This document shows, one piece after another, positions 1 to 64,000 of a stretch of DNA of 64,000 bases; position 1 is the first letter of the stretch, and each line of letters starts with the position of its first letter. The translations under genes were made by a program, and so were the position numbers. The stretch lies in assembly GCA_963779235.1 (NCBI GenBank), contig CAVZXI010000014.1:72337-136336 (forward strand), written 5' to 3'. Origin of the DNA: Pyrinomonadaceae bacterium (lineage in GTDB: Bacteria; Acidobacteriota; Blastocatellia; Pyrinomonadales; Pyrinomonadaceae). The notes beneath the pieces were generated by a model. That model was not told where the DNA came from, did not search any database, and saw nothing but the letters and a program-made list of their open reading frames with translations.

Positions 1-271
1 GGCTTCGCTTTTTTGTTTGATTCATCTAAAACTGCCCACCCGTATGGTATTTTTGCGATGGATAAAAAATAAAAATATATTTTTAGAAACTCATCTGTGA
101 ATCATAAGTCTAATACTGCAAATAGTTTAGACTCTTTTTCGCTTTTATTTTTTTCCATCCAAGCGGGTGGCGAAATAGATTTTCCCTTAACGTATTCTTT
201 TATCGTTGAAACAAATTATTATGGTTTGTTTTCAAACTTAAACTGAGAAATAAAAAAGGAGAAATAATAAA

Positions 272-619
272 ATGAGTTTTAATGGAAAACCGGAAAAAAT
301 GCCTTTTACCAAAACTTTGATGAGAGGTATGCAAGGACCGGAAGTTAGTCAGCTTCAAATGTGGTTAAATGAAATGAATGACTATTATCAGTTCAATAAG
401 ATACAAAAAACATTGCCGGAAACAGGTTTTTATGGTGATCAAACCGTTCGAATGATAATGGCATTTCAAGCCTTTTGGAGTTATTCACCAACCGGAGTTT
501 ATGATGCGAAAACACACGACCTAATGGAATGGAAATATTACAATTATATTTCAAATAACCAAATAGCAATGCAACGCGCCAGACAAAACGCAATTATGGG
601 CAATTCAAGACATTGGTAA
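272..619 (+). CDS. Small protein with peptidoglycan-binding (PG_binding_1-like) domain
   Basis: The ORF has AGGAG about 10 nt upstream of the ATG. The stretch GPEVSQLQMWLN...ETGFYGDQTVRMIMAFQ...TGVYDAKT matches the G-x-V-x-LQ ... G-x-fG-x-T ... FQ pattern of PG-binding helices. Confidence 0.5.
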   Translation: MSFNGKPEKMPFTKTLMRGMQGPEVSQLQMWLNEMNDYYQFNKIQKTLPETGFYGDQTVRMIMAFQAFWSYSPTGVYDAKTHDLMEWKYYNYISNNQIAMQRARQNAIMGNSRHW

Positions 620-661
620 TAACTATTCTTTGGAATAATTACAATTTATCCTAAAATCATT

Positions 662-689
662 GGGCGGGATTTACATTCCGTCCTTTTTT
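662..689 (+). terminator. Putative intrinsic terminator after ORF 272..619
   Basis: Imperfect GC-rich stem gggcggga/tccgtcc with one bulge, followed by TTTTTT. Confidence 0.4.
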
Positions 690-697
690 ATCTCCGG

Positions 698-1381
698 CTA
701 CTTTTTCAGCAAAGGCTTCAAAGCCTGATAAACATTATCCGTCATAATTTTTGAGCCTTCCGCGTTGGGATGAATCCCATCAGGCTGATTGAGTTTTGGA
801 TCTGATGCTACGCCTTCGAGTATAAACGGCATAAATTCGACTTTGTGTTCGTTGGCTAAATCGGGAAACACCGCGACAAATTCGCGTTGATATTTCGCGC
901 CCATGGTTGGTGGGGCGAGCATTCCGCAAAATAAAACTTTGACATTTTTCGCCTTAGCCTTTTTGATGATCGTGCTGAGATTTTCTTTCATCTTCTCAAC
1001 CGGAAGCCCTCGCAAAAGGTCGTTTCCACCAAGTTCGAGGACAAGAATTTTCACATTTTCCTGATCGAGTGACCAATCAATTCGTTCTAGTCCGCCTGAG
1101 CTCGTATCACCGGAAATTCCCGCATTTACCACGTCATAATCGTAGCCCTCGGCGCGAAGTTTTTCTTGTAAAAGATACGGATATGACTCTTTTTCGCTCA
1201 AGCCGAACCCCGCCGTTAAACTGTCGCCAAATGCCACAATTTTCGGTTTATTAGAAACTGTGTTTGGAACTTGAACCTGTTCACGCGGTTTCTCAAACTC
1301 GCTTTTAGCCGATGAAAATCCGCACGACATTAGTAAAAATATGAAACTTAAAATTGCGATTGAACGAATAAGATTGAACAT
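698..1381 (-). CDS. tesA: SGNH/GDSL hydrolase, TesA-like thioesterase I / lysophospholipase L1
   Basis: Signal peptide, then the SGNH blocks FGDSLTAG, ISGDTS, ELGGNDLLRG and DGIHPN. It lies divergent to a ybbA/ybbP-like ABC pair, as in E. coli. Confidence 0.8.
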   Translation of the reverse strand: MFNLIRSIAILSFIFLLMSCGFSSAKSEFEKPREQVQVPNTVSNKPKIVAFGDSLTAGFGLSEKESYPYLLQEKLRAEGYDYDVVNAGISGDTSSGGLERIDWSLDQENVKILVLELGGNDLLRGLPVEKMKENLSTIIKKAKAKNVKVLFCGMLAPPTMGAKYQREFVAVFPDLANEHKVEFMPFILEGVASDPKLNQPDGIHPNAEGSKIMTDNVYQALKPLLKK

Positions 1382-1518
1382 AATTTACCAAATTTGCATT
1401 CGATAGTGTTACGAGATTAGATGCAAATTGTTGCAAAAAGTTATGGAATTTGCTCATTGATTCATTGAAAAAAAAGCAATGGGACAATGATAAAATGAAT
1501 CAATGAATCAATAATTTT

Positions 1519-2199
1519 ATGATTGAAATTAAAAATGTGACCAAAACCGTCCGTTCCGGTGCAGACGACTTGACGATTTTAACCGATGTTTCGCTGGAAA
1601 TTCCCGACGGACAATTTGTGGCTATCACGGGTGCATCGGGTAGCGGAAAATCAACCCTTTTGGGCTTAATCGCGGGGCTTGATGCGCCAAGTTCGGGGGA
1701 AATTTTGATTGACGGCGAAAGCATTACGAAAATGAGTGAAGACGGTCTGGCTCGTTTGCGAAGCGACAAACTTGGATTTGTTTTCCAATCTTTTCATCTC
1801 ATTCCGAGTTTGACTGCGTTTGAAAATATCCTGATTCCGCTAGAAATTCGCGGCGAAAAAGGCGCAAAGGAACGCGCGGCTAAACTGCTCGAAGAAGTAG
1901 ATTTAACCAATCGCGGACATCATTATCCAAACGAACTTTCGGGTGGCGAACAGCAACGTGTTGCCATTGCCCGCGCCTTTGCCAATAATCCGAAAATTTT
2001 GTTAGCCGATGAGCCAACCGGAAATCTTGATTCGCGCAACGGGCAACATATTTTTGAATTGATGACCGCACTTCACGATGATAAAAAGACGACTTTGATT
2101 TTAGTCACGCACGACCAAGAATTAGCCGAAAAAGCGGAACGGCAGATTAGGTTGCGAGACGGAAAAGTTATTTCTGACCAAGAACATTCACAGGGATAG
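1519..2199 (+). CDS. ybbA: ABC transporter ATP-binding protein (YbbA/LolD-like)
   Basis: Walker [10 protein letters not shown], signature [14 protein letters not shown], Walker [13 protein letters not shown]. Confidence 0.85.
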
Positions 2200-2268
2200 A
2201 GGAGATGAAAAAGGATAAGAAGAAAAGAGAATCCCTATCCATCCCCTTTATCCCTGTGAAATATTTTT

Positions 2269-4794
2269 ATGCAATTTATTTTCAATTTAACCATTCGGGA
2301 AATTCGTTCATCGTGGCGGCGACTTCTATTTTTCTTTCTGTGCATTGCGATTGGGGTCGGCTCTGTCGTTGCGCTTCGCTCGTTGATTCAAAATCTTTCG
2401 CAAGCAGTTGGAACGGATGCTCGTGCGTTGTTGACGGCGGATTTTGAAATCAGTTCGACCAATATTTTTACGCCTGACGACATTTCGCGGATTGAATCGG
2501 TTATTGGTAAATCAAACCTCATCGAAGCCCGAAATGAAGCAATCACAACAGCTGCGATGGCGCGACCTTCGAGCGCGAGTCAGGAAGGCTTGCAATTTGT
2601 TGAGTTAAAAGGGATTGAGCCGCCATTTCCGTTGGTTGGAAACTTTACTTTTTCCGATGGAAAACTGTTCGAGTTTAAAAGTTTAGAAAATCGTGGCGCA
2701 GTTGTCGCACCGCTTTTACTCGAAAAATTAAACCTCAAAATCGGCGATAAAATCAAAATTGGTGAAACTGATTTTGAAATTCGCGCCACCTTTGACGAAG
2801 AGCCGGGCGGACAAAGTGGATTCCGTATCGGACCTCGCGTTTTTATCGAAAAGAAAGCGTTTGAAGAAACAGGTTTAACCCGTTCAGGCTCACGGATTCG
2901 CCGCCGAATTTTGTATCGCACTACGGACAATCCAACGCCATTGGTCAAAGAATTGCGCGAGGCTTTGAAAGGCACGATTTTAACCGTCCAAAACTACCGC
3001 GAAACGCAAGAAAATATCGGCGAACAATTTACCCGAACCGAAAATTATCTTTCTTTGACGGGACTTTTGATTTTAGTTTTAGGCGGTGTCGGTGTTTGGA
3101 ATGTGGCGCGAGTTTTTGTCGAACAAAAGCGCAAAACTATTGCCGTTTTGAAATGTTTGGGCGCGGACAGCCGGAAAGTTATTTTTGTATATCTTTTGCA
3201 AATACTTACTTTAGGTTTGGTTGGAAGTCTATTCGGAATTGTTTTGGCGCAAAATACTTTGTGGTTTGTCGGATGGCGTTTCGGTGCGGAGTTGCCCGAA
3301 AAAATGACTTACAATTTGCAACAATCCGCCGTTTTACAAGGGATGATTCTAGGCGTTTTAATCTCGCTATTATTTTCGCTTTTACCGCTTTTGCAAATTC
3401 GCCAAATCAAGCCGAGTTTGCTTTTAAGAGATACAAATAATGTTCAAATGCGCCGGCTTGATTGGACAAAAACGCTGTTTGCGCTTTTCACACTTTCGGG
3501 AATTTTAGGCATTGCAATTTGGCAAGCGGGTTCGTGGAAAGTTGGCACGGCGTTTTTGATTGGATTGGGCGTAACTGCGGCAATTCTTTATGTTGCGGCA
3601 ATGCTTTTGACCAAACTACTGCGAAATTTGAAGAAGTTTTCTTCTTTTTCAATCTCGCAAGCCGTCAATTCGCTCTATCGTCCGGGCAATCAAACACGAA
3701 TCGTTTTGCTTGCGGTTGGACTTGGCGCATTTGTCGTGATTGCTGTCCAATCTCTGCAAGCAAATCTTGTTCGAGAGTTCGATTTTTCGCGCAATCAGAC
3801 CTTGCCAAATCTGTTTATGGTTGACATTCAGCGCAGTCAAATCGAAGGCGTTAAACAACTTAGCCAAGCCGTCACGAACGAAGAATTAAAAGCTGTTCCA
3901 ACAGTGCGAACTCGAATTGCATTAGTTGATGGTGGTGCGCCCGATTATCAACAAAAAGAAGTGCGCCAACAACAAGGGCAAATTGGGCGTGAATTTGCGG
4001 TGACTTATCGCCCCAAATTGGACGAAAACGAAACGATAATTGCTGGCAAATGGTGGGATGAAACGCCGAGCGCAGAAACTGAAGTTTCAGTCGTGGACGA
4101 TATGGCTCGATTGCTCAAAGTCGGAATCGGAAGCGTGATAACTTTCGACGTTTTGGGCAGAAAAATCAACGCCAAAGTGACCAGCGTTCGCAAAATTGAC
4201 GTGCGAAATACGAGAACTGTTTTTATGTTTGTTTTTCGTCCCGGCGCACTCGAAACTGCGCCGCAAACCTTTGCGCTACCGCTAATTAACAAAATCCCCA
4301 CAGTTGAACGCGCACGTTTTCAACGCAGAGTAATAGACGCTTTTCCAAACGTGCAGATTTTTGATGTTCAAGACATTTTGACCACCGTCACGAAACTTAT
4401 TAATAATTTCGTTTTAGCAATTTCTTTTGTCGGAAGTTTTGTCATGCTGACGGGAATTTTGATTCTGATTGGCTCGGTTTCGCTGACCAAATCACAGCGG
4501 ATTTACGAAAATGCAATTTTGAAAACTCTCGGAGCAAAACGTGGAAGTTTGCTGACGATTCTTTTTACCGAATACGCAATTTTAGGACTTTTGGCTGGCA
4601 TCATTGGCGCATTTTTTGCAACCTTGATGTCGTTTGTTGTGACGAAATATATTTTGGAATTTGATTGGGAATTCGATTGGTTGTTAGTGACTTTAGGAGT
4701 TTTGATAACTGCTCTGTTAGTAACAGTTATCGGAACTCTGGCAAGTTTTGACGTGCTGTTTAAGAAGCCACTTTCGATTTTGCGCTCACAATAA
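2269..4794 (+). CDS. ybbP: FtsX/MacB-type ABC permease with duplicated architecture (YbbP-like)
   Basis: 841 aa with two TM bundles and large extracytoplasmic loops. It directly follows the ATPase. The C-terminal FtsX-like segment reads ILKTLGAKRGSLL... Confidence 0.8.
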   Translation: MQFIFNLTIREIRSSWRRLLFFFLCIAIGVGSVVALRSLIQNLSQAVGTDARALLTADFEISSTNIFTPDDISRIESVIGKSNLIEARNEAITTAAMARPSSASQEGLQFVELKGIEPPFPLVGNFTFSDGKLFEFKSLENRGAVVAPLLLEKLNLKIGDKIKIGETDFEIRATFDEEPGGQSGFRIGPRVFIEKKAFEETGLTRSGSRIRRRILYRTTDNPTPLVKELREALKGTILTVQNYRETQENIGEQFTRTENYLSLTGLLILVLGGVGVWNVARVFVEQKRKTIAVLKCLGADSRKVIFVYLLQILTLGLVGSLFGIVLAQNTLWFVGWRFGAELPEKMTYNLQQSAVLQGMILGVLISLLFSLLPLLQIRQIKPSLLLRDTNNVQMRRLDWTKTLFALFTLSGILGIAIWQAGSWKVGTAFLIGLGVTAAILYVAAMLLTKLLRNLKKFSSFSISQAVNSLYRPGNQTRIVLLAVGLGAFVVIAVQSLQANLVREFDFSRNQTLPNLFMVDIQRSQIEGVKQLSQAVTNEELKAVPTVRTRIALVDGGAPDYQQKEVRQQQGQIGREFAVTYRPKLDENETIIAGKWWDETPSAETEVSVVDDMARLLKVGIGSVITFDVLGRKINAKVTSVRKIDVRNTRTVFMFVFRPGALETAPQTFALPLINKIPTVERARFQRRVIDAFPNVQIFDVQDILTTVTKLINNFVLAISFVGSFVMLTGILILIGSVSLTKSQRIYENAILKTLGAKRGSLLTILFTEYAILGLLAGIIGAFFATLMSFVVTKYILEFDWEFDWLLVTLGVLITALLVTVIGTLASFDVLFKKPLSILRSQ

Positions 4795-4797
4795 AAA

Positions 4798-4913
4798 ATT
4801 TCAGATTTCAAATTTCAGATTCCAAATTAGAGGGTGATTCCAGATTTCAAATTTCAAATTGGAAGACAAAAAATAATCTGAAATCTGAAATCTAGAATCT
4901 GGAATCTGAAATT
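4798..4913. repeat. Heptamer-periodic palindromic element filling the convergent intergenic gap
   Basis: Tandem heptamers TCAGATT/TCAAATT run at 4801-4828 and 4840-4860. They face 5.5 tandem copies of the exact reverse complement AATCTGA at 4875-4913. Confidence 0.85.
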
Positions 4914-4917
4914 CAAG

Positions 4918-6273
4918 CTATTCTTTAGGGTAATCAAACGGATGATTTGCCAGCATTGTTCGCATATTAACCTGTCCAAGTAAGGTTTCAAGATACGCGC
5001 CAAAACGATGCAGAATTGGGGAGAGGTCATTTTTATTGGTGGTTCTGAGGACTTCTTCAGCAAATCTTTCTACCGTCTCACAGTCTTTATAAAACAAATA
5101 TCGCAAATTTTCTTTGAGAAAATCATTGAGTTTTTCGTGCAAAGCGTTCATCACATATTCGCTGGATTCTTGTTCGGCTCGCTGAACTTCTTGTTGCATA
5201 CTCCATAAATTCTTGCGTAAAGCTAAAGATTGCTCCAATTTAGTCTGAAAATTTGGAAAGATTTTGTTTGGCTTAACACTTGGCTCAATCAGTTGTGCAA
5301 AATTAACTAAAGTTTGTTGGAATGAATCATTGAGCAAGGCGTAAGAAGTCTCAACTTTGGCAAAAATTCGCGGTGCTTGGCGAATTTCGGTCAATCCCGC
5401 CAATTCGTAATTAAAAACTTTCCGCGATTCAATCGAAGCGGCGTAAATGGTTGCGTCTAAGGCTTCAAAAATCGGGTCGCTTTCATTCGGAAAACGTAAC
5501 AGACGATTGCTGATATAACTCATCATCTCTTGCGTTTGCTCATAAATGCGGGCGAAAAGTAAAAGCGTATTTTTGAGTGGTTCGTCTTTTTGGCGCATTT
5601 CGTTAATCACGTCCAACCATTTCAAAATCTTGGCAATGCGTGGCAAAATGATGCGTAAATCCGCCTCAACCGCAAAAGGAATGGGCTTATTTTCCAAAAT
5701 CTTTTGCAATTCAACGGGCAAAAATTTTTCTCCGTCTTTTTCTGCCAGCCAAATTATTTTTTGAATTACTTCAACCTGTTTCAATTTATCGGTCAAAACA
5801 TTGGTCCACGCGATCCATTCGCCAAATTTTAATGGCTCAGAACGCAATAAGGCTTCATTGAGCAAAATCGAATGTTTTAAAACTTCCGCCAGTTCGGACA
5901 TCTCTTCAAAAGTAAAATCTAAAGAAGTTTGAGCAATCGAATCGTCATTTTTCGCAGTTCCATACTTTTGGTCACCCAAAGTTTTTAAGAGTTGTAGCGT
6001 CAGTTTTGAGCAAAGCAAAAGTGCTGTATTGGTTAAATGAAATTCTCTGGTCCAATCCCGAATGGAGGCTTTGGCGCGATTGTTATCGCCAAAGGAATAG
6101 TTGCGGATTTGTAGGAAACTGGCTAAGCCGGATAACCAAACCCCAAGCCGGATGGCTCCGTCGCTGGTTGAAACAATCGGCGTAGTCAGGAAGACTTTCT
6201 CGCTTTGGACAGAACTTGGCTGAACTAGGCTATTTGAATTTAATGTTGTATCTGAGGATACGATTGCGTCCAA
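4918..6273 (-). CDS. Hypothetical protein (451 aa, apparently all-helical)
   Basis: Long uninterrupted ORF. I recognised no motif. Confidence 0.5.
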   Translation of the reverse strand: MDAIVSSDTTLNSNSLVQPSSVQSEKVFLTTPIVSTSDGAIRLGVWLSGLASFLQIRNYSFGDNNRAKASIRDWTREFHLTNTALLLCSKLTLQLLKTLGDQKYGTAKNDDSIAQTSLDFTFEEMSELAEVLKHSILLNEALLRSEPLKFGEWIAWTNVLTDKLKQVEVIQKIIWLAEKDGEKFLPVELQKILENKPIPFAVEADLRIILPRIAKILKWLDVINEMRQKDEPLKNTLLLFARIYEQTQEMMSYISNRLLRFPNESDPIFEALDATIYAASIESRKVFNYELAGLTEIRQAPRIFAKVETSYALLNDSFQQTLVNFAQLIEPSVKPNKIFPNFQTKLEQSLALRKNLWSMQQEVQRAEQESSEYVMNALHEKLNDFLKENLRYLFYKDCETVERFAEEVLRTTNKNDLSPILHRFGAYLETLLGQVNMRTMLANHPFDYPKE

Positions 6274-6424
6274 GATAGGGATCCTCTCAATTAAAGTTAG
6301 CAGGTTTAAAACAGGCGGCGTGCGCGGAAAACTCCGCTATTAAATTTATAACTTGAAAGCCCTGTAATTGCAAGGAAAATAATCTTTTTGTGTAAAATAG
6401 AATTTTGCTGAAGAATAAATCAAA

Positions 6425-7024
6425 ATGAATTTAGAATTGCTGGTTGCCACTAAAAACGTTGGCAAAATCAAAGAACTTAACCAACTTTTAGCCGATTTGC
6501 CACTCACTCTACATAGCGCAGATGAATTTGAAGATATTCCCGAACCCGAAGAGACGGGCGAAACTTTTACTGACAATGCCATTTTAAAAGCACGATATTA
6601 TGCTGAAAAAACAGGTTTGATAGCTCTGGCAGACGATTCCGGCTTAGTAGTTGATGCCCTTGACGGTGCTCCCGGAGTTTTTTCTGCCCGATATGCGGGC
6701 GCAAACGCGACAAACGAAGAAAAAATTGCTAAATTATTAAATGAATTGAACAAAACGCAGGACAAGGCGCGAATTGCCCGATTTGTCTGCGCAATGGCAA
6801 TTGCCGATAAAAACGGTGAAATCATAAAAATTGCCGAAGGTATTTGCGAAGGCAAAATTGCTTGGCAAGCAAGAGGAACGAATGGATTTGGCTACGATCC
6901 GATTTTTATTCCAGTCGGATTTTCTGAGAGTTTTGGCGAGCTTTCTGACCAAATTAAGCATAAAATCAGCCATCGCGCCCTTGCTATTCGTAAAATAATT
7001 GAGTTTTTACGCATTTTAGCTTGA
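6425..7024 (+). CDS. rdgB: Non-canonical purine NTP pyrophosphatase (RdgB/HAM1 family)
   Basis: Motifs ATKNVGKIKE, DDSGLVVDALDGAPGVFSARYAG, GFGYDPIF and SHRALA. Confidence 0.85.
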   Translation: MNLELLVATKNVGKIKELNQLLADLPLTLHSADEFEDIPEPEETGETFTDNAILKARYYAEKTGLIALADDSGLVVDALDGAPGVFSARYAGANATNEEKIAKLLNELNKTQDKARIARFVCAMAIADKNGEIIKIAEGICEGKIAWQARGTNGFGYDPIFIPVGFSESFGELSDQIKHKISHRALAIRKIIEFLRILA

Positions 7025-7095
7025 TTTCACTTGACCTTCGCCTTTTTCGCTTGTAAAATTCGCCACTTGTTAGCAGTTTCTTCAGTGAAACAATT

Positions 7096-7172
7096 CGGGG
7101 CGTGGCTCAGCTTGGTAGAGCGCTCGGTTTGGGACCGAGAGGTCGCAAGTTCGAATCTTGCCGCCCCGACCA
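7096..7172 (+). tRNA. tRNA-Pro (anticodon UGG), CCA encoded
   Basis: Hand-folded cloverleaf: acceptor cggggcg/cgccccg, D stem gctc/gagc, anticodon stem ctcgg/ccgag with loop ttTGGga, T stem gcaag/cttgc with ttcgaat, discriminator A, then CCA. Confidence 0.9.
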
Positions 7173-7289
7173 ATCCTAAAAAAATTGGAATGATGCAGCC
7201 CCTATTTGAACGTTTGCATTTTAGCAAATAATGTTTTATTGATTATTAAGTCTATTTTCTCAAAAATTTTTGGAGGTTAAATTTAAATT

Positions 7290-7580
7290 ATGGCTTCAAC
7301 GAAGCGTATGACACAAACTGAAATCATCAGCCACTTGGCAGATAAAACCGGAATCAAAAAAACCGATGCGAAAGAATTTTTCAATGCTTTAGCTGGTCTT
7401 GCGGCTAGCGAAGTAAAAACAAATGGAGAATTTACTCTTCCCGGATTCGGCAAATTGGTGAAAGCCACCCGTAAGGCGCGTGACGGACGCAACCCTGCAA
7501 CCGGCGCAACCATTAAGATTCCTGCCAAAACTACTGTTAAATTCCGTGTCGGTAAATCAATGAAAGATTCTATCGGCTAA
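7290..7580 (+). CDS. hup: HU family nucleoid-associated DNA-binding protein
   Basis: 96 aa with MTQTEII..., GFGKL..., RKARDGRNPATGATIKIPAKTTVKFRVGK (the HU/IHF arm). Confidence 0.85.
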   Translation: MASTKRMTQTEIISHLADKTGIKKTDAKEFFNALAGLAASEVKTNGEFTLPGFGKLVKATRKARDGRNPATGATIKIPAKTTVKFRVGKSMKDSIG

Positions 7581-7602
7581 GAATTTCCTAATTAAACTTA
7601 AA

Positions 7603-7633
7603 AAGACCGTTGTAGTTTGGCGGTCTTTTTTTT
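7603..7633 (+). terminator. Intrinsic terminator after hup
   Basis: Stem aagaccg/cggtctt followed by a T-run. Confidence 0.6.
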
Positions 7634-7828
7634 ATTTTTCCAAGACTTTGAGAAAAAAGTTACAAGCGTAAAAAAAAGTAGTGACAAAATGTTAAAAATT
7701 TGTTACGATTTCTCTTTGATTTGCTAAATAAATAGTTTTCCGAAGACTTTGTTGACAACGTTTTACTTATTTTATTCAACTAATGCACTTCGGAAAAACA
7801 CTTGATTTTTTAAAGTTTTTCTATAACC

Positions 7829-7859
7829 GCTGTTATTCAAGCGAATAGCAGTTTTTTTT
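7829..7859 (+). terminator. Hairpin plus T8 located just upstream of the RBS of ORF 7883
   Basis: Stem ctgttattc / gaatagcag (one G-U pair), loop aagc, then TTTTTTTT. The aagggggag RBS lies about 10 nt downstream. Confidence 0.5.
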
Positions 7860-7882
7860 AAAATACGAAGGGGGAGTATAAA

Positions 7883-8131
7883 GTGGCAGCAGCTAAACCA
7901 ATGACATTGCAAGACAGAATTTTGCAAATTGACCATATCCAAGCACGTCGTTATTCAAAATTAGGCGGCGTAACCTTGGAGATTGCATCAGAAGGAATTA
8001 TCAGACATCTTCGGGCTTGTGCGCGAATGGACGTAAATCCTGATGCTTCAGCCGTCAGAGAAATTATTGACGATGCTTTAAACGGAAGAAGAGTATTTGC
8101 CGAAACATCAAATGATCTTCTTGCCGCATAA
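7883..8131 (+). CDS. Hypothetical small protein (82 aa, GTG start)
   Basis: ORF with a strong GGGGGAG RBS and its own terminator. No recognisable motif. Confidence 0.4.
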   Translation: MAAAKPMTLQDRILQIDHIQARRYSKLGGVTLEIASEGIIRHLRACARMDVNPDASAVREIIDDALNGRRVFAETSNDLLAA

Positions 8132-8167
8132 GTTTTATTTTACGCATATTTGTTTTTAGTATATTTT

Positions 8168-8196
8168 GACCGCCAATTGAGGCGGTCTTTTTTTTT
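8168..8196 (+). terminator. Intrinsic terminator after ORF 7883..8131
   Basis: Perfect stem gaccgcc/ggcggtc, loop aattga, T9 run. Confidence 0.7.
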
Positions 8197-8314
8197 GAAT
8201 ATTAAAAAAAATCTACGAATCTATTTGAAATTTTAGGCGTATTAGGTTTATGTTAGTAATGTAGCCGTTCGGATTGAGCGGTGAAAATTTAGAACACGAG
8301 GAGTGTTAGAGAAA

Positions 8315-9352
8315 ATGAAATATACACACGCAATCGTCATCGGACGATTTCAACCATTCCATTCCGCGCATCAAGATTTAATCCAATACAGTTTAACGCT
8401 TGCCGAAAAAGTCATTGTCATTCTTGGCTCGGCTCGAAGTGCGTCTGATGTCAAAAATCCTTTCACGCCCACAATGCGTGAGGAAATGATTCGGGCTTGT
8501 TTTCCGGTTGAAAGTAAAAGGCTTATCTTTTGCGCTGTCCGCGATTATCCGTATAACGACCATTATTGGACAACTGAAATTCAAAACGTCGTGAACGAAG
8601 AAATTGAAGACGAAACGGATGCAAAAGTTTGTATGGTCGGATTTTTCAAAGACCGCAGTTCATATTATTTGAACCTCTTTCCACAATGGAGTTTTGAAGA
8701 ATTCTATTGCAAAAACAAAGAGAATTTGAAAATCAACGCAACTGAAATCCGCGAGAAATATTTCGCGGATGATGAGACTTGGAAAACGCAAGTTCCGACA
8801 TCAATCGCTACACAATTAGACGTTTTCAAACAAACCAAAGACTTTGCAGTTTTACAAACAGAATCAGCGTATATCAAACAATACAAAGAAGATACAAAGT
8901 TTGTCGGCGTTCCATATAAACCAATTTTCGTGACTACGGATGCGGTTGTCGTCCAAAGCGGGCATATTTTGGTTATCCGGCGCGGACATCAGCCGGGCAA
9001 AGGTTTGCTGGCACTTCCGGGCGGATTTTTGCAGCCCGAATTAACGCTTGAAGACAATGCCATCAAAGAATTAAAAGAGGAAACCAACATCAAAGTTCCC
9101 GCCCAAGTTCTGCGCGGAAGCATCAAAACTAGCCGTCCGTTTGATTATCCCGAACGCTCCGCACGCGGGCGAACCGTAACATTTGCTTACTTTATCGAAC
9201 TTGAACCAAGTTTGAAAGACGGTTTGCCAAAGGTCAAAGGCGGTGATGATGCCGCAAAAGCATTTTGGTTGCCGTTATCGGCTTTGGGCGAAAATGAGGA
9301 TAAGTTTTTCGAGGATCATCTGTCCATTATTCGGACGATGTTAGGATTTTAA
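8315..9352 (+). CDS. nadM: Bifunctional NMN adenylyltransferase / Nudix (ADP-ribose pyrophosphatase-type) protein, NadM-Nudix
   Basis: N-terminal IVIGRFQPFHSAH nucleotidyltransferase motif. C-terminal Nudix box GGFLQPELTLEDNAIKELKEETNI. I prefer the ATG at 8315 (GGAG upstream) over the GTG at 8303. Confidence 0.8.
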   Translation: MKYTHAIVIGRFQPFHSAHQDLIQYSLTLAEKVIVILGSARSASDVKNPFTPTMREEMIRACFPVESKRLIFCAVRDYPYNDHYWTTEIQNVVNEEIEDETDAKVCMVGFFKDRSSYYLNLFPQWSFEEFYCKNKENLKINATEIREKYFADDETWKTQVPTSIATQLDVFKQTKDFAVLQTESAYIKQYKEDTKFVGVPYKPIFVTTDAVVVQSGHILVIRRGHQPGKGLLALPGGFLQPELTLEDNAIKELKEETNIKVPAQVLRGSIKTSRPFDYPERSARGRTVTFAYFIELEPSLKDGLPKVKGGDDAAKAFWLPLSALGENEDKFFEDHLSIIRTMLGF

Positions 9353-9358
9353 TTTCAA

Positions 9359-9414
9359 CACATAGGAACATAGAACAAATAAGGATTTTCTATATTTCCT
9401 ATGTTTCTATGTGG
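9359..9414. repeat. Compact palindrome (CACATAG variant of the CACAGAG family) between nadM and NADAR
   Basis: cacataggaacatagaac faces ttcctatgtttctatgtgg (16 of 18 complementary) across an 18-19 nt loop. Confidence 0.6.
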
Positions 9415-9431
9415 TTCACAAAAGGAGGTTT

Positions 9432-9884
9432 ATGAGCGAAAAGAAAGTTATAAAATTTTATATGCCGACCGATGAATACGGCGTGTTTTCTAACTTTTCA
9501 CGTCATCGAATTTTCTTGAAAGACAAAGTTTGGCGAACGATTGAGCATTATTTCCAAGCACAAAAGTTTGCAGGAAAGAAGCAAGAAGAGGAAATTCGAC
9601 GAGCATTTACGCCAAAACAAGCCGCACAAATCGGCAGAGACAGAAAAAATCCGCTGAGATTAGATTGGGAAGAAGTAAAAGTCGAAATTATGCGTGAAGC
9701 CTTAGTTGCAAAGTTCACACAACACAAAGATTTACGCGAGATTCTTATCAAAACCGAAGATGCTTTGCTAGTTGAACATACTCAAAAAGATAGTTTTTGA
9801 GGTGATGGCGGTTACTGACACGGTTTGAATATGTTAGGCAAACTTTTAATGGAAGTTCGTGAAGAATTGAGAGACGAAAGTTAG
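9432..9884 (+). pseudogene. NADAR (YbiA/DUF1768) family protein interrupted by two in-frame TGA codons
   Basis: FSNFS...WRTIEHYFQAQKF...LVEHT matches E. coli YbiA. Reading through TGA (9798-9800) and TGA (9816-9818) restores the conserved C-terminus GDGG...LGKLLMEVREEL, ending at TAG 9882-9884. The AAGGAGG RBS sits before the ATG at 9432. Confidence 0.7.
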
Positions 9885-9891
9885 GAATTAG

Positions 9892-9917
9892 CCACAGAGT
9901 GCACAGAGAACACGGAG
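9892..9917. repeat. CACAGAG-family repeat arm (left orientation)
   Basis: ccacagagtgcacagagaacacggag. Its 3' end supplies the GGAGG for the ORF starting at 9925. Confidence 0.8.
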
Positions 9918-9924
9918 GTTAAAA

Positions 9925-10494
9925 ATGGGACAAATATTTGAACTTATCGCGGATAATGCTTTAGAAAAATTGGATGACTATTATACAGAGTGTCATGTTT
10001 GTAATAAAACTGACTCTAATCTTTTTCAATATCATGGAAAATGTGAGTTTGAAAATGGTGAAATAGACAATGACATTTATGCAGTTTGTGCTGACTGTAT
10101 TTCTAGTAAGAACCTATCACACATCTGCGATTTTGAATATATAAAAACCATCACAAACTATCTTTCAAATAGAGGTTTAACAATTCAAGAACTAGACGAA
10201 CTAAAAACTAAATTAGTCGAAAAATATCAAAAGACACCAGATATTCCAAGTTTTTCGCAAACTCAAGATAGACCTTTATGTTGCAATGACTTGACTGAAT
10301 TCATTGGCTATCCAATAAATGATAAAGACCTTTATGAGAAAACTAAAAACTGCATTTATTGGGAATACGGGAAAGAATTCATATCTTCCCCCTATGACTT
10401 CAAAGATTCTGGAAGTCCCGAAAGTTTAACTGAAATAGCAACTTTTAAATGTTCACATTGTGAAAAGAAGTATTTCACCTTTCAATTTACATAA
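9925..10494 (+). CDS. CbrC/UPF0167-like Cys-rich protein
   Basis: CxxC-type motifs CHVCNK, CADCISS and CSHCEKK. The segments CCNDLTEFIGYP and FKCSHCEKKYFTFQFT parallel HCGDFCAFIGYV and FRCLHCGKLRLWGDFS of E. coli CbrC (recalled from memory). The ORF is AT-rich. Confidence 0.55.
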   Translation: MGQIFELIADNALEKLDDYYTECHVCNKTDSNLFQYHGKCEFENGEIDNDIYAVCADCISSKNLSHICDFEYIKTITNYLSNRGLTIQELDELKTKLVEKYQKTPDIPSFSQTQDRPLCCNDLTEFIGYPINDKDLYEKTKNCIYWEYGKEFISSPYDFKDSGSPESLTEIATFKCSHCEKKYFTFQFT

Positions 10495-10523
10495 TAAAAA
10501 ATCACAGGTGTTATTCTTAAAAT

Positions 10524-10549
10524 CTCTGTGAACTCTGTGTCCTCTGTGG
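10524..10549. repeat. CACAGAG-family repeat arm (right, reverse-complement orientation)
   Basis: ctctgtgaactctgtgtcctctgtgg. Its reverse complement, ccacagaggacacagagttcacagag, matches the left arm at 9892. Confidence 0.8.
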
Positions 10550-10602
10550 CAAAAATAAAAATATTAGGCTTTTAAGTAAAGAGCCGAACAGGAGTAGTAG
10601 AA

Positions 10603-11427
10603 ATGAAAAATATATCGTTGGTAGAAATCGCTATAGAAATACTTAAAATTATTGAAAGCGGTTTTTACACAAATAGTTTGGGAAAAGAAGTTTCGATTAA
10701 AGAAAAAACAGAGTTTGCCGTTAATAATTCGGAAAGTATTAGTCCAGAAAGTTTTCCGCAAGAATTTGATTTGGTAAAAATAAACGGAGAGACTCAATTT
10801 GAAGTTACAGACGAAACTACGCTTGAAGCAGCAAAGAGAGTTTGCAAAGAAAATGCGGACGAAAATCCATTTGTTCTAAATTTTGCCAACGGATTCCAAC
10901 CCGGCGGCGGATTTTTAGTTGGTGCGGTTGCTCAGGAAGAAAGTTTGGCTCGTGCATCTTCGCTTTATCCGTGTTTAACTGCAAATATGGATATGTATGA
11001 GTTTAACCAACGTCAACAAACTCAGTTTGCTTCGGATTGGATGATTTATTCGCCGCAAGTTCCGGTTTTTAGAAATAATGATGGAAGTTTTATTGATGAA
11101 CCATATTACGTTACATTTCTGACTTCGCCTGCGGTTTGTGTGAGAGGTTTAACCCAAGCAGAACTGGAAAACGGTGAATTGATTTATTCGGTCAATAAAG
11201 AGCGAATCAGAAAATTTCTGTGGTTAGCGAATCAAAAAGGACATCAAACTTTGATTCTAGGCGCGTGGGGTTGCGGAGCTTTTCGCAATAATGTTCAAGA
11301 CATTGCTGAAACTTTCAACGAATTATTGAAAAATGAATTCGCCAACTGTTTTGAACAGGTGATTTTCGCCATTTACGACACCGCACCAACGCAACAAGTT
11401 TATAAAACTTTTGTGGAAATTTTTTAG
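10603..11427 (+). CDS. TIGR02452-type macro-domain (microbial PARG/Poa1p-like) protein
   Basis: FANGFQPGGGFLVGAVAQEESLARASSLY and LGAWGCGAFRN are the characteristic blocks of this macro-domain family. Confidence 0.7.
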   Translation: MKNISLVEIAIEILKIIESGFYTNSLGKEVSIKEKTEFAVNNSESISPESFPQEFDLVKINGETQFEVTDETTLEAAKRVCKENADENPFVLNFANGFQPGGGFLVGAVAQEESLARASSLYPCLTANMDMYEFNQRQQTQFASDWMIYSPQVPVFRNNDGSFIDEPYYVTFLTSPAVCVRGLTQAELENGELIYSVNKERIRKFLWLANQKGHQTLILGAWGCGAFRNNVQDIAETFNELLKNEFANCFEQVIFAIYDTAPTQQVYKTFVEIF

Positions 11428-11438
11428 GAATATATTCA

Positions 11439-11462
11439 CCACAGAGGCACAGAGAAGACGGA
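11439..11462. repeat. CACAGAG-family repeat arm (left orientation)
   Basis: ccacagaggcacagagaagacgga, ending 6 nt before the ATG at 11469. Confidence 0.8.
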
Positions 11463-11468
11463 AATTTT

Positions 11469-11849
11469 ATGGAAATTAGTTTCTTAAATGTAGATTTTGT
11501 AATTGATTTATCTGAAAACTTACAGCCTTTATTTAATGAATTGGCTGAGAATGTTTCCGTAATGTTCAATGGCGAATGGGAAAACGATTTAAATCGCCTT
11601 TCATTTTGCATCAAAGATTCTTACGAAAAGAATGCTGATAAAATAATTTCGGAACTTTGTTTTTTGATTGAAAATCTTCCGTTTGAATCAAAATTGATTT
11701 GGAATAAATGTCATTCAAAAAAGTTTGACATTGGTTTTGAAAGCGGAAGTATCGAAAGACTTGAAACTGAAATTCGTGCTAAAACAGTCGAGCGAATTGC
11801 AAAACTCGGAGCCAGTATTTTAGTTACAATTTATCCAATGAATGATTGA
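11469..11849 (+). CDS. Hypothetical protein (possibly DUF4279-like)
   Basis: 126 aa AT-rich ORF. The C-terminal pattern FDIGF...IAKLGASILVTIYP resembles the DUF4279 ending. Weak, from memory only. Confidence 0.4.
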   Translation: MEISFLNVDFVIDLSENLQPLFNELAENVSVMFNGEWENDLNRLSFCIKDSYEKNADKIISELCFLIENLPFESKLIWNKCHSKKFDIGFESGSIERLETEIRAKTVERIAKLGASILVTIYPMND

Positions 11850-11852
11850 AAA

Positions 11853-11878
11853 TCTCTGTGTCCTCTGTGTCTCTGTGG
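11853..11878. repeat. CACAGAG-family repeat arm (right orientation)
   Basis: tctctgtgtcctctgtgtctctgtgg, starting 3 nt after the stop at 11849. Confidence 0.8.
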
Positions 11879-11930
11879 TGAAAAAAAGATTTAGGCTTTC
11901 AGGTAGAAAGCCGAAAATAGGAGAAAAATA

Positions 11931-13335
11931 ATGTTTGAAATAAATAGAATAATTGACACCGATTCGTATAAAGCGAGTCATTTTCTGCAATATCCGCCGA
12001 ATACGACGCTCGTGCATTCGTATTTGGAAAGTCGCGGTAGTGAGCGGAATTACAGCGAAACCGTTTTTTTTGGATTGCAATATCTTTTGAAAAGGTATTT
12101 TACACGACCATTTACCAAAGAAAATGTTATCGAAGCAAACGAAGTTATCACGGCACACGGCGAACCTTTTAATTTGAAAGGTTGGTTACGGTTGATTGAA
12201 AAACACAACGGAAAACTTCCTCTGCGGGTGCGTGCAGTGGCGGAAGGTTCGATTGTGCCAACTCGAAATGTTTTGATGACGGTGGAAAATACCGATGACG
12301 AATTTTTCTGGCTGACCGGCTGGTTTGAATCGCAACTGATGCGGCTTTGGTATCCAATAACTGTTTCAACGCAAAGCTATTACATCAAAAAAGACGTTTA
12401 TCAATTTTTGCAGGAAACGGCGGACGATGCCGATGCGGAAATTGGTTTCAAAGTTCACGATTTCGGCTCTCGCGGAGTTTCTTCGCAAGAAACGGCGGCA
12501 ATCGGCGGGGCGGCTCATCTGGTTAATTTTTTTGGCACAGACACGATGGCATCGTTGTTGATTCACCGCGAATTTTACAACTGCGAAATGGCAGGTTTTT
12601 CGATTCCGGCGGCGGAACATTCAACCATTACGAGTTGGGGCAGAGATAACGAAATTGAAGCATATCGCAATATTTTGAAACATTTTGCCAAGCCAAACGC
12701 TTTGGTGGCAGTAGTTTCCGACTCTTGGAACATTTACGAAGCAGTTGAAAAGATTTGGGGCGAACAGTTGAAACAAGAAGTTATTGATTCGGGTGCGACA
12801 ATCGTCATTCGTCCTGATTCGGGCGAACCTGTCGAAGTTGTCGGAAAAGTCGCGGAACTTTTGGGAAGTAAATTTGGGGTTGAAATCAATTCAAAAGGTT
12901 ACAAAGTTTTGAAAAATGTCCGCATTATCCAAGGCGACGGCGTGAATCCTGTTTCGATTCATAACATCTGCCAATCTTTGAAAGATAAAGGTTTTTCGAC
13001 TTCAAATATTGCATTTCGGAATCGGCGGTGCATTACTGCAAAAAATTGACCGCGACACGATGAAATTTGCTTATAAATGTTCGGCGATTGTCCGAGATAG
13101 CAAGTTGGTTGATGTGTATAAAGAGCCAATCACTGACAAAGGAAAGAATAGCAAACGCGGACGACTTGATTTGATTTTGGACGAAAACGGCGATTATAAA
13201 ACCGTCCAACTCGAATCAATCGAACAAGTTGCCGCTGAAAATTCACAACTAAAAACTGTTTTTGAAAATGGACAAGTTTTAGTTGACGACAATTTGGAGG
13301 CGATTCGCAAGCGAACTTGGGAAAGAAATGGATAG
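11931..13335 (+). pseudogene. nadV: Nicotinamide phosphoribosyltransferase (NadV/NAMPT) carrying a +1 frameshift
   Basis: Two abutting ORFs (11931..13049 and 13009..13335) together give a NAMPT-length protein. The conserved NIAFGIGGALLQK is split at gca ttt C gga atc ggc (extra base near 13017). Total length is 1405 nt, which equals 3n+1. Confidence 0.8.
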
Positions 13336-13420
13336 TTGATAATTGATAGTGGATAATTGATTTGAAATTTGAGATTGACTGTCTTTCTCATTATCCATTT
13401 TCAATTATCCATTTTCCATT
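13327..13420. repeat. Heptamer-periodic palindrome between convergent nadV and Omp85 genes
   Basis: gatagtt gataatt gatagtg gataatt (13331-13358) faces attatcc attttca attatcc attttcc (13390-13417). The nadV stop lies inside the left arm. Confidence 0.8.
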
Positions 13421-16400
13421 CTAAAACGACTGAGCAAATCTAAAATGCAGTTGACCACGTTTGGGCTGGAAAATCGCGTCAGGTGGAACAGCTTGTGGAA
13501 CAATAAACTTAGGGGGATTGAGCAGATAGCCGTAATCAATTGCCAACGAACCGCCGAAAGGTGTTTTGATTCTCAAGCCAAATCCGATGGTGTTTGTCCA
13601 AGTGGCTCGTAAATTGTCCTTAAAAGCATTTCCGCTTGCCCCTTGCAAAGGTTTGAAAATATCGCCCACTCGATTAAAGACGTTTCCGCCATCGTAAAAA
13701 GGAACGGCTTGTAATGAATCGGTGAGCGGAATTCGTGCTTCTAAATTTGTTATCGCCAAACCGTTTCCGCCAAAGGGAACGGTGAATGGATTGAGCGTCA
13801 CAATTTCACCCTTTTGATTGCGGAAAATTCCTTGTGGCATCACTACAATTCGCGGTCCCGCTGATTCAAAATCAAATCCCCGAAGCGTAGTCGAACCGCC
13901 CGCAAAAAATCTTTCGCTAATCGGCAAAGAGCCGTTGAAAACCTCTAAATCTCCCGTAAATTGTTGTTTTTTGTAGAAAACTGAACCAAGTCCGAGAATA
14001 ACGCGTCCTGCCAAAACCATATTATTTAGTTTTGGAAACTGATAATAAGTTTGATAATTCGCTTGAAATTTATGAAAGCCGACATTTGCCCCAAGTTGCG
14101 GCACGGAAATATTGTATTCAAGTGTGAGATAGCCGCCGCGAGTCGGATCGGACGGATTATAACGGCACGGATCGCCAAGTTCGCCTTTGGTAATCAATTC
14201 CAAAAGCGTATATTTTCTTGCACAATTTTCACGCGTATCGCGGACAAAAGTTGCGCCAAACCCCGAAATGCGAATTCTTTGATCGGGAATCAGCAAATCT
14301 TTTATGAGCAGACTTTCGATATTAAAAAGTCGAACGTCTTCATACCGATAGCGCAAAAATAGAAGGCTTCTATCCTTTTTGCTAATCGTTCGATTGGTTT
14401 CCGCCGTGAGCGTAAAACGATTGATGGTCGGGTCGCCAGTATTTGCGCCAAATTCATCAATCGGTTTTCCAGTTTCATCAATCCGCTGGACGATGCCAAA
14501 AGTTCCTTGGTCAAAAGCCGAGCGGAAAAATCTCGTAATAGTCGAATCGCGTTGGTATTGGGCGGTAATACTCAAAGGCGCAAAACGATTTTTGCCATCG
14601 GGGATAAAGCGCGGGTTGAGATAATCAAATTGGACGAGTTGTTGCCGTGCGCTCCAGCGGATTCGCGCTCCGCCCTGTTGGAGTTTGCCAAAAAGATTGA
14701 TGTGACGAATATCGAAAAAGCCTTGCCAACCTAAATCGGTGGAATATCCTCCGCCGTAGGTCATAATTCGCGGTTTTTGTTCTTCGAGATTGATGAGAAT
14801 GTCGCGCAGAGCATCGCCTGCAGAAGTTTCTCCGGCAGGCTCTTGTTTAATTTCCACCCGCCGAAAAACATCGGTGGCATAAAGATTTTGCTCACTAGAA
14901 AAAATATCGGTGGCGCGTAGAACCTCATCGGGACGCAGATTTATCGCAGTCAAAATGGATTTTCTATCGGTTCGCTCATTGCCATTGACCAAAATCCGAT
15001 TGATTAAAACCTTCTTTCCTTCTTGCTTGATGTCGTAAATAATTTTTACTTTTTCATCGGTTGAATTTGCATCTTTCGGCAAATTAACGATGGAAAATTC
15101 GATGTCTGCGTCAAAATAGCCTTCTTTGCGATAATAATCGGAAAGTTTTTGCGCGCCGTTTCGTGCTCGCGCCCGTGAGTAATTTTTCCCAACCAAATTC
15201 GGCAATTCACTTTTCAAAATATCGTCCACAAAAACTTTGTTTCCGGTAATTTCGATATTTTCGATATGAGTCGCAACACCTTCATTGACCACGAAAGTTA
15301 TAATCAAATTTTCTCCGTCAACCGAAGCCCCTTGTTTTGCCTTAACTATTGCATTTCGATAGCCGAGTTCGCGCATAATCGCTTCGATTCGCTGACGGTC
15401 TTCGTCTAAAATCTCGCTGCTAGTGTAGCCACGCCCATAACCGAGACGCGGAATGATGCCAATTAAACTCGCTTGTTCAGTATCCAAAATCGTAATAATT
15501 TCGGGAACGGTAATCTTTTTCGTGCCTTCGATGCGAATTTCTTTCAAACGTAATTGCCGATTGAGATTAACGCTGTAAGTAACATTGACATCTCGTTTAT
15601 CCAAATCCGCTCCGCTCAAATTTTCGCAAAGTTGGGTTGAATTATTGGCTATCGGATTGGCTTCATCCTTTGGAAATTCGGGCGTGACCGAACACAACTC
15701 TTCGACCTCGACAAAGAAATATCCCTTTTCCTGATAATAATTTCGCAAACGGCGCGAGCCTTCGCGGATGGCGGAAAAATCAAGCGTTCCTTCGCGCTTA
15801 ATTGGAAAAAGCAGTTCTTGGGTTTTCTCGCTGACTTTTCCCTTCGCAACCGCAACCTTAACTTCAATCTTTGCCCCAATCTCGCCTTTTAGTTCAATCG
15901 CAATCGTATTTTTATCCGCATCAAAAGTAACTTTCGGTTCTTCCAAAAGCGGTGCGAGATAATTTTGTTTGAGAATTGACTGTCGAATTTTTTCGACATC
16001 TTCCGCCAGTTTAATCCGCGAAAAATTCGAGCCGGTTTGGAGTTTGAGAAGTTTTTGAATTTTAGTTGCGTCAAAGCCTTTGATGTCAATCGCAAAATTT
16101 TCTACCCGTGATTGCGTGTTTGGCACAACCTGAAATGTGACCGCCACTCGATTTTCGTTTTCCAAAGGTTGTTGGGTAAAACTTACTTCGGCATTGTAAA
16201 AACCCCGTTCGCGCAGATAACTTTGAATCAAATCGGCGTTGTTACGAAGCACCTGCTCGCTGACGGAGGCTCCGAGGTTGAGGAGATTGAGTTTGAGGAG
16301 AAGCTCTTCTTCGGTCACGCTTTCACCGATGGTTGTCCCGATTTTGAAAAAGACTTTTTCAGCCTGAGTTTTGCGCTTGATGATAAAACGCAAATCCACC

Positions 16401-16774
16401 TCATTTTCCCCGACAATTGAGGCTTCGACCTGTGCCGAAACGATTTTGTCAGATTCATACAACTTGCCAATCGCTTCTCTGATTTTGACGGCTGAATATT
16501 TTTCGCCGAGCGCACCTCTTGCAATCAAACGAAATTGTTCGGCAGCCGAAATATCTTTATCCGTGCCTTCAAAAGTGATACTGACGTTCTTAATTTGGCG
16601 GTTTTCGTATTTATTTTGAGCGAGAGTATTTGAGGAAAAAAATAAACCACAGAGACACAGAGATACGGAGATTTTCAGCAAAAAACGAACGATAACAAAA
16701 AGCCATAAAGTTTTTTCGATCACCTTCTGACTTTTACTTTCTTTCCTCCGTGTCTCTGTGTCTCTGCGGTTCAT
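13421..16774 (-). CDS. Large Omp85/BamA-family protein (multi-POTRA), TamA/TamL-like partner of TamB
   Basis: 1117 aa with repeated POTRA-like units (I..I.I.GN..., ...Y...GY..A.V) and a C-terminal barrel ending FRFAQSF. The start lies 6 nt after the tamB stop. Confidence 0.8.
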   Translation of the reverse strand: MNRRDTETRRKESKSQKVIEKTLWLFVIVRFLLKISVSLCLCGLFFSSNTLAQNKYENRQIKNVSITFEGTDKDISAAEQFRLIARGALGEKYSAVKIREAIGKLYESDKIVSAQVEASIVGENEVDLRFIIKRKTQAEKVFFKIGTTIGESVTEEELLLKLNLLNLGASVSEQVLRNNADLIQSYLRERGFYNAEVSFTQQPLENENRVAVTFQVVPNTQSRVENFAIDIKGFDATKIQKLLKLQTGSNFSRIKLAEDVEKIRQSILKQNYLAPLLEEPKVTFDADKNTIAIELKGEIGAKIEVKVAVAKGKVSEKTQELLFPIKREGTLDFSAIREGSRRLRNYYQEKGYFFVEVEELCSVTPEFPKDEANPIANNSTQLCENLSGADLDKRDVNVTYSVNLNRQLRLKEIRIEGTKKITVPEIITILDTEQASLIGIIPRLGYGRGYTSSEILDEDRQRIEAIMRELGYRNAIVKAKQGASVDGENLIITFVVNEGVATHIENIEITGNKVFVDDILKSELPNLVGKNYSRARARNGAQKLSDYYRKEGYFDADIEFSIVNLPKDANSTDEKVKIIYDIKQEGKKVLINRILVNGNERTDRKSILTAINLRPDEVLRATDIFSSEQNLYATDVFRRVEIKQEPAGETSAGDALRDILINLEEQKPRIMTYGGGYSTDLGWQGFFDIRHINLFGKLQQGGARIRWSARQQLVQFDYLNPRFIPDGKNRFAPLSITAQYQRDSTITRFFRSAFDQGTFGIVQRIDETGKPIDEFGANTGDPTINRFTLTAETNRTISKKDRSLLFLRYRYEDVRLFNIESLLIKDLLIPDQRIRISGFGATFVRDTRENCARKYTLLELITKGELGDPCRYNPSDPTRGGYLTLEYNISVPQLGANVGFHKFQANYQTYYQFPKLNNMVLAGRVILGLGSVFYKKQQFTGDLEVFNGSLPISERFFAGGSTTLRGFDFESAGPRIVVMPQGIFRNQKGEIVTLNPFTVPFGGNGLAITNLEARIPLTDSLQAVPFYDGGNVFNRVGDIFKPLQGASGNAFKDNLRATWTNTIGFGLRIKTPFGGSLAIDYGYLLNPPKFIVPQAVPPDAIFQPKRGQLHFRFAQSF
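16647..16769. repeat. CACAGAG-family palindrome with 75-nt loop, inside the 5' end of the Omp85 ORF
   Basis: ccacagagacacagagatacggag (16647-16670) faces ctccgtgtctctgtgtctctgcgg (16746-16769); 22 of 24 positions are complementary. Confidence 0.85.
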
Positions 16775-16780
16775 ACTTCC

Positions 16781-19700
16781 TCAAAATCTCTTTCTCAAAC
16801 GAATTTCAAAGCTGAAATTATTATTGCTTCGGGTCACATTGCTCAATGAACCCTGTTCGTATTGAGCCACAAATGAGAGCCGATTTGAAACGCGATATTC
16901 AAATGCCAAAACTTGATTTTGGTCTTCGGAAAGATTGGTCGAATAGGTAATCGCCAAGTTTTTATTGATTTGTCTGCCCACGGTCAAACGCGCCGTCGGA
17001 TTCAAACGCTTGCCCGAAAGAATCGGGTCAATCTCAAATTTATTGAGCCCAAAAAGTTTATCAGTCGCCTTGCGAATCGGGTTGTTAATCAGCGAATCGG
17101 TTATTACCTCTGCCGCTGTGTTGATTCCGGTGGTAGTAATTCCTGTTTCGCTATTTGAGAGGCTTCCGGTCGTAATCAGCGAAACGACATCGGCTTGAGG
17201 CAACGCCGGATTAGAACGCACGGTTGCCACCAAAGCATCCAAATTGCTCAATTCTCCGACCAAATTAACGAAAATCTGATAGCCTTTGATGTCCGTTTCG
17301 GCTTGCAGATTGATGGTCGGCTCGCTATTTGCTTGCGGCGGAAATTCGAGCGTTCCGCGCTGAACTTCGTATCGGTCACTACGGAAAAATACCGTTCCGC
17401 TATTGGCTGTAATTCTGCTCCCCGAAAGCACCGGAAAATCTACATCTCCCGTCACTCGTAAATCAATCGAAGCCGTCAAATCTGCTAAATTATTACGAAC
17501 GACTAGTGCATCACGTCCCTGAATTCGCAAATCAAGCCGTGGAATGCCCAACAATGATTGAGATGCGCCTTCTGAGATGCTCCCTTCACGCCGACTGCTA
17601 ATCAGATCGGCTAAATCAATATCTTTGGTGTAACTGCTCCGTTTGGCAAAAATTGTTCCCCAAATCAGCGTGTTGTAATCTCCGCCCGTTTCGCACTTTT
17701 TGGTTTTTTCGTCCTTGATACATTCGCTGGAAACTTTAACCTCAGCATCGCCGGTGGTCAAAAAGTTTTTCGGTAACGGGGCAGTAATATTTTGTCCGCG
17801 CAGTTCGAGTCTAAATCCTTGTAATTTCAAGCCTTCGACCAATGCGCCACCCGTTCCGACCACTTTTCCGCCACCCAAATAGCCAACCGCCCGTTCAATC
17901 TGCGCCTGATTTGAAGTAAAAATAATTTTGGCTTGAATTCGTTCAAAATTAAGCCGCTCGCTTCCGACAAAGGTTGAAATCGAAGCGTTATCAACCGATG
18001 CCGAACCGCTCAATTCTTGCTTAACTCCCGTCAGCCGCATCGAAATATCCGCCAGTCCGGTATAAAACGTATTCTTGGAAGCCAAATTCAAAAGACGCAA
18101 GTTTATTTTTCCGTTGAGCGATAAATTATTATCGCCCCTTTTGTTTAAGGCTACTGTCCCGCTCACCACCAAATTTGAGCCGGCTCCGGCAAATCTCGCA
18201 TTTTCGACCACCACTTCCCGCGTATTGAAAGTAATCGAAATCGGTTGCGTGGCAACAATCGGAGTTTCGTCAAACTGCAAGGCAAACTCGCTAAACTGCG
18301 CGATTCCCTTGATGTCGTCAGCCGTAAAATATCCTTTTCCGTTTGCATCCTTTGCGTAAATATTGCCTTCGGCAAAAACTCTACCCGTGGCTTTTCCCGT
18401 AATCGCCACGCTTCCGGGCGAGCGAAGGAGCGCGACAAACGGCGCAAGTTCGGTGTTCATAAAATTGGTTTCGGCACGAAACGGCAGATTTTTGTCAGCA
18501 AAATTGACGGTGGCGGTAATCAATTGTTGCTGTCCTTCGAGGTTGGCAGTCAAGTCCGCTTTTAACTCTTGATTAACCGTAGTGCTGGAAAAATTGACCG
18601 TTCCGAGCGCATTTTCGTTGATGGTGACGTTTTGCCCTGCGCCTTGAAAATTGACATTGTAAGTAGCAAATTCATCAGATTTTCCGGTAACTTTGGCAGT
18701 TAAATCAATCGTTCCGCTAAATTCGGGAAAGTCTTTGTCATCAGTCACGAGCGGACGAAAACGGGAGGCTTGCAAATTTTTGCCTTCGAGGTCAAGGTCA
18801 AACAAGGTCGTGTCGCGCTGATAAGTTCCCTTTGCTTTCAAATATCCATCGGCAAAACGCGCATCAAAATTTTCCAGCGTGGCAACTGTCCCTTGAAAAG
18901 TCAAATGTGCTTCCATTCCTTCAAAAGGCTGTCCGGCAACCGAGCCTGCGCCTGATTTCAACTCGGCAAATCCGCCCATCTCATTCGGCAAACCCGTTAA
19001 ATTTAATGTTCCCGAAGTTTCGGCATTAAAATCGCGCAACTTTTCGGGCAAATATTTTTCGAGCGGCAAGGCGGCGAGCAAATTTCCCGTATTGACTCGA
19101 TTGAGCGTAGCCTGAACGGAAATATTGTTCGCCCCCGTCTGCGGAATTACCACGTTGAACGTCGTAAATCCGCCGTTTGCTTCGCGCAAAACTCCTTCTT
19201 TTAATTCAACCAACGCAGGCGAAACTAAAATTTTGGTGTTCAAAAAACCAAGTTCACGCCCGCGCATCGAAACCGAATCAAGCGTTGCGTTTCCGTCAAC
19301 ATTTGGATTTTCAAGGTTGCCCGTCAGCGTCCCGTTAAATTTCAAATTCCCCGCAAAATTGATTTGATTATCTGTAAGTTGTTGTGTCAATTCGGGGGAA
19401 ATGTCCAAAACTTTGACCAAACGCTCAACTTCAGTCGCATCGCTTGAATTAAGTGCCAGAGTGAGATTGGAACTTTCGCCGTTAAGATCAAAACGCCCTG
19501 TGGCATTGAGTTGGCTTTTTTCGGTATTAAATTTGGCGTAGTCAATATCAAAAAGCCCATCGGTTGCTTTTACGCCAAGATTTCCGTTGACGGGGACTAA
19601 ACCGCGTTCAGTTGTTCCGGCATTTGCCTCAAAATCTGCGGTCAGAGTTCCGCTGGCTTTTTTAAAATTTGTTCCTCGAAAAGTCAAATTGGCTTTGCCG

Positions 19701-21805
19701 GTTGTTTTGCCATCCAACGGAATCACTTTTCCACCTTGCAAAGCGAGGATTTTGGCGAGATCAAGATTGGCAAATTCAGCCTCCACTTTCGATGAATTTC
19801 GTTCATTCATCGCAATCACGGCATTGCCGATAACCTTGCCGTCCATCACCTCGGCGGTTAATTTATTGAGTTCAATTTGTTCATTGGTTGCCACCACGGA
19901 AGCCCGCGCTGCGCCGAGTTTGACGCTTCCCAGCACCCCGCCGCCGAGACTCATATCCATACTTGCCCGATAGCGTCCCGATGGCTCAAGCACGAAAACG
20001 GGCTGATAAACTTTAGCGTTTTCGAGTTTCCCATTTTTTCTGAGGTCAACATTTCCTGCATCAAAATCGCCCGAAGTGCCTTCGATTCTGCCTGCGACAA
20101 TTCTGAGACGAACTCCGGCAATATTCAAACTTCCGAAACCTACCTCTTGGGTATCAATTTTTGCAACCCTCAAATTATCCGAATAAATATCCGTTTGATT
20201 ACCATTATCTTTGATGCTGACATTTTCCGCTTGCAGATTGCCGATTTTCGCGCCCTCCGCCTCAACTCCATCGGCTTGAATATTTTTGGCTTGAAGGTCA
20301 GTTGCGCCATTTTCATCGGTTAGCTTTAAACCGTTTGCCTTGATATTTTTGAGTTTGGCATCTTCAGTCTGTAAACTTTCAGCCCGAAAATTTTCAATTT
20401 CGGCAGTAGTTTTATCTCCGTTGGTCGTAATTTTGACACCGTTGGCATCAACTCCGCGCAATTCCGTGTCTTTATCTTTGACCACACCCGCCCGAAAATT
20501 TGGCGAATTGATAGTGGTCACGCCATTATTTGTCGAAACCTTAATGCCATTGATTTGCAAACTTTCAGCAATCAAATCTTCGGAATTGAAACTTACAGCG
20601 TGAAGACTCCCGAAGTCTGCGGCAAACTGTTTATCTTTGTATTCGGCAACCGCATCCGAGATAAAAAGTCCTGTCAGCGTGCCATCGGGCGATTTGACGG
20701 CGGCGGCTTGGAGTTCGCCAAACCATTTAAAATCCGTCCCGCTTCCGCGCACCTTGCCGATCAATTGTGGAAAATCAATCTGAAAATCTTCAAAGGTCAG
20801 CATCTCGGCAATCGCTTTGCCGTTTCCTTCGTAAATTGCGTTTTCACCCGCCACTTTGCCGTTAATCTGCAAGCCTTTCAAGCGAATATTTGAAGCCGCC
20901 AGAGATTCGGAAGTTGCTTCACCGTCAATCTTGTATTTTTCGCCTTCGCCCGTCACCGTTCCTTCAAAATTGCCGAAACCTCGAAGCGCAGTTCCATTTG
21001 GCAAAAGCGTGGCGGTTTGCATCAAATCAATTGTCGAACTAACTTTCAGATTATATTTGGGCGATTCCCAATTCGTCACCGTTCCCGACAAATTCGATTC
21101 ACCAATCGGACTTTTAATCGTCAAACTACTGATTTCCGCGCCGTTTTTATCGGCAATTCCTTTGGCAACAATATCAATCGGCTCAATCGGCTTTTCGTTG
21201 TAACTAAAAATTGATTTGGTCGAGGTTAAATCAAACCTGTAACGGCGTTCATTTTCAGCGACTTGCGTGTTTTCAGGCTCAACCGCAATGGTTAAGTTTT
21301 TTGCCTCGCCTGAAAGTTTGCGACTGACATCGCCGTAATGAATCAGCGCATTTTTCAAACTGAAATTTATCGAAGCTACCGAAATTTTTAGATTTGGGTC
21401 TTCATCGGCTTTGAATTTGAGATTGGAGAAATTCGACTTGCCGTTTTCGTCAAATTTGACCCAAATTTCCAAACCTTCAACATCAGTAGAATTAACGTTT
21501 ATCTCTCGTGTGGCGCGCAAACCAATGATATTTGAAAGTGTCAATTCGAGATTGAGTTTGTCAATTTTGGCAAGTTTTTCGCCCGAAACAACATCAAAAA
21601 ATTGGAGATTGGTGAGTTCGGCAGTAGTTGGCGAAATCGTGGTTTTGACTGATTCAATTTCGGCTCTGATTCCAAATTCGGTAAATCTCTCGAGCAAAGA
21701 ACTTTTGATGTAGTTGTCAACGTAACCTGCTTTGAATGCAATAAATAAGCAACAAATGCAACCAACAAAAGAACTCCCAAAGCCCCAAACATAAGCAAAA
21801 GCCAA
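16781..21805 (-). CDS. tamB: Translocation and assembly module protein TamB (DUF490 C-terminus)
   Basis: 1674 aa beta-rich protein. The C-terminal block LTVGRQINKNLAITYSTNLSEDQNQVLAFEYRVSNRLSF is typical of TamB/DUF490. The probable ancestral start and signal anchor are in another frame at 21846 (see findings). Confidence 0.8.
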   Translation of the reverse strand: MAFAYVWGFGSSFVGCICCLFIAFKAGYVDNYIKSSLLERFTEFGIRAEIESVKTTISPTTAELTNLQFFDVVSGEKLAKIDKLNLELTLSNIIGLRATREINVNSTDVEGLEIWVKFDENGKSNFSNLKFKADEDPNLKISVASINFSLKNALIHYGDVSRKLSGEAKNLTIAVEPENTQVAENERRYRFDLTSTKSIFSYNEKPIEPIDIVAKGIADKNGAEISSLTIKSPIGESNLSGTVTNWESPKYNLKVSSTIDLMQTATLLPNGTALRGFGNFEGTVTGEGEKYKIDGEATSESLAASNIRLKGLQINGKVAGENAIYEGNGKAIAEMLTFEDFQIDFPQLIGKVRGSGTDFKWFGELQAAAVKSPDGTLTGLFISDAVAEYKDKQFAADFGSLHAVSFNSEDLIAESLQINGIKVSTNNGVTTINSPNFRAGVVKDKDTELRGVDANGVKITTNGDKTTAEIENFRAESLQTEDAKLKNIKANGLKLTDENGATDLQAKNIQADGVEAEGAKIGNLQAENVSIKDNGNQTDIYSDNLRVAKIDTQEVGFGSLNIAGVRLRIVAGRIEGTSGDFDAGNVDLRKNGKLENAKVYQPVFVLEPSGRYRASMDMSLGGGVLGSVKLGAARASVVATNEQIELNKLTAEVMDGKVIGNAVIAMNERNSSKVEAEFANLDLAKILALQGGKVIPLDGKTTGKANLTFRGTNFKKASGTLTADFEANAGTTERGLVPVNGNLGVKATDGLFDIDYAKFNTEKSQLNATGRFDLNGESSNLTLALNSSDATEVERLVKVLDISPELTQQLTDNQINFAGNLKFNGTLTGNLENPNVDGNATLDSVSMRGRELGFLNTKILVSPALVELKEGVLREANGGFTTFNVVIPQTGANNISVQATLNRVNTGNLLAALPLEKYLPEKLRDFNAETSGTLNLTGLPNEMGGFAELKSGAGSVAGQPFEGMEAHLTFQGTVATLENFDARFADGYLKAKGTYQRDTTLFDLDLEGKNLQASRFRPLVTDDKDFPEFSGTIDLTAKVTGKSDEFATYNVNFQGAGQNVTINENALGTVNFSSTTVNQELKADLTANLEGQQQLITATVNFADKNLPFRAETNFMNTELAPFVALLRSPGSVAITGKATGRVFAEGNIYAKDANGKGYFTADDIKGIAQFSEFALQFDETPIVATQPISITFNTREVVVENARFAGAGSNLVVSGTVALNKRGDNNLSLNGKINLRLLNLASKNTFYTGLADISMRLTGVKQELSGSASVDNASISTFVGSERLNFERIQAKIIFTSNQAQIERAVGYLGGGKVVGTGGALVEGLKLQGFRLELRGQNITAPLPKNFLTTGDAEVKVSSECIKDEKTKKCETGGDYNTLIWGTIFAKRSSYTKDIDLADLISSRREGSISEGASQSLLGIPRLDLRIQGRDALVVRNNLADLTASIDLRVTGDVDFPVLSGSRITANSGTVFFRSDRYEVQRGTLEFPPQANSEPTINLQAETDIKGYQIFVNLVGELSNLDALVATVRSNPALPQADVVSLITTGSLSNSETGITTTGINTAAEVITDSLINNPIRKATDKLFGLNKFEIDPILSGKRLNPTARLTVGRQINKNLAITYSTNLSEDQNQVLAFEYRVSNRLSFVAQYEQGSLSNVTRSNNNFSFEIRLRKRF

Positions 21806-21931
21806 CGCCAGAATTTTCGTTTAGGTTTTGTAATTTCTTCGGTCATAAACTTTAAGGGGAAGAATAAGTTAAGTTATTTGATTATAACAGATTTTTATTC
21901 TTCTTTTATCCCCTTAATCGACCTGTGAATT

Positions 21932-23005
21932 TCAAAGCGAAATAATTTCCGTAATTTCCAAATCAAATGCTTCAATTGCCGTAACTTTCGGCGGATGATT
22001 GCACAAAAACTGAATTTTCCTAACTCCCAAATCGTTTAAAATTTGTGCGCCGATGCCATAATCCCGAATGTCGTCCGTAGCCGGTTTCCTTTCGCGCTTC
22101 GAAAAACTCAAATCTTTCTCCTGCATCAACTTATAGGTTTCGAGTTGGTGAATTAAATCGAGATTATGTTCTTTTTGCCGTAAATAAAGAATCACGCCGC
22201 AGCCTTTTTCGGCGATTTTTTTGAGCGAAGATTGCATCGCCAGAGCTTCGCCGATTTTTGAGCCAAACATCGCAAACGTAATATTCTCGGTTTGGACGCG
22301 AACGGGAACACTTTCGGTTGTCTGCGAAACATCGCCCAACGTGATAGCTAAATGAGTCTCGCCATTGATAATATTTTCGTAAAGCGATAATGTGAAAAGT
22401 TCCAAAATCGGTTGGCAAATCGGTTTCGACGACTCTTTTGACAACTTTTCTTTTTGGATTCGATACCGCACCAAATCCGCCACGGAGATAATTTTCAAAT
22501 CGTGTTTTTCGGCAAAAATTTCGAGTTCAGGCATACGCGCCATCGTCCCGTCATCATTCATAATTTCGCAAATCACGGCAGAAGGATTTAGTCCGGCAAT
22601 TCGCGCAATGTCAACGCTTGCTTCGGTTTGCCCGACGCGAACCAGCACGCCGCCACTTTTTGCTCGAAGCGGAAAAATATGTCCGGGACGCGCCAAATCG
22701 TTGGCGTTGTCGATCGGGATAACTGCGGTCAAAATCGTTTTTGCGCGGTCTGCTGCCGAAATTCCGGTCGTCACGCCTTCCTTCGCTTCGATTGAAACGG
22801 TAAAAGCCGTGCCAAAACCTGAAGTGTTTTCAGTAGTTTGCGGCGGAAGTTGCAGAAAATCGCAACGTTCTTCGGTCAGAGGCAAACAAATCAATCCGCG
22901 CCCATGAACCGCCATAAAATTGATGAATTCAGGCGTAATTTTTTCCGCCGCGCAAACGAGGTCGCCCTCATTTTCGCGGTCTTCATCGTCAACAATGATA
23001 ATCAT
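21932..23005 (-). CDS. ribBA: DHBP synthase (RibB) fused to a degenerate GTP cyclohydrolase II-like domain (RibBA/RibBX-type)
   Basis: The RibB motifs [22 protein letters not shown] and GHIFPL are intact. The C-terminal half aligns to RibA ([25 protein letters not shown]) but lacks the zinc-ligand cysteines. Conserved N-terminal residues continue upstream of the first ATG. Confidence 0.8.
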
Positions 23006-23207
23006 TTTGCCGTTGCGAATATCTTCGGCGGCTTCTTCAATTGTGGCAAAGGCATCTTTTAATTTTAGATTTTAGATTATTTGGAAACAAATTTGAAATT
23101 TTTACCTGAATCAAAGGTTCAGCAATTTGTTAAACGAATAACAATGGCTTTGAAATTTAACACCTGGATCTGATCCGTCTTCGCATTCTGACCATTTACC
23201 ATTAACC

Positions 23208-24358
23208 GTGTCTTTTGAACTCAAACTCGCTCTTGAAATATTTCCGCGCACGAACGCAAATCTCTGGCGCGATTTACTTCAGTGGTGGCGATTGTCGGCA
23301 TTGCGGTCGGGGTGGCAACGTTGATTCTCGCGCAATCGTTGGCGAGAGGTTTTCAAGACGAAATGCGGGATAAAATTCTCGCAAACACGGCGCATATTTC
23401 GATTTTTCGGGCGGACGGCGGCGGAAATTAAGATTGGCAAAAGATAAAAGCGAAACTCGAAAAGACTTGAAAATGTCAACGAAATTTCGCCGACAGCATA
23501 CGAAAGTGCTTTATTAATCGGCGAAACACGAAACGAGCTTATGTGATTTTGCAAAGTCAAAGTCGAAAGTGAGTCGAGATAATAATCTTCGCTCTTGGCA
23601 AACAATTAGCTGAAAAGACAGGCTTAAAAATCGGCGACAAGGCGGAAATTGTTACTTCAAAAATCAAATTCCAGCGAAAACTTCTCGCGAATTGGCGTGA
23701 ACGCATTTTTCAAACCGGACTTTACGATTACGATTCGACTTGGATTTACCTCTCGCCAAAAACTTCGCGACAACTGCATGGGCAAGCAAAATTTCATCCG
23801 ACAAGTCTTAAATGTAAAAGTTACAGATATTTACAACTCAAAAGAAACCGCCAATCTAATTCGCCAAAATCTTTCGGACGAAAATTTAAAATCGTTGACT
23901 GGCAAGAAGCAAATCAACCGCTTTTTGCCGCCTTGAGTTTGGAGCGAAAAGTGCGTTTGGCAATAATTTCGCTGATAATTTTTATCGCCGCTTTAAATAT
24001 CACGACGACGTTCGCGCTACTGGTCAATGAAAGCCGATTAGACATTGCAATTTTGCGGACTTGCGGCGCGAAAACGAGAAGTTTGATGAAAATCTTTTTG
24101 CTTGAAGGTTTATTTTTCAGCTTAATCGGAATTATTTCGGGCGTAATTTTGGGTTTGCAGGCTGTTTTTCGGCAAATTATTTCAACTGTCAGTTTGGATT
24201 CGGAAGTTTATTCACTCAATCAAATCACTTTGCAACCAAGTTTTATGAATGTTTTGTTAATTATGGCAATTGCTTTCGGCTTGTGTCTGACGGCTACCTT
24301 ATATCCGGCTTGGAAAGCCTCACGCATAAAACCTTTAGAAAATTTACGGACTGCTTAG
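23208..24358 (+). pseudogene. LolC/LolE-type (FtsX family) permease, multiply frameshifted
   Basis: Recognisable pieces sit in all three frames: SFELKLAL, LKYFRAR, RKSLARFTSVVAIVGIAVGVATLILAQSLARGFQDEMRDKI, ENVNEISPTAYESALLIGE, VDWQEANQPLFAALSLERKV...LYPAWKASRIKPLENLR. They are separated by frame changes and in-frame stops. Confidence 0.7.
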
Positions 24359-24930
24359 GCAAAATTTTTCTCGCGGCATCAAACTCTTTTACTTAGTTTC
24401 ACTCAGCAGCTAATTGAATTTCAGTATTGGAAAGTCTCGCAGTTTTATCTTTAATAATCTTTTACTGCCGGAAATATTTGGAATCAAAGCTGTTTCCAAA
24501 CCATTTTCAGTTGTTTTGAGACTAAGCCGGTCGGCTCGTTTGGAAACCAAGTTTTGCCGTCATCATTGAAACTTGTTGAATATAGTTGATGCCTTTGCCG
24601 ATTAGTTCGCATTGTTTACTCAAGCATTTAACGGATAAATTCTGCGGCAGGCGAACAAAAGGTTGTTTAATTGAATACCAATCGGAATTTCCGCGTCTGC
24701 TGTCGCAAAATCCTAAACTGAATTCTCGTCCGCCCAACATTTTTTTGGCTTGTTCGCTGAGGCGAATATTCAGTCTGATACTTCTCCAATCTAAAACTTC
24801 AAAGTCAATGTCGGCTGCCTGAATCGGATTATTTGCGTATTTTCGACTCTGGTTTCAATTCGTAAATTTTCAATTTTGAAATCCAAATCAGTCAACACAT
24901 TTTGAATGTTAGCCCCAATTTCAGAGGTTT

Positions 24931-25347
24931 CTATATCGGGAAAATTGGCAAACTGCTAAAAGCACTTGGCAATTTAACGCTATTGATTTGCCGATTTACC
25001 GCAAAGGCTTCAACTTCTTTGGCTTCATTTGCCAAAATAGTTGGTCGGGCAGATGAAACCGCAAATAAAGTTGGATGCCTGATTATTCTTTCACCATCAA
25101 GTTCTAATTCCAATGAAAAATTATTTGAGTCTTGCCACCGATTTAAGTCTTCAAAAAACAAAATTTTTCTCGCGGATAATAGTCGGATTCAGATGCACCC
25201 GGTTTGGGCTGTCGGAACAAATTGACGATTCGTTATTTCAGCTCCCGTATCCGCTTTGATGATGGCTCTTTTTCCATTGATCCGAATTGCCAGAATTTGT
25301 TCCAGTCTTTCACCGACAATTATTGCCTGATTATCACCTTTAGCCAT
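24931..25347 (-). pseudogene. Retropepsin-like (clan AA) aspartic protease with an in-frame TGA
   Basis: An ADTGAE active-site-like motif sits in the N-terminal part. A C-terminal pattern ELELDGERI...PTILANEAKEVEAFAVN continues in the same frame after TGA (plus-strand tca at 25189-25191). Confidence 0.4.
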
Positions 25348-25386
25348 TTTAACATTGGTCACATTTGGGGGTAACGGGAAGATTAA

Positions 25387-26900
25387 GTTTAAATTATAAC
25401 AATACCTTCGCCAAAAGATATTTGAAAAATAGAAATGAAAAGATGAAATGAACCGAGTATTTTAGTAGATTTATTTTGCACTAAATTAATACTAATCTAC
25501 CCAATTCATTTCAATGGAAATATTAACATTATTTGCTTGTTTTTCACACTTTGACTTCAACCACTTCGATTCGTCATTTACGGTAATTGCCGAAGCTATT
25601 TTTTCGATGACCGGACGGGTGACGATGTTGGGGATTTCCCGTTGGGCTGAAAAAGGCGGTTCATATCGGACTGTCCAACGCTTTTTTGCGACTGATTTCC
25701 GTGGACGGATTTGCATTTGAAGTTTGTCGAGAGTCATTTATTCAATCCTTCGCACGAATATATTTTAGCCGGAGATGCGACCACCATTACCAAGTCGGGA
25801 AAAAACACTTTCGGGATTGACCGATTTTTTTCAGGTGTTTTAGGAATCGTGGTCAAAGGGATTGAGTTTTTTGCGTTTTCTTTGATAGATGTCACCAATC
25901 GCAAATCATATCCGTTGTGAGTCAAACAAACGGTGCGGAAAAGGAGGAAACATCAAAGGCGAAAAGAAGCCCTTGAAAAAGAAGAAAAGGAGTGTCAAAA
26001 AGAAGCCTTCAAAATTTGCAAGGGGCAGACCCACAGGAGCGTTGAACAAAGACAAGATGAAACTTGAATTATCAAGTGAATTGTTGCGTATAAACGAGTT
26101 ATTGCAATCAGTGTTGAAGTTATTGAGAGTCTTTGTGTCGGTCAAATATTTAGCGATGGATGGGCATTACGGACATAATCAAGCGGTCTTGATGGCACGC
26201 GAGAATTGATTTAGAATTGATTAGCAAATTGAGGCAAGATGCCGTCTTATTTGAGAAATATGAAGGCAAACAAAAAGTCAAGGAGCGCGAAAAAAGAAGG
26301 GAGAGCGACTCAAGTTACGAAGAATGCCGACGAAAATATTTGAAGCAAAAAGAAGTCGAAGAAAAAATTGTTGACCAATTATTATGCAAGGAGTATTTCT
26401 GCACAAGAGTTTGGAATGGCATTGAAAGTGGTGATGATAGTCAAAACGGACTTGAAGCAAACGGAAAGTCGGACACGTGATTTTGTTCAGCAGCGATGAG
26501 GAATTGGAGATGGGAAAAGTTGATCGAATATTACTGCGTTGAGATTTCAGATCGAATTCAACTTCCGAGATGCAAAACAACATTTTGGGTTAGAAGATTT
26601 TATGAACACACTCGGAAAGAGGAGTGGAAAATGCGGTCAATTTATCATTTCTGATGGTCAATGTGAGTGCCAAATTGTTAAAAAACAGCGAAGAAAAAGT
26701 TGACTCGGAATAAATGATTTGAAAACGCATTATCGAGGAGCAAAATACGCGCGTTGGATAATAAAAAAGGTTCTGAAAAATGCAGAACCAATATTAAATA
26801 AACGAGATACTGGAGGAGATTGGCAGACTAGGCAGTATTCATCAAGCTAAATCTGCCATTTCTTCCGCCTAATTTGGCGAAGGTATTGTCATATTTAACT
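25387..26900 (+). mobile_element. Degraded IS element (DDE transposase, IS4/IS701-like by eye) with terminal inverted repeats
   Basis: acaataccttcgccaaa (25399-25415) is the exact reverse complement of tttggcgaaggtattgt (26873-26889), with partly matching outward extensions. The transposase (MTGRVTMLGISRWAEKGGSYRTVQRFF..., YILAGDATTITKSGK..., GRPTGALNKDK..., VKYLAMDGHYGHNQAVLMAREN...) is spread over at least 4 frames with in-frame stops. Confidence 0.75.
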
Positions 26901-27241
26901 CTATTGTCTTGACTTAAAGCAGAGGCTTGCTGCGGAGACATTTCAACCGCATAGCCTTTGATAGCTCGGCTGTATAATTTATGAACTCTTCCACCATATA
27001 ACAAAGATAAATCGGCAACCGCTTTCCGAACTTTCTCATCTTCTATCTGGTTATTGGGAAACCCCACTATTGCGCCGCCAACATCTTTTAAGACAACGAT
27101 ATAATGATTAGGAATCGCTTGCTTGGATTTTTTAAATTTATCATTGTTTTGTGAATAAACGGTTGGGCATAAAAGTGATTGTAGGATTGTCAATAAAAAT
27201 AGAACCAGAAGTAGATTGAGTTTTTTCATTTCTTTTAGCAA
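26890..27241 (-). pseudogene. Signal peptide plus peptidase-inhibitor I9 (subtilase propeptide) fragment, truncated at the IS end
   Basis: HYIVVLKD...YGGRVHKLYSRAIKGYAVEMSPQQASALSQDNRVKY is an I9-like propeptide. The ORF tail (NTFAKLGGRNG...) is the antisense of the IS right end, and no catalytic S8 domain follows. Confidence 0.5.
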
Positions 27242-27601
27242 AATTAAGTTTCAAGAAATTGAGGAAAGAAGCTAAAAAGACTTATTCTCCCAATTTTCTT
27301 TGCCGGTTAAAAACAAGAATTTTTAACTTCCTAGAATATAAAGATTTCGTCCGGGGCAATTATGTTAGTAGAACTGCGATGACAGTTATCTGCTTAGTAA
27401 ATATCTAAGAAATTATAATTCAGATTCATAAAACTGTAAATAAATTTTTAAGCTGGCGGAAAATCTGGATTTATGAGGGCTTTATGAGTATATTGAGAAC
27501 AAACGGAATTCTTGAACTATTCAAAAAAAATCTAGCATTCAAATTTAGATTTCGTGTATAGTTGTTGCAAAATCGAAAAATTCTAACTGAAAACCTTCTT
27601 T

Positions 27602-29986
27602 ATGTTTGAACGTTACACGGAAAAAGCTCGGCGGGTGATATTTTTTGCTCGTTATGAGGCATTGCAATACGGCTCGCTGGTGATTTCGCCCGAACATATT
27701 TTGCTTGGGCTGATGCGCGAAGACAAAACTATGTCCGCACGTTTCTTCCCGTTTCGCTCCAGCCTGACGGTTGACGCGATTCGGCGCGAAGTCGAAAGCA
27801 GAATAGTTTTGCGCGAAAAAATGCCTCAATCTGCCGAACTTCATCTCGCTCCTGAAACTAAACGGATTTTGGCTTTTGCCCGCGAAGAAAGCGAACGTCT
27901 GCGAAGTCGCACTATCGGAACAGAGCATCTCCTTCTCGGACTTTTGCGCGAAGATACTTCCATCGCATCGGAAATACTTTACGGACAAGGACTTCGGCTC
28001 CAAGGCGTGCGCGAAGAAATTTCCCGTCAAACAGGTCTGCCAACTTTTTCAAACGCAGATTCAGCCAAAAAAGAGACTCCGCATCTTTCGGAATACACCA
28101 GAGATTTGACCAATGATGCCGCTAACGGAAAACTTGACCCATTAGTCGGACGTGAAAATGAAGTCGAACGAATTGTCGAAATTCTCTGTCGGCGAACGAA
28201 GAATAATCCGGTTTTAATTGGCGAACCCGGAGTCGGTAAAACTGCGATTATCGAAGGTCTGGCTCAACGCATTATTGACGGCAACGTGCCTTCGTTTTTA
28301 GAAGATAAACGAATTTTGTCGCTTGATTTATCACTCATTGTTGCGGGAACAAAATATCGCGGACAATTTGAAGAGCGTCTCAAACAGATTATGAAAGAAT
28401 TGGTCGAACACGATCAATATATTATTTTCATTGACGAATTGCACACTTTGGTTGGGGCTGGCTCGGCAGAAGGTTCTTTGGACGCGGCAAATATTCTCAA
28501 ACCTGCGCTTTCACGAGGCGAATTTCAATGTATCGGCGCAACCACGCCCAATGAATTTCGTAAATCAATCGAAAAAGACCGCTCGCTCGAAAGACGTTTT
28601 CAATCGGTCAAAGTCGTTCCGCCAAATGAAGAAGAGGCTCTCAAAATTATCGAAGGTCTTGCCGAACGCTACGAAGCATTTCATCAAATTCGCTATTCCA
28701 AAGAAGCCCTCGAAGCCGCAGTTTTTCAATCAAATCGTTATATTCCCGACAGATTTTTGCCCGATAAAGCGATTGACGTTTTGGACGAAGCCGGTTCACG
28801 CGCCAAACTTCGTTATCAAAACGATGGCGAACCTTCGTGGAAAGAAACCGTCACCAATTGGAAACGAGCGACCATTGATGAAGATAAACTGCTTTCTTTT
28901 GAACTGAAAAATTTGGAAGATTCGTTCTTTGCGGTTGAGGTGAGCAAAGAAGATGTGGAAGAAGTAATTTCCCGTTGGACAGGGATTCCAATCACCGCTA
29001 TCAAACAGGAAGAAGCGCAAAAATTGCTCAAAATTGAAGGCGAACTCCATCGCCGAATTATTTCGCAACGTCCGGCAATTTCAGCCCTCGCACGAGCGAT
29101 TCGGCGTTCGCGGGCGGGTTTGAAAAATCCATCTCGTCCGGTTGGCTCATTTTTGTTTTTAGGTCCCACCGGAGTTGGCAAAACCGAAGTGGCGCGAAGC
29201 CTCGCTGAATTTCTTTTCGGTTCGGAAAAGTCTCTGATTCGCTTCGATATGTCCGAATATATGGAAAAACACGCAGTGGCGAAATTTATCGGCTCGCCTC
29301 CGGGGTATATCGGACACGATGAAGGCGGACAATTGACCGAAAAATTACGCCGCACGCCATATTCAGTCGTGCTTTTTGACGAGGTGGAAAAAGCGCATCC
29401 CGATTTATTCAATGTCCTTTTGCAAGTTTTTGAAGACGGGGTTTTGACCGATTCACAAGGCAACACGATTGATTGCAAAAATGCAATTTTTATAATGACT
29501 TCCAACATTGGCGCAAGATATATTCAAAAGCGAACTGCACTCGGTTTTCAGGCAAACGCCGAAACTTCGCGCGAAAAAATGGAAGAACAAGTGATGTCCA
29601 ACGTCAAGCAAACCTTTTCACCCGAATTTATCAATCGTTTGGACGAAATCATTATTTTTGACGAATTGATTGAGCAAGATTTATTGCAAATCGTTGATTT
29701 ACAAGTCGGAAAACTCAATGAAATGCTGGAAAAACACGCTTTGCAAGTTCGGCTGACAAGTGATGCCAAACTTTGGTTAATCGAAAAAACTTGTGCTGAT
29801 CGAAGCTATGGCGCGCGTCCTCTGCGCCGGGCGTTGCAAAAATATGTTGAAGATGAACTCTCCGAAGCCTTGATTCAAGGCGAACTGACAGGCGAAAGTT
29901 TGGTCGAAATTTACAGCGAAAATGACAAGCTAAAATATCGCCCGATTTCGATTGAAGCAACTAGAGATGTGTTGGCAGTCGGTTAA
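27602..29986 (+). CDS. clpC: ATP-dependent Clp protease ATP-binding subunit ClpC-type (class I AAA+)
   Basis: Clp N repeats ([13 protein letters not shown]...), two Walker A sites GEPGVGKTA and GPTGVGKTE, and the second-module motifs. Confidence 0.9.
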
Positions 29987-30269
29987 AAATTGTAAAAATT
30001 GAGTAAAAAAGCGCACGACCTTTAGTTTAATTGTCTTGTGCTTTTCGCTTTTTGGGCATTTCCTAGTATAATTTCGAAGTTTGATAGGAAAATTAGCAAG
30101 AGGCAACCTGAAACTAAGTGACTGAATCAAAGTTTGCGTAACCCGCAAGCAAGCTAAACTTGGTTTGATTACTAAAAAAATTTAGCGACAATTCTTTGAA
30201 TCTGAAATTTAGGTTTGGTTGAGTTTTTAGCTTTAAAAATCTTGCCAGCAATTATAAGGAAACGGCTTT

Positions 30270-33200
30270 ATGCAAATATTTCGCACTTTAGGACTCGTTT
30301 TATTAAGTTTTATTTTGGCAGCCATTTCGGTTGAAGCCAAAGTGTTTGACGACCCGAAAAATAGTCCCAAAATCGAAACCCAACAGCAATTAGTTGAAAA
30401 TGTTGATATTCAAGGTAATCGCCGTCTGCGTGATGACGATTTGCTTTATTACATCAAAACCCGTCAGGGCGATGTCTTTAATGCACAACAACTTGAGCGC
30501 GATTTGAAAGAATTGCTTTCGCTCAATTTCTTCGATAAAACCAAAACCAAGGTTTTAACTGAAGACGGTCCACGTGGTGGAGTCAACGTCATCTTTGAAG
30601 TTGCCGAACTTCCGATTATCCGTGATTTGCAGTTTCAGGGCGCGAAAGCCTTGGCAGAATCCGATATTTTGAAAAAGTTCCGCGAAGACCGCGTGGGAAT
30701 CTCCAAAGAAGCCATTTTTAATCCCGTCAACGTTCAAAAAGCTAACCGCGTCATCCGCGAATTGCTTGCCTCGAAAGGTTTTCCCAACGCCAAAGTCGAA
30801 GTCAAACGTGAAGAGGTTTCCGCCACTTCGATTGCTCTGACTTTTGTAGTTGAACAAGGAAATAAGTCGAGAATTGTCGAAATTGATTTTGAAGGTAACG
30901 AACATTTCAAGGATGGAGAACTTCGCGGCGCACTCGAACTGGTTAAAAAGACCGGACTTATCTCGCGTTTTAAAGGTCAAGACATTTTAGATTTGCGAAA
31001 ACTTCAATATGATTTGCAGAAAAATGTCACGGAATATATGCGTTCAAAGGGTTATTTCCAAGCGAGAATTGGCGAACCCGAAGTAGTCGGACTCGGCTAC
31101 AAACGCACCAGTTTCTTGCCATTTCTGATGCTCCCTTTAATTTCTTCAAAAGATGATACTTTGAAGATTGTCGTTCCCGTCACCGAAGGCAGAATTTTTC
31201 GGGTCGGCGAACTCAAGGTCGAAGGAAACTCAATCTTTTCCGAGCAACAGATTCTCGGCTACGTTGGACTACAAAAAGGTGAAATCGCTGATGGAAAGCG
31301 TCTTCGCGCCGCACTCTATGAAGATTTGAAAAAGGTCTATGGCGCGCAAGGCTTTGTGCTTTATGATGCCGAGCTAGACCCTGATTTTAAAGATAATCCG
31401 GCTAATCCAAAAGAAGGAATCGTGGATGTAAAAATCACGATTGACGAAGGCAAACAATTCAGACTGCGCCGTTTGGAATTTACCGGCAACACATTTACCC
31501 GCGATCGCGTTTTGCGCCGTGAAATGCTGATCAATGAAGGCGATATTTACAACCAAATCGGTCTTGAAAATTCAATTTTGCGCTTGAATCAAACCCAATA
31601 TTTTGATCCGCTGGATAAAGATAAAGACGTTGAAATTCGCACCGATGAAGAACAAGGCGATGTTGATTTAATTGTCAAAGTCAGAGAAAAAGGCAGACAG
31701 CAAATTCAGTTTAACGGCGGAGTTTCGGGCGTTGGCGGTTCGTTTTTTGGTTTGGAATATTCAACCAACAACCTGCTCGGACGCGGTGAAACGCTAGCAC
31801 TCAATTTTGGTTTCGGAAATCGTCAAAGTAATTTTCAGTTTTCATTCCAAGAACCCTATTTTAGAGACCGTCCGATTACCGTAGGTTTTTCAATCTTTGG
31901 CTCACGGGCAAAATTTTTCGGGCAAGGCACGTTTCTTTCGGAAAATTTGGATGCCGTGATAGGAGCTTTGAATCCGAATGGCACGGTTTTAACGGATGAT
32001 TCAAATCTATTTACCCAAACTACTTACGGCGCATCTATTTTTGCCACCGCGCCGCTTTCCGAAGTCTTTTTCAAAAAGAGCCGTTGGACTCAGTTTTCGC
32101 GGGTTGGCTTAACTTATCAATATTCCGCCACCAAGATTACCGATCCGCCGGTCAATAGCGGTAGCGATCCGACCAAATTTATTCCGATTGTTTTTGCCCA
32201 GCCTAATATTACAACCAGCCGTGTGACAGCCAGTTTTGTTTATGATACCCGACGACCTTCGGGTAATGGCATTGATATGCTTTCGGGCAGACAATTGGCA
32301 ATCAATATGGCTTTTTCAGGCTTGGGCGGTGATGTCAGAACCTATCAGCCAAGTCTTAGTTACACGCAATTTATTCCTGTCCGTCGTAAAAATTCGCCAA
32401 ATGCAGAAGTCTTCGGCTTCAGAATTTTAGCCGGAACTATCGGAAGTTTTGCGACGACCGATAAAATTCGCAACGCAAATTCGCTGTCATTTATTGGCGG
32501 TGTTCCTTTATACGAAAGATATTTCTTAGGCAGTGAAAATGATATTCGCGGTTATAATAGTCGCTCGATTGGTCCGATTGCAATAGTTGACAGCTATTTG
32601 ATTACCAGAAATGTGGTAATTGCCACCAGCGGGATTGGAACGCCGGTAGCAGATACAGGCGTTTTAACCGATGCCGCTAGATCAGCTTTGATTGCAGCCG
32701 GAACATTTACCACCCCGGGCGGAGGTAATTCGCTTTTAACCAATCAGTATCCGCAAACAATTGGCGGTGACACTCAACTTTTAGGCAACTTTGAATATCG
32801 AGTGCCAATTTTTGGTCCGGTTGTTTTGGCGGCTTTCGCAGATATTGGAACAGTCTTTAATCGGCAGAAGGGTGGGGTTCAACAAATTAGCAGTAACTTT
32901 TTGCCCGATCAGCCCTTCTTAGGAAACGGCTCAATTGGAAATGCTATCTTCGCTCAGAAATTTGCGGATAATGCTTTTTTCCAACAAAATCCGTTTCTTG
33001 GCACGCCGTTTTTAACCACGGGCGGTTTTATAATTAAAGACGATGGCAATCTGATCACGAAAACCGATTATCAATCAACCTATTGCACTACTGACGCAAC
33101 TACAACTTTTGTAACTTGCCCGGCTGCGCTTCCAACCGGATTTAGAGAAGTATTTCTTCGTGGAGATGCCCAAACCAGTCAACTTATTAACATTAAGGAT

Positions 33201-33401
33201 AGCGTGTTTTCCGGTATTAAAGATTTCCGTTCGAGCGTTGGGCTTGAGTTAAGAGTGCAAGTTCCGATTGTTAATGTTCCGTTTCGTCTGATTTACTTTT
33301 ACAATCCAAATGCTAAAATTGGACAGACCGCCGAATTACCGGGCATCTTTTTACCCGGCAAGCGAAATGGTTGGCGTTTTACCGTTGGTCGAACTTTCTA
33401 G
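30270..33401 (+). CDS. bamA: Outer membrane protein assembly factor BamA (long form, 1043 aa)
   Basis: Signal peptide, then POTRA repeats (V..I.I.GN..., GY..A.V), then a C-terminal barrel ending WRFTVGRTF. The bamA-skp-fabZ-lpxA context is conserved. Confidence 0.85.
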   Translation: MQIFRTLGLVLLSFILAAISVEAKVFDDPKNSPKIETQQQLVENVDIQGNRRLRDDDLLYYIKTRQGDVFNAQQLERDLKELLSLNFFDKTKTKVLTEDGPRGGVNVIFEVAELPIIRDLQFQGAKALAESDILKKFREDRVGISKEAIFNPVNVQKANRVIRELLASKGFPNAKVEVKREEVSATSIALTFVVEQGNKSRIVEIDFEGNEHFKDGELRGALELVKKTGLISRFKGQDILDLRKLQYDLQKNVTEYMRSKGYFQARIGEPEVVGLGYKRTSFLPFLMLPLISSKDDTLKIVVPVTEGRIFRVGELKVEGNSIFSEQQILGYVGLQKGEIADGKRLRAALYEDLKKVYGAQGFVLYDAELDPDFKDNPANPKEGIVDVKITIDEGKQFRLRRLEFTGNTFTRDRVLRREMLINEGDIYNQIGLENSILRLNQTQYFDPLDKDKDVEIRTDEEQGDVDLIVKVREKGRQQIQFNGGVSGVGGSFFGLEYSTNNLLGRGETLALNFGFGNRQSNFQFSFQEPYFRDRPITVGFSIFGSRAKFFGQGTFLSENLDAVIGALNPNGTVLTDDSNLFTQTTYGASIFATAPLSEVFFKKSRWTQFSRVGLTYQYSATKITDPPVNSGSDPTKFIPIVFAQPNITTSRVTASFVYDTRRPSGNGIDMLSGRQLAINMAFSGLGGDVRTYQPSLSYTQFIPVRRKNSPNAEVFGFRILAGTIGSFATTDKIRNANSLSFIGGVPLYERYFLGSENDIRGYNSRSIGPIAIVDSYLITRNVVIATSGIGTPVADTGVLTDAARSALIAAGTFTTPGGGNSLLTNQYPQTIGGDTQLLGNFEYRVPIFGPVVLAAFADIGTVFNRQKGGVQQISSNFLPDQPFLGNGSIGNAIFAQKFADNAFFQQNPFLGTPFLTTGGFIIKDDGNLITKTDYQSTYCTTDATTTFVTCPAALPTGFREVFLRGDAQTSQLINIKDSVFSGIKDFRSSVGLELRVQVPIVNVPFRLIYFYNPNAKIGQTAELPGIFLPGKRNGWRFTVGRTF

Positions 33402-33519
33402 GAATTTAAGTTATTTTTAAGAAAATAATAAGCAACAGTTTTGAAAAATAAGGTTTCAAAGGGTAGAGTCTAAAATTTGACAAAACCTTTTAAAAAGTTA
33501 AGGAGTATTACAAAAAATC

Positions 33520-34128
33520 ATGAAAACGATTCGTTTATTTGCCGTTAGTTTGTTCTTGGCGGCTGTTTTTTCAGTTTCAGCTATTGCCCAAACGGGCGCA
33601 CCTGCCACGTCAGGTAAAATTGTAGTTATCAATACCTACGCTTTCGGCGATGAAAAAGCCGGTATCACTAAATACATCAGTGCGTTTAAAACACTCAATG
33701 CGGAATTTACTCCGCTTGAGAATGAATTGCAAACGATGAACACTAAACTAACCGCATTAGCAAAAGAGATTCAAACTTTGCGAGATCAAGCGGCAGGTGG
33801 GAAAGTTCCGATTGATGAAAAAGCCGCGCAAGCTAAGGTTGATGAAGCCGAAAAATTACAACGCGACATCAAATTCAAATCCGAAGATGCCAAAGCCCGC
33901 TATGAACGCCGTCAACAAGCTATCATCGGACCGGTGATGCAGGATATTGGCAAAGCCCTTCAAGAATTTGCTAAACAAAAAGGCTATATGTTTATATTTG
34001 ATATTGCCAAAGATGATCAGGGTTTTCTCGTTGCAATTGGCGATGAAAAAGCAGATGTGACTAAAGATTTCGTCACTTTCTATAATGCGCGTCCGGCAAC
34101 TACGGCAACTACGGCAACGCCTAAGTAA
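33520..34128 (+). CDS. skp: OmpH/Skp family periplasmic chaperone
   Basis: Signal peptide, coiled-coil core, and position directly after bamA. Confidence 0.75.
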   Translation: MKTIRLFAVSLFLAAVFSVSAIAQTGAPATSGKIVVINTYAFGDEKAGITKYISAFKTLNAEFTPLENELQTMNTKLTALAKEIQTLRDQAAGGKVPIDEKAAQAKVDEAEKLQRDIKFKSEDAKARYERRQQAIIGPVMQDIGKALQEFAKQKGYMFIFDIAKDDQGFLVAIGDEKADVTKDFVTFYNARPATTATTATPK

Positions 34129-34216
34129 AAGACTTGTAGATATTTAGCTAATAGGTCAGAAGAGAGCGGTCTCCTCTGACCTTTAGCCTGTTTTTAGAAG
34201 GAGTATTTTCAAAAAA

Positions 34217-34798
34217 ATGAATAAATTTCGTTCAATTACTACATCTGTTTTTTTTATAATTTTAATTTCAATCTCGGTCTTTGCTCAAGTTCAACCTGCA
34301 CCAAAAATCGTTTTGATAAATACTGAGGCGTTTTATGATGAAAAAGCGGGCATTACAAAATTAGTTACTGCTACTAAACAGTTGGATGCAGAGTTTGCAG
34401 CGCGAATCAAAGAACTACAAGATGGTGGAACAAGACTTCAAACCATTGCCAAAGACCTTGAGAATATGCAAAAACTTCCTGCTGCTCAATTTAATCAAGT
34501 TTCATTTAATACTAAACGAGACGAGGGTGAGCGTCTCCAACGTGAACTTAATTACAAAAAAACCGAATTGGAAGCGGCTATTGCCAAACGTCGTGAAGTC
34601 CTAGTTGCTCCGATTAGTCGAGATATTGGCAAGGGAATTGATGAATTTTCTAAGAAAAATGGATATGGCGCAATTTTCGATGTCAGCAAATTAGCTGAGA
34701 GCGGGATTTTACTTTTTCTGGCTGATAGCGCAGATGTCACCAAAGAATTCATCACCTTTTACAATGCGCGTCCGGCAACGGCTGTCGCGCCAAAGTAA
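34217..34798 (+). CDS. skp: OmpH/Skp family periplasmic chaperone (second copy)
   Basis: Paralog of the preceding ORF. Both share ...AGITK..., ...VTKEFITFYNARPAT... Confidence 0.75.
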   Translation: MNKFRSITTSVFFIILISISVFAQVQPAPKIVLINTEAFYDEKAGITKLVTATKQLDAEFAARIKELQDGGTRLQTIAKDLENMQKLPAAQFNQVSFNTKRDEGERLQRELNYKKTELEAAIAKRREVLVAPISRDIGKGIDEFSKKNGYGAIFDVSKLAESGILLFLADSADVTKEFITFYNARPATAVAPK

Positions 34799-34816
34799 AA
34801 CTAGGTAGAAATTTTA

Positions 34817-34867
34817 AATCAGAAGTTAGTAGAAGGAGTTTCGGCTAGCTTCTGATTTCTTTATTTT
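34817..34867 (+). terminator. Putative terminator after the second skp
   Basis: Stem aatcagaagtta / tagcttctgatt (one G-U pair) followed by a T-rich tract. Confidence 0.5.
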
Positions 34868-34882
34868 GTATTCTATTGGGCT

Positions 34883-35323
34883 ATGAGCGTTTATGACATC
34901 AGGCAGATTCAAGAGATTCTGCCGCATCGCTATCCTTTTTTACTGGTGGATAAAATTATCGAAATCGTTCCGCGCAAGCGCATCGTTGGTCTCAAACAAG
35001 TGACGATGAACGAGTATTTTTTTCAGGGACATTTTCCCGAGATGCCGGTTATGCCAGGCGTTTTGCAAATTGAAGCATTGGCACAGGTTGGCGCAATTTT
35101 TGCCCTGCGAGAATTTGAAGATCGGAGTAGCAAAATTCCGCTTTTTACCGGAATTGATAAGGCACGTTTTCGCAAGGCAGTCGTGCCGGGGGACACACTG
35201 ATTTTAGAAGTGACGGCTTTACGCATCGGCAACAGAGTGCAAAAAATGTGGGGCGAAGCCAAGGTGAATGGCGAAATAACGGCGGAAGCCGAGATTATGT
35301 CGCTGATTGCAGATAGAAAATAA
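34883..35323 (+). CDS. fabZ: 3-hydroxyacyl-ACP dehydratase FabZ
   Basis: LPHRYPFLLVDKI...FFQGHFP..PVMPGVL... are the canonical FabZ motifs. Confidence 0.9.
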   Translation: MSVYDIRQIQEILPHRYPFLLVDKIIEIVPRKRIVGLKQVTMNEYFFQGHFPEMPVMPGVLQIEALAQVGAIFALREFEDRSSKIPLFTGIDKARFRKAVVPGDTLILEVTALRIGNRVQKMWGEAKVNGEITAEAEIMSLIADRK

Positions 35324-36102
35324 TGACGACATTTATTCATCCAACTGCCATCGTCAGCCCCAAAGCTAAAATCGGTGAAGGTTGCTACATCGGTGCATTT
35401 TCAATCATTGGAGATGAAGTTGAACTTGGCAAAAATGTTCGGCTCGAATCGCACGTTGTAGTGGACGGCAAAACTTTTATTGACAGCGAAACCAAAGTTT
35501 TCCCGTTTGTTTCCATCGGTTTAGCTCCGCAGGATTTGAAATACGGTGGCGAAATTACCGAAACCCGCATCGGCAAACGAAATCATATCCGAGAATTTGT
35601 GACGATTCATCGCGGAACGGCAAATGGTGGTGGTTTGACCAAAATTGGTAATGATAATTTGCTGATGGCGCAAGCGCACGTTGCCCACGATTGCAATCTC
35701 GGAAACGAAATCATAATGGCAAATGCCGCAACTCTGGCAGGTCACGTTACTATTTACGATAAAGCCAGTGTTGGTGCATATTCGGGCGTTCATCAATTTT
35801 GCCGGATTGGACGTGAAGCCTTTGTCGGCGGTTATTCCGTGGTCGTCAAAGATGCTCTGCCATTTGCCATTTCCCAAGGCAATCACGCCAAATGCTATGG
35901 CTTAAACAAAGTTGGGCTGAAACGCAAAGGCTATCCAAAGTCCACCATCGAAAAACTTCATCACGCTTATCACCTTTTGCTAACTTCTAAATTAAACACC
36001 ACTCAAGCAGTCGAAAAAATTCGAGCAGATATTTCCGATTGCGCGGAAGTTGATTATTTAGTTGAGTTTATCGAATCTTCAACACGAGGAGTGGTCAAAT
36101 GA
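35323..36102 (+). CDS. lpxA: Acyl-ACP--UDP-GlcNAc O-acyltransferase LpxA
   Basis: IHPTAIV start, hexapeptide repeats, and the C-terminal helical domain. ATGA overlap with fabZ. Confidence 0.9.
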   Translation: MTTFIHPTAIVSPKAKIGEGCYIGAFSIIGDEVELGKNVRLESHVVVDGKTFIDSETKVFPFVSIGLAPQDLKYGGEITETRIGKRNHIREFVTIHRGTANGGGLTKIGNDNLLMAQAHVAHDCNLGNEIIMANAATLAGHVTIYDKASVGAYSGVHQFCRIGREAFVGGYSVVVKDALPFAISQGNHAKCYGLNKVGLKRKGYPKSTIEKLHHAYHLLLTSKLNTTQAVEKIRADISDCAEVDYLVEFIESSTRGVVK

Positions 36103-36899
36103 CGTTTGGCTTGATTGCAGGCAACGGCAACTTTCCATTCCTTGTAGTCGAAGGAGCAAAAAAGGCTGGACAAAAATTGGTCGTTGCCGCCATTCGTGAA
36201 GAAACCGACAAACGCATCGAAGAAGTTGCCGATAAAGTCATCTGGGTTGGCATCGGTCAACTTGGCAAAATGATTAAATTTTTTAAATCGGAAGGCGTTG
36301 AAAGAGCAATAATGGCGGGACAAGTCAAGCACATTCAGATATTTAGTGGCGCATTTCCCGATTGGCGAATGGCTAAAATGCTCTACAATTTACCCCGCCG
36401 AAATACCGATTCGCTGATTGGCGGAATTGCTGATGAACTTGCCAAGGACGGCATTGAATTGATTGATTCAACCTATTTTATCCAAGACCAGCTCGCGCAC
36501 GAAGGAATTTTATCCAAACGTAAACCGACAGATATTGAACAAGGAAACATCGAATACGGTCTAAAAATCGCCAACGAAATTGCCCGACTTGATTTAGGGC
36601 AAACGATTGTCGTGCGAGCAAAAGCGTGTGTGGCGATTGAAGCTATGGAAGGAACAGACGCAACTATCAGACGGGCGGGCGAACTTGCCAAAGGAAAGCT
36701 AACTGTTGTTAAAGTCGCTAAACCCAATCAAGATATGCGTTTTGATGTTCCTGTCGTTGGAGTTCCAACTATAAACACAATGATTGAAGCGGGAGCAACT
36801 TGTTTGTGCGTTACTCCCCAAAAGACTTTGATTTTTAACCGCGAAGAGATGCTCAAACTCGCCAGTCAACACAAAATTTGCGTGATTGGTCAAAAATGA
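36099..36899 (+). CDS. lpxI: UDP-2,3-diacylglucosamine pyrophosphatase LpxI (DUF1009)
   Basis: GLIAGNGNFP..., LDLGQTIVV...AIEAMEGTD..I.RAG. It overlaps the lpxA stop. Confidence 0.75.
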   Translation: MTFGLIAGNGNFPFLVVEGAKKAGQKLVVAAIREETDKRIEEVADKVIWVGIGQLGKMIKFFKSEGVERAIMAGQVKHIQIFSGAFPDWRMAKMLYNLPRRNTDSLIGGIADELAKDGIELIDSTYFIQDQLAHEGILSKRKPTDIEQGNIEYGLKIANEIARLDLGQTIVVRAKACVAIEAMEGTDATIRRAGELAKGKLTVVKVAKPNQDMRFDVPVVGVPTINTMIEAGATCLCVTPQKTLIFNREEMLKLASQHKICVIGQK

Positions 36900-38737
36900 A
36901 ATCCATATCCGAAAAGAACCGTTTGCATTCCAAATACCGACAATCCTCCGGCAAATAAACCTATCAAAAGAAAGGTAAAAGGCACATAAATCATCTTTCG
37001 CACCAAGCGATTTTCCCACGAAAGATGGTGCATTATCGGCAACATCATAAAGCCGATGCACAACCCGAAAAATGAAATTTGCAGCATCAACAGACACGAT
37101 ACGCCAAAAACAAAGCCACACATCAATTCAAACCCTTGCACCAAACGGCTGTCGGGGTGACTTCCTTCGAGTAATCTTTTGACATTCGCTTTGAATCTTT
37201 TGAACATCCCAACATTTTCCGCACTTTGATTTGTGGCTTGGGTAACATCCGCCGTGACGTGAAAGACAGCTTTTCCAGTCAAAGCATATAGCACCACTCC
37301 AACGCAGGATAACGGTCCAAGAGTTCCATAAATCGCCGTGCTTTTGCCAAGAAATTTCAACAATTTAATCGGATGCCGATACATTTCGATAATGAAACAA
37401 AGAATCGGTGCGAGTAGTGTAATCATCGTAATCGTGAAAAAGTCTAAGCCGTTAATTGCACTAAAACCCGTTTCGAGAATTTTAGTCGGCAAAGTGATTT
37501 CGGCATTTCCCAAAGCCAGCGTAAGAGGTTGCGGGCGAGTGAAAAGCATTGCCATTATTACATTTGCGTCAATTATAAAGAGAAAGTAAAAGAGCGATAA
37601 CGGCAAGTTGATAGTCGGGAAAATGACATCGAATTTTTCGACCAACGAAATGTTGCGCGAGCGAATGACGCTTCCCATCTGAGTCCACAAAAACTCACAA
37701 GTCCCGCGAGTCCACTTCATATGTCGGACGCGAAAGGCACGAATCGTTTCGGGAAAATCTTCGTAACAAATGATGTCTTCGGCAAAATGTCCGCGCCAGC
37801 CGTGTTCACGAATTTTGAGCGCAAACGCCAAATCTTCGCTGACGATTTCAGGAAAACCGCCGATGTCTTCCCAAGCCTCGCGGCGCAATAACGCCCCGTG
37901 TCCGAGCAACATGACAAACCCATAACGATTTCTGAGCGGATGATACCAACGCCAGTGTGCGTCAATTCCTGCCCCCAAGGAAGCCGCCAAACTGCTCGGA
38001 GCTTGCGGATTACTCTGATGATTTGCCTGCACAAATCCGCAATTTTGATTCGCTAAAATCCGCTTCATCGTACGGGTTAAAAAGTCCTTTGGCAAAACCT
38101 CATCTGCATCTGCGATAGCAAAGAACGGCTCATCTACCGTGCCGTGTCCAAGTCCGTAATTGATATTTCCAGCCTTAAAACCTTTGCGATTAGCGCGTCT
38201 GACAACCTTTACCCGATTTGGATAGCGGGCGGCAAATTCATCCACCTGCCGTTTATAATCCTCGTTTGAACTATCATCCAGAATATAAACTGTGAAATTT
38301 TTGTAATTTTGCTCGACACAAGACAAAACGCTTGTTTCCCTAAAATCGTTACAAGTCGTGTAAAGCAAAGCTACGCCCGGCGGATTTTTTGGCAATTCAG
38401 CATCTATCAAATATTTTTCCCGATATTTCCAACGATAAATTGTCGCAAAAGCCACTACTCCGACATTGTAAAAAGCATAAAGCCACGCCAATTCGGTGAA
38501 AAGCACAAAAAATAACAATGCGCCATATTCAATGCCCGTGTCGGCGATTTGCAAAAGACTCGCCAGACGCGGGTGAAACCAAATCAGCGATAAAAGCCAC
38601 GAGCCGAAAATAAACAGATAAAGTGATGACCTTGATTCGGAAAGTTTTGAAGTGTTGGTCTCAGCCGTTTTAATTTTCTGCGGATGCCAATCCTCAATTA
38701 TTGCTTGTTCTGCCTGAAAACGCACAAGATTTTTCAT
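36890..38737 (-). CDS. Processive family-2 glycosyltransferase (synthase type) with multi-TM flanks
   Basis: YILDDSS, ADADEV and SEDLAF acidic motifs, and RHMKWTRG (QxxRW-like). TM segments lie N- and C-terminal of the catalytic domain. Confidence 0.75.
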   Translation of the reverse strand: MKNLVRFQAEQAIIEDWHPQKIKTAETNTSKLSESRSSLYLFIFGSWLLSLIWFHPRLASLLQIADTGIEYGALLFFVLFTELAWLYAFYNVGVVAFATIYRWKYREKYLIDAELPKNPPGVALLYTTCNDFRETSVLSCVEQNYKNFTVYILDDSSNEDYKRQVDEFAARYPNRVKVVRRANRKGFKAGNINYGLGHGTVDEPFFAIADADEVLPKDFLTRTMKRILANQNCGFVQANHQSNPQAPSSLAASLGAGIDAHWRWYHPLRNRYGFVMLLGHGALLRREAWEDIGGFPEIVSEDLAFALKIREHGWRGHFAEDIICYEDFPETIRAFRVRHMKWTRGTCEFLWTQMGSVIRSRNISLVEKFDVIFPTINLPLSLFYFLFIIDANVIMAMLFTRPQPLTLALGNAEITLPTKILETGFSAINGLDFFTITMITLLAPILCFIIEMYRHPIKLLKFLGKSTAIYGTLGPLSCVGVVLYALTGKAVFHVTADVTQATNQSAENVGMFKRFKANVKRLLEGSHPDSRLVQGFELMCGFVFGVSCLLMLQISFFGLCIGFMMLPIMHHLSWENRLVRKMIYVPFTFLLIGLFAGGLSVFGMQTVLFGYGFHF

Positions 38738-40005
38738 TTGACCTCCTTATTGCTCAAGGTGAAGCCAAAAGTAAAAATCGTGTTTGACGAATTGCCGATT
38801 GCCTCGTGGCGAATCATAAATTGCGGACGGATATGTTTTCCGAGTGGGAAGGAGATTTTGCCAAAAGTATCGGTGACTGTCCGATTGGTTAAAGGAGTTT
38901 GGCGAAATTCTCGTCCGGCGGCAAAACCTGCATTTAGTTTGACACCATTTTGGAAAGCGTATTCTCCCGCCAATAACCCGCGAACTTGTTTTTCGCCTGC
39001 AATTCCGCTCTGTGCATAAAAGAAGGTTGGCTCAAGCCGAAATCTTTCTTTGACGGGAATGCCAACGCCGGTATGAAAAATTGTTTCAGTGCGGTTATCA
39101 GAACGAGGTCCAATGATCGCGCCAATGTTGTAGGAATAGCCTTTTGGCAGAAAGAAAACCTGCTCGACATCATAGAGTTTTTGCTTGACGTTATTTGGCA
39201 AGTTACGCCAACCGAAAGCGAATTTACTCAAATAATGTTTTTTGTAGCTGACCAAACCGCCGACAAAATAAGTCGGAATATTGCGATTGGTGCGGGCTAA
39301 AGCAAAATTATCGAGACTCAACCCGTTGTCATATTGAAACCAAACCCGCGTGTTTCGGGTTGGCTCAACCGCAATTTCGGCAAAGCGGACTCCGGTTGAA
39401 TTTTCGCGTCCGACCACACCTTCGTTTTTAGTCGAGGTGTATCCGCCCAAAAGCGTAAAATCAATGCGCGGAGTGTAAGAATCTGACGGAGTTGCCGTTC
39501 CGCTAAGACCTTGTTTGGCATCTTCACGGTTCGGTTCAATTTCCAAAGCGGCTCGAAAAGCTCGCTTGGCATCTTTTTCCCGCTTCGCTTTGGCAAGGGC
39601 TTGCCCCAATCCAACCTTGATTTCGGCGTTGTTGGGATAATCGGCTGATAAAGCCTCAAAACGCTGAACCGCAGTTTCGGCGTTATCGCTCCAAAGTGCC
39701 GTATAAGCCAAACCTTTGCGGGCATCAATTTGATTTGGTGCAACGGTAAGTGCTTTTTGAAATTGTGTTTCGGCTTGTGAATACGCGCCCGACCAAGCAA
39801 AATTGTAGCCAAGCCCGATAAGTGCCGAAATATTGGTTGAATCGGAGCGCAAAACATTTTGAAAATCGGTTTGAGCCTCGGCATATTTCTTTTGATAAGA
39901 GCAAACCGTTCCGCGTGCCAGAAGAACTTCGATATTGCCGGGATATTTTTTAAGCAAATCGTTATAAATTGCTTCGGCATCGGTAAAATTTTTGCCCGAA
40001 ATCAT
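38734..40005 (-). CDS. TPR-repeat protein with C-terminal beta-rich (porin-like) half
   Basis: The N-terminal half is TPR-like (AEAIYNDLLKKYPGN..., AETQFQKAL...). The C-terminal half has alternating aromatic/Gly strands. There is no signal peptide in this ORF (see 40009..40131). Confidence 0.6.
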   Translation of the reverse strand: MISGKNFTDAEAIYNDLLKKYPGNIEVLLARGTVCSYQKKYAEAQTDFQNVLRSDSTNISALIGLGYNFAWSGAYSQAETQFQKALTVAPNQIDARKGLAYTALWSDNAETAVQRFEALSADYPNNAEIKVGLGQALAKAKREKDAKRAFRAALEIEPNREDAKQGLSGTATPSDSYTPRIDFTLLGGYTSTKNEGVVGRENSTGVRFAEIAVEPTRNTRVWFQYDNGLSLDNFALARTNRNIPTYFVGGLVSYKKHYLSKFAFGWRNLPNNVKQKLYDVEQVFFLPKGYSYNIGAIIGPRSDNRTETIFHTGVGIPVKERFRLEPTFFYAQSGIAGEKQVRGLLAGEYAFQNGVKLNAGFAAGREFRQTPLTNRTVTDTFGKISFPLGKHIRPQFMIRHEAIGNSSNTIFTFGFTLSNKEVK

Positions 40006-40008
40006 CTG

Positions 40009-40131
40009 TTAAGCCGTTCTTAGTTTTGCTCTGATTTCAAAATCATCCTGCTGACCGAAGAGAAATGTTGATAGAATGAGTAGGAGTCCGGTTGAAAAAA
40101 CGAATGTTTTCCAAATTGATTGTTGTACCAT
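40009..40131 (-). other. Detached 40-codon signal-peptide ORF, in frame with the TPR gene and separated from it by one TAA
   Basis: AGGAGG sits 8 nt upstream. The peptide is MVQQSIWKTFVFSTGLLLILSTFLFGQQDDFEIRAKLRTA, then TAA (40011-40009), CAG, and the ATG at 40005 in the same frame. Confidence 0.6.
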
Positions 40132-40248
40132 TTTAAATACCTCCTAAATGGTTTGTTTTTGTTTATTAAACAGTGCTGAAAGAAGGCAAGAAAAAGACAT
40201 CTTTTTCTTAAAAAATAAAGCGGGAGCAAATAAATTTAGCTTATTTAA

Positions 40249-41217
40249 TCAATGGTCATCACCATTTCCCCAGCGATAGTAGAACGAAAAAACGACTTGA
40301 TGATTTTTGTAAATTTTATCAATATCGTTGGAATTACGTTTTTCAAATTGGTAATTTGCCTCAAAACCAAACCGCGAAGTAAATTCGTGTCGCCAACCAA
40401 AATTAAATGTCAATTTTTTATCTGAACGCGGAACATCAAATCCATTAACATCAATCAATCTGCCATACAGACGCGGGGCATAGCGGGCTTCAAAACTAAA
40501 TTTGTCGCGTTTGGTCGGTTCAAAATCAAGTCCGGCGGAAAAAGTTCGGCGGATATAACGCTGACGCAACCCGCGGGCAATATTATGGTCGTAACGAAAA
40601 CCTCCGTAGCCTTCTAATTTTGAGGTTATTTGTCGCGTATATTTCACGCCGACTTGCGGATTTTTCGCATCTTGATTTGGGTCTTCAGACTGACGTTTGA
40701 GCCGATAAACTCCATAAAATCCGAGTTTATCTTTTTTGGTGACGCGATAATTGAACTTTTGTGTCACGATATATTGATTGTTCTGTTCACGGTCTTCGTC
40801 AAGCCCCCTCAAAAGAGTTTCAAATTCAGTTTCGGAGTTCCACCCCTTGCCCAAAGTATTGCGGTATGATGTCCGAAAATATTGCCCCAGACGATTATAT
40901 TCAGGAAATTTTGTATATTTCGGATAGCCGATAGAATATTGAAATTGCAAACGATGACGGTCTTTTTGCAGTTGATACCCGACCTCCAGCGAAGGAATTA
41001 CACCGAAAGATTTGGTGGCAATCGGCTCTTTGTCAAAATTACTGTCAAAAGTGGTAAAAAGTTTGGCTTTGATATACCAAGTCTTTTCCCAATCCGCCTG
41101 TGTTTTAGTCGTTTTCGCACTATCTTTTTTGGCTTTCGCTGTTTTAGTTAAATTTTGACTAAAAGCAAACCCCGAAAATAAACCGATTAGTAAAATAAAT
41201 CCCAAAAACTTTTTCAT
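40249..41217 (-). CDS. Outer-membrane beta-barrel protein (unassigned family)
   Basis: Signal peptide MKKFLGFILLIGLFSGFAFSQ, then alternating-pattern strands rich in Y/F/G/R. Confidence 0.5.
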   Translation of the reverse strand: MKKFLGFILLIGLFSGFAFSQNLTKTAKAKKDSAKTTKTQADWEKTWYIKAKLFTTFDSNFDKEPIATKSFGVIPSLEVGYQLQKDRHRLQFQYSIGYPKYTKFPEYNRLGQYFRTSYRNTLGKGWNSETEFETLLRGLDEDREQNNQYIVTQKFNYRVTKKDKLGFYGVYRLKRQSEDPNQDAKNPQVGVKYTRQITSKLEGYGGFRYDHNIARGLRQRYIRRTFSAGLDFEPTKRDKFSFEARYAPRLYGRLIDVNGFDVPRSDKKLTFNFGWRHEFTSRFGFEANYQFEKRNSNDIDKIYKNHQVVFSFYYRWGNGDDH

Positions 41218-41239
41218 AAAATCTACCTCCCGAAAAAAC

Positions 41240-43135
41240 CTAAACCTGATTCGCCGACAACTTTTTCGTCGTCACCAAATCGCTAATTAAACAAGACTCA
41301 ACAACTTGGCTTTGTCTAAACAGTGCCAAAAGTTCCCCCAAAAAGACAAAATCTTTTTCCTCCATTACGGCGTGATGCAGCATAATTCCAACCGTTTCAT
41401 TTTCAGCAATTTGTTTGGGTAAAATCTCACCGATTTCCTTTTGCATTAAGGGAACACCTTTCCGTTTGGCAAACCAATCCAACGACACCGAAATTTCAAC
41501 TAAATCATTGAGATTGAATGGTTTCGCTCCCGATTCACGCGATAAAATCTTAAAACCCAATTCGCGCAAAACTTTTGCTGTATCTTCGGTGCAGCGATTC
41601 CAGGGCGGCGTAAAAATCTTAGTCAAATTTCCGCCAAAATAGCTTTCCAAAATCCTTTTTCCGCTGATAATATCCATAAATTGCTCTTTGTGCGTGCGGG
41701 AAACTCCAAACTCGCATTTCCGCCCTGATTCCTCGTGATTTTTGTGTAAAAACCCGTGCTGATGAACCGCTAAAAGTTTTGGATTTTCGTTGATTGCTAT
41801 TCGTAATTTTCTCGCCAAATCTTCATTCATTTCGCAAGGAATTACAGCAATATCAAGCGGCATGTTGTTGTTGTTAAAAAGTTCGATTAGCCTAAAAAGT
41901 TTGCCATCTTCCCAACCCGCATCATCATCCCGAAAGAAAAGTTTGAACGGAGTTTTTCGCACCGAAAGTGCTTTTTTGACAGACACAAGCCACGAATCTT
42001 TGGTCAATAAATTTTCAATCCCGCGAGCCGAATTCTCCCCGCCTTGCAAATCGAGCGAACTCGTTTTCGGCTCGAAATTAAACGCATTTTTTATTGCCCT
42101 AGCCAAACTTTGCGGAGTTAATTCCCTTTTCTCCAAAACCTGTAAAACGCCCATGTTTTCTAACCTTCTTGCCCGTTTCATCTGCTCGTTGTCACCGTTA
42201 TCGGCAAACGGAACGACCACCGAAGCCACGCCCGAACGCAAAATATCCATCGCCGTATTGTAACCGCATTGGCTGACCGAAACGGCAGAATTTGCCATTT
42301 CCTGAGCCAGATTCGGAACAAAACGGATGAGTTCGACGTTCGATTTTTGGGTGGCTAAAGTTTGTAGTTTTGTAAAAGATTCATCCGGTAAAAATGCACC
42401 TGTGATGAGTTTTAAGTGAATATTTTCGGGCAAAAAATCTTTCGCTTCGATGGCAGTTTGCAAAAGACTTTCGCCAACCATTCCGCCGCCAGCCGAAATA
42501 ATTACTTGATTTTTGTCTTTCTTTTCAAAACTCAACGCATCATTTTTCGCCACAAAGCCCGTGTAAAAAACCGGAACTTGCAAAGGTGTAGCAGGCTGAA
42601 AAGTCTCTTCCAAACGGGCAAAATCTTTATCCGAATGAACCAAAATCGCGTCAAAAAATTCGTTGGCAGTTTTCACGGCGCGTTCTTCGTGACGGGCTTG
42701 GTCACGCCGTTGACCAACTAAAATATCCCGCAAACTGCACAAAATCTTAGCTTTACCTTTCGCCGCTTCGAGCAAAGGAAGCAATTCATTTTGAAATTTT
42801 TTGCGCCCGAAAGGAAAAAGTTCGATAATAAGTGCTGAAGGATTTTCGCTTTTGAAAGTGTCGAGAATAATTTGTTCGCGTAAAGTCTGGCATCGTTCAA
42901 CTGTCCGGCGTTTGTCGAGCGAAACAAGCTGACTATTTCCGTCAAAACCAAGGGGCGGCAGATTGATAATTCTGATATTTTCGGGAACTTTCAATTTTTT
43001 TGGAAGTCGTCCGCCGTTTAGGAAAATGACGCTGAATTTCTCCGAAAGTTTTTCCGCCAAAGCAAACGAGCGAACGAGATGCCCCATTCCGAGCAAATGT
43101 TGACAATAGAATAAAATTTTAGATTTATCGGACAT
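41240..43135 (-). CDS. GT-B glycosyltransferase (MurG/GT28-C-like, COG4671-like) fused to a polysaccharide-deacetylase-like domain
   Basis: The N-terminal HLLGMGHLVRS... and ...SQCGYNTAMDIL... resemble the paralog at 50218..51573. The C-terminal FFRDDDAG...HQHGFLH...PPWNR resembles NodB/deacetylase-type motifs. Confidence 0.55.
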   Translation of the reverse strand: MSDKSKILFYCQHLLGMGHLVRSFALAEKLSEKFSVIFLNGGRLPKKLKVPENIRIINLPPLGFDGNSQLVSLDKRRTVERCQTLREQIILDTFKSENPSALIIELFPFGRKKFQNELLPLLEAAKGKAKILCSLRDILVGQRRDQARHEERAVKTANEFFDAILVHSDKDFARLEETFQPATPLQVPVFYTGFVAKNDALSFEKKDKNQVIISAGGGMVGESLLQTAIEAKDFLPENIHLKLITGAFLPDESFTKLQTLATQKSNVELIRFVPNLAQEMANSAVSVSQCGYNTAMDILRSGVASVVVPFADNGDNEQMKRARRLENMGVLQVLEKRELTPQSLARAIKNAFNFEPKTSSLDLQGGENSARGIENLLTKDSWLVSVKKALSVRKTPFKLFFRDDDAGWEDGKLFRLIELFNNNNMPLDIAVIPCEMNEDLARKLRIAINENPKLLAVHQHGFLHKNHEESGRKCEFGVSRTHKEQFMDIISGKRILESYFGGNLTKIFTPPWNRCTEDTAKVLRELGFKILSRESGAKPFNLNDLVEISVSLDWFAKRKGVPLMQKEIGEILPKQIAENETVGIMLHHAVMEEKDFVFLGELLALFRQSQVVESCLISDLVTTKKLSANQV

Positions 43136-43136
43136 C

Positions 43137-44942
43137 TTACGCTCCTAAAGCCATTTCCTTCTTAAACTTACGCTGATACATCGCTCGATATTTCGGGTTG
43201 GTGCTGAGTAAAAATTCGTGTGTTCCCTGACTCTCAATTTGTCCGTTTTCGAGCATCAAAATCCAATCCGCCTCAGCCGCATTTTGCAAATCGTGCGTAA
43301 TCAGCAGAGAGGTTTTGCCTTTCGTCAACCGATTCATAGCTTCACGGATAGCAATTTCGCTTTCGACATCCAAGCCCGTCATCGGCTCGTCCAAAATCAA
43401 AATCGGGGCGTTGCGGACGAAAGCACGGGCAATCGAAAGGCGTTGACGCTGACCGCCCGAAAGCGTTCCGCCGCGTTCGCCCAAAATTGTGTCGTAGCCT
43501 TTTTCGAGTTTCATAATAAATTCGTGAGCGTTTGCAGACATCGCAGCGGCGACAATTTCCGAATCACTCGCATCAGGTTTGCCGTAAGCGATATTTTCCT
43601 TAACTGTTGCCCCAAAAAGAATCGTCTCCTGCAAAACGATGCCGATTTGCCGGCGGAGCGATTCGCGTTGGTAATTTTTGATGTTCACGCGGTCAACTAC
43701 AACCTGTCCCGTTGTCGCTTCGTAAAGTCGCAAAATCAAACTAATAATCGTCGTTTTCCCTGCTCCCGACGCTCCCAAAAGAGCAACTTTTTTACCGACG
43801 GGAATGTGAAAAGTGACATCATTGAGAATATTTTTGCCGTTTCCATAATTGAATGAGACGTTGTAAAAAGTGATTTCTCCCTGTAAATTCTGTGCGGCAA
43901 TCGCATTTGGCACATCCTCAATTTCGGGCTGAATCGCAAAATTTTCCCGGATTCTTCCGGCACTAACCATCGCCCGCGAAATCTTGGCGGAGAGTTTCGC
44001 AAGGGTGCGAATCGGATTGTTGATGCTGTTCATATACGAAACAAAAACGATTAGTCCGCCGGGTGTGATTTCTCCCGTCAAGGCTTGCCACGCTCCCAAA
44101 ACCAAAACTGCAAATGTTCCAATCGCAGTAGTTAAATCAACCGAGCGAGACGAAACTGCTTCGAGTCGGGCGGTTTTTAAACTCTCTCCCAAGGTCTTTT
44201 CGCTCTGATTTTCAAAGCGTTTTTCTTCGTAACTTTCGCGCCCGAAAGCCTGCACAATCAAAATCGAATTCAAAACTTCGTGCAGTTTTGAGGCAATTTT
44301 CCCTTCGGCTTTGCGCTGCTTGCGGGCAGATTCGCGTATCGCGTGAAAACGGTAAATCGAGATTGTCGCCAAGATTGGGAAAGTTGCCAAAACAATCAAA
44401 CCAAGTTTCCAATTGACCAAAAACATAATCACGACCATTCCGACCAGCGTGACGATTTCGGTCACAAATGTCAGCGCAAATTCGGAAAAAGTGTCGCGCA
44501 AATTGTTGGTATCAGCCGTTACTTTGGTCAATAAATCGCCTGTTTCTGCGCTTTTATGAAACGAAAGCGAAAGGCGTTGGAGATGCGAAAAAAGTTCGGC
44601 ACGAAGTTTATGCGCGAGACTAAAACCGATTTTTGAAGAGATAAAAACTTGGGTATAAGTAAAAATTCCTTTGACGAGCGAAATCAAAATTACGCTCGAA
44701 GCGACCAGAATAATTGAAGTAATTTTGTTTTCGGTAAAGAAATTATTCACTGTCGAAAAAAAATCAGGCAAAGGTTTCGCCAGCAAAATATTGTCAATGA
44801 TAATTTTCAGCGTCCATGGGCGAAGCAAATCGGAAACAGCGAGAATCAAAGTGCTGAAAAGTGCAAAGACAAATCTCCATTTTTCCGCCCAAAGATGATT
44901 GGCGACTATGTTTCTAAATTTTGCCTGATAATTTGCTTTCAT
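43137..44942 (-). CDS. ABC exporter, fused permease-ATPase (MsbA-like type I exporter)
   Basis: Six-TM N-terminal domain, Walker A GASGAGKTT, signature LSGGQRQRLSIARA, Walker B ILILDEP. Confidence 0.85.
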   Translation of the reverse strand: MKANYQAKFRNIVANHLWAEKWRFVFALFSTLILAVSDLLRPWTLKIIIDNILLAKPLPDFFSTVNNFFTENKITSIILVASSVILISLVKGIFTYTQVFISSKIGFSLAHKLRAELFSHLQRLSLSFHKSAETGDLLTKVTADTNNLRDTFSEFALTFVTEIVTLVGMVVIMFLVNWKLGLIVLATFPILATISIYRFHAIRESARKQRKAEGKIASKLHEVLNSILIVQAFGRESYEEKRFENQSEKTLGESLKTARLEAVSSRSVDLTTAIGTFAVLVLGAWQALTGEITPGGLIVFVSYMNSINNPIRTLAKLSAKISRAMVSAGRIRENFAIQPEIEDVPNAIAAQNLQGEITFYNVSFNYGNGKNILNDVTFHIPVGKKVALLGASGAGKTTIISLILRLYEATTGQVVVDRVNIKNYQRESLRRQIGIVLQETILFGATVKENIAYGKPDASDSEIVAAAMSANAHEFIMKLEKGYDTILGERGGTLSGGQRQRLSIARAFVRNAPILILDEPMTGLDVESEIAIREAMNRLTKGKTSLLITHDLQNAAEADWILMLENGQIESQGTHEFLLSTNPKYRAMYQRKFKKEMALGA

Positions 44943-45823
44943 CCCAACAACTCCAAATACTGCAATGCTTTATCCAATCGACTTTCTGCCTCTTTTTGGT
45001 CTTTTGCCGCTTTCGCTAACCATTTATGAGCCATGTAAAACTTCATCAATCTTTCATCTTTAATCATTCCGTTTGAATGAAAACCCGCAAGAAACGAATC
45101 AGTAAAACTTTCGCCAAAGTGCGGATATTCGACTTCAAGCTGAACGATAAACGAAGCCAAATCACGTTCCACTTCGCCAAGTGAAAAATCTTCAAAATCC
45201 AATAAAGCGAGTCGTTTCCCGTCAAAAAGCCATTGGTCAAGGTGCATATCGCTGTGAATCGGAACAAGTTTTTCGGCTGGCAATTCGGCGTTTTCCACAA
45301 GATAAAAAAATCGCTCAATTTTCGTCTTCAAATGTGGTGCAATCCGTTCGGTTTTTTCGGCAAATTCGCGTGAATCTTTCAACTGTTCTTGGCGGTCAAA
45401 AAAACGCGGCGGAGTGATTTCAAGTTTGGAAATATCGGCTACCCCCTTGCCGATTTCAAACGCGATTTTCGCCCCGCCGCGAGTCGCCGAAACATTTTCG
45501 CCATCAAATTTTTCCTGCCAAATCGCCCGCGTCCGACTGCACCAGCCGATTGATTTCGGAACTGAAAAATTTATCCTTTTTTCTTCGGCAAATTGCCAAA
45601 GTTTTTCGCCGATTGCGTGAATTTTTTCGCCCCGTTCACGCTTCAAAAATTTCTTCGGATAGACCTTGACGAAGTATTCTTTTCCCGCTTTTTCAATCTC
45701 CAAAAGACAGCGTTTGTGCGGTGAATATTTAACGATTTTGGCATTTGGATTTTCCCGAAAAATCGCGGAAAGAGTGTCGAGTTCGCTGTCTCTAATTAGC
45801 TGAAGCTGGGCGGTTTGTGTCAT
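44939..45823 (-). CDS. APH-fold phosphotransferase/kinase-like protein
   Basis: VPIHSDMHLDQWLF...LLDFEDFSLGEVERDLASF (HxDxxxxN/Q plus DFD-type motifs). ATGA overlaps on both sides. Confidence 0.6.
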   Translation of the reverse strand: MTQTAQLQLIRDSELDTLSAIFRENPNAKIVKYSPHKRCLLEIEKAGKEYFVKVYPKKFLKRERGEKIHAIGEKLWQFAEEKRINFSVPKSIGWCSRTRAIWQEKFDGENVSATRGGAKIAFEIGKGVADISKLEITPPRFFDRQEQLKDSREFAEKTERIAPHLKTKIERFFYLVENAELPAEKLVPIHSDMHLDQWLFDGKRLALLDFEDFSLGEVERDLASFIVQLEVEYPHFGESFTDSFLAGFHSNGMIKDERLMKFYMAHKWLAKAAKDQKEAESRLDKALQYLELLG

Positions 45824-47013
45824 TTTTCGCCTCCCGCTAAAACTTGTTCGGCAACTTTCAAAATCTGCGAAAAATTCTGCAAGCCTTCAACGCGGATTCT
45901 CAAAATCGAACGCAAGGCTCGCTCGGTCAAAAGTGCTGTTGCGGTGTGCCAATTTAATGATTCTTGGCTCGGCAATTGGCGAATTTCCGCATAGCCTTGC
46001 AAAAACGCTTCGGAAAATTCGCGGCGTTCCTTTTTTGAATCCAACCCGATGATTTTTTTATAATGCAATCCGGCTAAAAAACTACCGATTTCGGCGGCTG
46101 GATTTCCGGTTGAAAGCTGGTCAAAATCAATCAATGCCACAGTTTCGTCATCCTGCAACATTCCGTTTTTGGGATGGACATCGCCGTGCAAAACTACTTT
46201 CTCTTCATCGCCGAAATTGCAAGTTTTGAGCAGGTTTTTAGCCAAATTTTCTGCTTGATTTTTGCAATCGGGGCGAGCTAGTGAAATTGTTTTCGATGCA
46301 ACTTCAATTCTATCGGGCGCAAGGCGAGAAAATTCGGGAAGTTTAACCGAAGTTGAAACCTCGTGGAGTTCACCGATGGCTTTGCCGAGTAACTGAAACC
46401 CCTTGCTACTCCGTGGTTTATCCAGATTTGCCAACCTGTTTCCACTAATATTTTTGAGCATCAAAATTTTGCTCGTTTCGTCAAAACCCAATACTTTTGG
46501 AAAGAGATTTTTGGTAGATTTGGCAGATTGTTCGGTTAAAAACTGAAATACTTTTTCACCTGTTTTGAATTCTTTTTCCGCATAAATTTTCGCGTATCCA
46601 AAAACATCGCCCTTGTAATCCAAACACTCAACCGTCACACATTTTTCCGGTGCGTAGGCGACGACGCGACTTTCAGCCCAATAACTTGGAAACGATTTTG
46701 GCGGAGAATTTACAATGCCTAAATTCTGAATTTTTCGGTCATTTGGGAAAATGTAAAAATCCGTTCTCGCACGACTTTCCGCATAAGTTCTTGACGAAAC
46801 GAGGAACTCATTTTCGTCTGCCGCGATTTTATAAAGCACACGCAGACTTGAATTTATCTGATATTTTGCCCGCAATATTTCGCAATTTTCAACCTTCAAA
46901 TTGAGAATTTCGCCAATCCGTCCTTTCATCAATTCGGCATCTAGCAATTCGTCACGATTCGGCAATTCTTCATCGAGCGCAAGCAAATTGGTTTGTGGAG
47001 CGACACACATCAT
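45820..47013 (-). CDS. APH-fold phosphotransferase/kinase-like protein
   Basis: VVLHGDVHPKNGML...ALIDFDQLSTGNPAAEIGSFLAGL. Confidence 0.65.
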   Translation of the reverse strand: MMCVAPQTNLLALDEELPNRDELLDAELMKGRIGEILNLKVENCEILRAKYQINSSLRVLYKIAADENEFLVSSRTYAESRARTDFYIFPNDRKIQNLGIVNSPPKSFPSYWAESRVVAYAPEKCVTVECLDYKGDVFGYAKIYAEKEFKTGEKVFQFLTEQSAKSTKNLFPKVLGFDETSKILMLKNISGNRLANLDKPRSSKGFQLLGKAIGELHEVSTSVKLPEFSRLAPDRIEVASKTISLARPDCKNQAENLAKNLLKTCNFGDEEKVVLHGDVHPKNGMLQDDETVALIDFDQLSTGNPAAEIGSFLAGLHYKKIIGLDSKKERREFSEAFLQGYAEIRQLPSQESLNWHTATALLTERALRSILRIRVEGLQNFSQILKVAEQVLAGGEK

Positions 47014-48797
47014 TTTGTCACCTCCGCACGTTGAAACTCTTGAATTTGTAGATTTTCACCGACTAATTCGTAACTTAAAATGTCTCTGAAAGTCTCACCA
47101 ACAACTTCAATTTTATTGTCCAGAATTTGTAAAATCGGCGGCTTTTCATGGTTCTGCAGAGGTTTGACGAGCGTGAAAAAATCCTTATTTGCAACGCCTT
47201 CCGAAACTACGCTGACGCACGGAATCCGATGCTTGATGCCGTATTCGGGCGCATACCAACTCGGTTCGATATTGATATTTTCGCCTTTTGGGAAAACGAG
47301 CGATAAATCTTGAGTTGAAACGATAGAATTATCTTGATTCTGTTCAACTAAAATATGGTTCCACGCTTCGGGTGTCAGATGAAAACGCAAATCAAATTTA
47401 CGCGCAGTTTCGCCTCGCAAATTGTCCCAAATCAACCAGTAATCGTTGTGAATAAAGAAAATACGCCGTGTATGAATCGTGTCATAATTTGGACTAATTA
47501 CTTCTCCGCAAAGAATATCGAGGTTTTCAAAATTCAATCTTTCAATCAACCTTCCACGCGAAATTTCGCCTTTTGGTTTGCCACGCCGATAAGTGATTTG
47601 GTCTTTTTCGTCAACGCAAATTGTGTTGTGCGCTGCCGTTCCTTTGAAAAAATGCCGCCAGTTTCGCGTGCCTTCTTCGGAATAGGTAAAGCGTCCGGTG
47701 TCAACAATTAGCGGCTTTCCGTTGGTGGAAATTTCGACATTGAGCAAGTCGTAATGCCCGTGTCCGCCATCGCCGAGCCGTCCGCAATCAAAAACCAAAA
47801 ACTTCGCCTCAGTCGTCCAATCGCTTCGCTGGATGTAATAACCGCCTGTTTCAAAACCGATATTTTTCTCGTTTGGCGGTGTTCCTTTTTCGCCTTTCGT
47901 GCCGATAAAAAGAAAATCTTGACGGTTAAAAATCTCACCAGCCAACTCAATCAAATCGAGATAACTGCCCGTATCACTATCAGATAGAGCTGGAATTTCG
48001 CCGTCAGGACGATGGATGTGCATCGCAAATTCACAAGCCTTTTCAACTCGTTCGGTAAAATCGTTTGGCAGTTGTAAATCGAACTTTCGCGCATTTTCCA
48101 TCACGCCCAAAAACGAGCGCAAAACAATCAAATGATAATGTGTTGACTGCTCACAATGAACGCCGTCGGCTTGAATATCAGAAACAAGATTTTCGTATAA
48201 TTTTTCAATTGAAAATTTCAGCAAATCGCCGTTTTTATCAAGGTTCGGCAAAGTCAACGAAGCAACAAAAAGCGAGTAAAGTTCGAGCGTCCGATGATTG
48301 CGCTTAGGAGTTAAATTTGCTCGTAAATAATTGATTTGATTGATTAAACTCTCGCAGATTTGATTGATAAATTCACCAGAAAAACGCGGATTATTGCGGG
48401 CGAAAATCATCCAAGCATAAATCCAATTTTGAATCCGGCGGGCGGAAACATCGCTCGAATCCAAACCGATTGAAACTTGTTCAATCCACAAACTCACCAA
48501 TCTTTGCCAAGTTTTCAGATATTTTTCGTCTTTCGTTTGCGAAAAAGCAAAAGCTAAATCAAGCCCGAAATAGAATTTTGACCACTCGATATGCCATTCT
48601 TCATCGGTTGGCAGAGGATTTTTTGTCCAATCAATTTTGTTTCCTAATTCGAGTCTCAATCCGGCATTGGTAAAAATTCCGGCGCAAGCATCCTCAGCAA
48701 TGGCAAGGTTTTGATAAGACTTTTCGATGACGCAAAAAATCTCTCGCGGGGAGATGTTTGTTTTTGCTTTTTCTGCTTGTAAAACTAATCCTATCAC
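47010..48797 (-). CDS. Heparinase II/III-like family protein
   Basis: NHRTLELYSL, DGVHCEQSTHYH and GGHGHYDLLNVEIS...DTGRFTY blocks are typical of the family. Confidence 0.7.
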   Translation of the reverse strand: MIGLVLQAEKAKTNISPREIFCVIEKSYQNLAIAEDACAGIFTNAGLRLELGNKIDWTKNPLPTDEEWHIEWSKFYFGLDLAFAFSQTKDEKYLKTWQRLVSLWIEQVSIGLDSSDVSARRIQNWIYAWMIFARNNPRFSGEFINQICESLINQINYLRANLTPKRNHRTLELYSLFVASLTLPNLDKNGDLLKFSIEKLYENLVSDIQADGVHCEQSTHYHLIVLRSFLGVMENARKFDLQLPNDFTERVEKACEFAMHIHRPDGEIPALSDSDTGSYLDLIELAGEIFNRQDFLFIGTKGEKGTPPNEKNIGFETGGYYIQRSDWTTEAKFLVFDCGRLGDGGHGHYDLLNVEISTNGKPLIVDTGRFTYSEEGTRNWRHFFKGTAAHNTICVDEKDQITYRRGKPKGEISRGRLIERLNFENLDILCGEVISPNYDTIHTRRIFFIHNDYWLIWDNLRGETARKFDLRFHLTPEAWNHILVEQNQDNSIVSTQDLSLVFPKGENINIEPSWYAPEYGIKHRIPCVSVVSEGVANKDFFTLVKPLQNHEKPPILQILDNKIEVVGETFRDILSYELVGENLQIQEFQRAEVTK

Positions 48798-48853
48798 CGT
48801 TTACTACTCCAATTTCGTTTGCGTTTTGCATTACGCATCGGCTCACGCCCACG

Positions 48854-50218
48854 CTACTGACTTTGCTTGATTTCGCGTAATTTCGCATTTTTAGCGGGCA
48901 ATTTTTCTTCCCCTTGCTCAGTGTAAATCACTTCTGCAAAAAGATTTGCCAAATAATTTGCCGTCACGTCGCCATCAAATTTTGCTTTAACAGTCTCTTT
49001 CGCGGCTGCCGAAAGCCGTTTGGCAAATAATTTATCTTCGTGAATTTTCTGCATGGCATCGGCAAAGGCGTGTGCGTCTTCGGGGTTAACCATAATGCCG
49101 TTTTCGCCGTTTCTGATGATTTCGGGGATGCCGGAAATGTTGGTCGTGACGACGGGCAGTTCGCACGACATCGCTTCCATCATCACGTTGGGAATGCCGT
49201 CACGATCTCCGTTTTCGAGGATTCTACACGGCAAACAAAACATCGTGGCTTGGCGAAACTGTTGAAACAATTTGGTTTGCGACATTCCACCGGTCAGTTT
49301 AATGCTTTCGCCTAAATTGTTCTCAGCAATTTTTTGATTGACTATTTGTGAATGTTCGCCCTTTTCGCCGACGATGATTGCCTCAAAATCAACTCCGCGT
49401 TGTTTCAAAATGGAACACGCTTCGACAAAAACATCGAAACCTTTTTTCTCAACCAAACGCCCGACAGCCAACGCCCGCAAATGCCCGTTTCTGAGTGCAG
49501 AAATCTCGTTTTCTTCTGTCAGCAAATCGGTAAAATCGGTGCTTAATCCGTGATAAAGGCAATGAACTTTTGTCTTGCTGATGGCTTCAAGATGTTTCTG
49601 ATTAGCCTTCGTGCAGGTGACGACAAACTCCGCCGCGTCCATTTTTCGCTTGAGCCAACCCGCCGGATTGAGCGAATCAAGATAAATGTCTTTGGCGTGT
49701 CCGGTGAACGAAAATTTGCGTCCGGTCATCAGCGAAACAAACCACGCAACCGTAGTTGCTCCGTGCGCGAAATGTGCGTGAAGATGTTTGATTTCAGGGG
49801 TTTGCAAGATTTGATCGGCAATCGTCGTCGCTTGCAGAAATTCTTTGAGGTAGGTTTTTTTAAGACTGAAAAACGAACTTCTTGCCCGAATTGACTGTCT
49901 CGCGGCTTGGTAAAATGCTTTCAGAAAACCAATTGGACGTTTTTTTGCCACCGAGAAAAACGATTCGGAAAAATCTTTGAAATGCAGTTTTAACCAGCCG
50001 CGCAAAGTCGAATCCGTCAACGAAGTCGTTTCAGGAAGATAAAACGGTTTCGCGTTGATTTTCTCAATCATTTTGTGTTTCAGATTTTCACCGGGCGTTT
50101 TGAGGACGAAGAGTTTCAAATCCACGCCCAAATTTTCCAAACGATAGATTTCGCTGGCGATAAATGTTTCCGAAAGTTTCGGGAAATTCTTCAAAATGTA
50201 GGCGATTTGTCCGTTCAT
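48854..50218 (-). CDS. GT4 (GT-B, family 1 Pfam) glycosyltransferase
   Basis: DGIPNVMMEAMSCELPVVTTNISGIPEIIRNGENGIMV is the EX7E-type C-terminal motif. I prefer the ATG at 50218 (GGGAGG upstream, TAATG overlap with the upstream stop) over 50233. Confidence 0.75.
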   Translation of the reverse strand: MNGQIAYILKNFPKLSETFIASEIYRLENLGVDLKLFVLKTPGENLKHKMIEKINAKPFYLPETTSLTDSTLRGWLKLHFKDFSESFFSVAKKRPIGFLKAFYQAARQSIRARSSFFSLKKTYLKEFLQATTIADQILQTPEIKHLHAHFAHGATTVAWFVSLMTGRKFSFTGHAKDIYLDSLNPAGWLKRKMDAAEFVVTCTKANQKHLEAISKTKVHCLYHGLSTDFTDLLTEENEISALRNGHLRALAVGRLVEKKGFDVFVEACSILKQRGVDFEAIIVGEKGEHSQIVNQKIAENNLGESIKLTGGMSQTKLFQQFRQATMFCLPCRILENGDRDGIPNVMMEAMSCELPVVTTNISGIPEIIRNGENGIMVNPEDAHAFADAMQKIHEDKLFAKRLSAAAKETVKAKFDGDVTANYLANLFAEVIYTEQGEEKLPAKNAKLREIKQSQ

Positions 50219-51573
50219 TATGAGACCTCCCATGTTAAGAGTTCACTCACCCGACTGTTGATTCGCGGCAAGCCGTTCAAATCAATTTGTTTATCGGCGT
50301 AATTATTTGCCATCATTGCTTTGATTATTTTGGTGGACATCGTTTCGGCGGAAAGTTCGCTTGGCTCGATGTATTCAAAAAAACCGCGCTCGGCAAGCAG
50401 ACGTGAACGAATTAGTTGCTCACGGACAGGCTCGGCTCGCGGAACTAAAACCGCTTTTTTGTTGAGCGAAAGAAGTTCACAAACCGTGTTGTAGCCAGCC
50501 ATCGAAACGACCACATCGGCGCGTGCATAATGCGGAGTTAAATCTGCCTGAAAATCCAAAAACTCTGTATTTGCAACATTTCCGTATCGTCTGAGAAAAT
50601 AATCCCGACTCGTGGCAGGCATTTGCGGACCGAAAATTACGGTTGATTCGACAAGAGTTTGCTTTCTCAAAATCGAAAGGCTTTCCAAAAAACTTTCAAC
50701 TAATTCCGAACCGTCACCGCCGCCGCCCGTCGTGGCTAAAAGACGTAGTTTGCCATTGCCACCGATTCGGTTTTCAATCTTTCTTTTCAAATAACCGCAA
50801 TAACGGGTTTTTTTGGCAACTGAGTTTGGAAATTGATATTCCTTGACCGCATCAAAAACTTCCTGAACACCGTAAATCCAAACTTCATCATAATATTTTT
50901 CAATCGTTTCAAAGCTGCCGTTTTCCCGCAAAACTTTGCTCGTGCGTTCGGGAGCGTCCAAAATATCGCGGATTCCAAGAACTATTTTAGTCGGCAGATT
51001 ACGGGATTTGAGCATTTTCAACGCTCCAAGTAACTCGCCGTCAATTCCGGCGGCGCGTTTATCTACCAAAAGCAAATCCGGGGCAAAACCGATAATGGTT
51101 TTTTCTAAAATTGCGATGCGGGTTTGCTTAATTTCTTCCGAACAGCCCGCTAAAAATTGCGGCTCGTATTGTTCGGCGTTTGGTCTGTCCAGCGACGGAA
51201 GTTTTATATAATCAATGCCTTGCGGAAGGCGGAAAGCGTGGATGACGGGCGAGCCTGTCACAATCAAAATCGAAGCCCGCGGGTATTCTTTGATTAAGTT
51301 TTCTGCCAAGAGAAGAGTCCGGCGGATATTGCCCAACCCGAATGTATCGTGCGAATAAAGCAGAATTTTAGGTTGTAGATTTACCGATATTTGCGAAACT
51401 TTTGGAATATAATTAATCGGTTTATAAACTTTTTGCTTTAAAAAATTACCTGAGTGTAGAAAAGCATCAACCTCATTATTTGGTAATCGAAGATTCCCCG
51501 TATCAAATTTTATTGCTAATTCCATTGGATTTTCCCCACCTTTTTCAACTTCAAAACTAAATTTAGTATTCAA
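50218..51573 (-). CDS. GT-B glycosyltransferase (GT28-C/COG4671-like), first gene of the operon
   Basis: SHDTFGLGNIRRTL..., TTGGGGDG..., MAGYNTVCELLS... It is paralogous to the N-terminal domain of 41240..43135. Confidence 0.6.
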   Translation of the reverse strand: MNTKFSFEVEKGGENPMELAIKFDTGNLRLPNNEVDAFLHSGNFLKQKVYKPINYIPKVSQISVNLQPKILLYSHDTFGLGNIRRTLLLAENLIKEYPRASILIVTGSPVIHAFRLPQGIDYIKLPSLDRPNAEQYEPQFLAGCSEEIKQTRIAILEKTIIGFAPDLLLVDKRAAGIDGELLGALKMLKSRNLPTKIVLGIRDILDAPERTSKVLRENGSFETIEKYYDEVWIYGVQEVFDAVKEYQFPNSVAKKTRYCGYLKRKIENRIGGNGKLRLLATTGGGGDGSELVESFLESLSILRKQTLVESTVIFGPQMPATSRDYFLRRYGNVANTEFLDFQADLTPHYARADVVVSMAGYNTVCELLSLNKKAVLVPRAEPVREQLIRSRLLAERGFFEYIEPSELSAETMSTKIIKAMMANNYADKQIDLNGLPRINSRVSELLTWEVS

Positions 51574-51671
51574 GTAAAACTTCTTTTTCGTATTGAGTCT
51601 TAACTTTTGTTACTACAGTGTTAAAAGGAAGTTAAAAAAGACAGATAGCCACAAAATTATTTTTAAAACAT

Positions 51672-51707
51672 AAAAAAAGACAACTGATTACTTTTGATAA
51701 TCAGTCG
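51672..51707 (-). terminator. Intrinsic terminator after the S8 gene (minus strand)
   Basis: Stem actgatta/taatcagt (8 bp), followed on the minus strand by a U7 run (plus-strand A-run 51672-51678). Confidence 0.6.
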
Positions 51708-51736
51708 CCTTATTTATTTGCAGATATTTGGTTTAT

Positions 51737-53026
51737 CTAATTCGCGCACATTCCGGTATTGGGAACGACCATCACCGCGTTGAGCGCATCAACTCTGTCA
51801 TCACTCTTTCTGGCATTGATTCTGACCGCAGTGCAACTGATATGGTCTTTGGTCAAAGCAGGAGTCATACCCGGAAATCTTTGTTTGACCAACGCGACGA
51901 TGCCCGAAACAACCGGCGCAGACATTGAAGTTCCGCTCCAAGTTCCATATCTTCCATCCGGCGTAGAACTGATAATTCCATCTCCCGGTGCGGCAACCTT
52001 TATCCAAGAGCCAAAATTGGAATATGGAGCTAGTCTATCATTGATATTTGATGAGGCGACAGTTAGCAATCCGTCAACCGAAGTTTCTGCCCCCGGATAA
52101 ATTTTTAATTCTCCGCCATTATTTCCTGCCGCCGCAACTGCTATCAGATTCGGCTTGCCGACTTGAGGAAAATCAGCATCGGAATCTAACGGAAGATGAC
52201 TGCAAGCGGTTCTGAATAAATCTCTTAAAAGTCTGGTTTGTTGCGGACTACCAATACTCAAATTGACAATATCCACCCCGTCACGGGTTGCGCCGTTTCC
52301 ATCGGGACTAGCAACAAAAGCGAGTGCTTCGGCTAAAACCCAAGCGTTGGTTCTGCCCATCGAGTCCAAAACGCGAACCGGAATTATTTTGGCATCGGGG
52401 GCAACTCGCGCAATGATTCCGGCAACGTGAGTCCCGTGTCCATAGGGGCTAAACCCATTGACGGGAACTTCGCTCGGATCGGAATCATTATCCACAAAAT
52501 CCCAGCCGGGCAAGAGTTTTCCGGCAAAAGCAGGATGATTGAGCCTAATTCCGGTATCTAAAACCGCAATTTTGACTCCTGCTCCGCGTGAAATTTGGTT
52601 GGCTTGTGGGAGTCGAATCATATTTGGAAACCATTGATTATTGTATCCCGCCACAGTTCCGCCGATACTCCACGAAACGCCGATGCTCCATGAAACGCCG
52701 CTCGCTTCGGGCGATGCCACCACGCTATTGGCTTCAGCATAAACAACCCGCACGTCCTTTTGCAGTCTTTTGATGGTGTCTCCAACCGAACTTCCATTGA
52801 CAATTCGAGTTCGATAAATCGGACGAGAACCAAATTGGTCTATCGCGGTGATGCCGTATTGCAAACTGATAGCCGGTAAATCCGAAGCTGAGTTCAGTTT
52901 TATCAAAACTTCATTTGGAAGAATTGTGTCTTGCGCCAATACCTCCTGCCCAAACGAAAAAAGTGTCACTGAGAGCAATAAAGCTATCAACCAATTGCAA
53001 AAAACATTCCCGATTTTGTTATCCAT
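51737..53026 (-). CDS. Secreted subtilisin-like serine protease (peptidase S8) with propeptide
   Basis: Catalytic triad contexts AVLDTGI, HGTHVAGIIA and GTSMSAPVVSG. N-terminal signal peptide. Confidence 0.85.
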   Translation of the reverse strand: MDNKIGNVFCNWLIALLLSVTLFSFGQEVLAQDTILPNEVLIKLNSASDLPAISLQYGITAIDQFGSRPIYRTRIVNGSSVGDTIKRLQKDVRVVYAEANSVVASPEASGVSWSIGVSWSIGGTVAGYNNQWFPNMIRLPQANQISRGAGVKIAVLDTGIRLNHPAFAGKLLPGWDFVDNDSDPSEVPVNGFSPYGHGTHVAGIIARVAPDAKIIPVRVLDSMGRTNAWVLAEALAFVASPDGNGATRDGVDIVNLSIGSPQQTRLLRDLFRTACSHLPLDSDADFPQVGKPNLIAVAAAGNNGGELKIYPGAETSVDGLLTVASSNINDRLAPYSNFGSWIKVAAPGDGIISSTPDGRYGTWSGTSMSAPVVSGIVALVKQRFPGMTPALTKDHISCTAVRINARKSDDRVDALNAVMVVPNTGMCAN

Positions 53027-53088
53027 AAAGACCTCTTTTCCGACAGTGTAAATTTATGCCTGATAAAGACACTTTACAAAAAAAACTA

Positions 53089-55890
53089 CTATTTTCCAAC
53101 TAAAAAAAAGGGCGACCAAAAATATGGATGCGAGTTTTGTTTGATAAGGTTGCTTTGTGCAATTTTGAGAGAAGCAGACGGACTATTTCCCGATTTAAGT
53201 TGCCGATAAAAATCAGTCATCAGATTTCGCGCAGTTTTATCGTCCACCGTCCATAAAGTTAAAATCAGGGATGAAACTCCTGCCGAGAGAAATCCGCGAG
53301 CCAATCCGAGTAATTCTTCGCCCGCCAAAATCTTATTTACGCCCGTTTCACAGGCACTTAGAACGACCAATTGAGCCTTCAGACTAAGTTCGGAAATATC
53401 TCTCGCCGTCAGCAAACCGTCTGCCAGACGAAGCGAAGAAAACATCGGATTATCGCCACGAAATTGCCCGTGACAGGCTAAATGAACAATATCAAAATCT
53501 GCCACCTTATTTTTGAAATTGCTGAAATTTGCCTTTTCCCCCTTTAAACTGAGACTATCTGGAAAGATTTTTTTCAAACTCTCAATTTCTTCGAGCGCAA
53601 ACGGAATTTTTTCATCGGCAAAGCCCACTAAAAATGCGTTTTTGGGCGGATGCGAATCTTTTTCCAAACAATATTGTAAAACAGTCGCGCTCGGTGAAAA
53701 TGAAATTTCCCGTTCTTCAATCATATATTTTGAACCATTATGAAGGGCGTGAAACGGCAAATAGTGAAGTTTTCCAAAAGGCACAAAGACGACATTGCGA
53801 CCTTTGACTAAACTTTCAAGCGGACGCAAGAGTTTATTGTAAAGTTTTTGCAAATAACTGTCGGTTCGTTTTTTCAGTTCATTAACAAAATTCCCTAAGT
53901 TTGCGCCTCCATAACGCATCGTCTCAAACTGAAAATGCAACCCTTCCAGTAATTCAATAATTTCAGTTTCATTGGCTATATTTTCGATGAAATCAAGTTT
54001 GCTTTCAGTCATCACAAAGGCAGAAATCCGTCCGTCAAACCCGACATATTCAATCAACGCCCTTTCTTTACCCAGAGAATTCTGCAATTCGTTAAACTTT
54101 AATACTTTTCCGCCGGTTTGCGCCGCGCCTTTGATGTTTTTGATTTGGCGCATCAATTCATTGATTTTCTTTTCGCGGAGTTTGGCTTCGGAAAATATAA
54201 CTTTGCTTTCTTCGAGCGAAACTCGATTGAGACGGCTGTAATACCAATTTAATTCTTCGCGTAAATCTGCTAACTGCTGATAAATAATTTTGGTTGTTTC
54301 GTCAATTTTATCAGCAGTTTGATGATGACCAAGATTTTCTGTCAAAGCACGCGAGCGGGATTGTTCGACCAGCAAAAACGCCTCTTTAATTTTCCCTTGA
54401 ACGAGATAAATTTTAGCTAACTCTTGATACGGTAAAAGTTTATCGCCCAAAAATGCAATCCGAAAATCTTCCGCCGGAAGCGGCTCACGCAAAGTTTCAA
54501 TCAATTTTATGGCTTTTTTGAAATGTTTTTCAGCTTCGCTGATTTTATCCTGATGGAGAGCCAGTCGCCCTAAAGAGGTTTGAGCAGTTTGCGCCAAGGA
54601 CGGATTTTCTTGTTTCAAGGCTTCATCAAAGGCTTCCGAGAGAATAGTTTCAGCCGCTTGATATTTTGCCAGATGAAACAAGATTTCGCCTTGTATCCAT
54701 TTGGCTAACAGCGCATATCTTAAATGTCCGTTTTTAATCAACATTTTATCGGCTTTCTGCGCTAAAACAAAAGCCTTCGGATAATCAAGCGTGAGAAGCG
54801 CGAGTTGGATTTCGTTCAACTTTACAAAAGACTCTCCGGCAAGGTTTTTCTCAGCCTGATAAAGTTTTTCAGACTTTTCCAATTCTTTTTTCGCCAATTC
54901 CTTTTTACCGAGCGCGATTGCGGCACGCGCCCAATTAACTCTGGCTCTGGCTTCTTCGCCTTGCATTTTCAGATGAGACAGAGTTTTAACAATTTTCTCG
55001 TAGGATTCAAACGCTTCGCTGACTAAATTTAGTTCGAGGTAGGCATCCGCGATTTCGAGTTCGGCAACTGCCATCTGATGAGGCATTTTCAATTTTTCAT
55101 ATTTCTGCCGCGAAAGTTCTAAAAACTTCAAGGCTTGGTCAAATTTGCCGCGAAAAAGCGATAAATTCCCGATGCTCGCCTCAATCTCGGCTTCGGTGAC
55201 GAGCATCTCGGCTTTTTTCGCACTTTGCAAAGCCTTCAAGTAGAATTTTTCTGCTTCCCGAAAATTATTTTGATAAGTGTAGGAGGTGGCGAGACAATGT
55301 TCAATCATCGTCAATTGACCTAAATCATTGACTTTAATAAACCGTTTTCGGGCGGAGAGAAAATTTTTCTCGGCTTTTTGATGCAGTTCGCGCCGCCAAA
55401 AAATATTGCCGATATTATTTTCTATTTTTCCCGCCGCCAGTTCATCGCCATATTTTAGAAAGATTTTGAGGGCGTTATTGCCGCACGTCACAGCCTCGTC
55501 ATAGCGTCCGAGCAAGGCAAGCGCATAAAGTTTGCTGACTTGAGTTTGCGCTGCCAGATGTTCTTCTTTAACTTGCAGAAAAATTTTGTTTGCCGCTTCC
55601 AGTTTTTCAACCGCAGATTCAATTTTCCCTTCGGTCAGGCGGGCAATGCCTGAAATCCACGCTGAAAGGGCTTGAATTTTTTCGTTTGGATTTATCCTTG
55701 CCAGATTTTCTAAAACAAGGGCGGCTTTTTGAGCTTTGGTCGGCTCTTTTGTCCAAGCACTGTAGCAAATTTCTTTGAGGGCAAAAGCAAGTTTGACATC
55801 GGCAAACCCCTTGAATTCTTTCAATAAAGATTCAATTTCTGATTTATTTTTGGAGGCAACCAATTTTTCGGCTAGTTTATCAACTTGCAT
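53089..55890 (-). CDS. TPR-repeat protein with C-terminal CHAT (caspase-like) domain
   Basis: About 600 aa of TPR-like repeats, then a CHAT His/Cys dyad context VHLACHGQF ... LVVLSACETG. Confidence 0.8.
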   Translation of the reverse strand: MQVDKLAEKLVASKNKSEIESLLKEFKGFADVKLAFALKEICYSAWTKEPTKAQKAALVLENLARINPNEKIQALSAWISGIARLTEGKIESAVEKLEAANKIFLQVKEEHLAAQTQVSKLYALALLGRYDEAVTCGNNALKIFLKYGDELAAGKIENNIGNIFWRRELHQKAEKNFLSARKRFIKVNDLGQLTMIEHCLATSYTYQNNFREAEKFYLKALQSAKKAEMLVTEAEIEASIGNLSLFRGKFDQALKFLELSRQKYEKLKMPHQMAVAELEIADAYLELNLVSEAFESYEKIVKTLSHLKMQGEEARARVNWARAAIALGKKELAKKELEKSEKLYQAEKNLAGESFVKLNEIQLALLTLDYPKAFVLAQKADKMLIKNGHLRYALLAKWIQGEILFHLAKYQAAETILSEAFDEALKQENPSLAQTAQTSLGRLALHQDKISEAEKHFKKAIKLIETLREPLPAEDFRIAFLGDKLLPYQELAKIYLVQGKIKEAFLLVEQSRSRALTENLGHHQTADKIDETTKIIYQQLADLREELNWYYSRLNRVSLEESKVIFSEAKLREKKINELMRQIKNIKGAAQTGGKVLKFNELQNSLGKERALIEYVGFDGRISAFVMTESKLDFIENIANETEIIELLEGLHFQFETMRYGGANLGNFVNELKKRTDSYLQKLYNKLLRPLESLVKGRNVVFVPFGKLHYLPFHALHNGSKYMIEEREISFSPSATVLQYCLEKDSHPPKNAFLVGFADEKIPFALEEIESLKKIFPDSLSLKGEKANFSNFKNKVADFDIVHLACHGQFRGDNPMFSSLRLADGLLTARDISELSLKAQLVVLSACETGVNKILAGEELLGLARGFLSAGVSSLILTLWTVDDKTARNLMTDFYRQLKSGNSPSASLKIAQSNLIKQNSHPYFWSPFFLVGK

Positions 55891-55974
55891 TGCAAATCAA
55901 TTCTAGCAGTAAAAAAAAAGAGGCGAAAAGCCTTACGACATTTTCACCTCTTTCCCCCTTGAAAAGAGTTGTGC

Positions 55975-56574
55975 TTAATTCAATTCTACATTTTCAACCA
56001 AAATTTCTTTTTCATCATTTGAAATGGTCAAATTGTAAATTCCATCGGGAACGTCTTGAATTTTGAATTCGCTGAGTTCATTGGCATCTGCCAAAAAAGA
56101 CTTTCTATTATCCTTCAAAACAACTTTGCATCCGCCGAATTTTTCTCCTAAAACTTGTCCCATCACCGAAATTTTGCCTTCGTCATTGGAAATTCTGAGA
56201 GTTATCCCAATTTCATCGGCGCGAAAAAGCATTTGCCGAATCGGAGAAATAGATGAGCGTTCGCCAAAAGCTGGTTGATTTTTTGGCAAATCCATTTCCA
56301 AGATCGCCACCATTTTTTGCAAGAATGATTTTTTCGGCTCGGCAATATGAGTGCGGAAAAGATTTTTTGCCCAAACAATTAAATCGGGCGGCGCATCTTT
56401 TGAATCGTCTTTTTGTAACAAACTGACGATTTGCACAAACTTACTTGCTTCGCTTTGACATTTTGAACACACCTTGAGATGAATTTTGGCAAATTCCGAA
56501 TCATCCTTCGACAGTTTTCCGTCCGCCCAATTGATGAGCGTTTCGGTAGCTAAATGTTGGTTAAATAGTTTCAT
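55975..56574 (-). CDS. Putative anti-sigma factor (zf-HC2), apparently soluble
   Basis: HLKVCSKCQ matches the H-x3-C-x2-C motif near the N-terminus. It lies directly downstream of the ECF sigma gene. No obvious TM segment. The C-terminal part is beta-rich (KIQDVPDGIYNLTISN). Confidence 0.6.
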   Translation of the reverse strand: MKLFNQHLATETLINWADGKLSKDDSEFAKIHLKVCSKCQSEASKFVQIVSLLQKDDSKDAPPDLIVWAKNLFRTHIAEPKKSFLQKMVAILEMDLPKNQPAFGERSSISPIRQMLFRADEIGITLRISNDEGKISVMGQVLGEKFGGCKVVLKDNRKSFLADANELSEFKIQDVPDGIYNLTISNDEKEILVENVELN

Positions 56575-56648
56575 CTTTTTACTATTTCCTAATTTCTACA
56601 GTGTTCATCTTTTTTCCAAAAAGACACATTATTTTGATTTCATCCGAG

Positions 56649-57218
56649 TTATTTCACTAAAAACTTTGCCAATTTCTTTAAACATCTTGCCCGCAAAGGA
56701 CTTATACTGGTTTCGCCAACCTCGATGGCAAGTGCAACTTGGGCGTAGGAAGCAACCGGTTCAGTCAAATAAAGCATGGTCAAAATCTTTTGACAGCGTT
56801 CCTCTAAATTTTTGACAGCGTTCCGAATTCGATGCTGTTCTTCAATTTCAATCAGAATTTCATCGGTCAAAGGGTTTTTATCCGGCAAAGAATACGCTGT
56901 TTCGTTCTCGCCGTCATCAATTGAATAGCTGGGCTTCTTTTCCCGCACCACGCCCCAAGTCTTGAATTTGGCGGTAGTCACCAGCCAAGAGCGAATCTTT
57001 TCGGGTTGCTCAATTTCGTCAAGTTTTTCAAAAAGCGTCAGAAAAACCTCTTGAAAAACATCGGCTGATTGCTCTTCTGTTAGCCCCGCCCGACGCGGAA
57101 TCGTTATAATCAAACGTTGAAAACGTCCAACTAATTCATTCCAAGCAGTTTCATCGCCTTGACGACAGGCAATTAAAAGTTGAGCATCTGATTTTTCCAA
57201 GTTTGTCGCTGAAAACAT
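56649..57218 (-). CDS. ECF-type RNA polymerase sigma-70 family factor
   Basis: Region 2 (WNELV...DVFQEVFLTLF) and region 4 HTH (YAQVALAIEVGETSISPLRARCLKKL); 189 aa. Confidence 0.8.
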   Translation of the reverse strand: MFSATNLEKSDAQLLIACRQGDETAWNELVGRFQRLIITIPRRAGLTEEQSADVFQEVFLTLFEKLDEIEQPEKIRSWLVTTAKFKTWGVVREKKPSYSIDDGENETAYSLPDKNPLTDEILIEIEEQHRIRNAVKNLEERCQKILTMLYLTEPVASYAQVALAIEVGETSISPLRARCLKKLAKFLVK

Positions 57219-57418
57219 ATTTGAGATTTTTTGGGAAAGACTCTCTGTCCGTTAAAGTATATGTCTGATTATAATTTACATCAATTGCCGATAAGGTTTG
57301 GAAAATATTTTTTGGACAGATAAAGTTTTCGCCGTAGAAAAGGCATCTTTGTTCGTTATTCGCCTCACACACAACTTTGCAAGAACTGCGGCAAAGCCGT
57401 ATTTGAAACGCTCGTTTC

Positions 57419-57447
57419 TTGACACTTACCCTTTCAGCAATTAGTAT
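57419..57447 (+). promoter_or_regulatory. Candidate sigma-70-type promoter for ffh
   Basis: TTGACA (57419-57424), 17 nt spacer, TAGTAT (57442-57447), about 37 nt before the ATG. Confidence 0.45.
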
Positions 57448-57483
57448 TTATAGTTTCGGCTCTAATGCCTGAAGTGTATCTAT

Positions 57484-58971
57484 ATGTTTGAATCGCTGTC
57501 CGATAAGTTAAAGCAAACACTCAAAACTCTGCGTGGTGAAAGCAAATTGTCTGCCGACCACGTGGATATTGCCTTGCGTGAAATTCGCAAAGCCTTGCTG
57601 GAAGCGGATGTCAACTACAAAGTTGCCAAAGAATTTGTTGATACGATTCGGGTTAAAGCAGAAGGGCAAGCCGTTTGGCAAGATTTGAAGCCGCACGAAC
57701 AGGTCGTCAAGATTGTTTATGACGAATTGGTCGAATTGATGGGTGGAACTTCATCGCGCTTGGTTTTTACGCAAAAAACTCCAAACGTGGTGATGATCGT
57801 TGGTTTGCAAGGTTCGGGTAAAACCACTTCAACGGGTAAAATCTCGCGCTGGCTCAAAGATAATCAGGAACGCAAACCGCTTTTAGTGTCGGTGGACGTT
57901 TATCGCCCCGCCGCTCGTGAGCAGTTGAAAGTGGTTGCCAATGCCGTTGGCGTAAATATTTTTGAAGGCAAAGAATCGAATGATCCTTTGACCATCGTCC
58001 GCAACGCCTACACTTACGCGCAGGAAACGGGCTTTGATACTTTGATGATTGACACCGCCGGTCGTCTGCATATTGACGATGATTTGATGGTCGAACTCGA
58101 ACAAATCAAAGCGGAAACCAAACCTGTCGAAGTTTTGTTTGTGGCGGATGCGATGACGGGGCAAGATGCTGTCCGCTCTGCCGAAGAGTTTCACAAACGA
58201 GTCGGAATTACGGGCGTTATTTTGACCAAAATGGACGGCGATGCTCGCGGTGGGGCGGCACTTTCCATCAAACAAGTGATTGGTCAGCCGGTAAAATTTG
58301 TCGGAGTCGGTGAAAAATACGATGCGATTGAGCCTTTTTATCCCGACCGAATCGCGCAAAGAATTTTGGGGATGGGCGATGTTTTAACGCTCATCGAAGA
58401 AGTTCAAGGCAAAATTGACGAAGAAGAAGCGCAGAAACAACTGCAGAAAATGCAGAGCAACCAGTTTACGCTGGAAGATTTTCGCGCCCAACTCGGACAA
58501 TTCAAAAAACTCGGCTCAATGTCCAAATTGATGAAGATGTTGCCCGAACAAATGACAGGTGGTTTGTCGCTAACCGATGAACAATCCGAACAGGTTGAAG
58601 GGCAAATGAAGCGCACCGAAGCCATCATTGACTCGATGACCCGCCAAGAGCGTCAGAATCACAAAGTAATTGATGCGAGCCGTAAAACTCGAATTGCCAA
58701 AGGTTCAGGCTCCACCATTTCCGAAGTCAATGGACTCATTCGCCAATACGAGCAAATGAAGAAAATGATGCAACAGATGAATCGCGGCGGACTCTTTCGC
58801 AAACTCGCAGGGAAAGCAATGGGCGGACTCGGCGGCGGTTTGGGGAATATGCTCGGCGGCGGAATGTTTGGCGGTGGCAACGAGAACGATTTTGATAATA
58901 GTTATGACGAAACTAAGGATTCGTTAGGCAAGAGACTGAAAAAGAAGAAGAGACACAAAAAACGGAGATAG
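57484..58971 (+). CDS. ffh: Signal recognition particle protein Ffh
   Basis: GLQGSGKTT, DTAGR, TKMDGDARGG and a Met-rich M domain, plus a Gly-rich and basic C-terminal tail. Confidence 0.9.
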   Translation: MFESLSDKLKQTLKTLRGESKLSADHVDIALREIRKALLEADVNYKVAKEFVDTIRVKAEGQAVWQDLKPHEQVVKIVYDELVELMGGTSSRLVFTQKTPNVVMIVGLQGSGKTTSTGKISRWLKDNQERKPLLVSVDVYRPAAREQLKVVANAVGVNIFEGKESNDPLTIVRNAYTYAQETGFDTLMIDTAGRLHIDDDLMVELEQIKAETKPVEVLFVADAMTGQDAVRSAEEFHKRVGITGVILTKMDGDARGGAALSIKQVIGQPVKFVGVGEKYDAIEPFYPDRIAQRILGMGDVLTLIEEVQGKIDEEEAQKQLQKMQSNQFTLEDFRAQLGQFKKLGSMSKLMKMLPEQMTGGLSLTDEQSEQVEGQMKRTEAIIDSMTRQERQNHKVIDASRKTRIAKGSGSTISEVNGLIRQYEQMKKMMQQMNRGGLFRKLAGKAMGGLGGGLGNMLGGGMFGGGNENDFDNSYDETKDSLGKRLKKKKRHKKRR

Positions 58972-59046
58972 AGTTAAGAGTCAAGAGTCAAGAGTCAAGA
59001 GAAATAGTTTTTCCGACTCACGACTCACGACTCACGACTCACGACT
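58971..59046. repeat. Heptamer-periodic imperfect palindrome between ffh and rpsP
   Basis: gagttaa gagtcaa gagtcaa gagtcaa gag (58971-59001) faces cgactca x4 + cgact (59014-59046). The GAGTC/GACTC cores are complementary, 5 of 7 per unit. Confidence 0.8.
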
Positions 59047-59053
59047 AAAAAAT

Positions 59054-59665
59054 ATGTTAGCAATTAGTTTAATGAGAATGGGTACGAAGGGAAAACCTTT
59101 TTACCGCGTAGTAGTAAAGGAAAAGCGTTCAAAACGTGACGGGAAATATCTCGAAAACGTTGGAACGTATAATCCGATGATCAATCCGGCAGAGGTTAAT
59201 TTGAAGCACGAGCGGATAAACTATTGGATTAGCGTTGGCGCACAACCGACTGAAACCGTAGCGAGTTTGATTAAGCACAATCCTATTCAAACCGAAGAGG
59301 AAAAAGCTGTCGCACTCGAAGCGAAAAAGGCAAAAGTAGAAGCTGAAAAGTTGGCGCAAGCCGAAGCCAAGAAAGCTCTGGCAGAAGCTAAACGCAAAGC
59401 CGAAGAAGAAAAAGCGGCGGCTGAAAAACTTGAAGCCGAGAAATTAGCCGCAGAAAAAGCTGAGGCTGAAAGATTGGAAGCCGAAACTAAAGCTGCTGAA
59501 GCCGTTGAAGCTGTCGAAGCCGAAACTGTTGCTGAAGCGGCAGAAACTACCGAAACTAAAGCAACTGAAACTGTTGAAGCCAGCGCAACTGAGGCTACAG
59601 AAGAAGTAGCCAGCGAAGTTGTTGAAACGGTTGCGGAAGTTGCCGAAGAAGCGAAAGAAGCCTAG
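59054..59665 (+). CDS. rpsP: 30S ribosomal protein S16 with long Ala/Glu/Lys-rich C-terminal extension
   Basis: The N-terminus MLAISLMRMGTKGKPFYRVVV...GTYNP matches the S16 core. About 120 extra residues are low-complexity (AEKLEAEKLAAEKAEAERLEAE...). Confidence 0.85.
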   Translation: MLAISLMRMGTKGKPFYRVVVKEKRSKRDGKYLENVGTYNPMINPAEVNLKHERINYWISVGAQPTETVASLIKHNPIQTEEEKAVALEAKKAKVEAEKLAQAEAKKALAEAKRKAEEEKAAAEKLEAEKLAAEKAEAERLEAETKAAEAVEAVEAETVAEAAETTETKATETVEASATEATEEVASEVVETVAEVAEEAKEA

Positions 59666-59679
59666 TTTAGCTTTTCAAA

Positions 59680-59913
59680 ATGATGAAAGAGGCAGTCGAA
59701 AAAATCGTCAAGGCTTTAGCCGACAAACCCGATGAAGTGGTTGTCAGCGAAAAGCCGTCTGATCGAAGCGTGGTGATTACTGTTCAAGTCGCTGAAAGCG
59801 ATATGGGCAAACTCATCGGGCGCGAAGGTCGGACTGTCAAGGCAATTCGTTCGCTTCTTTATGCGGCGAGCCAAAAACACGGCAAGCGGTTTGTATTAGA
59901 CATTGTGGAGTGA
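59680..59913 (+). CDS. KH-domain RNA-binding protein (YlqC/UPF0109-like)
   Basis: 77 aa with GKLIGREGRTVKAIRSL (GxxG KH motif). Conserved position between rpsP and rimM. Confidence 0.75.
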   Translation: MMKEAVEKIVKALADKPDEVVVSEKPSDRSVVITVQVAESDMGKLIGREGRTVKAIRSLLYAASQKHGKRFVLDIVE

Positions 59914-60425
59914 GTCAAGAACTCGTTACCATTGCCAAAATCACTAAAACCCGCGGATTACGTGGCGAGGTGGTCGCTGATATTTTGACCGATTTTCCAG
60001 AACGCTTTGACCAACTTGAAAAGGTTTTTATCGTCAAACCAAACGGCGAGACTTCGGAAGCAAAACTGGAAAGGGCTTGGTTTCAAAAAGATCGGGTGAT
60101 TTTAAGGTTTGCCGGTTTTGACAAAATCGAATCAGCCGAAGCCTTGCGAAACTGCGAAGTTTGCGTTTCCGAAGATGAAGCCGTCAAACTCGAATCAGAC
60201 GAATTCTACGATTGGCAACTTGAAAATTGCGAAGTTGAAACGATTGAAGGCGAGAAACTTGGACGAGTCAAAGAATTATTACGAACCGGCGGAACTGAAG
60301 TTTTGATCGTGCAAGGCGCGGAAAAAGATTATCTAATCCCTTTTGCTGAAACGATTTGCATAACAGTTGATATTGAAAATAAATTGATTCGTGTAGATGT
60401 GCCGGAAGGACTTTTGGATTTTTAG
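59910..60425 (+). CDS. rimM: Ribosome maturation factor RimM
   Basis: I.K..GLRGEV N-terminal motif and a PRC-barrel C-terminus. Operon position fits. Confidence 0.85.
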   Translation: MSQELVTIAKITKTRGLRGEVVADILTDFPERFDQLEKVFIVKPNGETSEAKLERAWFQKDRVILRFAGFDKIESAEALRNCEVCVSEDEAVKLESDEFYDWQLENCEVETIEGEKLGRVKELLRTGGTEVLIVQGAEKDYLIPFAETICITVDIENKLIRVDVPEGLLDF

Positions 60426-60552
60426 GGAACGCCGTCATCTTGACGGCATTGAGCGCAAAGCGCGAAAACTTTCGAGTTTAATCGAAGATGAACTTTGCTA
60501 AAACACAGCTACGCCGCTGACGCGACGTTTGCCAGCAAGATGCTGGCGTTCC
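60426..60552. repeat. 127-bp structured element with hairpin-containing terminal inverted repeats (MITE/REP-like or small RNA)
   Basis: The left end ggaac-gccgtca-tct-tgacggc and right end gccagca-aga-tgctggc-gttcc are inverted copies. Each end is a perfect 7-bp hairpin, and the ends differ from each other by compensatory changes. Confidence 0.7.
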
Positions 60553-60558
60553 TAGCAA

Positions 60559-61254
60559 ATGAGAATTGATATTTTAACAATTTTTCCCGAATTTTTTACG
60601 GAAGTTTTCGACTTCGGAATTATTCGCCGTGCCAGACAAGCAGGAATTGTTGAGATAAATATTTACGATATTCGTTCTTTTACAATCGGCAAACGTCAAA
60701 TGACGGATGATCGCCCGTTTGGTGGTGGTGACGGAATGGTGATGAAAGCCGAACCGATTTTTCGGGCAATTGAGCAAATCATCGGCACTTGCGAACGTGA
60801 AAAATATCCAAGCGGAACGCGAGTCGTGCTTTTAACCCCGCAAGGTCGCGTTTTCAAACAGTCTGTAGCCAAAGAATTTGCTGATGAAGCCAAACATTTC
60901 GTAATGATTTGCGGACGTTACGAGGGAATTGACGAAAGAGTCAATGAAGCCTTAGTGACAGACGAAATTTCAATCGGCGATTATGTTTTATCGGGTGGAG
61001 AATCGGCGGCAATCGTTGTTACTGATGCAATCGTTAGACTTTTGCCGAACGCTTTAGGGAGTGAAACATCCGCCGAAAATGATTCTTTTTCCGATGGATT
61101 ACTTGATTTTCCGCATTATACGCAACCGAGAGATTTTCGCGGAATGCAAGTTCCCGAAGTTTTATTGGGCGGTAATCACGCCGAAATTGAAAAATGGCGT
61201 AAAGAAAAAGCGTTGGAAAAAACTAAAAAATTTAGACCGGATTTATTAAATTAA
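60559..61254 (+). CDS. trmD: tRNA (guanine37-N1)-methyltransferase TrmD
   Basis: [11 protein letters not shown]..., [20 protein letters not shown] and [11 protein letters not shown] motifs. Confidence 0.9.
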
Positions 61255-61445
61255 GGAGAATGGTTGAAGTGAAGAGTTCAAGGTGAATTAAAGGCAAAAT
61301 GAGAGCTGAAACTTTTATCAAAAAGCTAAATTAAAAACACTTTGAACAAGCGCAAATTGAAAAAATATTTAGGATAACAGGGCAAATTTTGCCTTTTACC
61401 TTTTTACTTTTTCCTTTCCCGCAGTCACCTCTCACTTTTAGAAAA

Positions 61446-61823
61446 ATGAATACATTAGATAGTATTGAAAAAACACAATTGAAAGAAAATTTGCCGGACT
61501 TTAAAGCCGGAGATACGGTTCGAGTTCACGTCCGTATTCAAGAAGGAAACAAAGAACGTCTGCAAATCTTTGAAGGACTTTGCATCGCTCGCAAACACGG
61601 CGGCGCACGCGAAACCGTAACCGTTCGTAAAATCAGTTTTGGCGTTGGCGTAGAAAGAATTTTCCCACTTCACGCCACCATTATTGACCATATTGATTTA
61701 GTTCGGCGTGGTCGCGTGCGTCGCGCTAAACTGTATTATTTGCGTGCTTTACGCGGAAAAGCAGCTCGTATTAAAGAGCTTGATACCCGTAATAAAGATG
61801 CTGCGAAAGCAGGCAAAAAATAG
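61446..61823 (+). CDS. rplS: 50S ribosomal protein L19
   Basis: MNTLDSIEK...[22 protein letters not shown]. The upstream extension to 61389 translates a tandem repeat, so I reject it. Confidence 0.9.
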
Positions 61824-61830
61824 GCGATTT

Positions 61831-61908
61831 GGGAGACACGGAGAGTGGGAGACGCGGAGAGATTATTATTTCAATTTGAAGAATCATCTCCCCGCGTTTC
61901 TGTGTTTG
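61831..61908. repeat. Degenerate member of the CACGGAG/CACAGAG palindrome family at the rplS-rnhB junction
   Basis: Tandem gggagacacggagagt / gggagacgcggagaga faces tctccccgcgtttctgtgtttg. The inner 14 nt are 12 of 14 complementary, with a loop of about 25 nt. Confidence 0.6.
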
Positions 61909-62513
61909 AAAATTCCTCTATTAGTCTGAATTTTGAACAGCAAGCAATCTCTGAGGGCTATAAGTTTATCGCCGGAGTGGATGAAGTTGGGCGCGGTTGT
62001 CTAGCAGGTTGTGTCGTAGCGGCGGCAGTCATTTTGGATTTGTCAAAGCCAATCCCGCTCAGCTTGAATGATTCCAAAAAACTCTCGGCAAAAAAGCGCG
62101 AAAGTCTTGATTCACAAATCAAAGAAAATGCGTTAAGTTATGCCATTGCACAAGTTGAAGCAGACGAGATTGATAAAATAAACATCCTCGAAGCAACCAA
62201 AAAAGCAATGCGCCTGGCAATTGAAAAATTATCTCCAAACGCTGATTTTCTGTTGATTGATGCCGTCCAACTCAAAACAGTTTTCCTTCCGCAAAAAGCC
62301 ATTATTCATGGTGACGCGATTTCCGCCTCAATCGCCGCCGCTTCCATCATTGCCAAAAATTATCGTGACAATTTAATGCGAGAGATGGACGAAATCTATC
62401 CCGAATACGGTTTTGCACGACACGTTGGCTACGGGACAAAAGCGCATTTTGCAGCCTTACGCAGACACGGCGCGTGCGAGATTCACCGCAAATCTTTTCG
62501 TAGCGTTTTATGA
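61902..62513 (+). CDS. rnhB: Ribonuclease HII
   Basis: GVDEVGRGCLAG, LNDSKKLS, DAVQLK...HGDA...IAAASIIAK. The start is uncertain: the GTG at 61902 gives a typical length, while the GTG at 61845 lies inside the repeat. Confidence 0.8.
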   Translation: MFENSSISLNFEQQAISEGYKFIAGVDEVGRGCLAGCVVAAAVILDLSKPIPLSLNDSKKLSAKKRESLDSQIKENALSYAIAQVEADEIDKINILEATKKAMRLAIEKLSPNADFLLIDAVQLKTVFLPQKAIIHGDAISASIAAASIIAKNYRDNLMREMDEIYPEYGFARHVGYGTKAHFAALRRHGACEIHRKSFRSVL

Positions 62514-62614
62514 ATTGTCAAACAACCTGATTTTTATCGGAAAGCCGACAAGTTTAAAGATTTCAGGCTTTTTTGTTTATCTCACGTCTTTGTAGTAATT
62601 TATTGTTTTACCCG

Positions 62615-64000
62615 ATGAAAAATTTTGCTGAAACAATTCTCAACGAATTCCCGAAACGAAAAGTTGTCATCATCGGCGATTTGGTTGCCGATCAATTTTT
62701 GCGAGGCACGATTGCACGGGTTTCGCGTGAAGCTCCCGTATTTATTTTGCATCATGATGAAACCGAAACTTTGGCAGGTGGCGCGGCAAATGCGGCGGTC
62801 AATGTCGCAAGTTTGGGTGGAAAATCGGTCGTGGTTGGGGTCATTGGAGATGACTCAAACGGCAAAACGTTGCAAGCAAGTCTAAATGAATCAAAGGTTA
62901 ATTGTGATTTTTTAGTAACTTCCGCAAGTTTTCAGACCACCACTAAAATTCGGGTTTTAGCCGGACACGAATTTTCTCCGCGCCAGCAAATGATTCGGAT
63001 TGATTACGAAAACAAAGAATCGCTTGACCCAGAGACTTTGGAAAAACTGAAACAAAATGTTATTTCAGCAATGAACGGGGCGGACGCTATCGTTATTTCA
63101 GATTACAATTACGGCGTGGCAAATGTTGAAATTATTCAACTTGTGTCAGAATTTGCCGGCGAAAAGAAAATTCCTCTGCTGGTAGATTCGCGTTTTCGTC
63201 TGCCAAATTTTCCTTTCGCCACTTCGGCTACGCCAAATCAGGAAGAGGTCGAACAAATTTTGGGCAAAGATTTTAGCGAACAAGATTGCATTGGACTGTT
63301 AGAAAAACTCGACTTTGACTCCTTGCTCATCACTCGCGGAAACAAAGGGATGTTATTGATTGAGAAGGACAAAACGCTTTTGCGTCTGGAAGCTATAGGC
63401 TCAAAAGAACCGGTTGACGTAACCGGCGCGGGCGATACGGTCATCGCCACTTACGCTTTGAGTTTGGCTTCAAATTTGAGTTTCGGTGAAAGTGCAAACA
63501 TTGCCAATCACGCTGGCGGAATAGTGGTGATGAAAAAAGGGACGGCTTCGGTCATACCCAAAGAATTACTCGAATCGCTCAACAAATTTGGAGAACAGCG
63601 AGAAAGCGCAAACTTTATGAATGCTCCAGTTTTAGAACGTCAACAGCTAATTGCAAGAGTGGCGATTGAACGCCGAGACGGAGCAAAAGTCGTGCTTGCG
63701 AATGGCTGTTTTGACCTTTTTCACGTTGGACATATTCGATATTTGGCGGGTGCAAAGGCTTTGGGCGATATTTTGATTGTCGGGATAAATTCGGATGAGC
63801 AAGTCAGAAAATTAAAGGGTGAAAACCGTCCATTTATGCCCGAAAATGAACGGGCTGAAATCGTTTCGGCATTGAAATTTGTTGATTTCGTGACGATTTT
63901 TCCCGAAGCTACAGTTACAGAATTGATTCGCGCGATTCGTCCCGATTTTCACGCCAAAGGCACGGATTATACGACCGAAACCGTCCCCGAACGCGAAATT
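62615..64000 (+). CDS. hldE: Bifunctional D-beta-D-heptose 7-phosphate kinase / D-beta-D-heptose 1-phosphate adenylyltransferase (3' end outside the window)
   Basis: I translated this by hand from the ATG at 62615. It stays open to the window end (462 codons). It has a pfkB-type kinase ([12 protein letters not shown]..., [10 protein letters not shown]) and then a cytidylyltransferase motif ([15 protein letters not shown]). It is absent from the ORF track because no stop codon lies in the window. Confidence 0.85.

Follow-up and report, generated by a model that had tools for sequence, protein, structure and literature searches.

Why do enzymes that remove ADP-ribose stand next to enzymes that rebuild NAD from nicotinamide in the chromosome of a soil bacterium of the Pyrinomonadaceae (Acidobacteriota), and does this arrangement serve immunity or metabolism? 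In the stretch analysed here (64,000 nt, hereafter the window), four core genes, nadM-Nudix, NADAR, PARG and nadV, share one strand with spacers of 40-108 nt between neighbouring features (Table 1). Measured along the locus, these spacers are 79, 40, 108, 41 and 81 nt, which bears out the tight co-directional array that the original prediction had described. We consider it likely that the locus belongs to the chromosome of the Pyrinomonadaceae, is passed on vertically, and forms an operon that couples ADP-ribose erasers with nicotinamide salvage.

Table 1. Features of the locus, in window coordinates.
Feature	Position	Strand	Evidence
nadM, bifunctional NMN adenylyltransferase / Nudix ADP-ribose pyrophosphatase, intact	8315..9352	+	PF01467 + PF00293, PRK05379 family, 2QJO
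nadM-NADAR spacer: 'empty' palindrome of CATAG-type subrepeats, then GGAGG	9353..9431	+	RNA fold, sequence reading
YbiA-type NADAR pseudogene, 2 in-frame TGA	9432..9884	+	PF08719, TIGR02464, 2B3W, comparison with relatives
Cassette 1 left arm, CCACAGAG-tg-CACAGAG-aa-CACGGAGG	9888..9920	+	inverted repeat I2, motif search, arm alignment
Cargo 1, CbrC-like ORF	9925..10494	+	PF03691 matches of homologues
Cassette 1 right arm	10521..10553	-	inverted repeat I2, motif search, arm alignment
Intercistronic hairpin + Shine-Dalgarno module 5' of PARG	10559..10605	+	CM R1, covariation
Bacterial-type PARG macrodomain (TIGR02452/PF10021), intact	10603..11427	+	profiles, 3SIG alignment
Cassette 2 left arm	11435..11468	+	inverted repeat I1
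Cargo 2, ORF126	11469..11849	+	homologues, AF2 model
Cassette 2 right arm	11849..11882	-	inverted repeat I1
Intercistronic hairpin + Shine-Dalgarno module 5' of nadV	11886..11932	+	CM R1
nadV (nicotinamide phosphoribosyltransferase) pseudogene, frames 11931-13049 + 13009-13335	11931..13335	+	profiles, comparison with relatives
Cargo-free arm pair, tamB-bamA junction	16630..16785	-	arm search, RNA fold

Pfam and NCBIfam profile searches uphold all four proposed assignments, including that of the TIGR02452 macro/PARG-like protein, and the gene identities of the operon are clear. NadM-Nudix matches CTP_transf_like (2.5e-08) and NUDIX (1.8e-15), reaches 372.6 bits against PRK05379.2-3 (below the equivalog cut-off of 409), and aligns over its full length (residues 2-341) with the Synechocystis NMNAT/Nudix enzyme 2QJO at 290 bits, and with 2QJT at 191 bits. 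NADAR scores 104 bits with PF08719 (cut-off 35) and 114.6 bits with TIGR02464 (cut-off 73.7) and, with both of its stops replaced, matches E. coli YbiA (2B3W) at 3.4e-50. PARG is found by PF10021 (3.9e-46) and TIGR02452 (261 bits, cut-off 50), aligns end-to-end with T. curvata PARG 3SIG (188 bits), and retains an intact GGG-X7-QEE signature. End-to-end homology and a GGG-X6-8-QEE motif are common to it and the bacterial PARGs of T. curvata, D. radiodurans (DRB0099) and S. coelicolor (SCO0909). NadV, finally, carries the NAMPT_N and NAPRTase domains and lies above the NCBIfam equivalog cut-off, matching NF006629 in two frames with 508 bits (model 4-364) and 117 bits (363-462).

The original prediction would have been refuted by, among other things, a lack of co-conservation in other genomes, but the order nadM-[NADAR]-PARG-nadV does recur in 11 more distinct Pyrinomonadaceae/Acidobacteriota loci and is present in L002/L003, L004/L005, L006, L008, L009, L010/L011, L012, L013 and L092, so that NADAR and PARG are co-conserved with nadM and nadV across relatives. 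At the head of these operons, nadM orthologues are 70-93% identical, and in L004 the four core genes are contiguous and free of inserts. As in the window, bamA and tamB adjoin the operon in L004, L010 and L011, which represent two genomes since L010 and L011 are near-identical. While nadM and nadV hold a constant 90-95% identity in the comparison with L012 and L002, NADAR and PARG are mosaic and much lower: NADAR is 92% identical to that of L012 and 65% to that of L002, PARG 64% and 85%, respectively. Furthermore, NADAR is absent from L008, L010/L011 and L092, and the PARG of L092 is internally deleted, which indicates that the eraser genes are dispensable.

Upstream of internal cistrons lies a hairpin that is supported by covariation and has a Shine-Dalgarno site behind it. 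The covariance model CM R1 detects this module 5' of PARG with 53.4 bits (E 4e-13) and 5' of nadV with 64.2 bits (E 2e-16), and its matches are confined to these operons. The hairpin covaries, being 99.2% paired, with compensatory changes in four of seven pairs and with 8 G.U cells and no A.C. Because an operon-specific, covarying hairpin precedes every internal cistron, a single transcript for the operon is favoured.

So what would such an operon do? We infer its enzymatic activities, co-transcription and physiological role. Judging by family membership, PARG would free ADP-ribose from ribose-2'-OH or phosphate-linked adducts, and the YbiA-type NADAR from guanine-N2 adducts. Free ADP-ribose would then be cleaved to AMP and ribose-5-phosphate by NadM's Nudix half, while NadV would convert nicotinamide and PRPP to NMN, from which the adenylyltransferase half of NadM would form NAD. 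Bacterial PARG is known to undo 2'-OH and 5'-phosphate ADP-ribosylation of RNA and DNA, protecting cells from RhsP2, and NADAR to reverse guanine ADP-ribosylation (PMC11833690); Nudix cleavage of ADP-ribose to AMP and ribose-5-phosphate feeds back into NAD synthesis via PRPP (PMC2330246). Most likely, the operon would recycle whatever ADP-ribosylation or NAD cleavage leaves behind, be it of the cell's own making or imposed from outside.

Bacterial NAD/ADP-ribose metabolism operons form a recognised class, which de Souza & Aravind (2012) reportedly also described. Members of this class, often under NrtR control, co-localise NadV, NadM/Nudix, NADAR and macro/PARG genes as the window does (Rodionov et al. 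2008, PMC2330246), and ADP-ribose is the intermediate common to them and our locus. ADP-ribose frees NrtR from its DNA sites and passes via ribose phosphate and PRPP to NAD (PMC2330246); KptA occurs in such operons alongside macro, ARH and NADAR genes (PMC8120803), and phage NADAR has been found in gene neighbourhoods with NadM/NadV (PMC9503650). In our survey, Bacteroidota, Deinococcota, Planctomycetota and a jumbo phage each show independent linkage of PARG with genes from the set NADAR, Nudix/NrtR, NadV, KptA, ARH and macro. The Niastella operon L067 (NrtR-NadM-NadV-PARG-macro-ARH-KptA) and the Emticicia operon L090 (NrtR-Prs-NADAR-macro-macro-PARG-DUF4291-ARH-KptA-phosphoesterase-NadV) are two examples; the association recurs also in Trueperaceae (L058), Deinococcales (L027), Dokdonia (L065) and Phycisphaeraceae (L051), and about 1.4 kb separate PARG from NadM-NadV on the jumbo-phage contig L097. 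Of 80 species-level genomes, 6, drawn from three phyla, have nadV within 8 kb of PARG, which is more than chance would give, as by our estimate about 0.3 would be expected for a single-copy gene. However, about four fifths of the 80 PARG loci, all actinomycetes included, have no partner gene within 8 kb, so the coupling of NAD genes to erasers is lineage-specific. Given the independent linkages of PARG across phyla, the cluster can be regarded as a reduced acidobacterial member of known NAD/ADP-ribose recycling operons. It differs from them in having only the four core genes, without NrtR, Prs, KptA, ARH or MacroD, in its lineage-specific intercistronic hairpin, and in the disruption of two of its four genes. 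A search of the whole window with the proteins of the L090 operon detected no homologues of its KptA, ARH, macro or NrtR. Unlike the NadV-NadM salvage route known from Synechocystis slr0787 and Francisella NadM (2QJO, 2QJT), with whose 2QJO the window NadM aligns throughout, nadM and the frameshifted nadV are here split by eraser genes and cassettes, and PARG is partnered by NAD salvage genes, whereas DRB0099 is located in an operon of RNA/DNA ligase and kinase-phosphatase repair genes (PMC11833690). The type of operon is already known, and the present copy is partly broken.

Could the operon instead be a dedicated immunity module, which neutralises ADP-ribosylating or NAD-depleting toxins of competitors or abortive infection by erasing adducts and restoring NAD? 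This anti-toxin reading is plausible, if somewhat unlikely. Bacterial PARG guards against the RNA-ADP-ribosylating toxin RhsP2, and NADARs reverse modification of guanine by ScARP/DarT1-type enzymes (PMC11833690, PMC11125620). Phage NARP2, which comprises the same two enzymes (Nampt and Nmnat/Nudix) with the same chemistry, restores NAD against NAD-depleting defence (bioRxiv 10.1101/2024.02.11.579819), and L097 adds PARG to this pair. Moreover, a writer enzyme is absent from the acidobacterial operon and was not detected in the window with the L090 proteins, and the mosaic identities, repeated loss and decay of NADAR and PARG would fit genes engaged in conflict. Conversely, the context holds no toxin, secretion-system or defence genes, PADLOC makes no call on PARG, NadV or either cargo gene, and NADAR falls below the cut-off of the NCBIfam anti-phage NADAR model (62 versus 240 bits). 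The window NADAR shares its fold and presumed guanine de-ADP-ribosylation chemistry with the DarT1-NADAR toxin-antitoxin systems, but it is a pseudogene without a DarT/ART neighbour and of the YbiA type rather than the DarT-linked BC4488 type; YbiA-like NADARs are poor antitoxins against DarT1 (PMC11125620). In contrast to NARP2, the locus lies in the chromosome, keeps its synteny and is inherited vertically, and a counter-defence role would be putative. Because the operon encodes no ADP-ribosyltransferase, NADase or toxin, and the L090 proteins detect no KptA, ARH, macro or NrtR homologue in the window, a dedicated counter-toxin role is hypothetical. In Bacteroidota, the same erasers sit with the writer KptA within operons headed by the ADP-ribose-sensing NrtR, which suggests endogenous ADP-ribose turnover at least equally well.

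The recycling function that we favour is interrupted in this genome, as the original prediction had anticipated in noting lesions in two of the four core genes. In NADAR, the TGA at 9798-9800 occupies the Trp position of the FWG motif, where four relatives have TGG. The TGA at 9816-9818 replaces a Gly codon, which is GGA or GGG in each of these four relatives and GGA in L012, the one that is 92% identical. In nadV, a single base has been gained near 13013-13016: the sequence is GCATTTCGGA here but GCNTTCGGA in five relatives. As TGA terminates 9 of the 22 ORFs of at least 300 codons, it serves as a normal stop codon here. Among the core genes, only NadM-Nudix and PARG are intact here, and two nonsense codons in NADAR and a frameshift in nadV leave the nicotinamide-to-NAD route open-ended. 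The closed loop originally proposed stands in its biochemical logic, which fits published work (PMC11833690, PMC2330246), but not as a working cycle in this genome. It is unlikely that these lesions are assembly or sequencing errors in an operon that is fully functional in the organism. The surplus nadV base does fall within a short T run, the frames 3' of all three lesions remain perfectly conserved, and no second, independent assembly was found across the lesion positions. However, only one of the three lesions is an indel, the others being substitutions (TGG to TGA, GGA to TGA), the neighbouring 8.4 kb of bamA and tamB are uninterrupted, an independent Logan unitig is 100% identical across 1357 bp of the operon, and comparable decay is seen in relatives (PARG deletion in L092, NADAR loss in L008 and L010).

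Decidedly doubtful is the idea that NADAR serves metabolic damage control as a riboflavin-intermediate N-glycosidase, leaving PARG as the sole eraser. TIGR02464, whose cut-off NADAR exceeds, is indeed named 'riboflavin biosynthesis intermediates N-glycosidase' by NCBIfam, and YbiA is the closest solved structure, but E. coli YbiA is itself able to hydrolyse guanosine-ADP-ribose (PMC11833690, PMC11125620), NADAR repeatedly adjoins PARG, Nudix or NadV across several phyla (and NadM/NadV in phages, PMC9503650), and no riboflavin genes lie near NADAR. It is highly improbable that the locus is an island of horizontal or phage origin, in which the chromosome captured a NARP2-like anti-defence cassette near tRNA-Pro: although a tRNA-Pro lies 1.1 kb upstream, GC dips at 10-12 kb, NadM matches phrog_395 (6e-77), a jumbo phage carries PARG close to NadM-NadV, and the cassette arms abound in IMG/VR, the GC of nadM and nadV is genome-typical (0.43 versus 0.42) and low only in the two cargo genes and partly in NADAR and PARG, bamA/tamB synteny holds in three related loci from two genomes, HU, an ORF of 82 aa and two terminator-like sites lie between operon and tRNA, and the operon carries no mobility genes, neither an integrase nor a transposase being seen in it. 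The term 'island', if meant as horizontal transfer, is thus best dropped.

The less ordinary aspect of the locus is its repeat-flanked cassettes of two unrelated small genes. Both low-GC genes would be later single-gene insertions between core genes. The CbrC-like ORF (189 aa, Cys-rich, GC 0.31) has no Pfam match of its own, even at E<=10, while 36 of its 39 homologues match PF03691, supporting its placement as a putative divergent CbrC/UPF0167 subfamily; its AF2 model (pLDDT 89) has no PDB fold match. The proposed CbrC-like assignment holds in this sense, but says little about operon function, and the 'immunity flavour' read into it is lost: the gene is a separately acquired cassette, and its homologues are not found near NAD genes outside two acidobacterial operons. 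ORF126 is a small alpha/beta protein (AF2 pLDDT 91.6, GC 0.31; best PDB fold match E 0.07). Its 22 homologues beyond the window's own protein all lack Pfam domains and come from metagenome or MAG sequences, the single taxonomically named match being Blastocatellia.

The cassette boundaries are evident from the repeats. Each cassette is bracketed by inverted arms of about 30 nt with three tandem 8-9-nt subrepeats, and a search with the arm motif gave 5 matches against 0.01 expected. The left arm of cassette 1 provides a GGAG 5-8 nt upstream of the cargo ATG. In cassette 2, the repeat I1 is 34 nt long and 85% complementary, and its right arm pairs with the left across 380 nt in the minimum-free-energy RNA fold (z -5.5). 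In relatives, the same arms surround cargo genes unrelated to these; at least 120 IMG/VR stretches contain them too, and in phage-like contigs they also occur singly. Candidate parallels for the inserts are MITEs and mobile insertion cassettes, integron gene cassettes, and phage start-associated sequences. Single promoterless genes, conserved repeats and 'empty' pairs are shared with these, as is the co-orientation of the cargo genes with the host operon. The inserts differ in that a target-site duplication, a transposase, an integrase and an attC-type site were all looked for in vain, that their left arm bears a Shine-Dalgarno site, and that their arms consist of three tandem subrepeats. Arms without cargo occur as well: the palindrome in the nadM-NADAR spacer folds as RNA with -22.9 kcal/mol (z -4.8), and the cargo-free pair at the tamB-bamA junction, which overlaps the first ~45 codons of the bamA ORF, with -75.5 kcal/mol (z -11.6). 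A diverged copy of the latter is visible at the bamA N-terminus of L004.

The window operon is an NAD/ADP-ribose recycling operon of a known kind, found here as a new and partly decayed copy. Six plus-strand ORFs lie across 8.3-13.4 kb, separated by spacers of 79, 40, 108, 41 and 81 nt, and searches with Pfam and NCBIfam profiles together with comparison to solved structures confirmed the original prediction that four of them encode NadM-Nudix, NADAR, PARG and NadV (see the table). NadM is full-length colinear with the Synechocystis NMNAT/Nudix enzyme 2QJO (residues 2-341, 290 bits), and direct reading of its sequence gives both a GRFQPFH motif and a Nudix box, GGFLQPELTLEDNAIKELKEETNI. Its best NCBIfam model, NF003791 (PRK05379), reaches 372.6 bits, under the equivalog cut-off of 409, so that we regard it as a divergent PRK05379 member and base its function call on architecture and PDB homology. 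The T. curvata PARG 3SIG aligns with the window PARG end to end, and the signature GGG-X6-8-QEE is present as GGG-X7-QEE (GGGFLVGAVAQEE, aligned to GGGFLSGAHAQEE of 3SIG). With both of its stops replaced, NADAR proves closely related to E. coli YbiA (2B3W, 3.4e-50); its first ORF reaches profile positions 2-128 of 163 only, leaving the C-terminal WGxG motif and the last helix incomplete. The 5' part of NadV alone passes NF006629 (508 bits versus a cut-off of 405), with the model split on two frames, positions 4-364 (508 bits) and 363-462 (117 bits).

The lesions foreseen for two of these core genes were found in comparison with relatives. The NADAR frame crosses two in-frame TGA codons, the first of which is TGG, the Trp of a conserved FWG motif, in all four relatives, while the second is a Gly codon in the same four, and GGA in the 92%-identical NADAR of L012. 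Likewise, nadV reads GCATTTCGGA in the window and GCNTTCGGA in five relatives, and thus carries one extra base. Recoding of TGA in NADAR is excluded: TGA terminates 9 of the 22 long ORFs of the window and is as such an ordinary stop in this genome, and the relatives have TGG and GGA. A programmed +1 frameshift at UUU-CGG in nadV is unsupported, the extra base being absent in relatives; CGG, at 8.3 per 1000 codons, is not rare, which also counts against it. A Logan unitig (L001, run ERR11593397) is identical (100%) over 1357 bp of the operon, and the neighbouring bamA/tamB region is uninterrupted over 8.4 kb. A search for an independent assembly of the lesion positions found none, nor was there a record for truncated products. 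Judged at the level of sequence, the lesions are real features of the window.

The nearest PARG homologues are annotated as Pyrinomonadaceae (Acidobacteriota), and the order nadM-[NADAR]-PARG-nadV is kept in 11 more distinct loci, drawn from metagenomes as well as from genomes in GTDB. L004 is a bare four-gene version, NADAR is absent in L008 and L010/L011, and in L092 the PARG is internally deleted, with nothing more than residues 1-60 and 233-274 kept. As in the window, bamA/tamB lies directly downstream in L004, L010 and L011; because the latter two are near-identical, this synteny represents two independent genomes. The GC content of nadM and nadV (0.43) is close to that of the genome (0.42), with lower values for NADAR (0.38), PARG (0.37) and both extra genes (0.31). 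Identities are mosaic across relatives: nadM, nadV, NADAR and PARG are 90%, 92%, 92% and 64% identical to those of L012, and 92%, 95%, 65% and 85% identical to those of L002. The operon is vertically inherited with a variable centre, and the idea that it forms an island, in the sense of a mobile unit, fails on the order kept in the further loci, the bamA/tamB synteny and the genome-like GC of nadM and nadV. Decay of the eraser genes and mosaicism suggest fluctuating selection.

The centre of the operon holds further genes in several relatives. In L012, the closest relative, the NADAR frame continues stop-free into an alpha/beta-hydrolase (5891-7267, a 458-aa ORF), and a 240-aa HEIGH-motif protein is encoded just upstream of PARG (7281-8000). 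Between PARG and nadV of L009, on a closed 5.3-Mb acidobacterial contig, a 158-aa Cys-based dual-specificity-phosphatase-like protein (7872-8348) shows weak matches to DSPc and to the Rit1 DUSP-like domain. In the closed 4.5-Mb acidobacterial genome of L092, positions 3317-8054 hold nadM, a YhcG/DUF1016 nuclease-like gene, the PARG remnant, a CbrC-like gene and nadV.

Co-conservation of the core genes in other genomes, a further expectation, was seen in a minority of loci on a wider scale as well. GTDB was scanned with a PARG alignment, each species being represented by a single genome, and the 80 loci recovered, most of them about 40% identical, were surveyed within a radius of 8 kb. About four fifths of these, all actinomycetes included, have no partner gene within that distance. 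The remaining loci show independent partner linkages: NADAR adjoins PARG in L015, in a Deinococcales locus (L027) and in two loci of Chitinophaga (L031, L053), NADAR, PARG and NadV occur together in a Trueperaceae locus (L058), and KptA lies at most 8 kb from PARG in 10 of the 80. Among viral PARG loci (n=80), NADAR accompanies PARG on two contigs. NAD salvage genes are repressed by NrtR, which responds to ADP-ribose, and ADP-ribose itself is turned into ribose-5-phosphate, PRPP and ultimately NAD (PMC2330246); KptA has been described in what are called "NAD+/ADPr metabolism operons", where it is accompanied by sirtuins, macrodomains, ARHs and NADAR (PMC8120803), and in phages NADAR co-occurs with NadM/NadV (PMC9503650). 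The surveyed linkages match this operon class already in the literature. As such, a known theme, ADP-ribose erasers wired to NAD salvage, is extended to Acidobacteriota, a soil phylum that is both abundant and little studied, and the repeated ties of bacterial PARG to NadV, Nudix, NADAR and KptA in several phyla provide context for tests of its role. Two large NrtR-headed operons of Bacteroidota, in Niastella (L067) and Emticicia (L090), combine two or three macro domains with partners that include KptA/Tpt1 and a metallophosphoesterase (gene orders in the table). In one of the 80 viral loci, on a 394-kb IMG/VR contig of jumbo-phage size (L097, 7338-11876), PARG is located about 1.4 kb upstream of adjoining NadM and NadV genes.

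Coordinates and properties of the features discussed
Feature	Locus	Position	Strand	Details
NadM-Nudix	window	8315-9352	+	PF01467 (residues 11-71) and PF00293 (residues 213-343) in a single chain, Pfam profiles
NADAR	window	9432-9884	+	PF08719, 104.3 bits vs 35.1; TIGR02464, 114.6 vs 73.7
CbrC-like ORF	window	9925-10494	+	
Bacterial-type PARG	window	10603-11427	+	PF10021, 3.9e-46; TIGR02452, 261 bits vs cut-off 50
ORF126	window	11469-11849	+	
NadV	window	11931-13335	+	NAMPT_N and NAPRTase domains (PRK09198)
Hairpin modules	window	10559-10605, 11886-11932		7-bp stem, loop RGGKA
Cassette 1 arms	window	9888-9920 / 10521-10553		inverted repeats bracketing the CbrC-like gene
Cassette 2 arms	window	11435-11468 / 11849-11882		inverted repeats bracketing ORF126
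Cargo-free arm pair	window	16630-16785	-	RNA fold -75.5 kcal/mol, z -11.6
Arms	L006	7517-7950, 8838-9281		two paralogous 127/128-aa genes, one on each side of PARG
Arms	L012	8836-9403		168-aa lipoprotein
Left arm only	L002	7405-7430		DUF416 protein
Empty palindrome	window	9353-9431		
Empty palindrome	L004	7387-7470		
Empty palindrome	L002	6469-6540		
Empty palindrome	L012	5769-5926		
Niastella operon	L067	4505-10825		NrtR-NadM-NadV-PARG-macro-ARH-KptA, fully annotated
Emticicia operon	L090	3966-14172		NrtR-Prs-x-NADAR-macro-x-MacroD-PARG-DUF4291-ARH-KptA-phosphoesterase-NadV, fully annotated

So what would such an operon do? The substrates of bacterial PARGs are ADP-ribose adducts linked to a 2'-OH or a 5'-phosphate of RNA and DNA, and those of NADARs, E. 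coli YbiA among them, are guanine-N2 adducts (PMC11833690, PMC11125620). By family membership, PARG and NADAR would free ADP-ribose from different linkages, the Nudix half of NadM would then break down the freed ADP-ribose, and NadV with the transferase half of NadM would remake NAD from nicotinamide. Such a closed loop, as originally proposed, is probably the interpretation that fits the intact operon best, going by the families encoded. It does not extend to this genome, where NADAR and NadV are disrupted, NadM and PARG are the only intact core genes, and the loop is thus open. On the whole, what had been observed at this locus is confirmed, and its interpretation is supported in part.

The trigger of the operon may be foreign toxins, and hence its role defence, or it may be endogenous turnover. 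Consistent with defence, the acidobacterial operon holds no writer of ADP-ribose, and searching the window with the proteins of the L090 operon detected neither writers nor further ADP-ribose genes elsewhere in it. Eraser genes that evolve fast and are lost repeatedly also fit this role. Conversely, a toxin or defence context is absent, the NADAR is of the YbiA type, and outside this phylum erasers and the writer KptA are encoded together in operons under an ADP-ribose sensor. Unlike in DarT-NADAR and DarTG toxin-antitoxin systems, neither gene flanking the window NADAR is an ART by Pfam and NCBIfam profiles, and the L090 KptA protein has no KptA/PARP-like match in the window. The locus also differs from NrtR-regulated NAD operons such as L067 and L090 in having no NrtR, the L090 NrtR query matching only the Nudix half of NadM in the window. 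It shares the Nampt and Nmnat/Nudix enzymes of phage NARP2, but is chromosomal and syntenic.

The less expected results of the analysis are an intercistronic hairpin and a family of repeat arms. Each internal cistron is preceded by GGCUUUC-RGGKA-GAAAGCC, followed by GAAAA, AGGAG and the ATG. Over 19 instances from L002-L013 and L092, 99.2% of cells are paired, four of the seven pairs change on both sides, and there are eight G.U cells and no A.C cells, a covariation reached by none of 500 shuffles. In the 64-kb window, a covariance model returns the two expected sites only (53 and 64 bits; next best E 0.14), and on 474 kb of other loci its matches are confined to the acidobacterial operons, including instances outside model training; nowhere else in the roughly 540 kb searched was the hairpin found. 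No known RNA or riboswitch was found in the operon, as Rfam at its gathering threshold gave tRNA-Pro only and matches at E<=1 are chance-level. The hairpin supports a shared transcript, and may serve in processing or stability of the RNA or as an operator. A covarying hairpin confined to sites between the cistrons is possibly worth more than the operon itself.

The arms of both cassettes belong to one repeat family. Each arm, about 30 nt long, consists of three tandem subrepeats, CCACAGAG-nn-CACAGAG-nn-CAC(G/A)GAG-ATTT, of which the left-arm CACGGAG provides a GGAG directly before the cargo ATG and can pair with the right-arm CUCUGUG only through G.U. The motif has five matches in 64 kb where 0.01 are expected, all at cassette boundaries, and under relaxed criteria one more pair, without cargo, comes up where tamB meets bamA, for three pairs in total in the window. 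The minimum-free-energy structure of 11425-11933 has the arms paired across the entire ORF126 (z -5.5). Arms also bracket or precede other, unrelated genes in three relatives (see the table). Without exception the cargo has the orientation of the operon, and it is always positioned between the upstream stop and the hairpin module. The Logan unitig, which corresponds to about 10524-11880, starts (1-26) and ends (1331-1355) inside arms, as expected where assemblies break at a repeat, and this suggests that arms are repeated elsewhere in the ERR11593397 sample. Furthermore, exact matches to a 22-base arm pattern are present in no fewer than 120 IMG/VR stretches. Among the matches listed, these have a mean GC of 0.58 (range 0.36-0.71), 58 of 103 distinct contexts lie at most 14 nt after an ORF stop codon, and there are five cargo-free inverted pairs and 11 pairs spanning 0.5-2.5 kb.

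With terminal inverted repeats common to several copies, with and without cargo, the cassettes are similar to MITEs and mobile insertion cassettes; unlike in an integron gene cassette, there is an arm on either side of the ORF and not a single 3' palindrome. No target-site duplication was seen where the arms end, no cognate transposase or other enzyme was identified within the operon, and a search for relatives of the arm-bearing DNA among cultured phages and plasmids gave nothing informative. A literature search for the motif returned no description, only unrelated eukaryotic primer sequences. Judging from their sequence, the arms appear to behave like the ends of MITEs or mobile insertion cassettes, or like a phage-type intergenic repeat. 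A joint reading, which we consider rather unlikely, is that these are undescribed promoterless single-gene cassettes, co-oriented after stop codons in expressed operons, with a Shine-Dalgarno in the left arm, cargo that a long-range stem can loop out of the host transcript, and arms widespread in uncultured phage-like contigs, the lineage-specific hairpin of the host operon perhaps being a new element for cis-regulation or processing of NAD/ADP-ribose genes. A cassette family with arms in more than 100 phage-like contigs might likewise outweigh the operon in interest.

The cargo proteins themselves are less easily placed. The CbrC-like ORF has no Pfam match of its own, even at E<=10. UPF0167/CbrC (PF03691) is matched by 36 of its 39 homologues (49-68% identity; best 8.5e-10), which makes the name a fair one, and some carry the NCBI name CbrC family; the organism-named ones are from Bacteroidota. 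A general link of CbrC-like genes to NAD/ADP-ribose genes was rejected, as the only other NAD-linked copy is that of L092, 68% identical, situated between the PARG remnant and nadV and preceded by the operon's own hairpin, not by arms. A Chryseobacterium locus (L093) and 13 metagenome loci have copies with unrelated neighbours. The ORF126 family comprises 23 proteins including the window's own, its only named match being a Blastocatellia MAG, and no domain was found in it. Predicted models are confident for both (pLDDT 91.6 for ORF126, 89 for the CbrC-like protein), with no significant fold match in the PDB (best E 0.07 and 3, respectively), and neither protein has a match in PHROG or PADLOC.

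Several other repeats accompany the operon. Empty palindromes, each with its own tandem subrepeat (CATAGRA, CAGGGATA, others), are located in nadM-NADAR or NADAR-PARG spacers. The minus-strand cargo-free arm pair encodes the first 45 or so codons of the annotated bamA ORF (MNRRDTETRR...SLCLCG), and a diverged form of it is seen in the bamA of L004; bamA may in fact start downstream of the pair. A 31-nt inverted repeat of GATARTT subrepeats (13327-13420) lies where nadV and bamA converge, and might act as a terminator in both directions or be a palindromic element of another sort. Further along, about 3.2 kb (24360-27590) contain no ORF above 140 aa, no Rfam matches and only short repeats, and at 26-27 kb GC and AT skew are unusually strong.

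Follow-up and report, generated by a model that had tools for sequence, protein, structure and literature searches.

The window analysed here, a stretch of 64 kb from a Pyrinomonadaceae genome (Acidobacteriota), contains two small open reading frames (ORFs) between nadM and nadV, each lying within its own pair of inverted arms, and each arm consists of about 33 nt with three CACAGAG heptamers. The four arms belong to two copies of a palindromic repeat family with dispersed members, each arm making up one half of a copy, and the loop of such a palindrome can be filled by a single ORF. The small, foreign-looking genes together with the variable loop content among relatives point to a mode of single-gene swapping that has not been described. 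The reading we favor, with a probability of about one half, is that the two units are copies of a palindromic element that carry cargo, which would be exchanged via their arms and tolerated through re-pairing of the arms in the mRNA.

Organization of the nadM-nadV Interval

The features of the region are listed in Table 1. The conserved nadM is the first gene of the operon and nadV the last. The gene between the two cassettes, named "macro" in an earlier note on this DNA, does have the macro fold and is more exactly a PARG_cat_microb protein. The NADAR gene contains two in-frame TGA codons (9798-9800 and 9816-9818), at which relatives have TGG and GGA/GGT, and nadV is broken by a +1 frameshift near 13010-13015, where the window has one C more than the loci L007, L141, and L017. 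The leader hairpin preceding PARG is followed on its 3' side by GAAC and a Shine-Dalgarno (SD) sequence, and in 20 homologous copies of the leader hairpins 99.3% of the cells are paired, with compensatory changes in five of the seven base pairs. No rRNA match was found within window positions 7000-17500, the island has no excess of promoter-like or terminator-like sites, and no T-run follows the right arm at the junctions compared.

Table 1. Features of the nadM-nadV region and further palindromes in the window.
Feature	Position	Strand	Sequence or basis
nadM, NMN adenylyltransferase fused to Nudix	8315..9352	+	Pfam CTP_transf_like + NUDIX
Compact intercistronic hairpin nadM/NADAR, CATAGRA tandem-motif type	9359..9414	+	Sequence
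NADAR gene	9432..9884	+	Pfam NADAR, 9e-30
Slot 1 left arm	9888..9920	+	CCACAGAG-TG-CACAGAG-AA-CACGGAG
Cassette ORF 1, CbrC/UPF0167 family, 189 aa, AT-rich	9925..10494	+	Homologues; GC3 0.237
Slot 1 right arm	10521..10553	+	CTCTGTG-AA-CTCTGTG-TC-CTCTGTGG
Leader hairpin before PARG	10564..10589	+	7-bp stem 10567-10573/10579-10585, 5-nt loop
PARG, microbial-type macro-fold ADP-ribose glycohydrolase	10603..11427	+	Pfam PARG_cat_microb, 4e-46
Slot 2 left arm	11435..11468	+	TTCACCACAGAG-G-CACAGAG-AA-GACGGAA-ATTTT
Cassette ORF 2, orf126, 126 aa, AT-rich	11469..11849	+	Small family, 23 clusters
Slot 2 right arm	11849..11882	+	AAAATCTCTGTG-TC-CTCTGTG-T-CTCTGTGGTGAA
Leader hairpin before nadV	11891..11916	+	Stem 11894-11900/11906-11912, loop AGGTA
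nadV, nicotinamide phosphoribosyltransferase	11931..13335	+	Pfam NAMPT_N + NAPRTase, two overlapping ORFs
Compact hairpin 3' of nadV, different tandem-motif family	13327..13420	+	GGATAATTGATAG
Compact CACAGAG palindrome, 75-nt loop	16642..16774	-	Between tamB-like and Omp85/POTRA genes
Diverged variant hairpin	61831..61908	+	GAGACRCGGAGAG motif

Across the family the arms follow a common plan, with a 5-nt base (TTMRC) and then three to four CACAGAG heptamers that have 1-2 nt of spacer between them. The outer end is defined 5 nt outside the outer heptamer. The arms of slot 1 are 33 nt long and 79% complementary, those of slot 2 34 nt and 85%. In slot 1 the last heptamer of the left arm is the source of a GGAGG SD located 7 nt upstream of the ATG; the gap between arm and ATG is 7 nt (slot 1) or 6 nt (slot 2) and that between stop codon and right arm 29 or 3 nt. 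At the junctions compared, the GGAG or SD of every cassette comes from the left arm, 5-7 nt from the ATG, and the right arm usually begins 1-4 nt past the stop codon. The earlier note had drawn the arms somewhat shorter, but its arm and ORF coordinates and the tight fit of the ORFs that it described all hold, as do the three further compact copies that it listed (9359-9414, 16642-16774, and 61831-61908), of which the second overlaps the 5' end of the Omp85/POTRA gene.

The bracketing of ORFs by arms is confirmed and far exceeds what chance would give. The window has 14 copies of CACAGAG against 2.06 expected (a count of 14 was reached in none of 100 shuffles), and 13 of the 14 copies fall into three loci, left-type followed by right-type every time, rather than being randomly scattered, as the earlier note had allowed they might be. 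Two of these three loci bracket ORFs, and among all inverted repeats at most 900 nt apart in the 64 kb the two bracketing pairs rank first and third in length; when the window was simulated 30 times with a Markov model, inverted repeats of 30 nt or more with their arms 100-900 nt apart never appeared.

Both cassette genes are as AT-rich as had been supposed from a first look at the sequence, with a GC3 of 0.237 for CbrC and 0.244 for orf126 compared to an average of 0.429 (sd 0.038) for 19 long ORFs of the window, and when the related loci are included most cassettes lie at 0.20-0.30 vs. ~0.43 for core genes. Pfam gave no match for the CbrC protein of the window itself; its previously proposed assignment to CbrC/UPF0167 stands through homologues of 48-68% identity, many of which carry PF03691 or the CbrC family name, and those with a source name stem from Bacteroidota (Pedobacter, Chryseobacterium, Tannerella, Niabella). 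The AlphaFold model of orf126 has a pLDDT of 91.5 and yielded no fold match in the PDB. The cassette genes are under purifying selection, with a dN/dS of 0.14 for CbrC (compared with L002) and 0.27-0.29 for orf126. Some cassettes have an immunity-like look (the CbrC family, DUF416, and a weak Imm32 match), and an immunity function would be a guess.

A long-range RNA stem around each ORF, a possibility raised in the earlier note, is thermodynamically plausible: for both cassettes the minimum-free-energy fold as well as the centroid fold is predicted to have the ORF enclosed by pairing of the left with the right arm (z = -5.0 and -3.55), with calculated arm duplex energies of -30 to -49 kcal/mol. 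Because these energies are nearly equal on both strands, pairing at the RNA level and at the DNA level are indistinguishable on this basis. Mismatches of the G.U type number nine in sense vs. four in antisense, and most of the nine are explained by the SD itself. The spacers between heptamers are only 47.5% complementary, which agrees no less well with recognition of the heptamer sequence than with selection for a stem.

Variability of the Interval in Related Genomes

The interval between nadM and nadV is hypervariable among 17 related loci anchored on nadM orthologues (14 from a genome scan, plus L002, L140, and L141). Its minimal form, found in L013-L016, consists of nadM, a compact hairpin, the leader hairpin, and nadV, while L017 has a single cassette, orf171, between the same arms as in the window and followed by leader and nadV. 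L141 carries a compact hairpin homologous to that between nadM and NADAR of the window at the same place. In the two slots, NADAR|PARG and PARG|nadV, the arms are kept and the ORFs differ: the first holds CbrC in the window, an orf126 homologue in L141, orf222 and orf142 in L007, orf222 in L006, and a compact hairpin in L004, and the second holds orf126 in the window, an orf222 homologue in L141, orf64 in L007, orf168 in L006, and orf201 in L004. Both orf126 and orf222 are thus found in either slot, and orf126 occupies other slots in L140 and L141. The L004 hairpin has a CATAWAA internal motif between conserved flanks and adjoins a different allele of NADAR, which makes it at best an imperfect empty allele of the window slot. 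In L006 and L007 some arms are of hybrid or nested subtypes, and NADAR and PARG each come in two allele classes that appear in several combinations among the relatives. The earlier proposal that cargo genes sit in the loops of intercistronic hairpins is supported by the minimal loci, L017, L004, and the exchange of ORFs between slots, and the polymorphism of occupied and empty sites that it predicted at orthologous loci is present.

The arms are conserved far better than synonymous sites. Right arm and leader are 95-96% identical between the window, L006, and L017, whereas the third codon positions of nadV in this comparison are 74-76% identical. Two more distant loci deviate from the expectation that relatives without arms lack these genes, CbrC in L002 and the orf126 homologue in L143 being present without CACAGAG arms.

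Distribution of the Palindromes and Associated Putative Nuclease Genes

Outside the NAD operon, left-right pairs were found 50 times in metagenome contigs and 39 times in viral contigs; they are mostly compact, and some loops hold one ORF. Genes for GxxExxY proteins of the PD-(D/E)XK type lie within CACAGAG arms in L091, L077, L065, L125, and L275-L278, which come from Blastocatellia and metagenome contigs. Four distant GxxExxY homologues were fetched from viral contigs, and each of them lies between inverted arms of 46-56 nt with other tandem motifs; this layout of two arms around one ORF, with motifs other than CACAGAG, is represented by L279-L282. Every sequence in the GxxExxY alignment has the catalytic-type residues D, E, and K. 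The family (GxxExxY/PDDEXK_3), a very large orphan family of small PD-(D/E)XK proteins, gave more than 8000 matches in one search. GIY-YIG nuclease genes are also associated with these palindromes, and in L008 and L085 IS110-family insertions lie in the arms.

We propose to group these elements as GxxExxY-associated tandem-motif palindromes, defined by inverted arms of three to four short tandem motifs around one ORF, which codes for a GxxExxY protein. The window shares the two-arm architecture, and L275-L278 have GxxExxY in the same CACAGAG arms, but the ORFs bracketed in the window are CbrC and orf126; its copies would be cargo-bearing derivatives of such palindromes. A GxxExxY gene was found neither in the window nor in any NAD-island locus.

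Comparison with Known Systems

ORFs are also found within 23S rRNA intervening sequences of Leptospira. A similar case is the ORF-containing intervening sequence of Coxiella (PMC4990558). As in our cassettes, the ORF there sits in an extended stem at the tip of a host hairpin and is patchily distributed among relatives, and the insertion is tolerated because RNase III cuts the stem out. The site here, however, is an mRNA operon and not helix 25 or 45 of 23S rRNA, and the cargo is diverse and not of the S23p family. Short conserved stem-loop modules also bound ORFan genes in hyperplastic regions of T4-type phages (PeSL), where recombination between modules shuffles single genes (PMC2839356, PMC4122927). 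PeSLs are direct repeats with a strong sigma-70 promoter and a terminator between genes, whereas the arms here are inverted around the gene and neither promoter nor terminator signals stand out in the window island.

REP/REPIN sequences and their RAYT (Y1-HUH) partners resemble the present family in being dispersed intergenic palindromes, with a small nuclease-type gene between inverted repeat copies. REP repeats are targets of IS110-family insertions (PMC1525189, PMC11208160), as are the CACAGAG arms in the two cases above. Yet the window arms are not self-palindromic, being rows of three to four heptamers for which the opposite arm is the sole pairing partner, their head is TTMRC and not GTAG or CGTC, the enzyme found inside CACAGAG arms is a PD-(D/E)XK GxxExxY protein (PDDEXK_3) and not a Y1 transposase, and the loops can carry unrelated cargo genes.

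Integron cassettes share with the slots the row of promoterless single-ORF units behind an upstream promoter and the imperfect boundary palindromes. They differ in that the ORF is followed by a compact attC, whereas here it lies within the palindrome; moreover, no R/L core sites or GTTRRRY-type cores were seen at the junctions, and an IntI integrase is missing from ~8 kb around the island and from L002, L140, and L141. In IS200/IS605 elements, which insert 3' of a short target motif, each end has its own subterminal hairpin, whereas each window arm pairs with its opposite and not within itself. The likeness to attC or IS200/IS605 suggested earlier was not borne out in detail, the ORF being inside the palindrome with no integrase and no target-site duplications. 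STRR sequences of cyanobacteria likewise consist of heptamers in tandem between genes, and inverted sets of them can occur; these heptanucleotide repeats belong to another phylum and have other sequences than those of the window, and to our knowledge they do not bracket ORFs. The rAID-1 arrays of Bacteroidales (bioRxiv 10.1101/471110) are similar in their small genes of skewed G+C content and repetitive intergenic sequences, but they have a conserved XerD-type recombinase and reside on mobile elements, whereas here no recombinase was found within ~8 kb of the island and the host is a housekeeping NAD salvage operon.

Possible Mechanism and Alternative Explanations

Under the exchange reading, cassettes would pass between loops and genomes by recombination or gene conversion, for which the conserved arms might serve as portable homology, extended on the right side by the adjacent leader hairpin. 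Breakage at the palindrome would probably be the first step, and the leading candidate for making this break is the putative GxxExxY nuclease acting in trans, with the counterpoint that its gene is absent from the island loci. In the polycistronic mRNA the arms could re-pair as an interrupted stem of ~30 bp with the cassette looped out, which would restore an ordinary intercistronic hairpin and may create a site for RNase III-type cleavage. With the arms re-paired and their own 5' leader hairpins in front, the downstream genes would therefore stay expressed, while translation of the cassette might be held down by the position of its SD and start codon within the stem. The proposal covers the movement of cassettes and not the first capture of an ORF so near its start and stop codons. 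Arms of ~30-35 nt are short for RecA-dependent exchange, and the armless CbrC and orf126 homologues are a further counterpoint.

A more far-reaching version, which we regard as possible but rather doubtful, is that the GxxExxY proteins (TIGR04256/PF13366) are dedicated nucleases of an unrecognized class of palindromic elements, with arms that are arrays of short tandem motifs matched to each paralogue. The nuclease would break its cognate palindrome, and repair templated by the arms would copy the ORF from another copy.

It is unlikely that the arms serve regulation alone, as 5' and 3' mRNA modules which arose or persisted in place, pair to control the translation, stability or processing of each small gene, and take no part in gene movement, with the variability of the island due to ordinary horizontal transfer and deletion. 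The SD at fixed spacing in the left arm, the right arm abutting the stop codon, the stem in both predicted folds, and the strong conservation of arms and leader would all suit such modules, and the same order of stop codon and right arm, or left arm and start codon, is also seen in R-loop-L hairpins between genes. But unrelated ORFs occur in near-identical arms at one site and the same ORFs in different slots, and since the ORFs are swapped while the arms are kept, the breakpoints of exchange must fall in or beside the arms. The association of GxxExxY and GIY-YIG genes and IS110 insertions with the same palindromes likewise speaks for a function in the DNA itself.

We also give little credence to the view that the units of left arm, ORF, and right arm are non-autonomous transposons moved as one piece by a transposase whose gene lies elsewhere (DDE, Y1-HUH, or IS110-type). 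MIC231 of Bacillus cereus is a mobile insertion cassette with inverted-repeat ends around a passenger gene. Such cassettes and MITEs (PMC3184786) resemble our units in their terminal inverted repeats (here 33-34 nt and 79-85% complementary) around one non-transposase gene, in the existence of cargo-less compact copies, here in many contigs, and in that the unit is foldable into a long RNA stem; the defined outer end of the palindrome, the IS110 transposases in or beside arms in L008 and L085, and an IS200/RAYT-like Y1 gene between classical REPs in L007 (5113-5998) would also be in line with transposition. However, for 72 distinct copies no target-site duplication was found at any offset (0-8) or length (2-8), direct-repeat matches equaling those of a shuffled-partner control, and neither a parent insertion sequence nor any element combining these ends with a transposase was seen among ~280 fetched loci. 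The IS110 copies interrupt arms and are not bounded by them. As the earlier note had remarked, no recombinase is in sight: Pfam analysis of the window ORFs revealed only housekeeping genes and no recombinase, integrase or invertase within ~8 kb of the island, and the gene calls of L002, L140, and L141 contain no integrase or recombinase. The arms come to a few nucleotides from the start and stop codons and provide the SD, and they stay in place as the ORF at a site changes, which fits exchange within arms better than movement of the whole unit.

A DNA inversion switch turning each cassette on and off, a form of the invertibility suggested earlier, is highly improbable, for the ~33-nt inverted repeats around segments of 380-600 bp would allow it but all 10 cassette ORFs of the NAD islands in seven genomes are co-directional with the operon, the GGAG is confined to the left arm, and no invertase is nearby. 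Finally, coincidental bracketing by abundant intergenic repeats, or an assembly artefact, can be set aside: the genome has many intergenic hairpins with tandem motifs of several families, but the scarcity of CACAGAG loci and the simulations speak against it, and it is already refuted because the architecture recurs in independent assemblies from different studies.

Implications

Exchange of cassettes via their arms would add a form of single-gene swapping within a conserved operon that needs no integrase or transposase adjoining the site, and it would have a link to the rRNA intervening sequences, in which ORFs likewise reside in a host-excisable stem. If the GxxExxY reading is true, these proteins (PDDEXK_3) would be the partner nucleases of tandem-motif palindromes, comparable to RAYT for REPs, and the slots between nadM and nadV would be a natural system for single-gene capture and exchange, with the cassettes of the window as passengers. 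Arms that supply an SD and fold away their insert could possibly serve as a natural insulated landing pad. For the Pyrinomonadaceae themselves, it appears that small accessory, possibly immunity-like genes are gathered around the genes for NAD salvage and the removal of ADP-ribose.

Arms and cassettes of the NAD island

The NAD island runs in the order nadM (NMNAT-Nudix), NADAR, CbrC, microbial-type PARG, orf126 and nadV. The earlier note had placed two of its ORFs between the arms of split palindromes, one in the NADAR-PARG interval (slot 1) and one in the PARG-nadV interval (slot 2), and the sequence agrees with this both for the arms and for the ORFs they enclose (see table). The AT-rich character ascribed to the two cassettes was likewise borne out, with GC3 values of 0.237 (CbrC) and 0.244 (orf126) compared to 0.429 (sd 0.038) in 19 long ORFs of the window.

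Arms, hairpins and ORFs in the window and in loci from other genomes, metagenomes or viral contigs (L-numbers). [L] and [R], left and right CACAGAG-heptamer arms, inverted to each other; orf numbers denote cassette ORFs.
Sequence	Feature	Position or loop length	Strand	Description
Window	Island			nadM-hairpin-NADAR-[L]CbrC[R]-leader hairpin-PARG-[L]orf126[R]-leader hairpin-nadV
Window	Left arm, slot 1	9888-9920	+	33 nt, 79% complementary to right arm
Window	CbrC ORF, slot 1	9925-10494	+	189 aa, enclosed by arms
Window	Right arm, slot 1	10521-10553	+	33 nt
Window	Left arm, slot 2	11435-11468	+	34 nt, 85% complementary to right arm
Window	orf126, slot 2	11469-11849	+	126 aa, enclosed by arms
Window	Right arm, slot 2	11849-11882	+	34 nt
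Window	Leader hairpins	10564-10589, 11891-11916		L002-L017 and L140 carry 18 more copies
Window	Compact CACAGAG palindrome	16642-16774	-	Overlaps 5' end of Omp85/POTRA gene
Window	Other intergenic hairpins	2187-2260, 4798-4906, 9359-9414, 13327-13420, 61831-61908		Arms of tandem copies of different short motifs
L013-L016	Island			nadM-compact tandem-motif hairpin-leader hairpin-nadV
L017	Island			nadM-[L]orf171[R]-leader hairpin-nadV; arms nearly identical to window slot 2 pair
L141	Island			Window frame; slot 1 orf126 homologue, slot 2 orf222 homologue
L007	Island			Slot 1 [L]orf222-[L]orf142[R]; slot 2 [L]orf64[R]
L006	Island			orf222 after left arm shortened to CCACAGAG-ATTTT; [L]orf168[R] before nadV
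L004	NADAR-PARG interval			Compact hairpin, outer flanks as in window slot 1
L004	Before nadV			DUF416 gene after left arm, without right arm
L140	Between NADAR and nadV			orf126 homologue; arms with paired variant CACAAAG/CTTTGTG
L091	Loop	405 nt		GxxExxY/PDDEXK_3 gene
L065, L077	Loop			Further GxxExxY genes or fragments
L125	3' of left arm			GxxExxY gene directly 3' of arm; contig ends before any right arm
L113	Loop	895 nt		GIY-YIG gene
L050, L235	Loop			ORFs matching phage protein families of unknown function
L157, L248	Loop			Other ORFs, no family match

The window has 14 copies of CACAGAG (2.06 expected), a count reached in none of 100 shuffles, and 13 of the 14 fall in three loci, in each of which left-type copies are clustered ahead of right-type ones. 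Ranked by length among the inverted repeats of the whole 64 kb with spacings of no more than 900 nt, the ORF-bracketing pairs come first and third, and none of 30 simulated windows contained an inverted repeat 30 nt or longer at 100-900 nt spacing; the pattern of ORF-bracketing arms is well beyond chance.

Arms usually consist of three heptamers (a 3+3 arrangement in 26 of 57 pairs), and the spacers of 1-2 nt between them are only 47.5% complementary, so that the stem is composed of three short helices split by internal loops. Pairing continues for 5 nt past the outer heptamer (89, 85, 60, 62 and 58% Watson-Crick) before falling to background, and positions -2 and -3 outside it covary (CA/TG, AA/TT). 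In nearly all units of the NAD island the left heptamer nearest the ORF reads CACGGAG, so that GGAG lies 5-7 nt upstream of the ATG in 10 of 11 cases; the left arm thus supplies the Shine-Dalgarno sequence (SD) of the cassette. The right arm starts 1-4 nt past the stop codon in seven of nine cases, the exceptions being the window CbrC (29 nt) and orf64 of L007 (19 nt). No T-run was found downstream of the right arm, and the arms were on this ground ruled out as intrinsic terminators. The arms are under strong constraint: the window, L006 and L017 share 95-96% identity over the right arm, leader hairpin and SD that precede nadV, despite the different ORFs enclosed, and third codon positions of nadV are 74-76% identical among the same three.

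The other intergenic hairpins of the window have arms built from motifs such as ATTTCAG, CATAGRA and GGATAATTGATAG, and hairpins of this build represent at least six motif families. In the palindrome overlapping the Omp85/POTRA gene, reading from the first ATG, the left arm encodes NRRDTETRRK and the right arm ISVSLCLCG, within a signal-peptide-like segment, and part of this repeat may therefore be translated.

Operon setting

One terminator-like and one promoter-like site lie upstream of nadM and no prominent terminator-like site was seen within the island, which therefore reads as one operon. It is surrounded by housekeeping genes (MacB-type ABC transporter, Ham1, tRNA, HU, Omp85/POTRA, TamB, RibBA), with no recombinase among the window genes within about 8 kb. 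The orthologous nadM loci all come from metagenome-assembled genomes of Pyrinomonadaceae/Blastocatellia (Acidobacteriota); a phage origin of the window was ruled out by the housekeeping neighbours and because the loci are Pyrinomonadaceae metagenome-derived genome assemblies. A search of positions 7000-17500 against Rfam gave a tRNA and chance microRNA matches on hairpins, and no NAD riboswitch.

The leader of nadM (8255-8314 in the window, 2395-2453 in L002) is conserved between distant relatives and has no Rfam match; a hairpin in it (AACAC-GAGG-AGTGTT) is predicted to sequester the SD, and the leader may be a regulatory element. A tRNA gene (7096-7169) lies 1.1 kb upstream of nadM, and the genes 5' of nadM vary among relatives (p450, PIN, GNAT, HisKA), which suggests that the whole operon may also have moved. 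In the window, NADAR contains in-frame TGA codons at 9798-9800 and 9816-9818, and nadV is broken into a pair of overlapping ORFs by one extra C at about 13010-13015. These defects reflect either decay of the island in this genome or assembly errors; recoding of TGA was ruled out, since the standard code applies in the window's long ORFs and the two codons read TGG (Trp) and GGA/GGT (Gly) in relatives.

Retention of arms and turnover of ORFs

The nadM-nadV interval is hypervariable among the compared loci. The two slots retain their arms while the enclosed ORF differs, and the same ORFs are found in either slot. This supports the first reading of the earlier note, according to which cargo genes occupy the loops of intercistronic hairpins, as relatives carry hairpin-only forms as well as other ORFs between kept arms. 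The arm subtypes AGCCA...TGGCA and TCACCA...TGGTGA match inside most units, with a hybrid in L006 and a nested arrangement in L007. The alleles of NADAR and those of PARG each form two classes, with about 68% identity from one class to the other, and these occur in several combinations among genomes whose nadM is 84-88% identical. Two more distant loci carry cassette genes without arms, CbrC before nadV in L002 (no CACAGAG arms) and an orf126 homologue in an unrelated context in L143.

L002 also has a DUF1016/YhcG nuclease-like gene after nadM (3544-4946) and a PARG gene of which only the two terminal parts, N and C, are left (98 aa), a further sign of island turnover. In L006 (9191-10534), NADAR apparently forms an in-frame fusion with a domain about 300 aa long that by eye resembles an alpha/beta hydrolase of the haloalkane-dehalogenase type. 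About 2 kb upstream of nadM in L007 (5113-5998), classical REP-type palindromes (CCACGCCGTGAACGACGTGG) flank a RAYT-like Y1 transposase gene of the IS200/IS605 family, so that a second, conventional repeat system exists in the same lineage.

The cassette ORFs are real genes as judged from dN/dS values of 0.14-0.29 (nadM, 0.06-0.10). Their synonymous divergence (0.50-0.57 for orf126, 0.76-0.81 for orf222) is in a range comparable to that of nadM (0.6-0.96), and they look like an old pool common to the clade, not like very recent imports. Homologues of CbrC with names are from Bacteroidota, which fits the AT-rich composition of the window gene; no record matches its protein exactly. Neither orf126 nor most other cassettes gave a significant family in Pfam, NCBIfam, PADLOC or PHROGs, and the AlphaFold model of orf126, although confident (pLDDT 91.5), had a best E value of 0.07 against the PDB (Foldseek).

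A dispersed palindrome family and its link to GxxExxY genes

Scanning with the outer-arm pattern returned at least 120 stretches in metagenome contigs and at least 120 in viral contigs. Among the stretches listed, most left-right neighbours form compact pairs whose loops measure 6-140 nt, and some loops outside the island hold one ORF. The arms are part of a dispersed family of palindromes with single ORFs in their loops. The look-up of P0140 gave the same locus from sample after sample and no set of separate insertion sites. The reverse order, R-loop-L with outer ends toward the loop, is found between genes (L066, L091, L096, L110, L112, L114, L116, L265), the right arm following a stop codon and the left arm preceding the next start codon, and is the junction expected where two flanked genes adjoin. 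In L008 (9042-10235) an IS110-family transposase gene is inserted between the first and second left-arm heptamer, and in L085 (1-1500) another lies between a left and a right arm. These palindromes thus act as insertion targets, as do REPs, which are known targets of IS110-family elements (PMC1525189, PMC11208160).

The protein in the L091 loop belongs to TIGR04256 (GxxExxY; PF13366, PD-(D/E)XK family), which has more than 8000 matches at E < 1e-10, many of them named from Pyrinomonadaceae or Blastocatellia assemblies and many on very short contigs. In the Blastocatellia loci L275 and L276-L278, a GxxExxY gene lies between four-heptamer CACAGAG arms whose outer 20 nt equal the second right arm of the window. 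The order in L275 is L-gene-R; in L265, at the same genomic site, the GxxExxY gene is followed directly by an R-loop-L hairpin. A single-query search of viral contigs found no close relatives, and distant homologues (36-51% identical) were retrieved with an alignment query; all four fetched are bracketed by inverted arms of 46-56 nt, 417-609 nt apart, with very different tandem motifs (CACAAAG/CACGAAG, AAGAAAATT, GGTATTTARAATT and TTTATTTATAATT). GxxExxY genes (L275-L282, L091, L077, L065, L125, L265) are regularly bracketed by long tandem-motif inverted arms, with the motif varying between distant homologues. In the family alignment the PD-(D/E)XK residues D, E and K do not vary, and the profile matched no PDB sequence. 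No GxxExxY gene is present in the window; its arms are probably members of this GxxExxY-associated palindrome family, of which the apparently complete form carries the nuclease-fold gene.

RNA folding and the leader hairpin

When cassette RNAs were folded with their flanks, the left-right stem closed the whole ORF in both minimum-free-energy and centroid folds (z = -5.0 and -3.55), with arm duplex free energies of -30 to -49 kcal/mol and the SD and start codon within, or at the top of, the predicted stem. Arm duplexes have nearly equal energies on the two strands, and of nine sense G.U pairs, against four mismatches of the antisense type, most are accounted for by the SD. Long-range RNA stems looping out each ORF, as the earlier note had also envisaged, are plausible from these models.

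Downstream of each right arm follow an A-rich tract and the small leader hairpin, about 8 nt ahead of the next SD and built of UAG, a 7-bp stem, an RGGUA loop and GAA. It precedes the SDs of nadV and PARG and sometimes those of NADAR or CbrC. Over 20 copies, 99.3% of cells pair, five of the seven base pairs show compensatory changes, several U.G pairs lie on the sense strand, and the covariation score was reached by none of 500 shuffles. The hairpin has no Rfam family and could serve the nadM-nadV operon as a new motif for cis-regulation or mRNA stabilisation.

How the units might work

We favour, at roughly even odds (probability about 0.5), a composite explanation in which cassettes are exchanged through their arms and tolerated through re-pairing of the arms in the transcript. 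Exchange would proceed by recombination or gene conversion, probably following a break at the palindrome, and the leading candidate for making this break would be a GxxExxY protein acting in trans. Precedent is provided by homing endonucleases of the PD-(D/E)XK type and by TnsA, the nuclease of Tn7. The operon might tolerate inserts because the arms re-pair in the RNA, as in ORF-bearing rRNA intervening sequences (PMC4990558), in which case the leader hairpin would shield the newly formed 5' end of the message downstream.

That the units are purely regulatory RNA modules with no part in movement is unlikely in view of slot swapping and of the nuclease and IS110 associations. It is quite improbable that whole units transpose as MITE or mobile-insertion-cassette elements: there are no target-site duplications at any offset (72 distinct copies), no parent element was seen in about 280 fetched loci, and the arms remain while ORFs change. 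The invertible segments proposed in the earlier note would make the arms an inversion switch, a reading left with very little likelihood by the single orientation of ten out of ten cassettes. Chance or artefact is negligible, as the pattern is replicated in independent assemblies.

In its working, the system is most like a cross of REP/RAYT, mobile insertion cassettes and the PeSL shuffling of T4-type phages (PMC2839356), but lacks what defines each of them. It shares with REP/RAYT a dispersed palindrome and one nuclease-type gene between inverted copies, but has neither a Y1 transposase nor self-palindromic REPs; it has the inverted ends around a passenger gene of mobile insertion cassettes without their target duplications; and the likeness to PeSL lacks the promoter-terminator direct repeats. 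rRNA intervening sequences are similar at the RNA level, whereas the window site is not in rRNA, and unlike in integrons there is no IntI and the ORF is inside the palindrome, not beside it. We found no description of the palindrome family or of its link to GxxExxY in the open-access papers searched, where absence is weak evidence.

The finding is real, replicated across genomes and reaches well outside the window. We rate the units among palindromic repeat elements carrying cargo, with a credible chance that they mark a novel element class, linked to a nuclease family not yet characterised.
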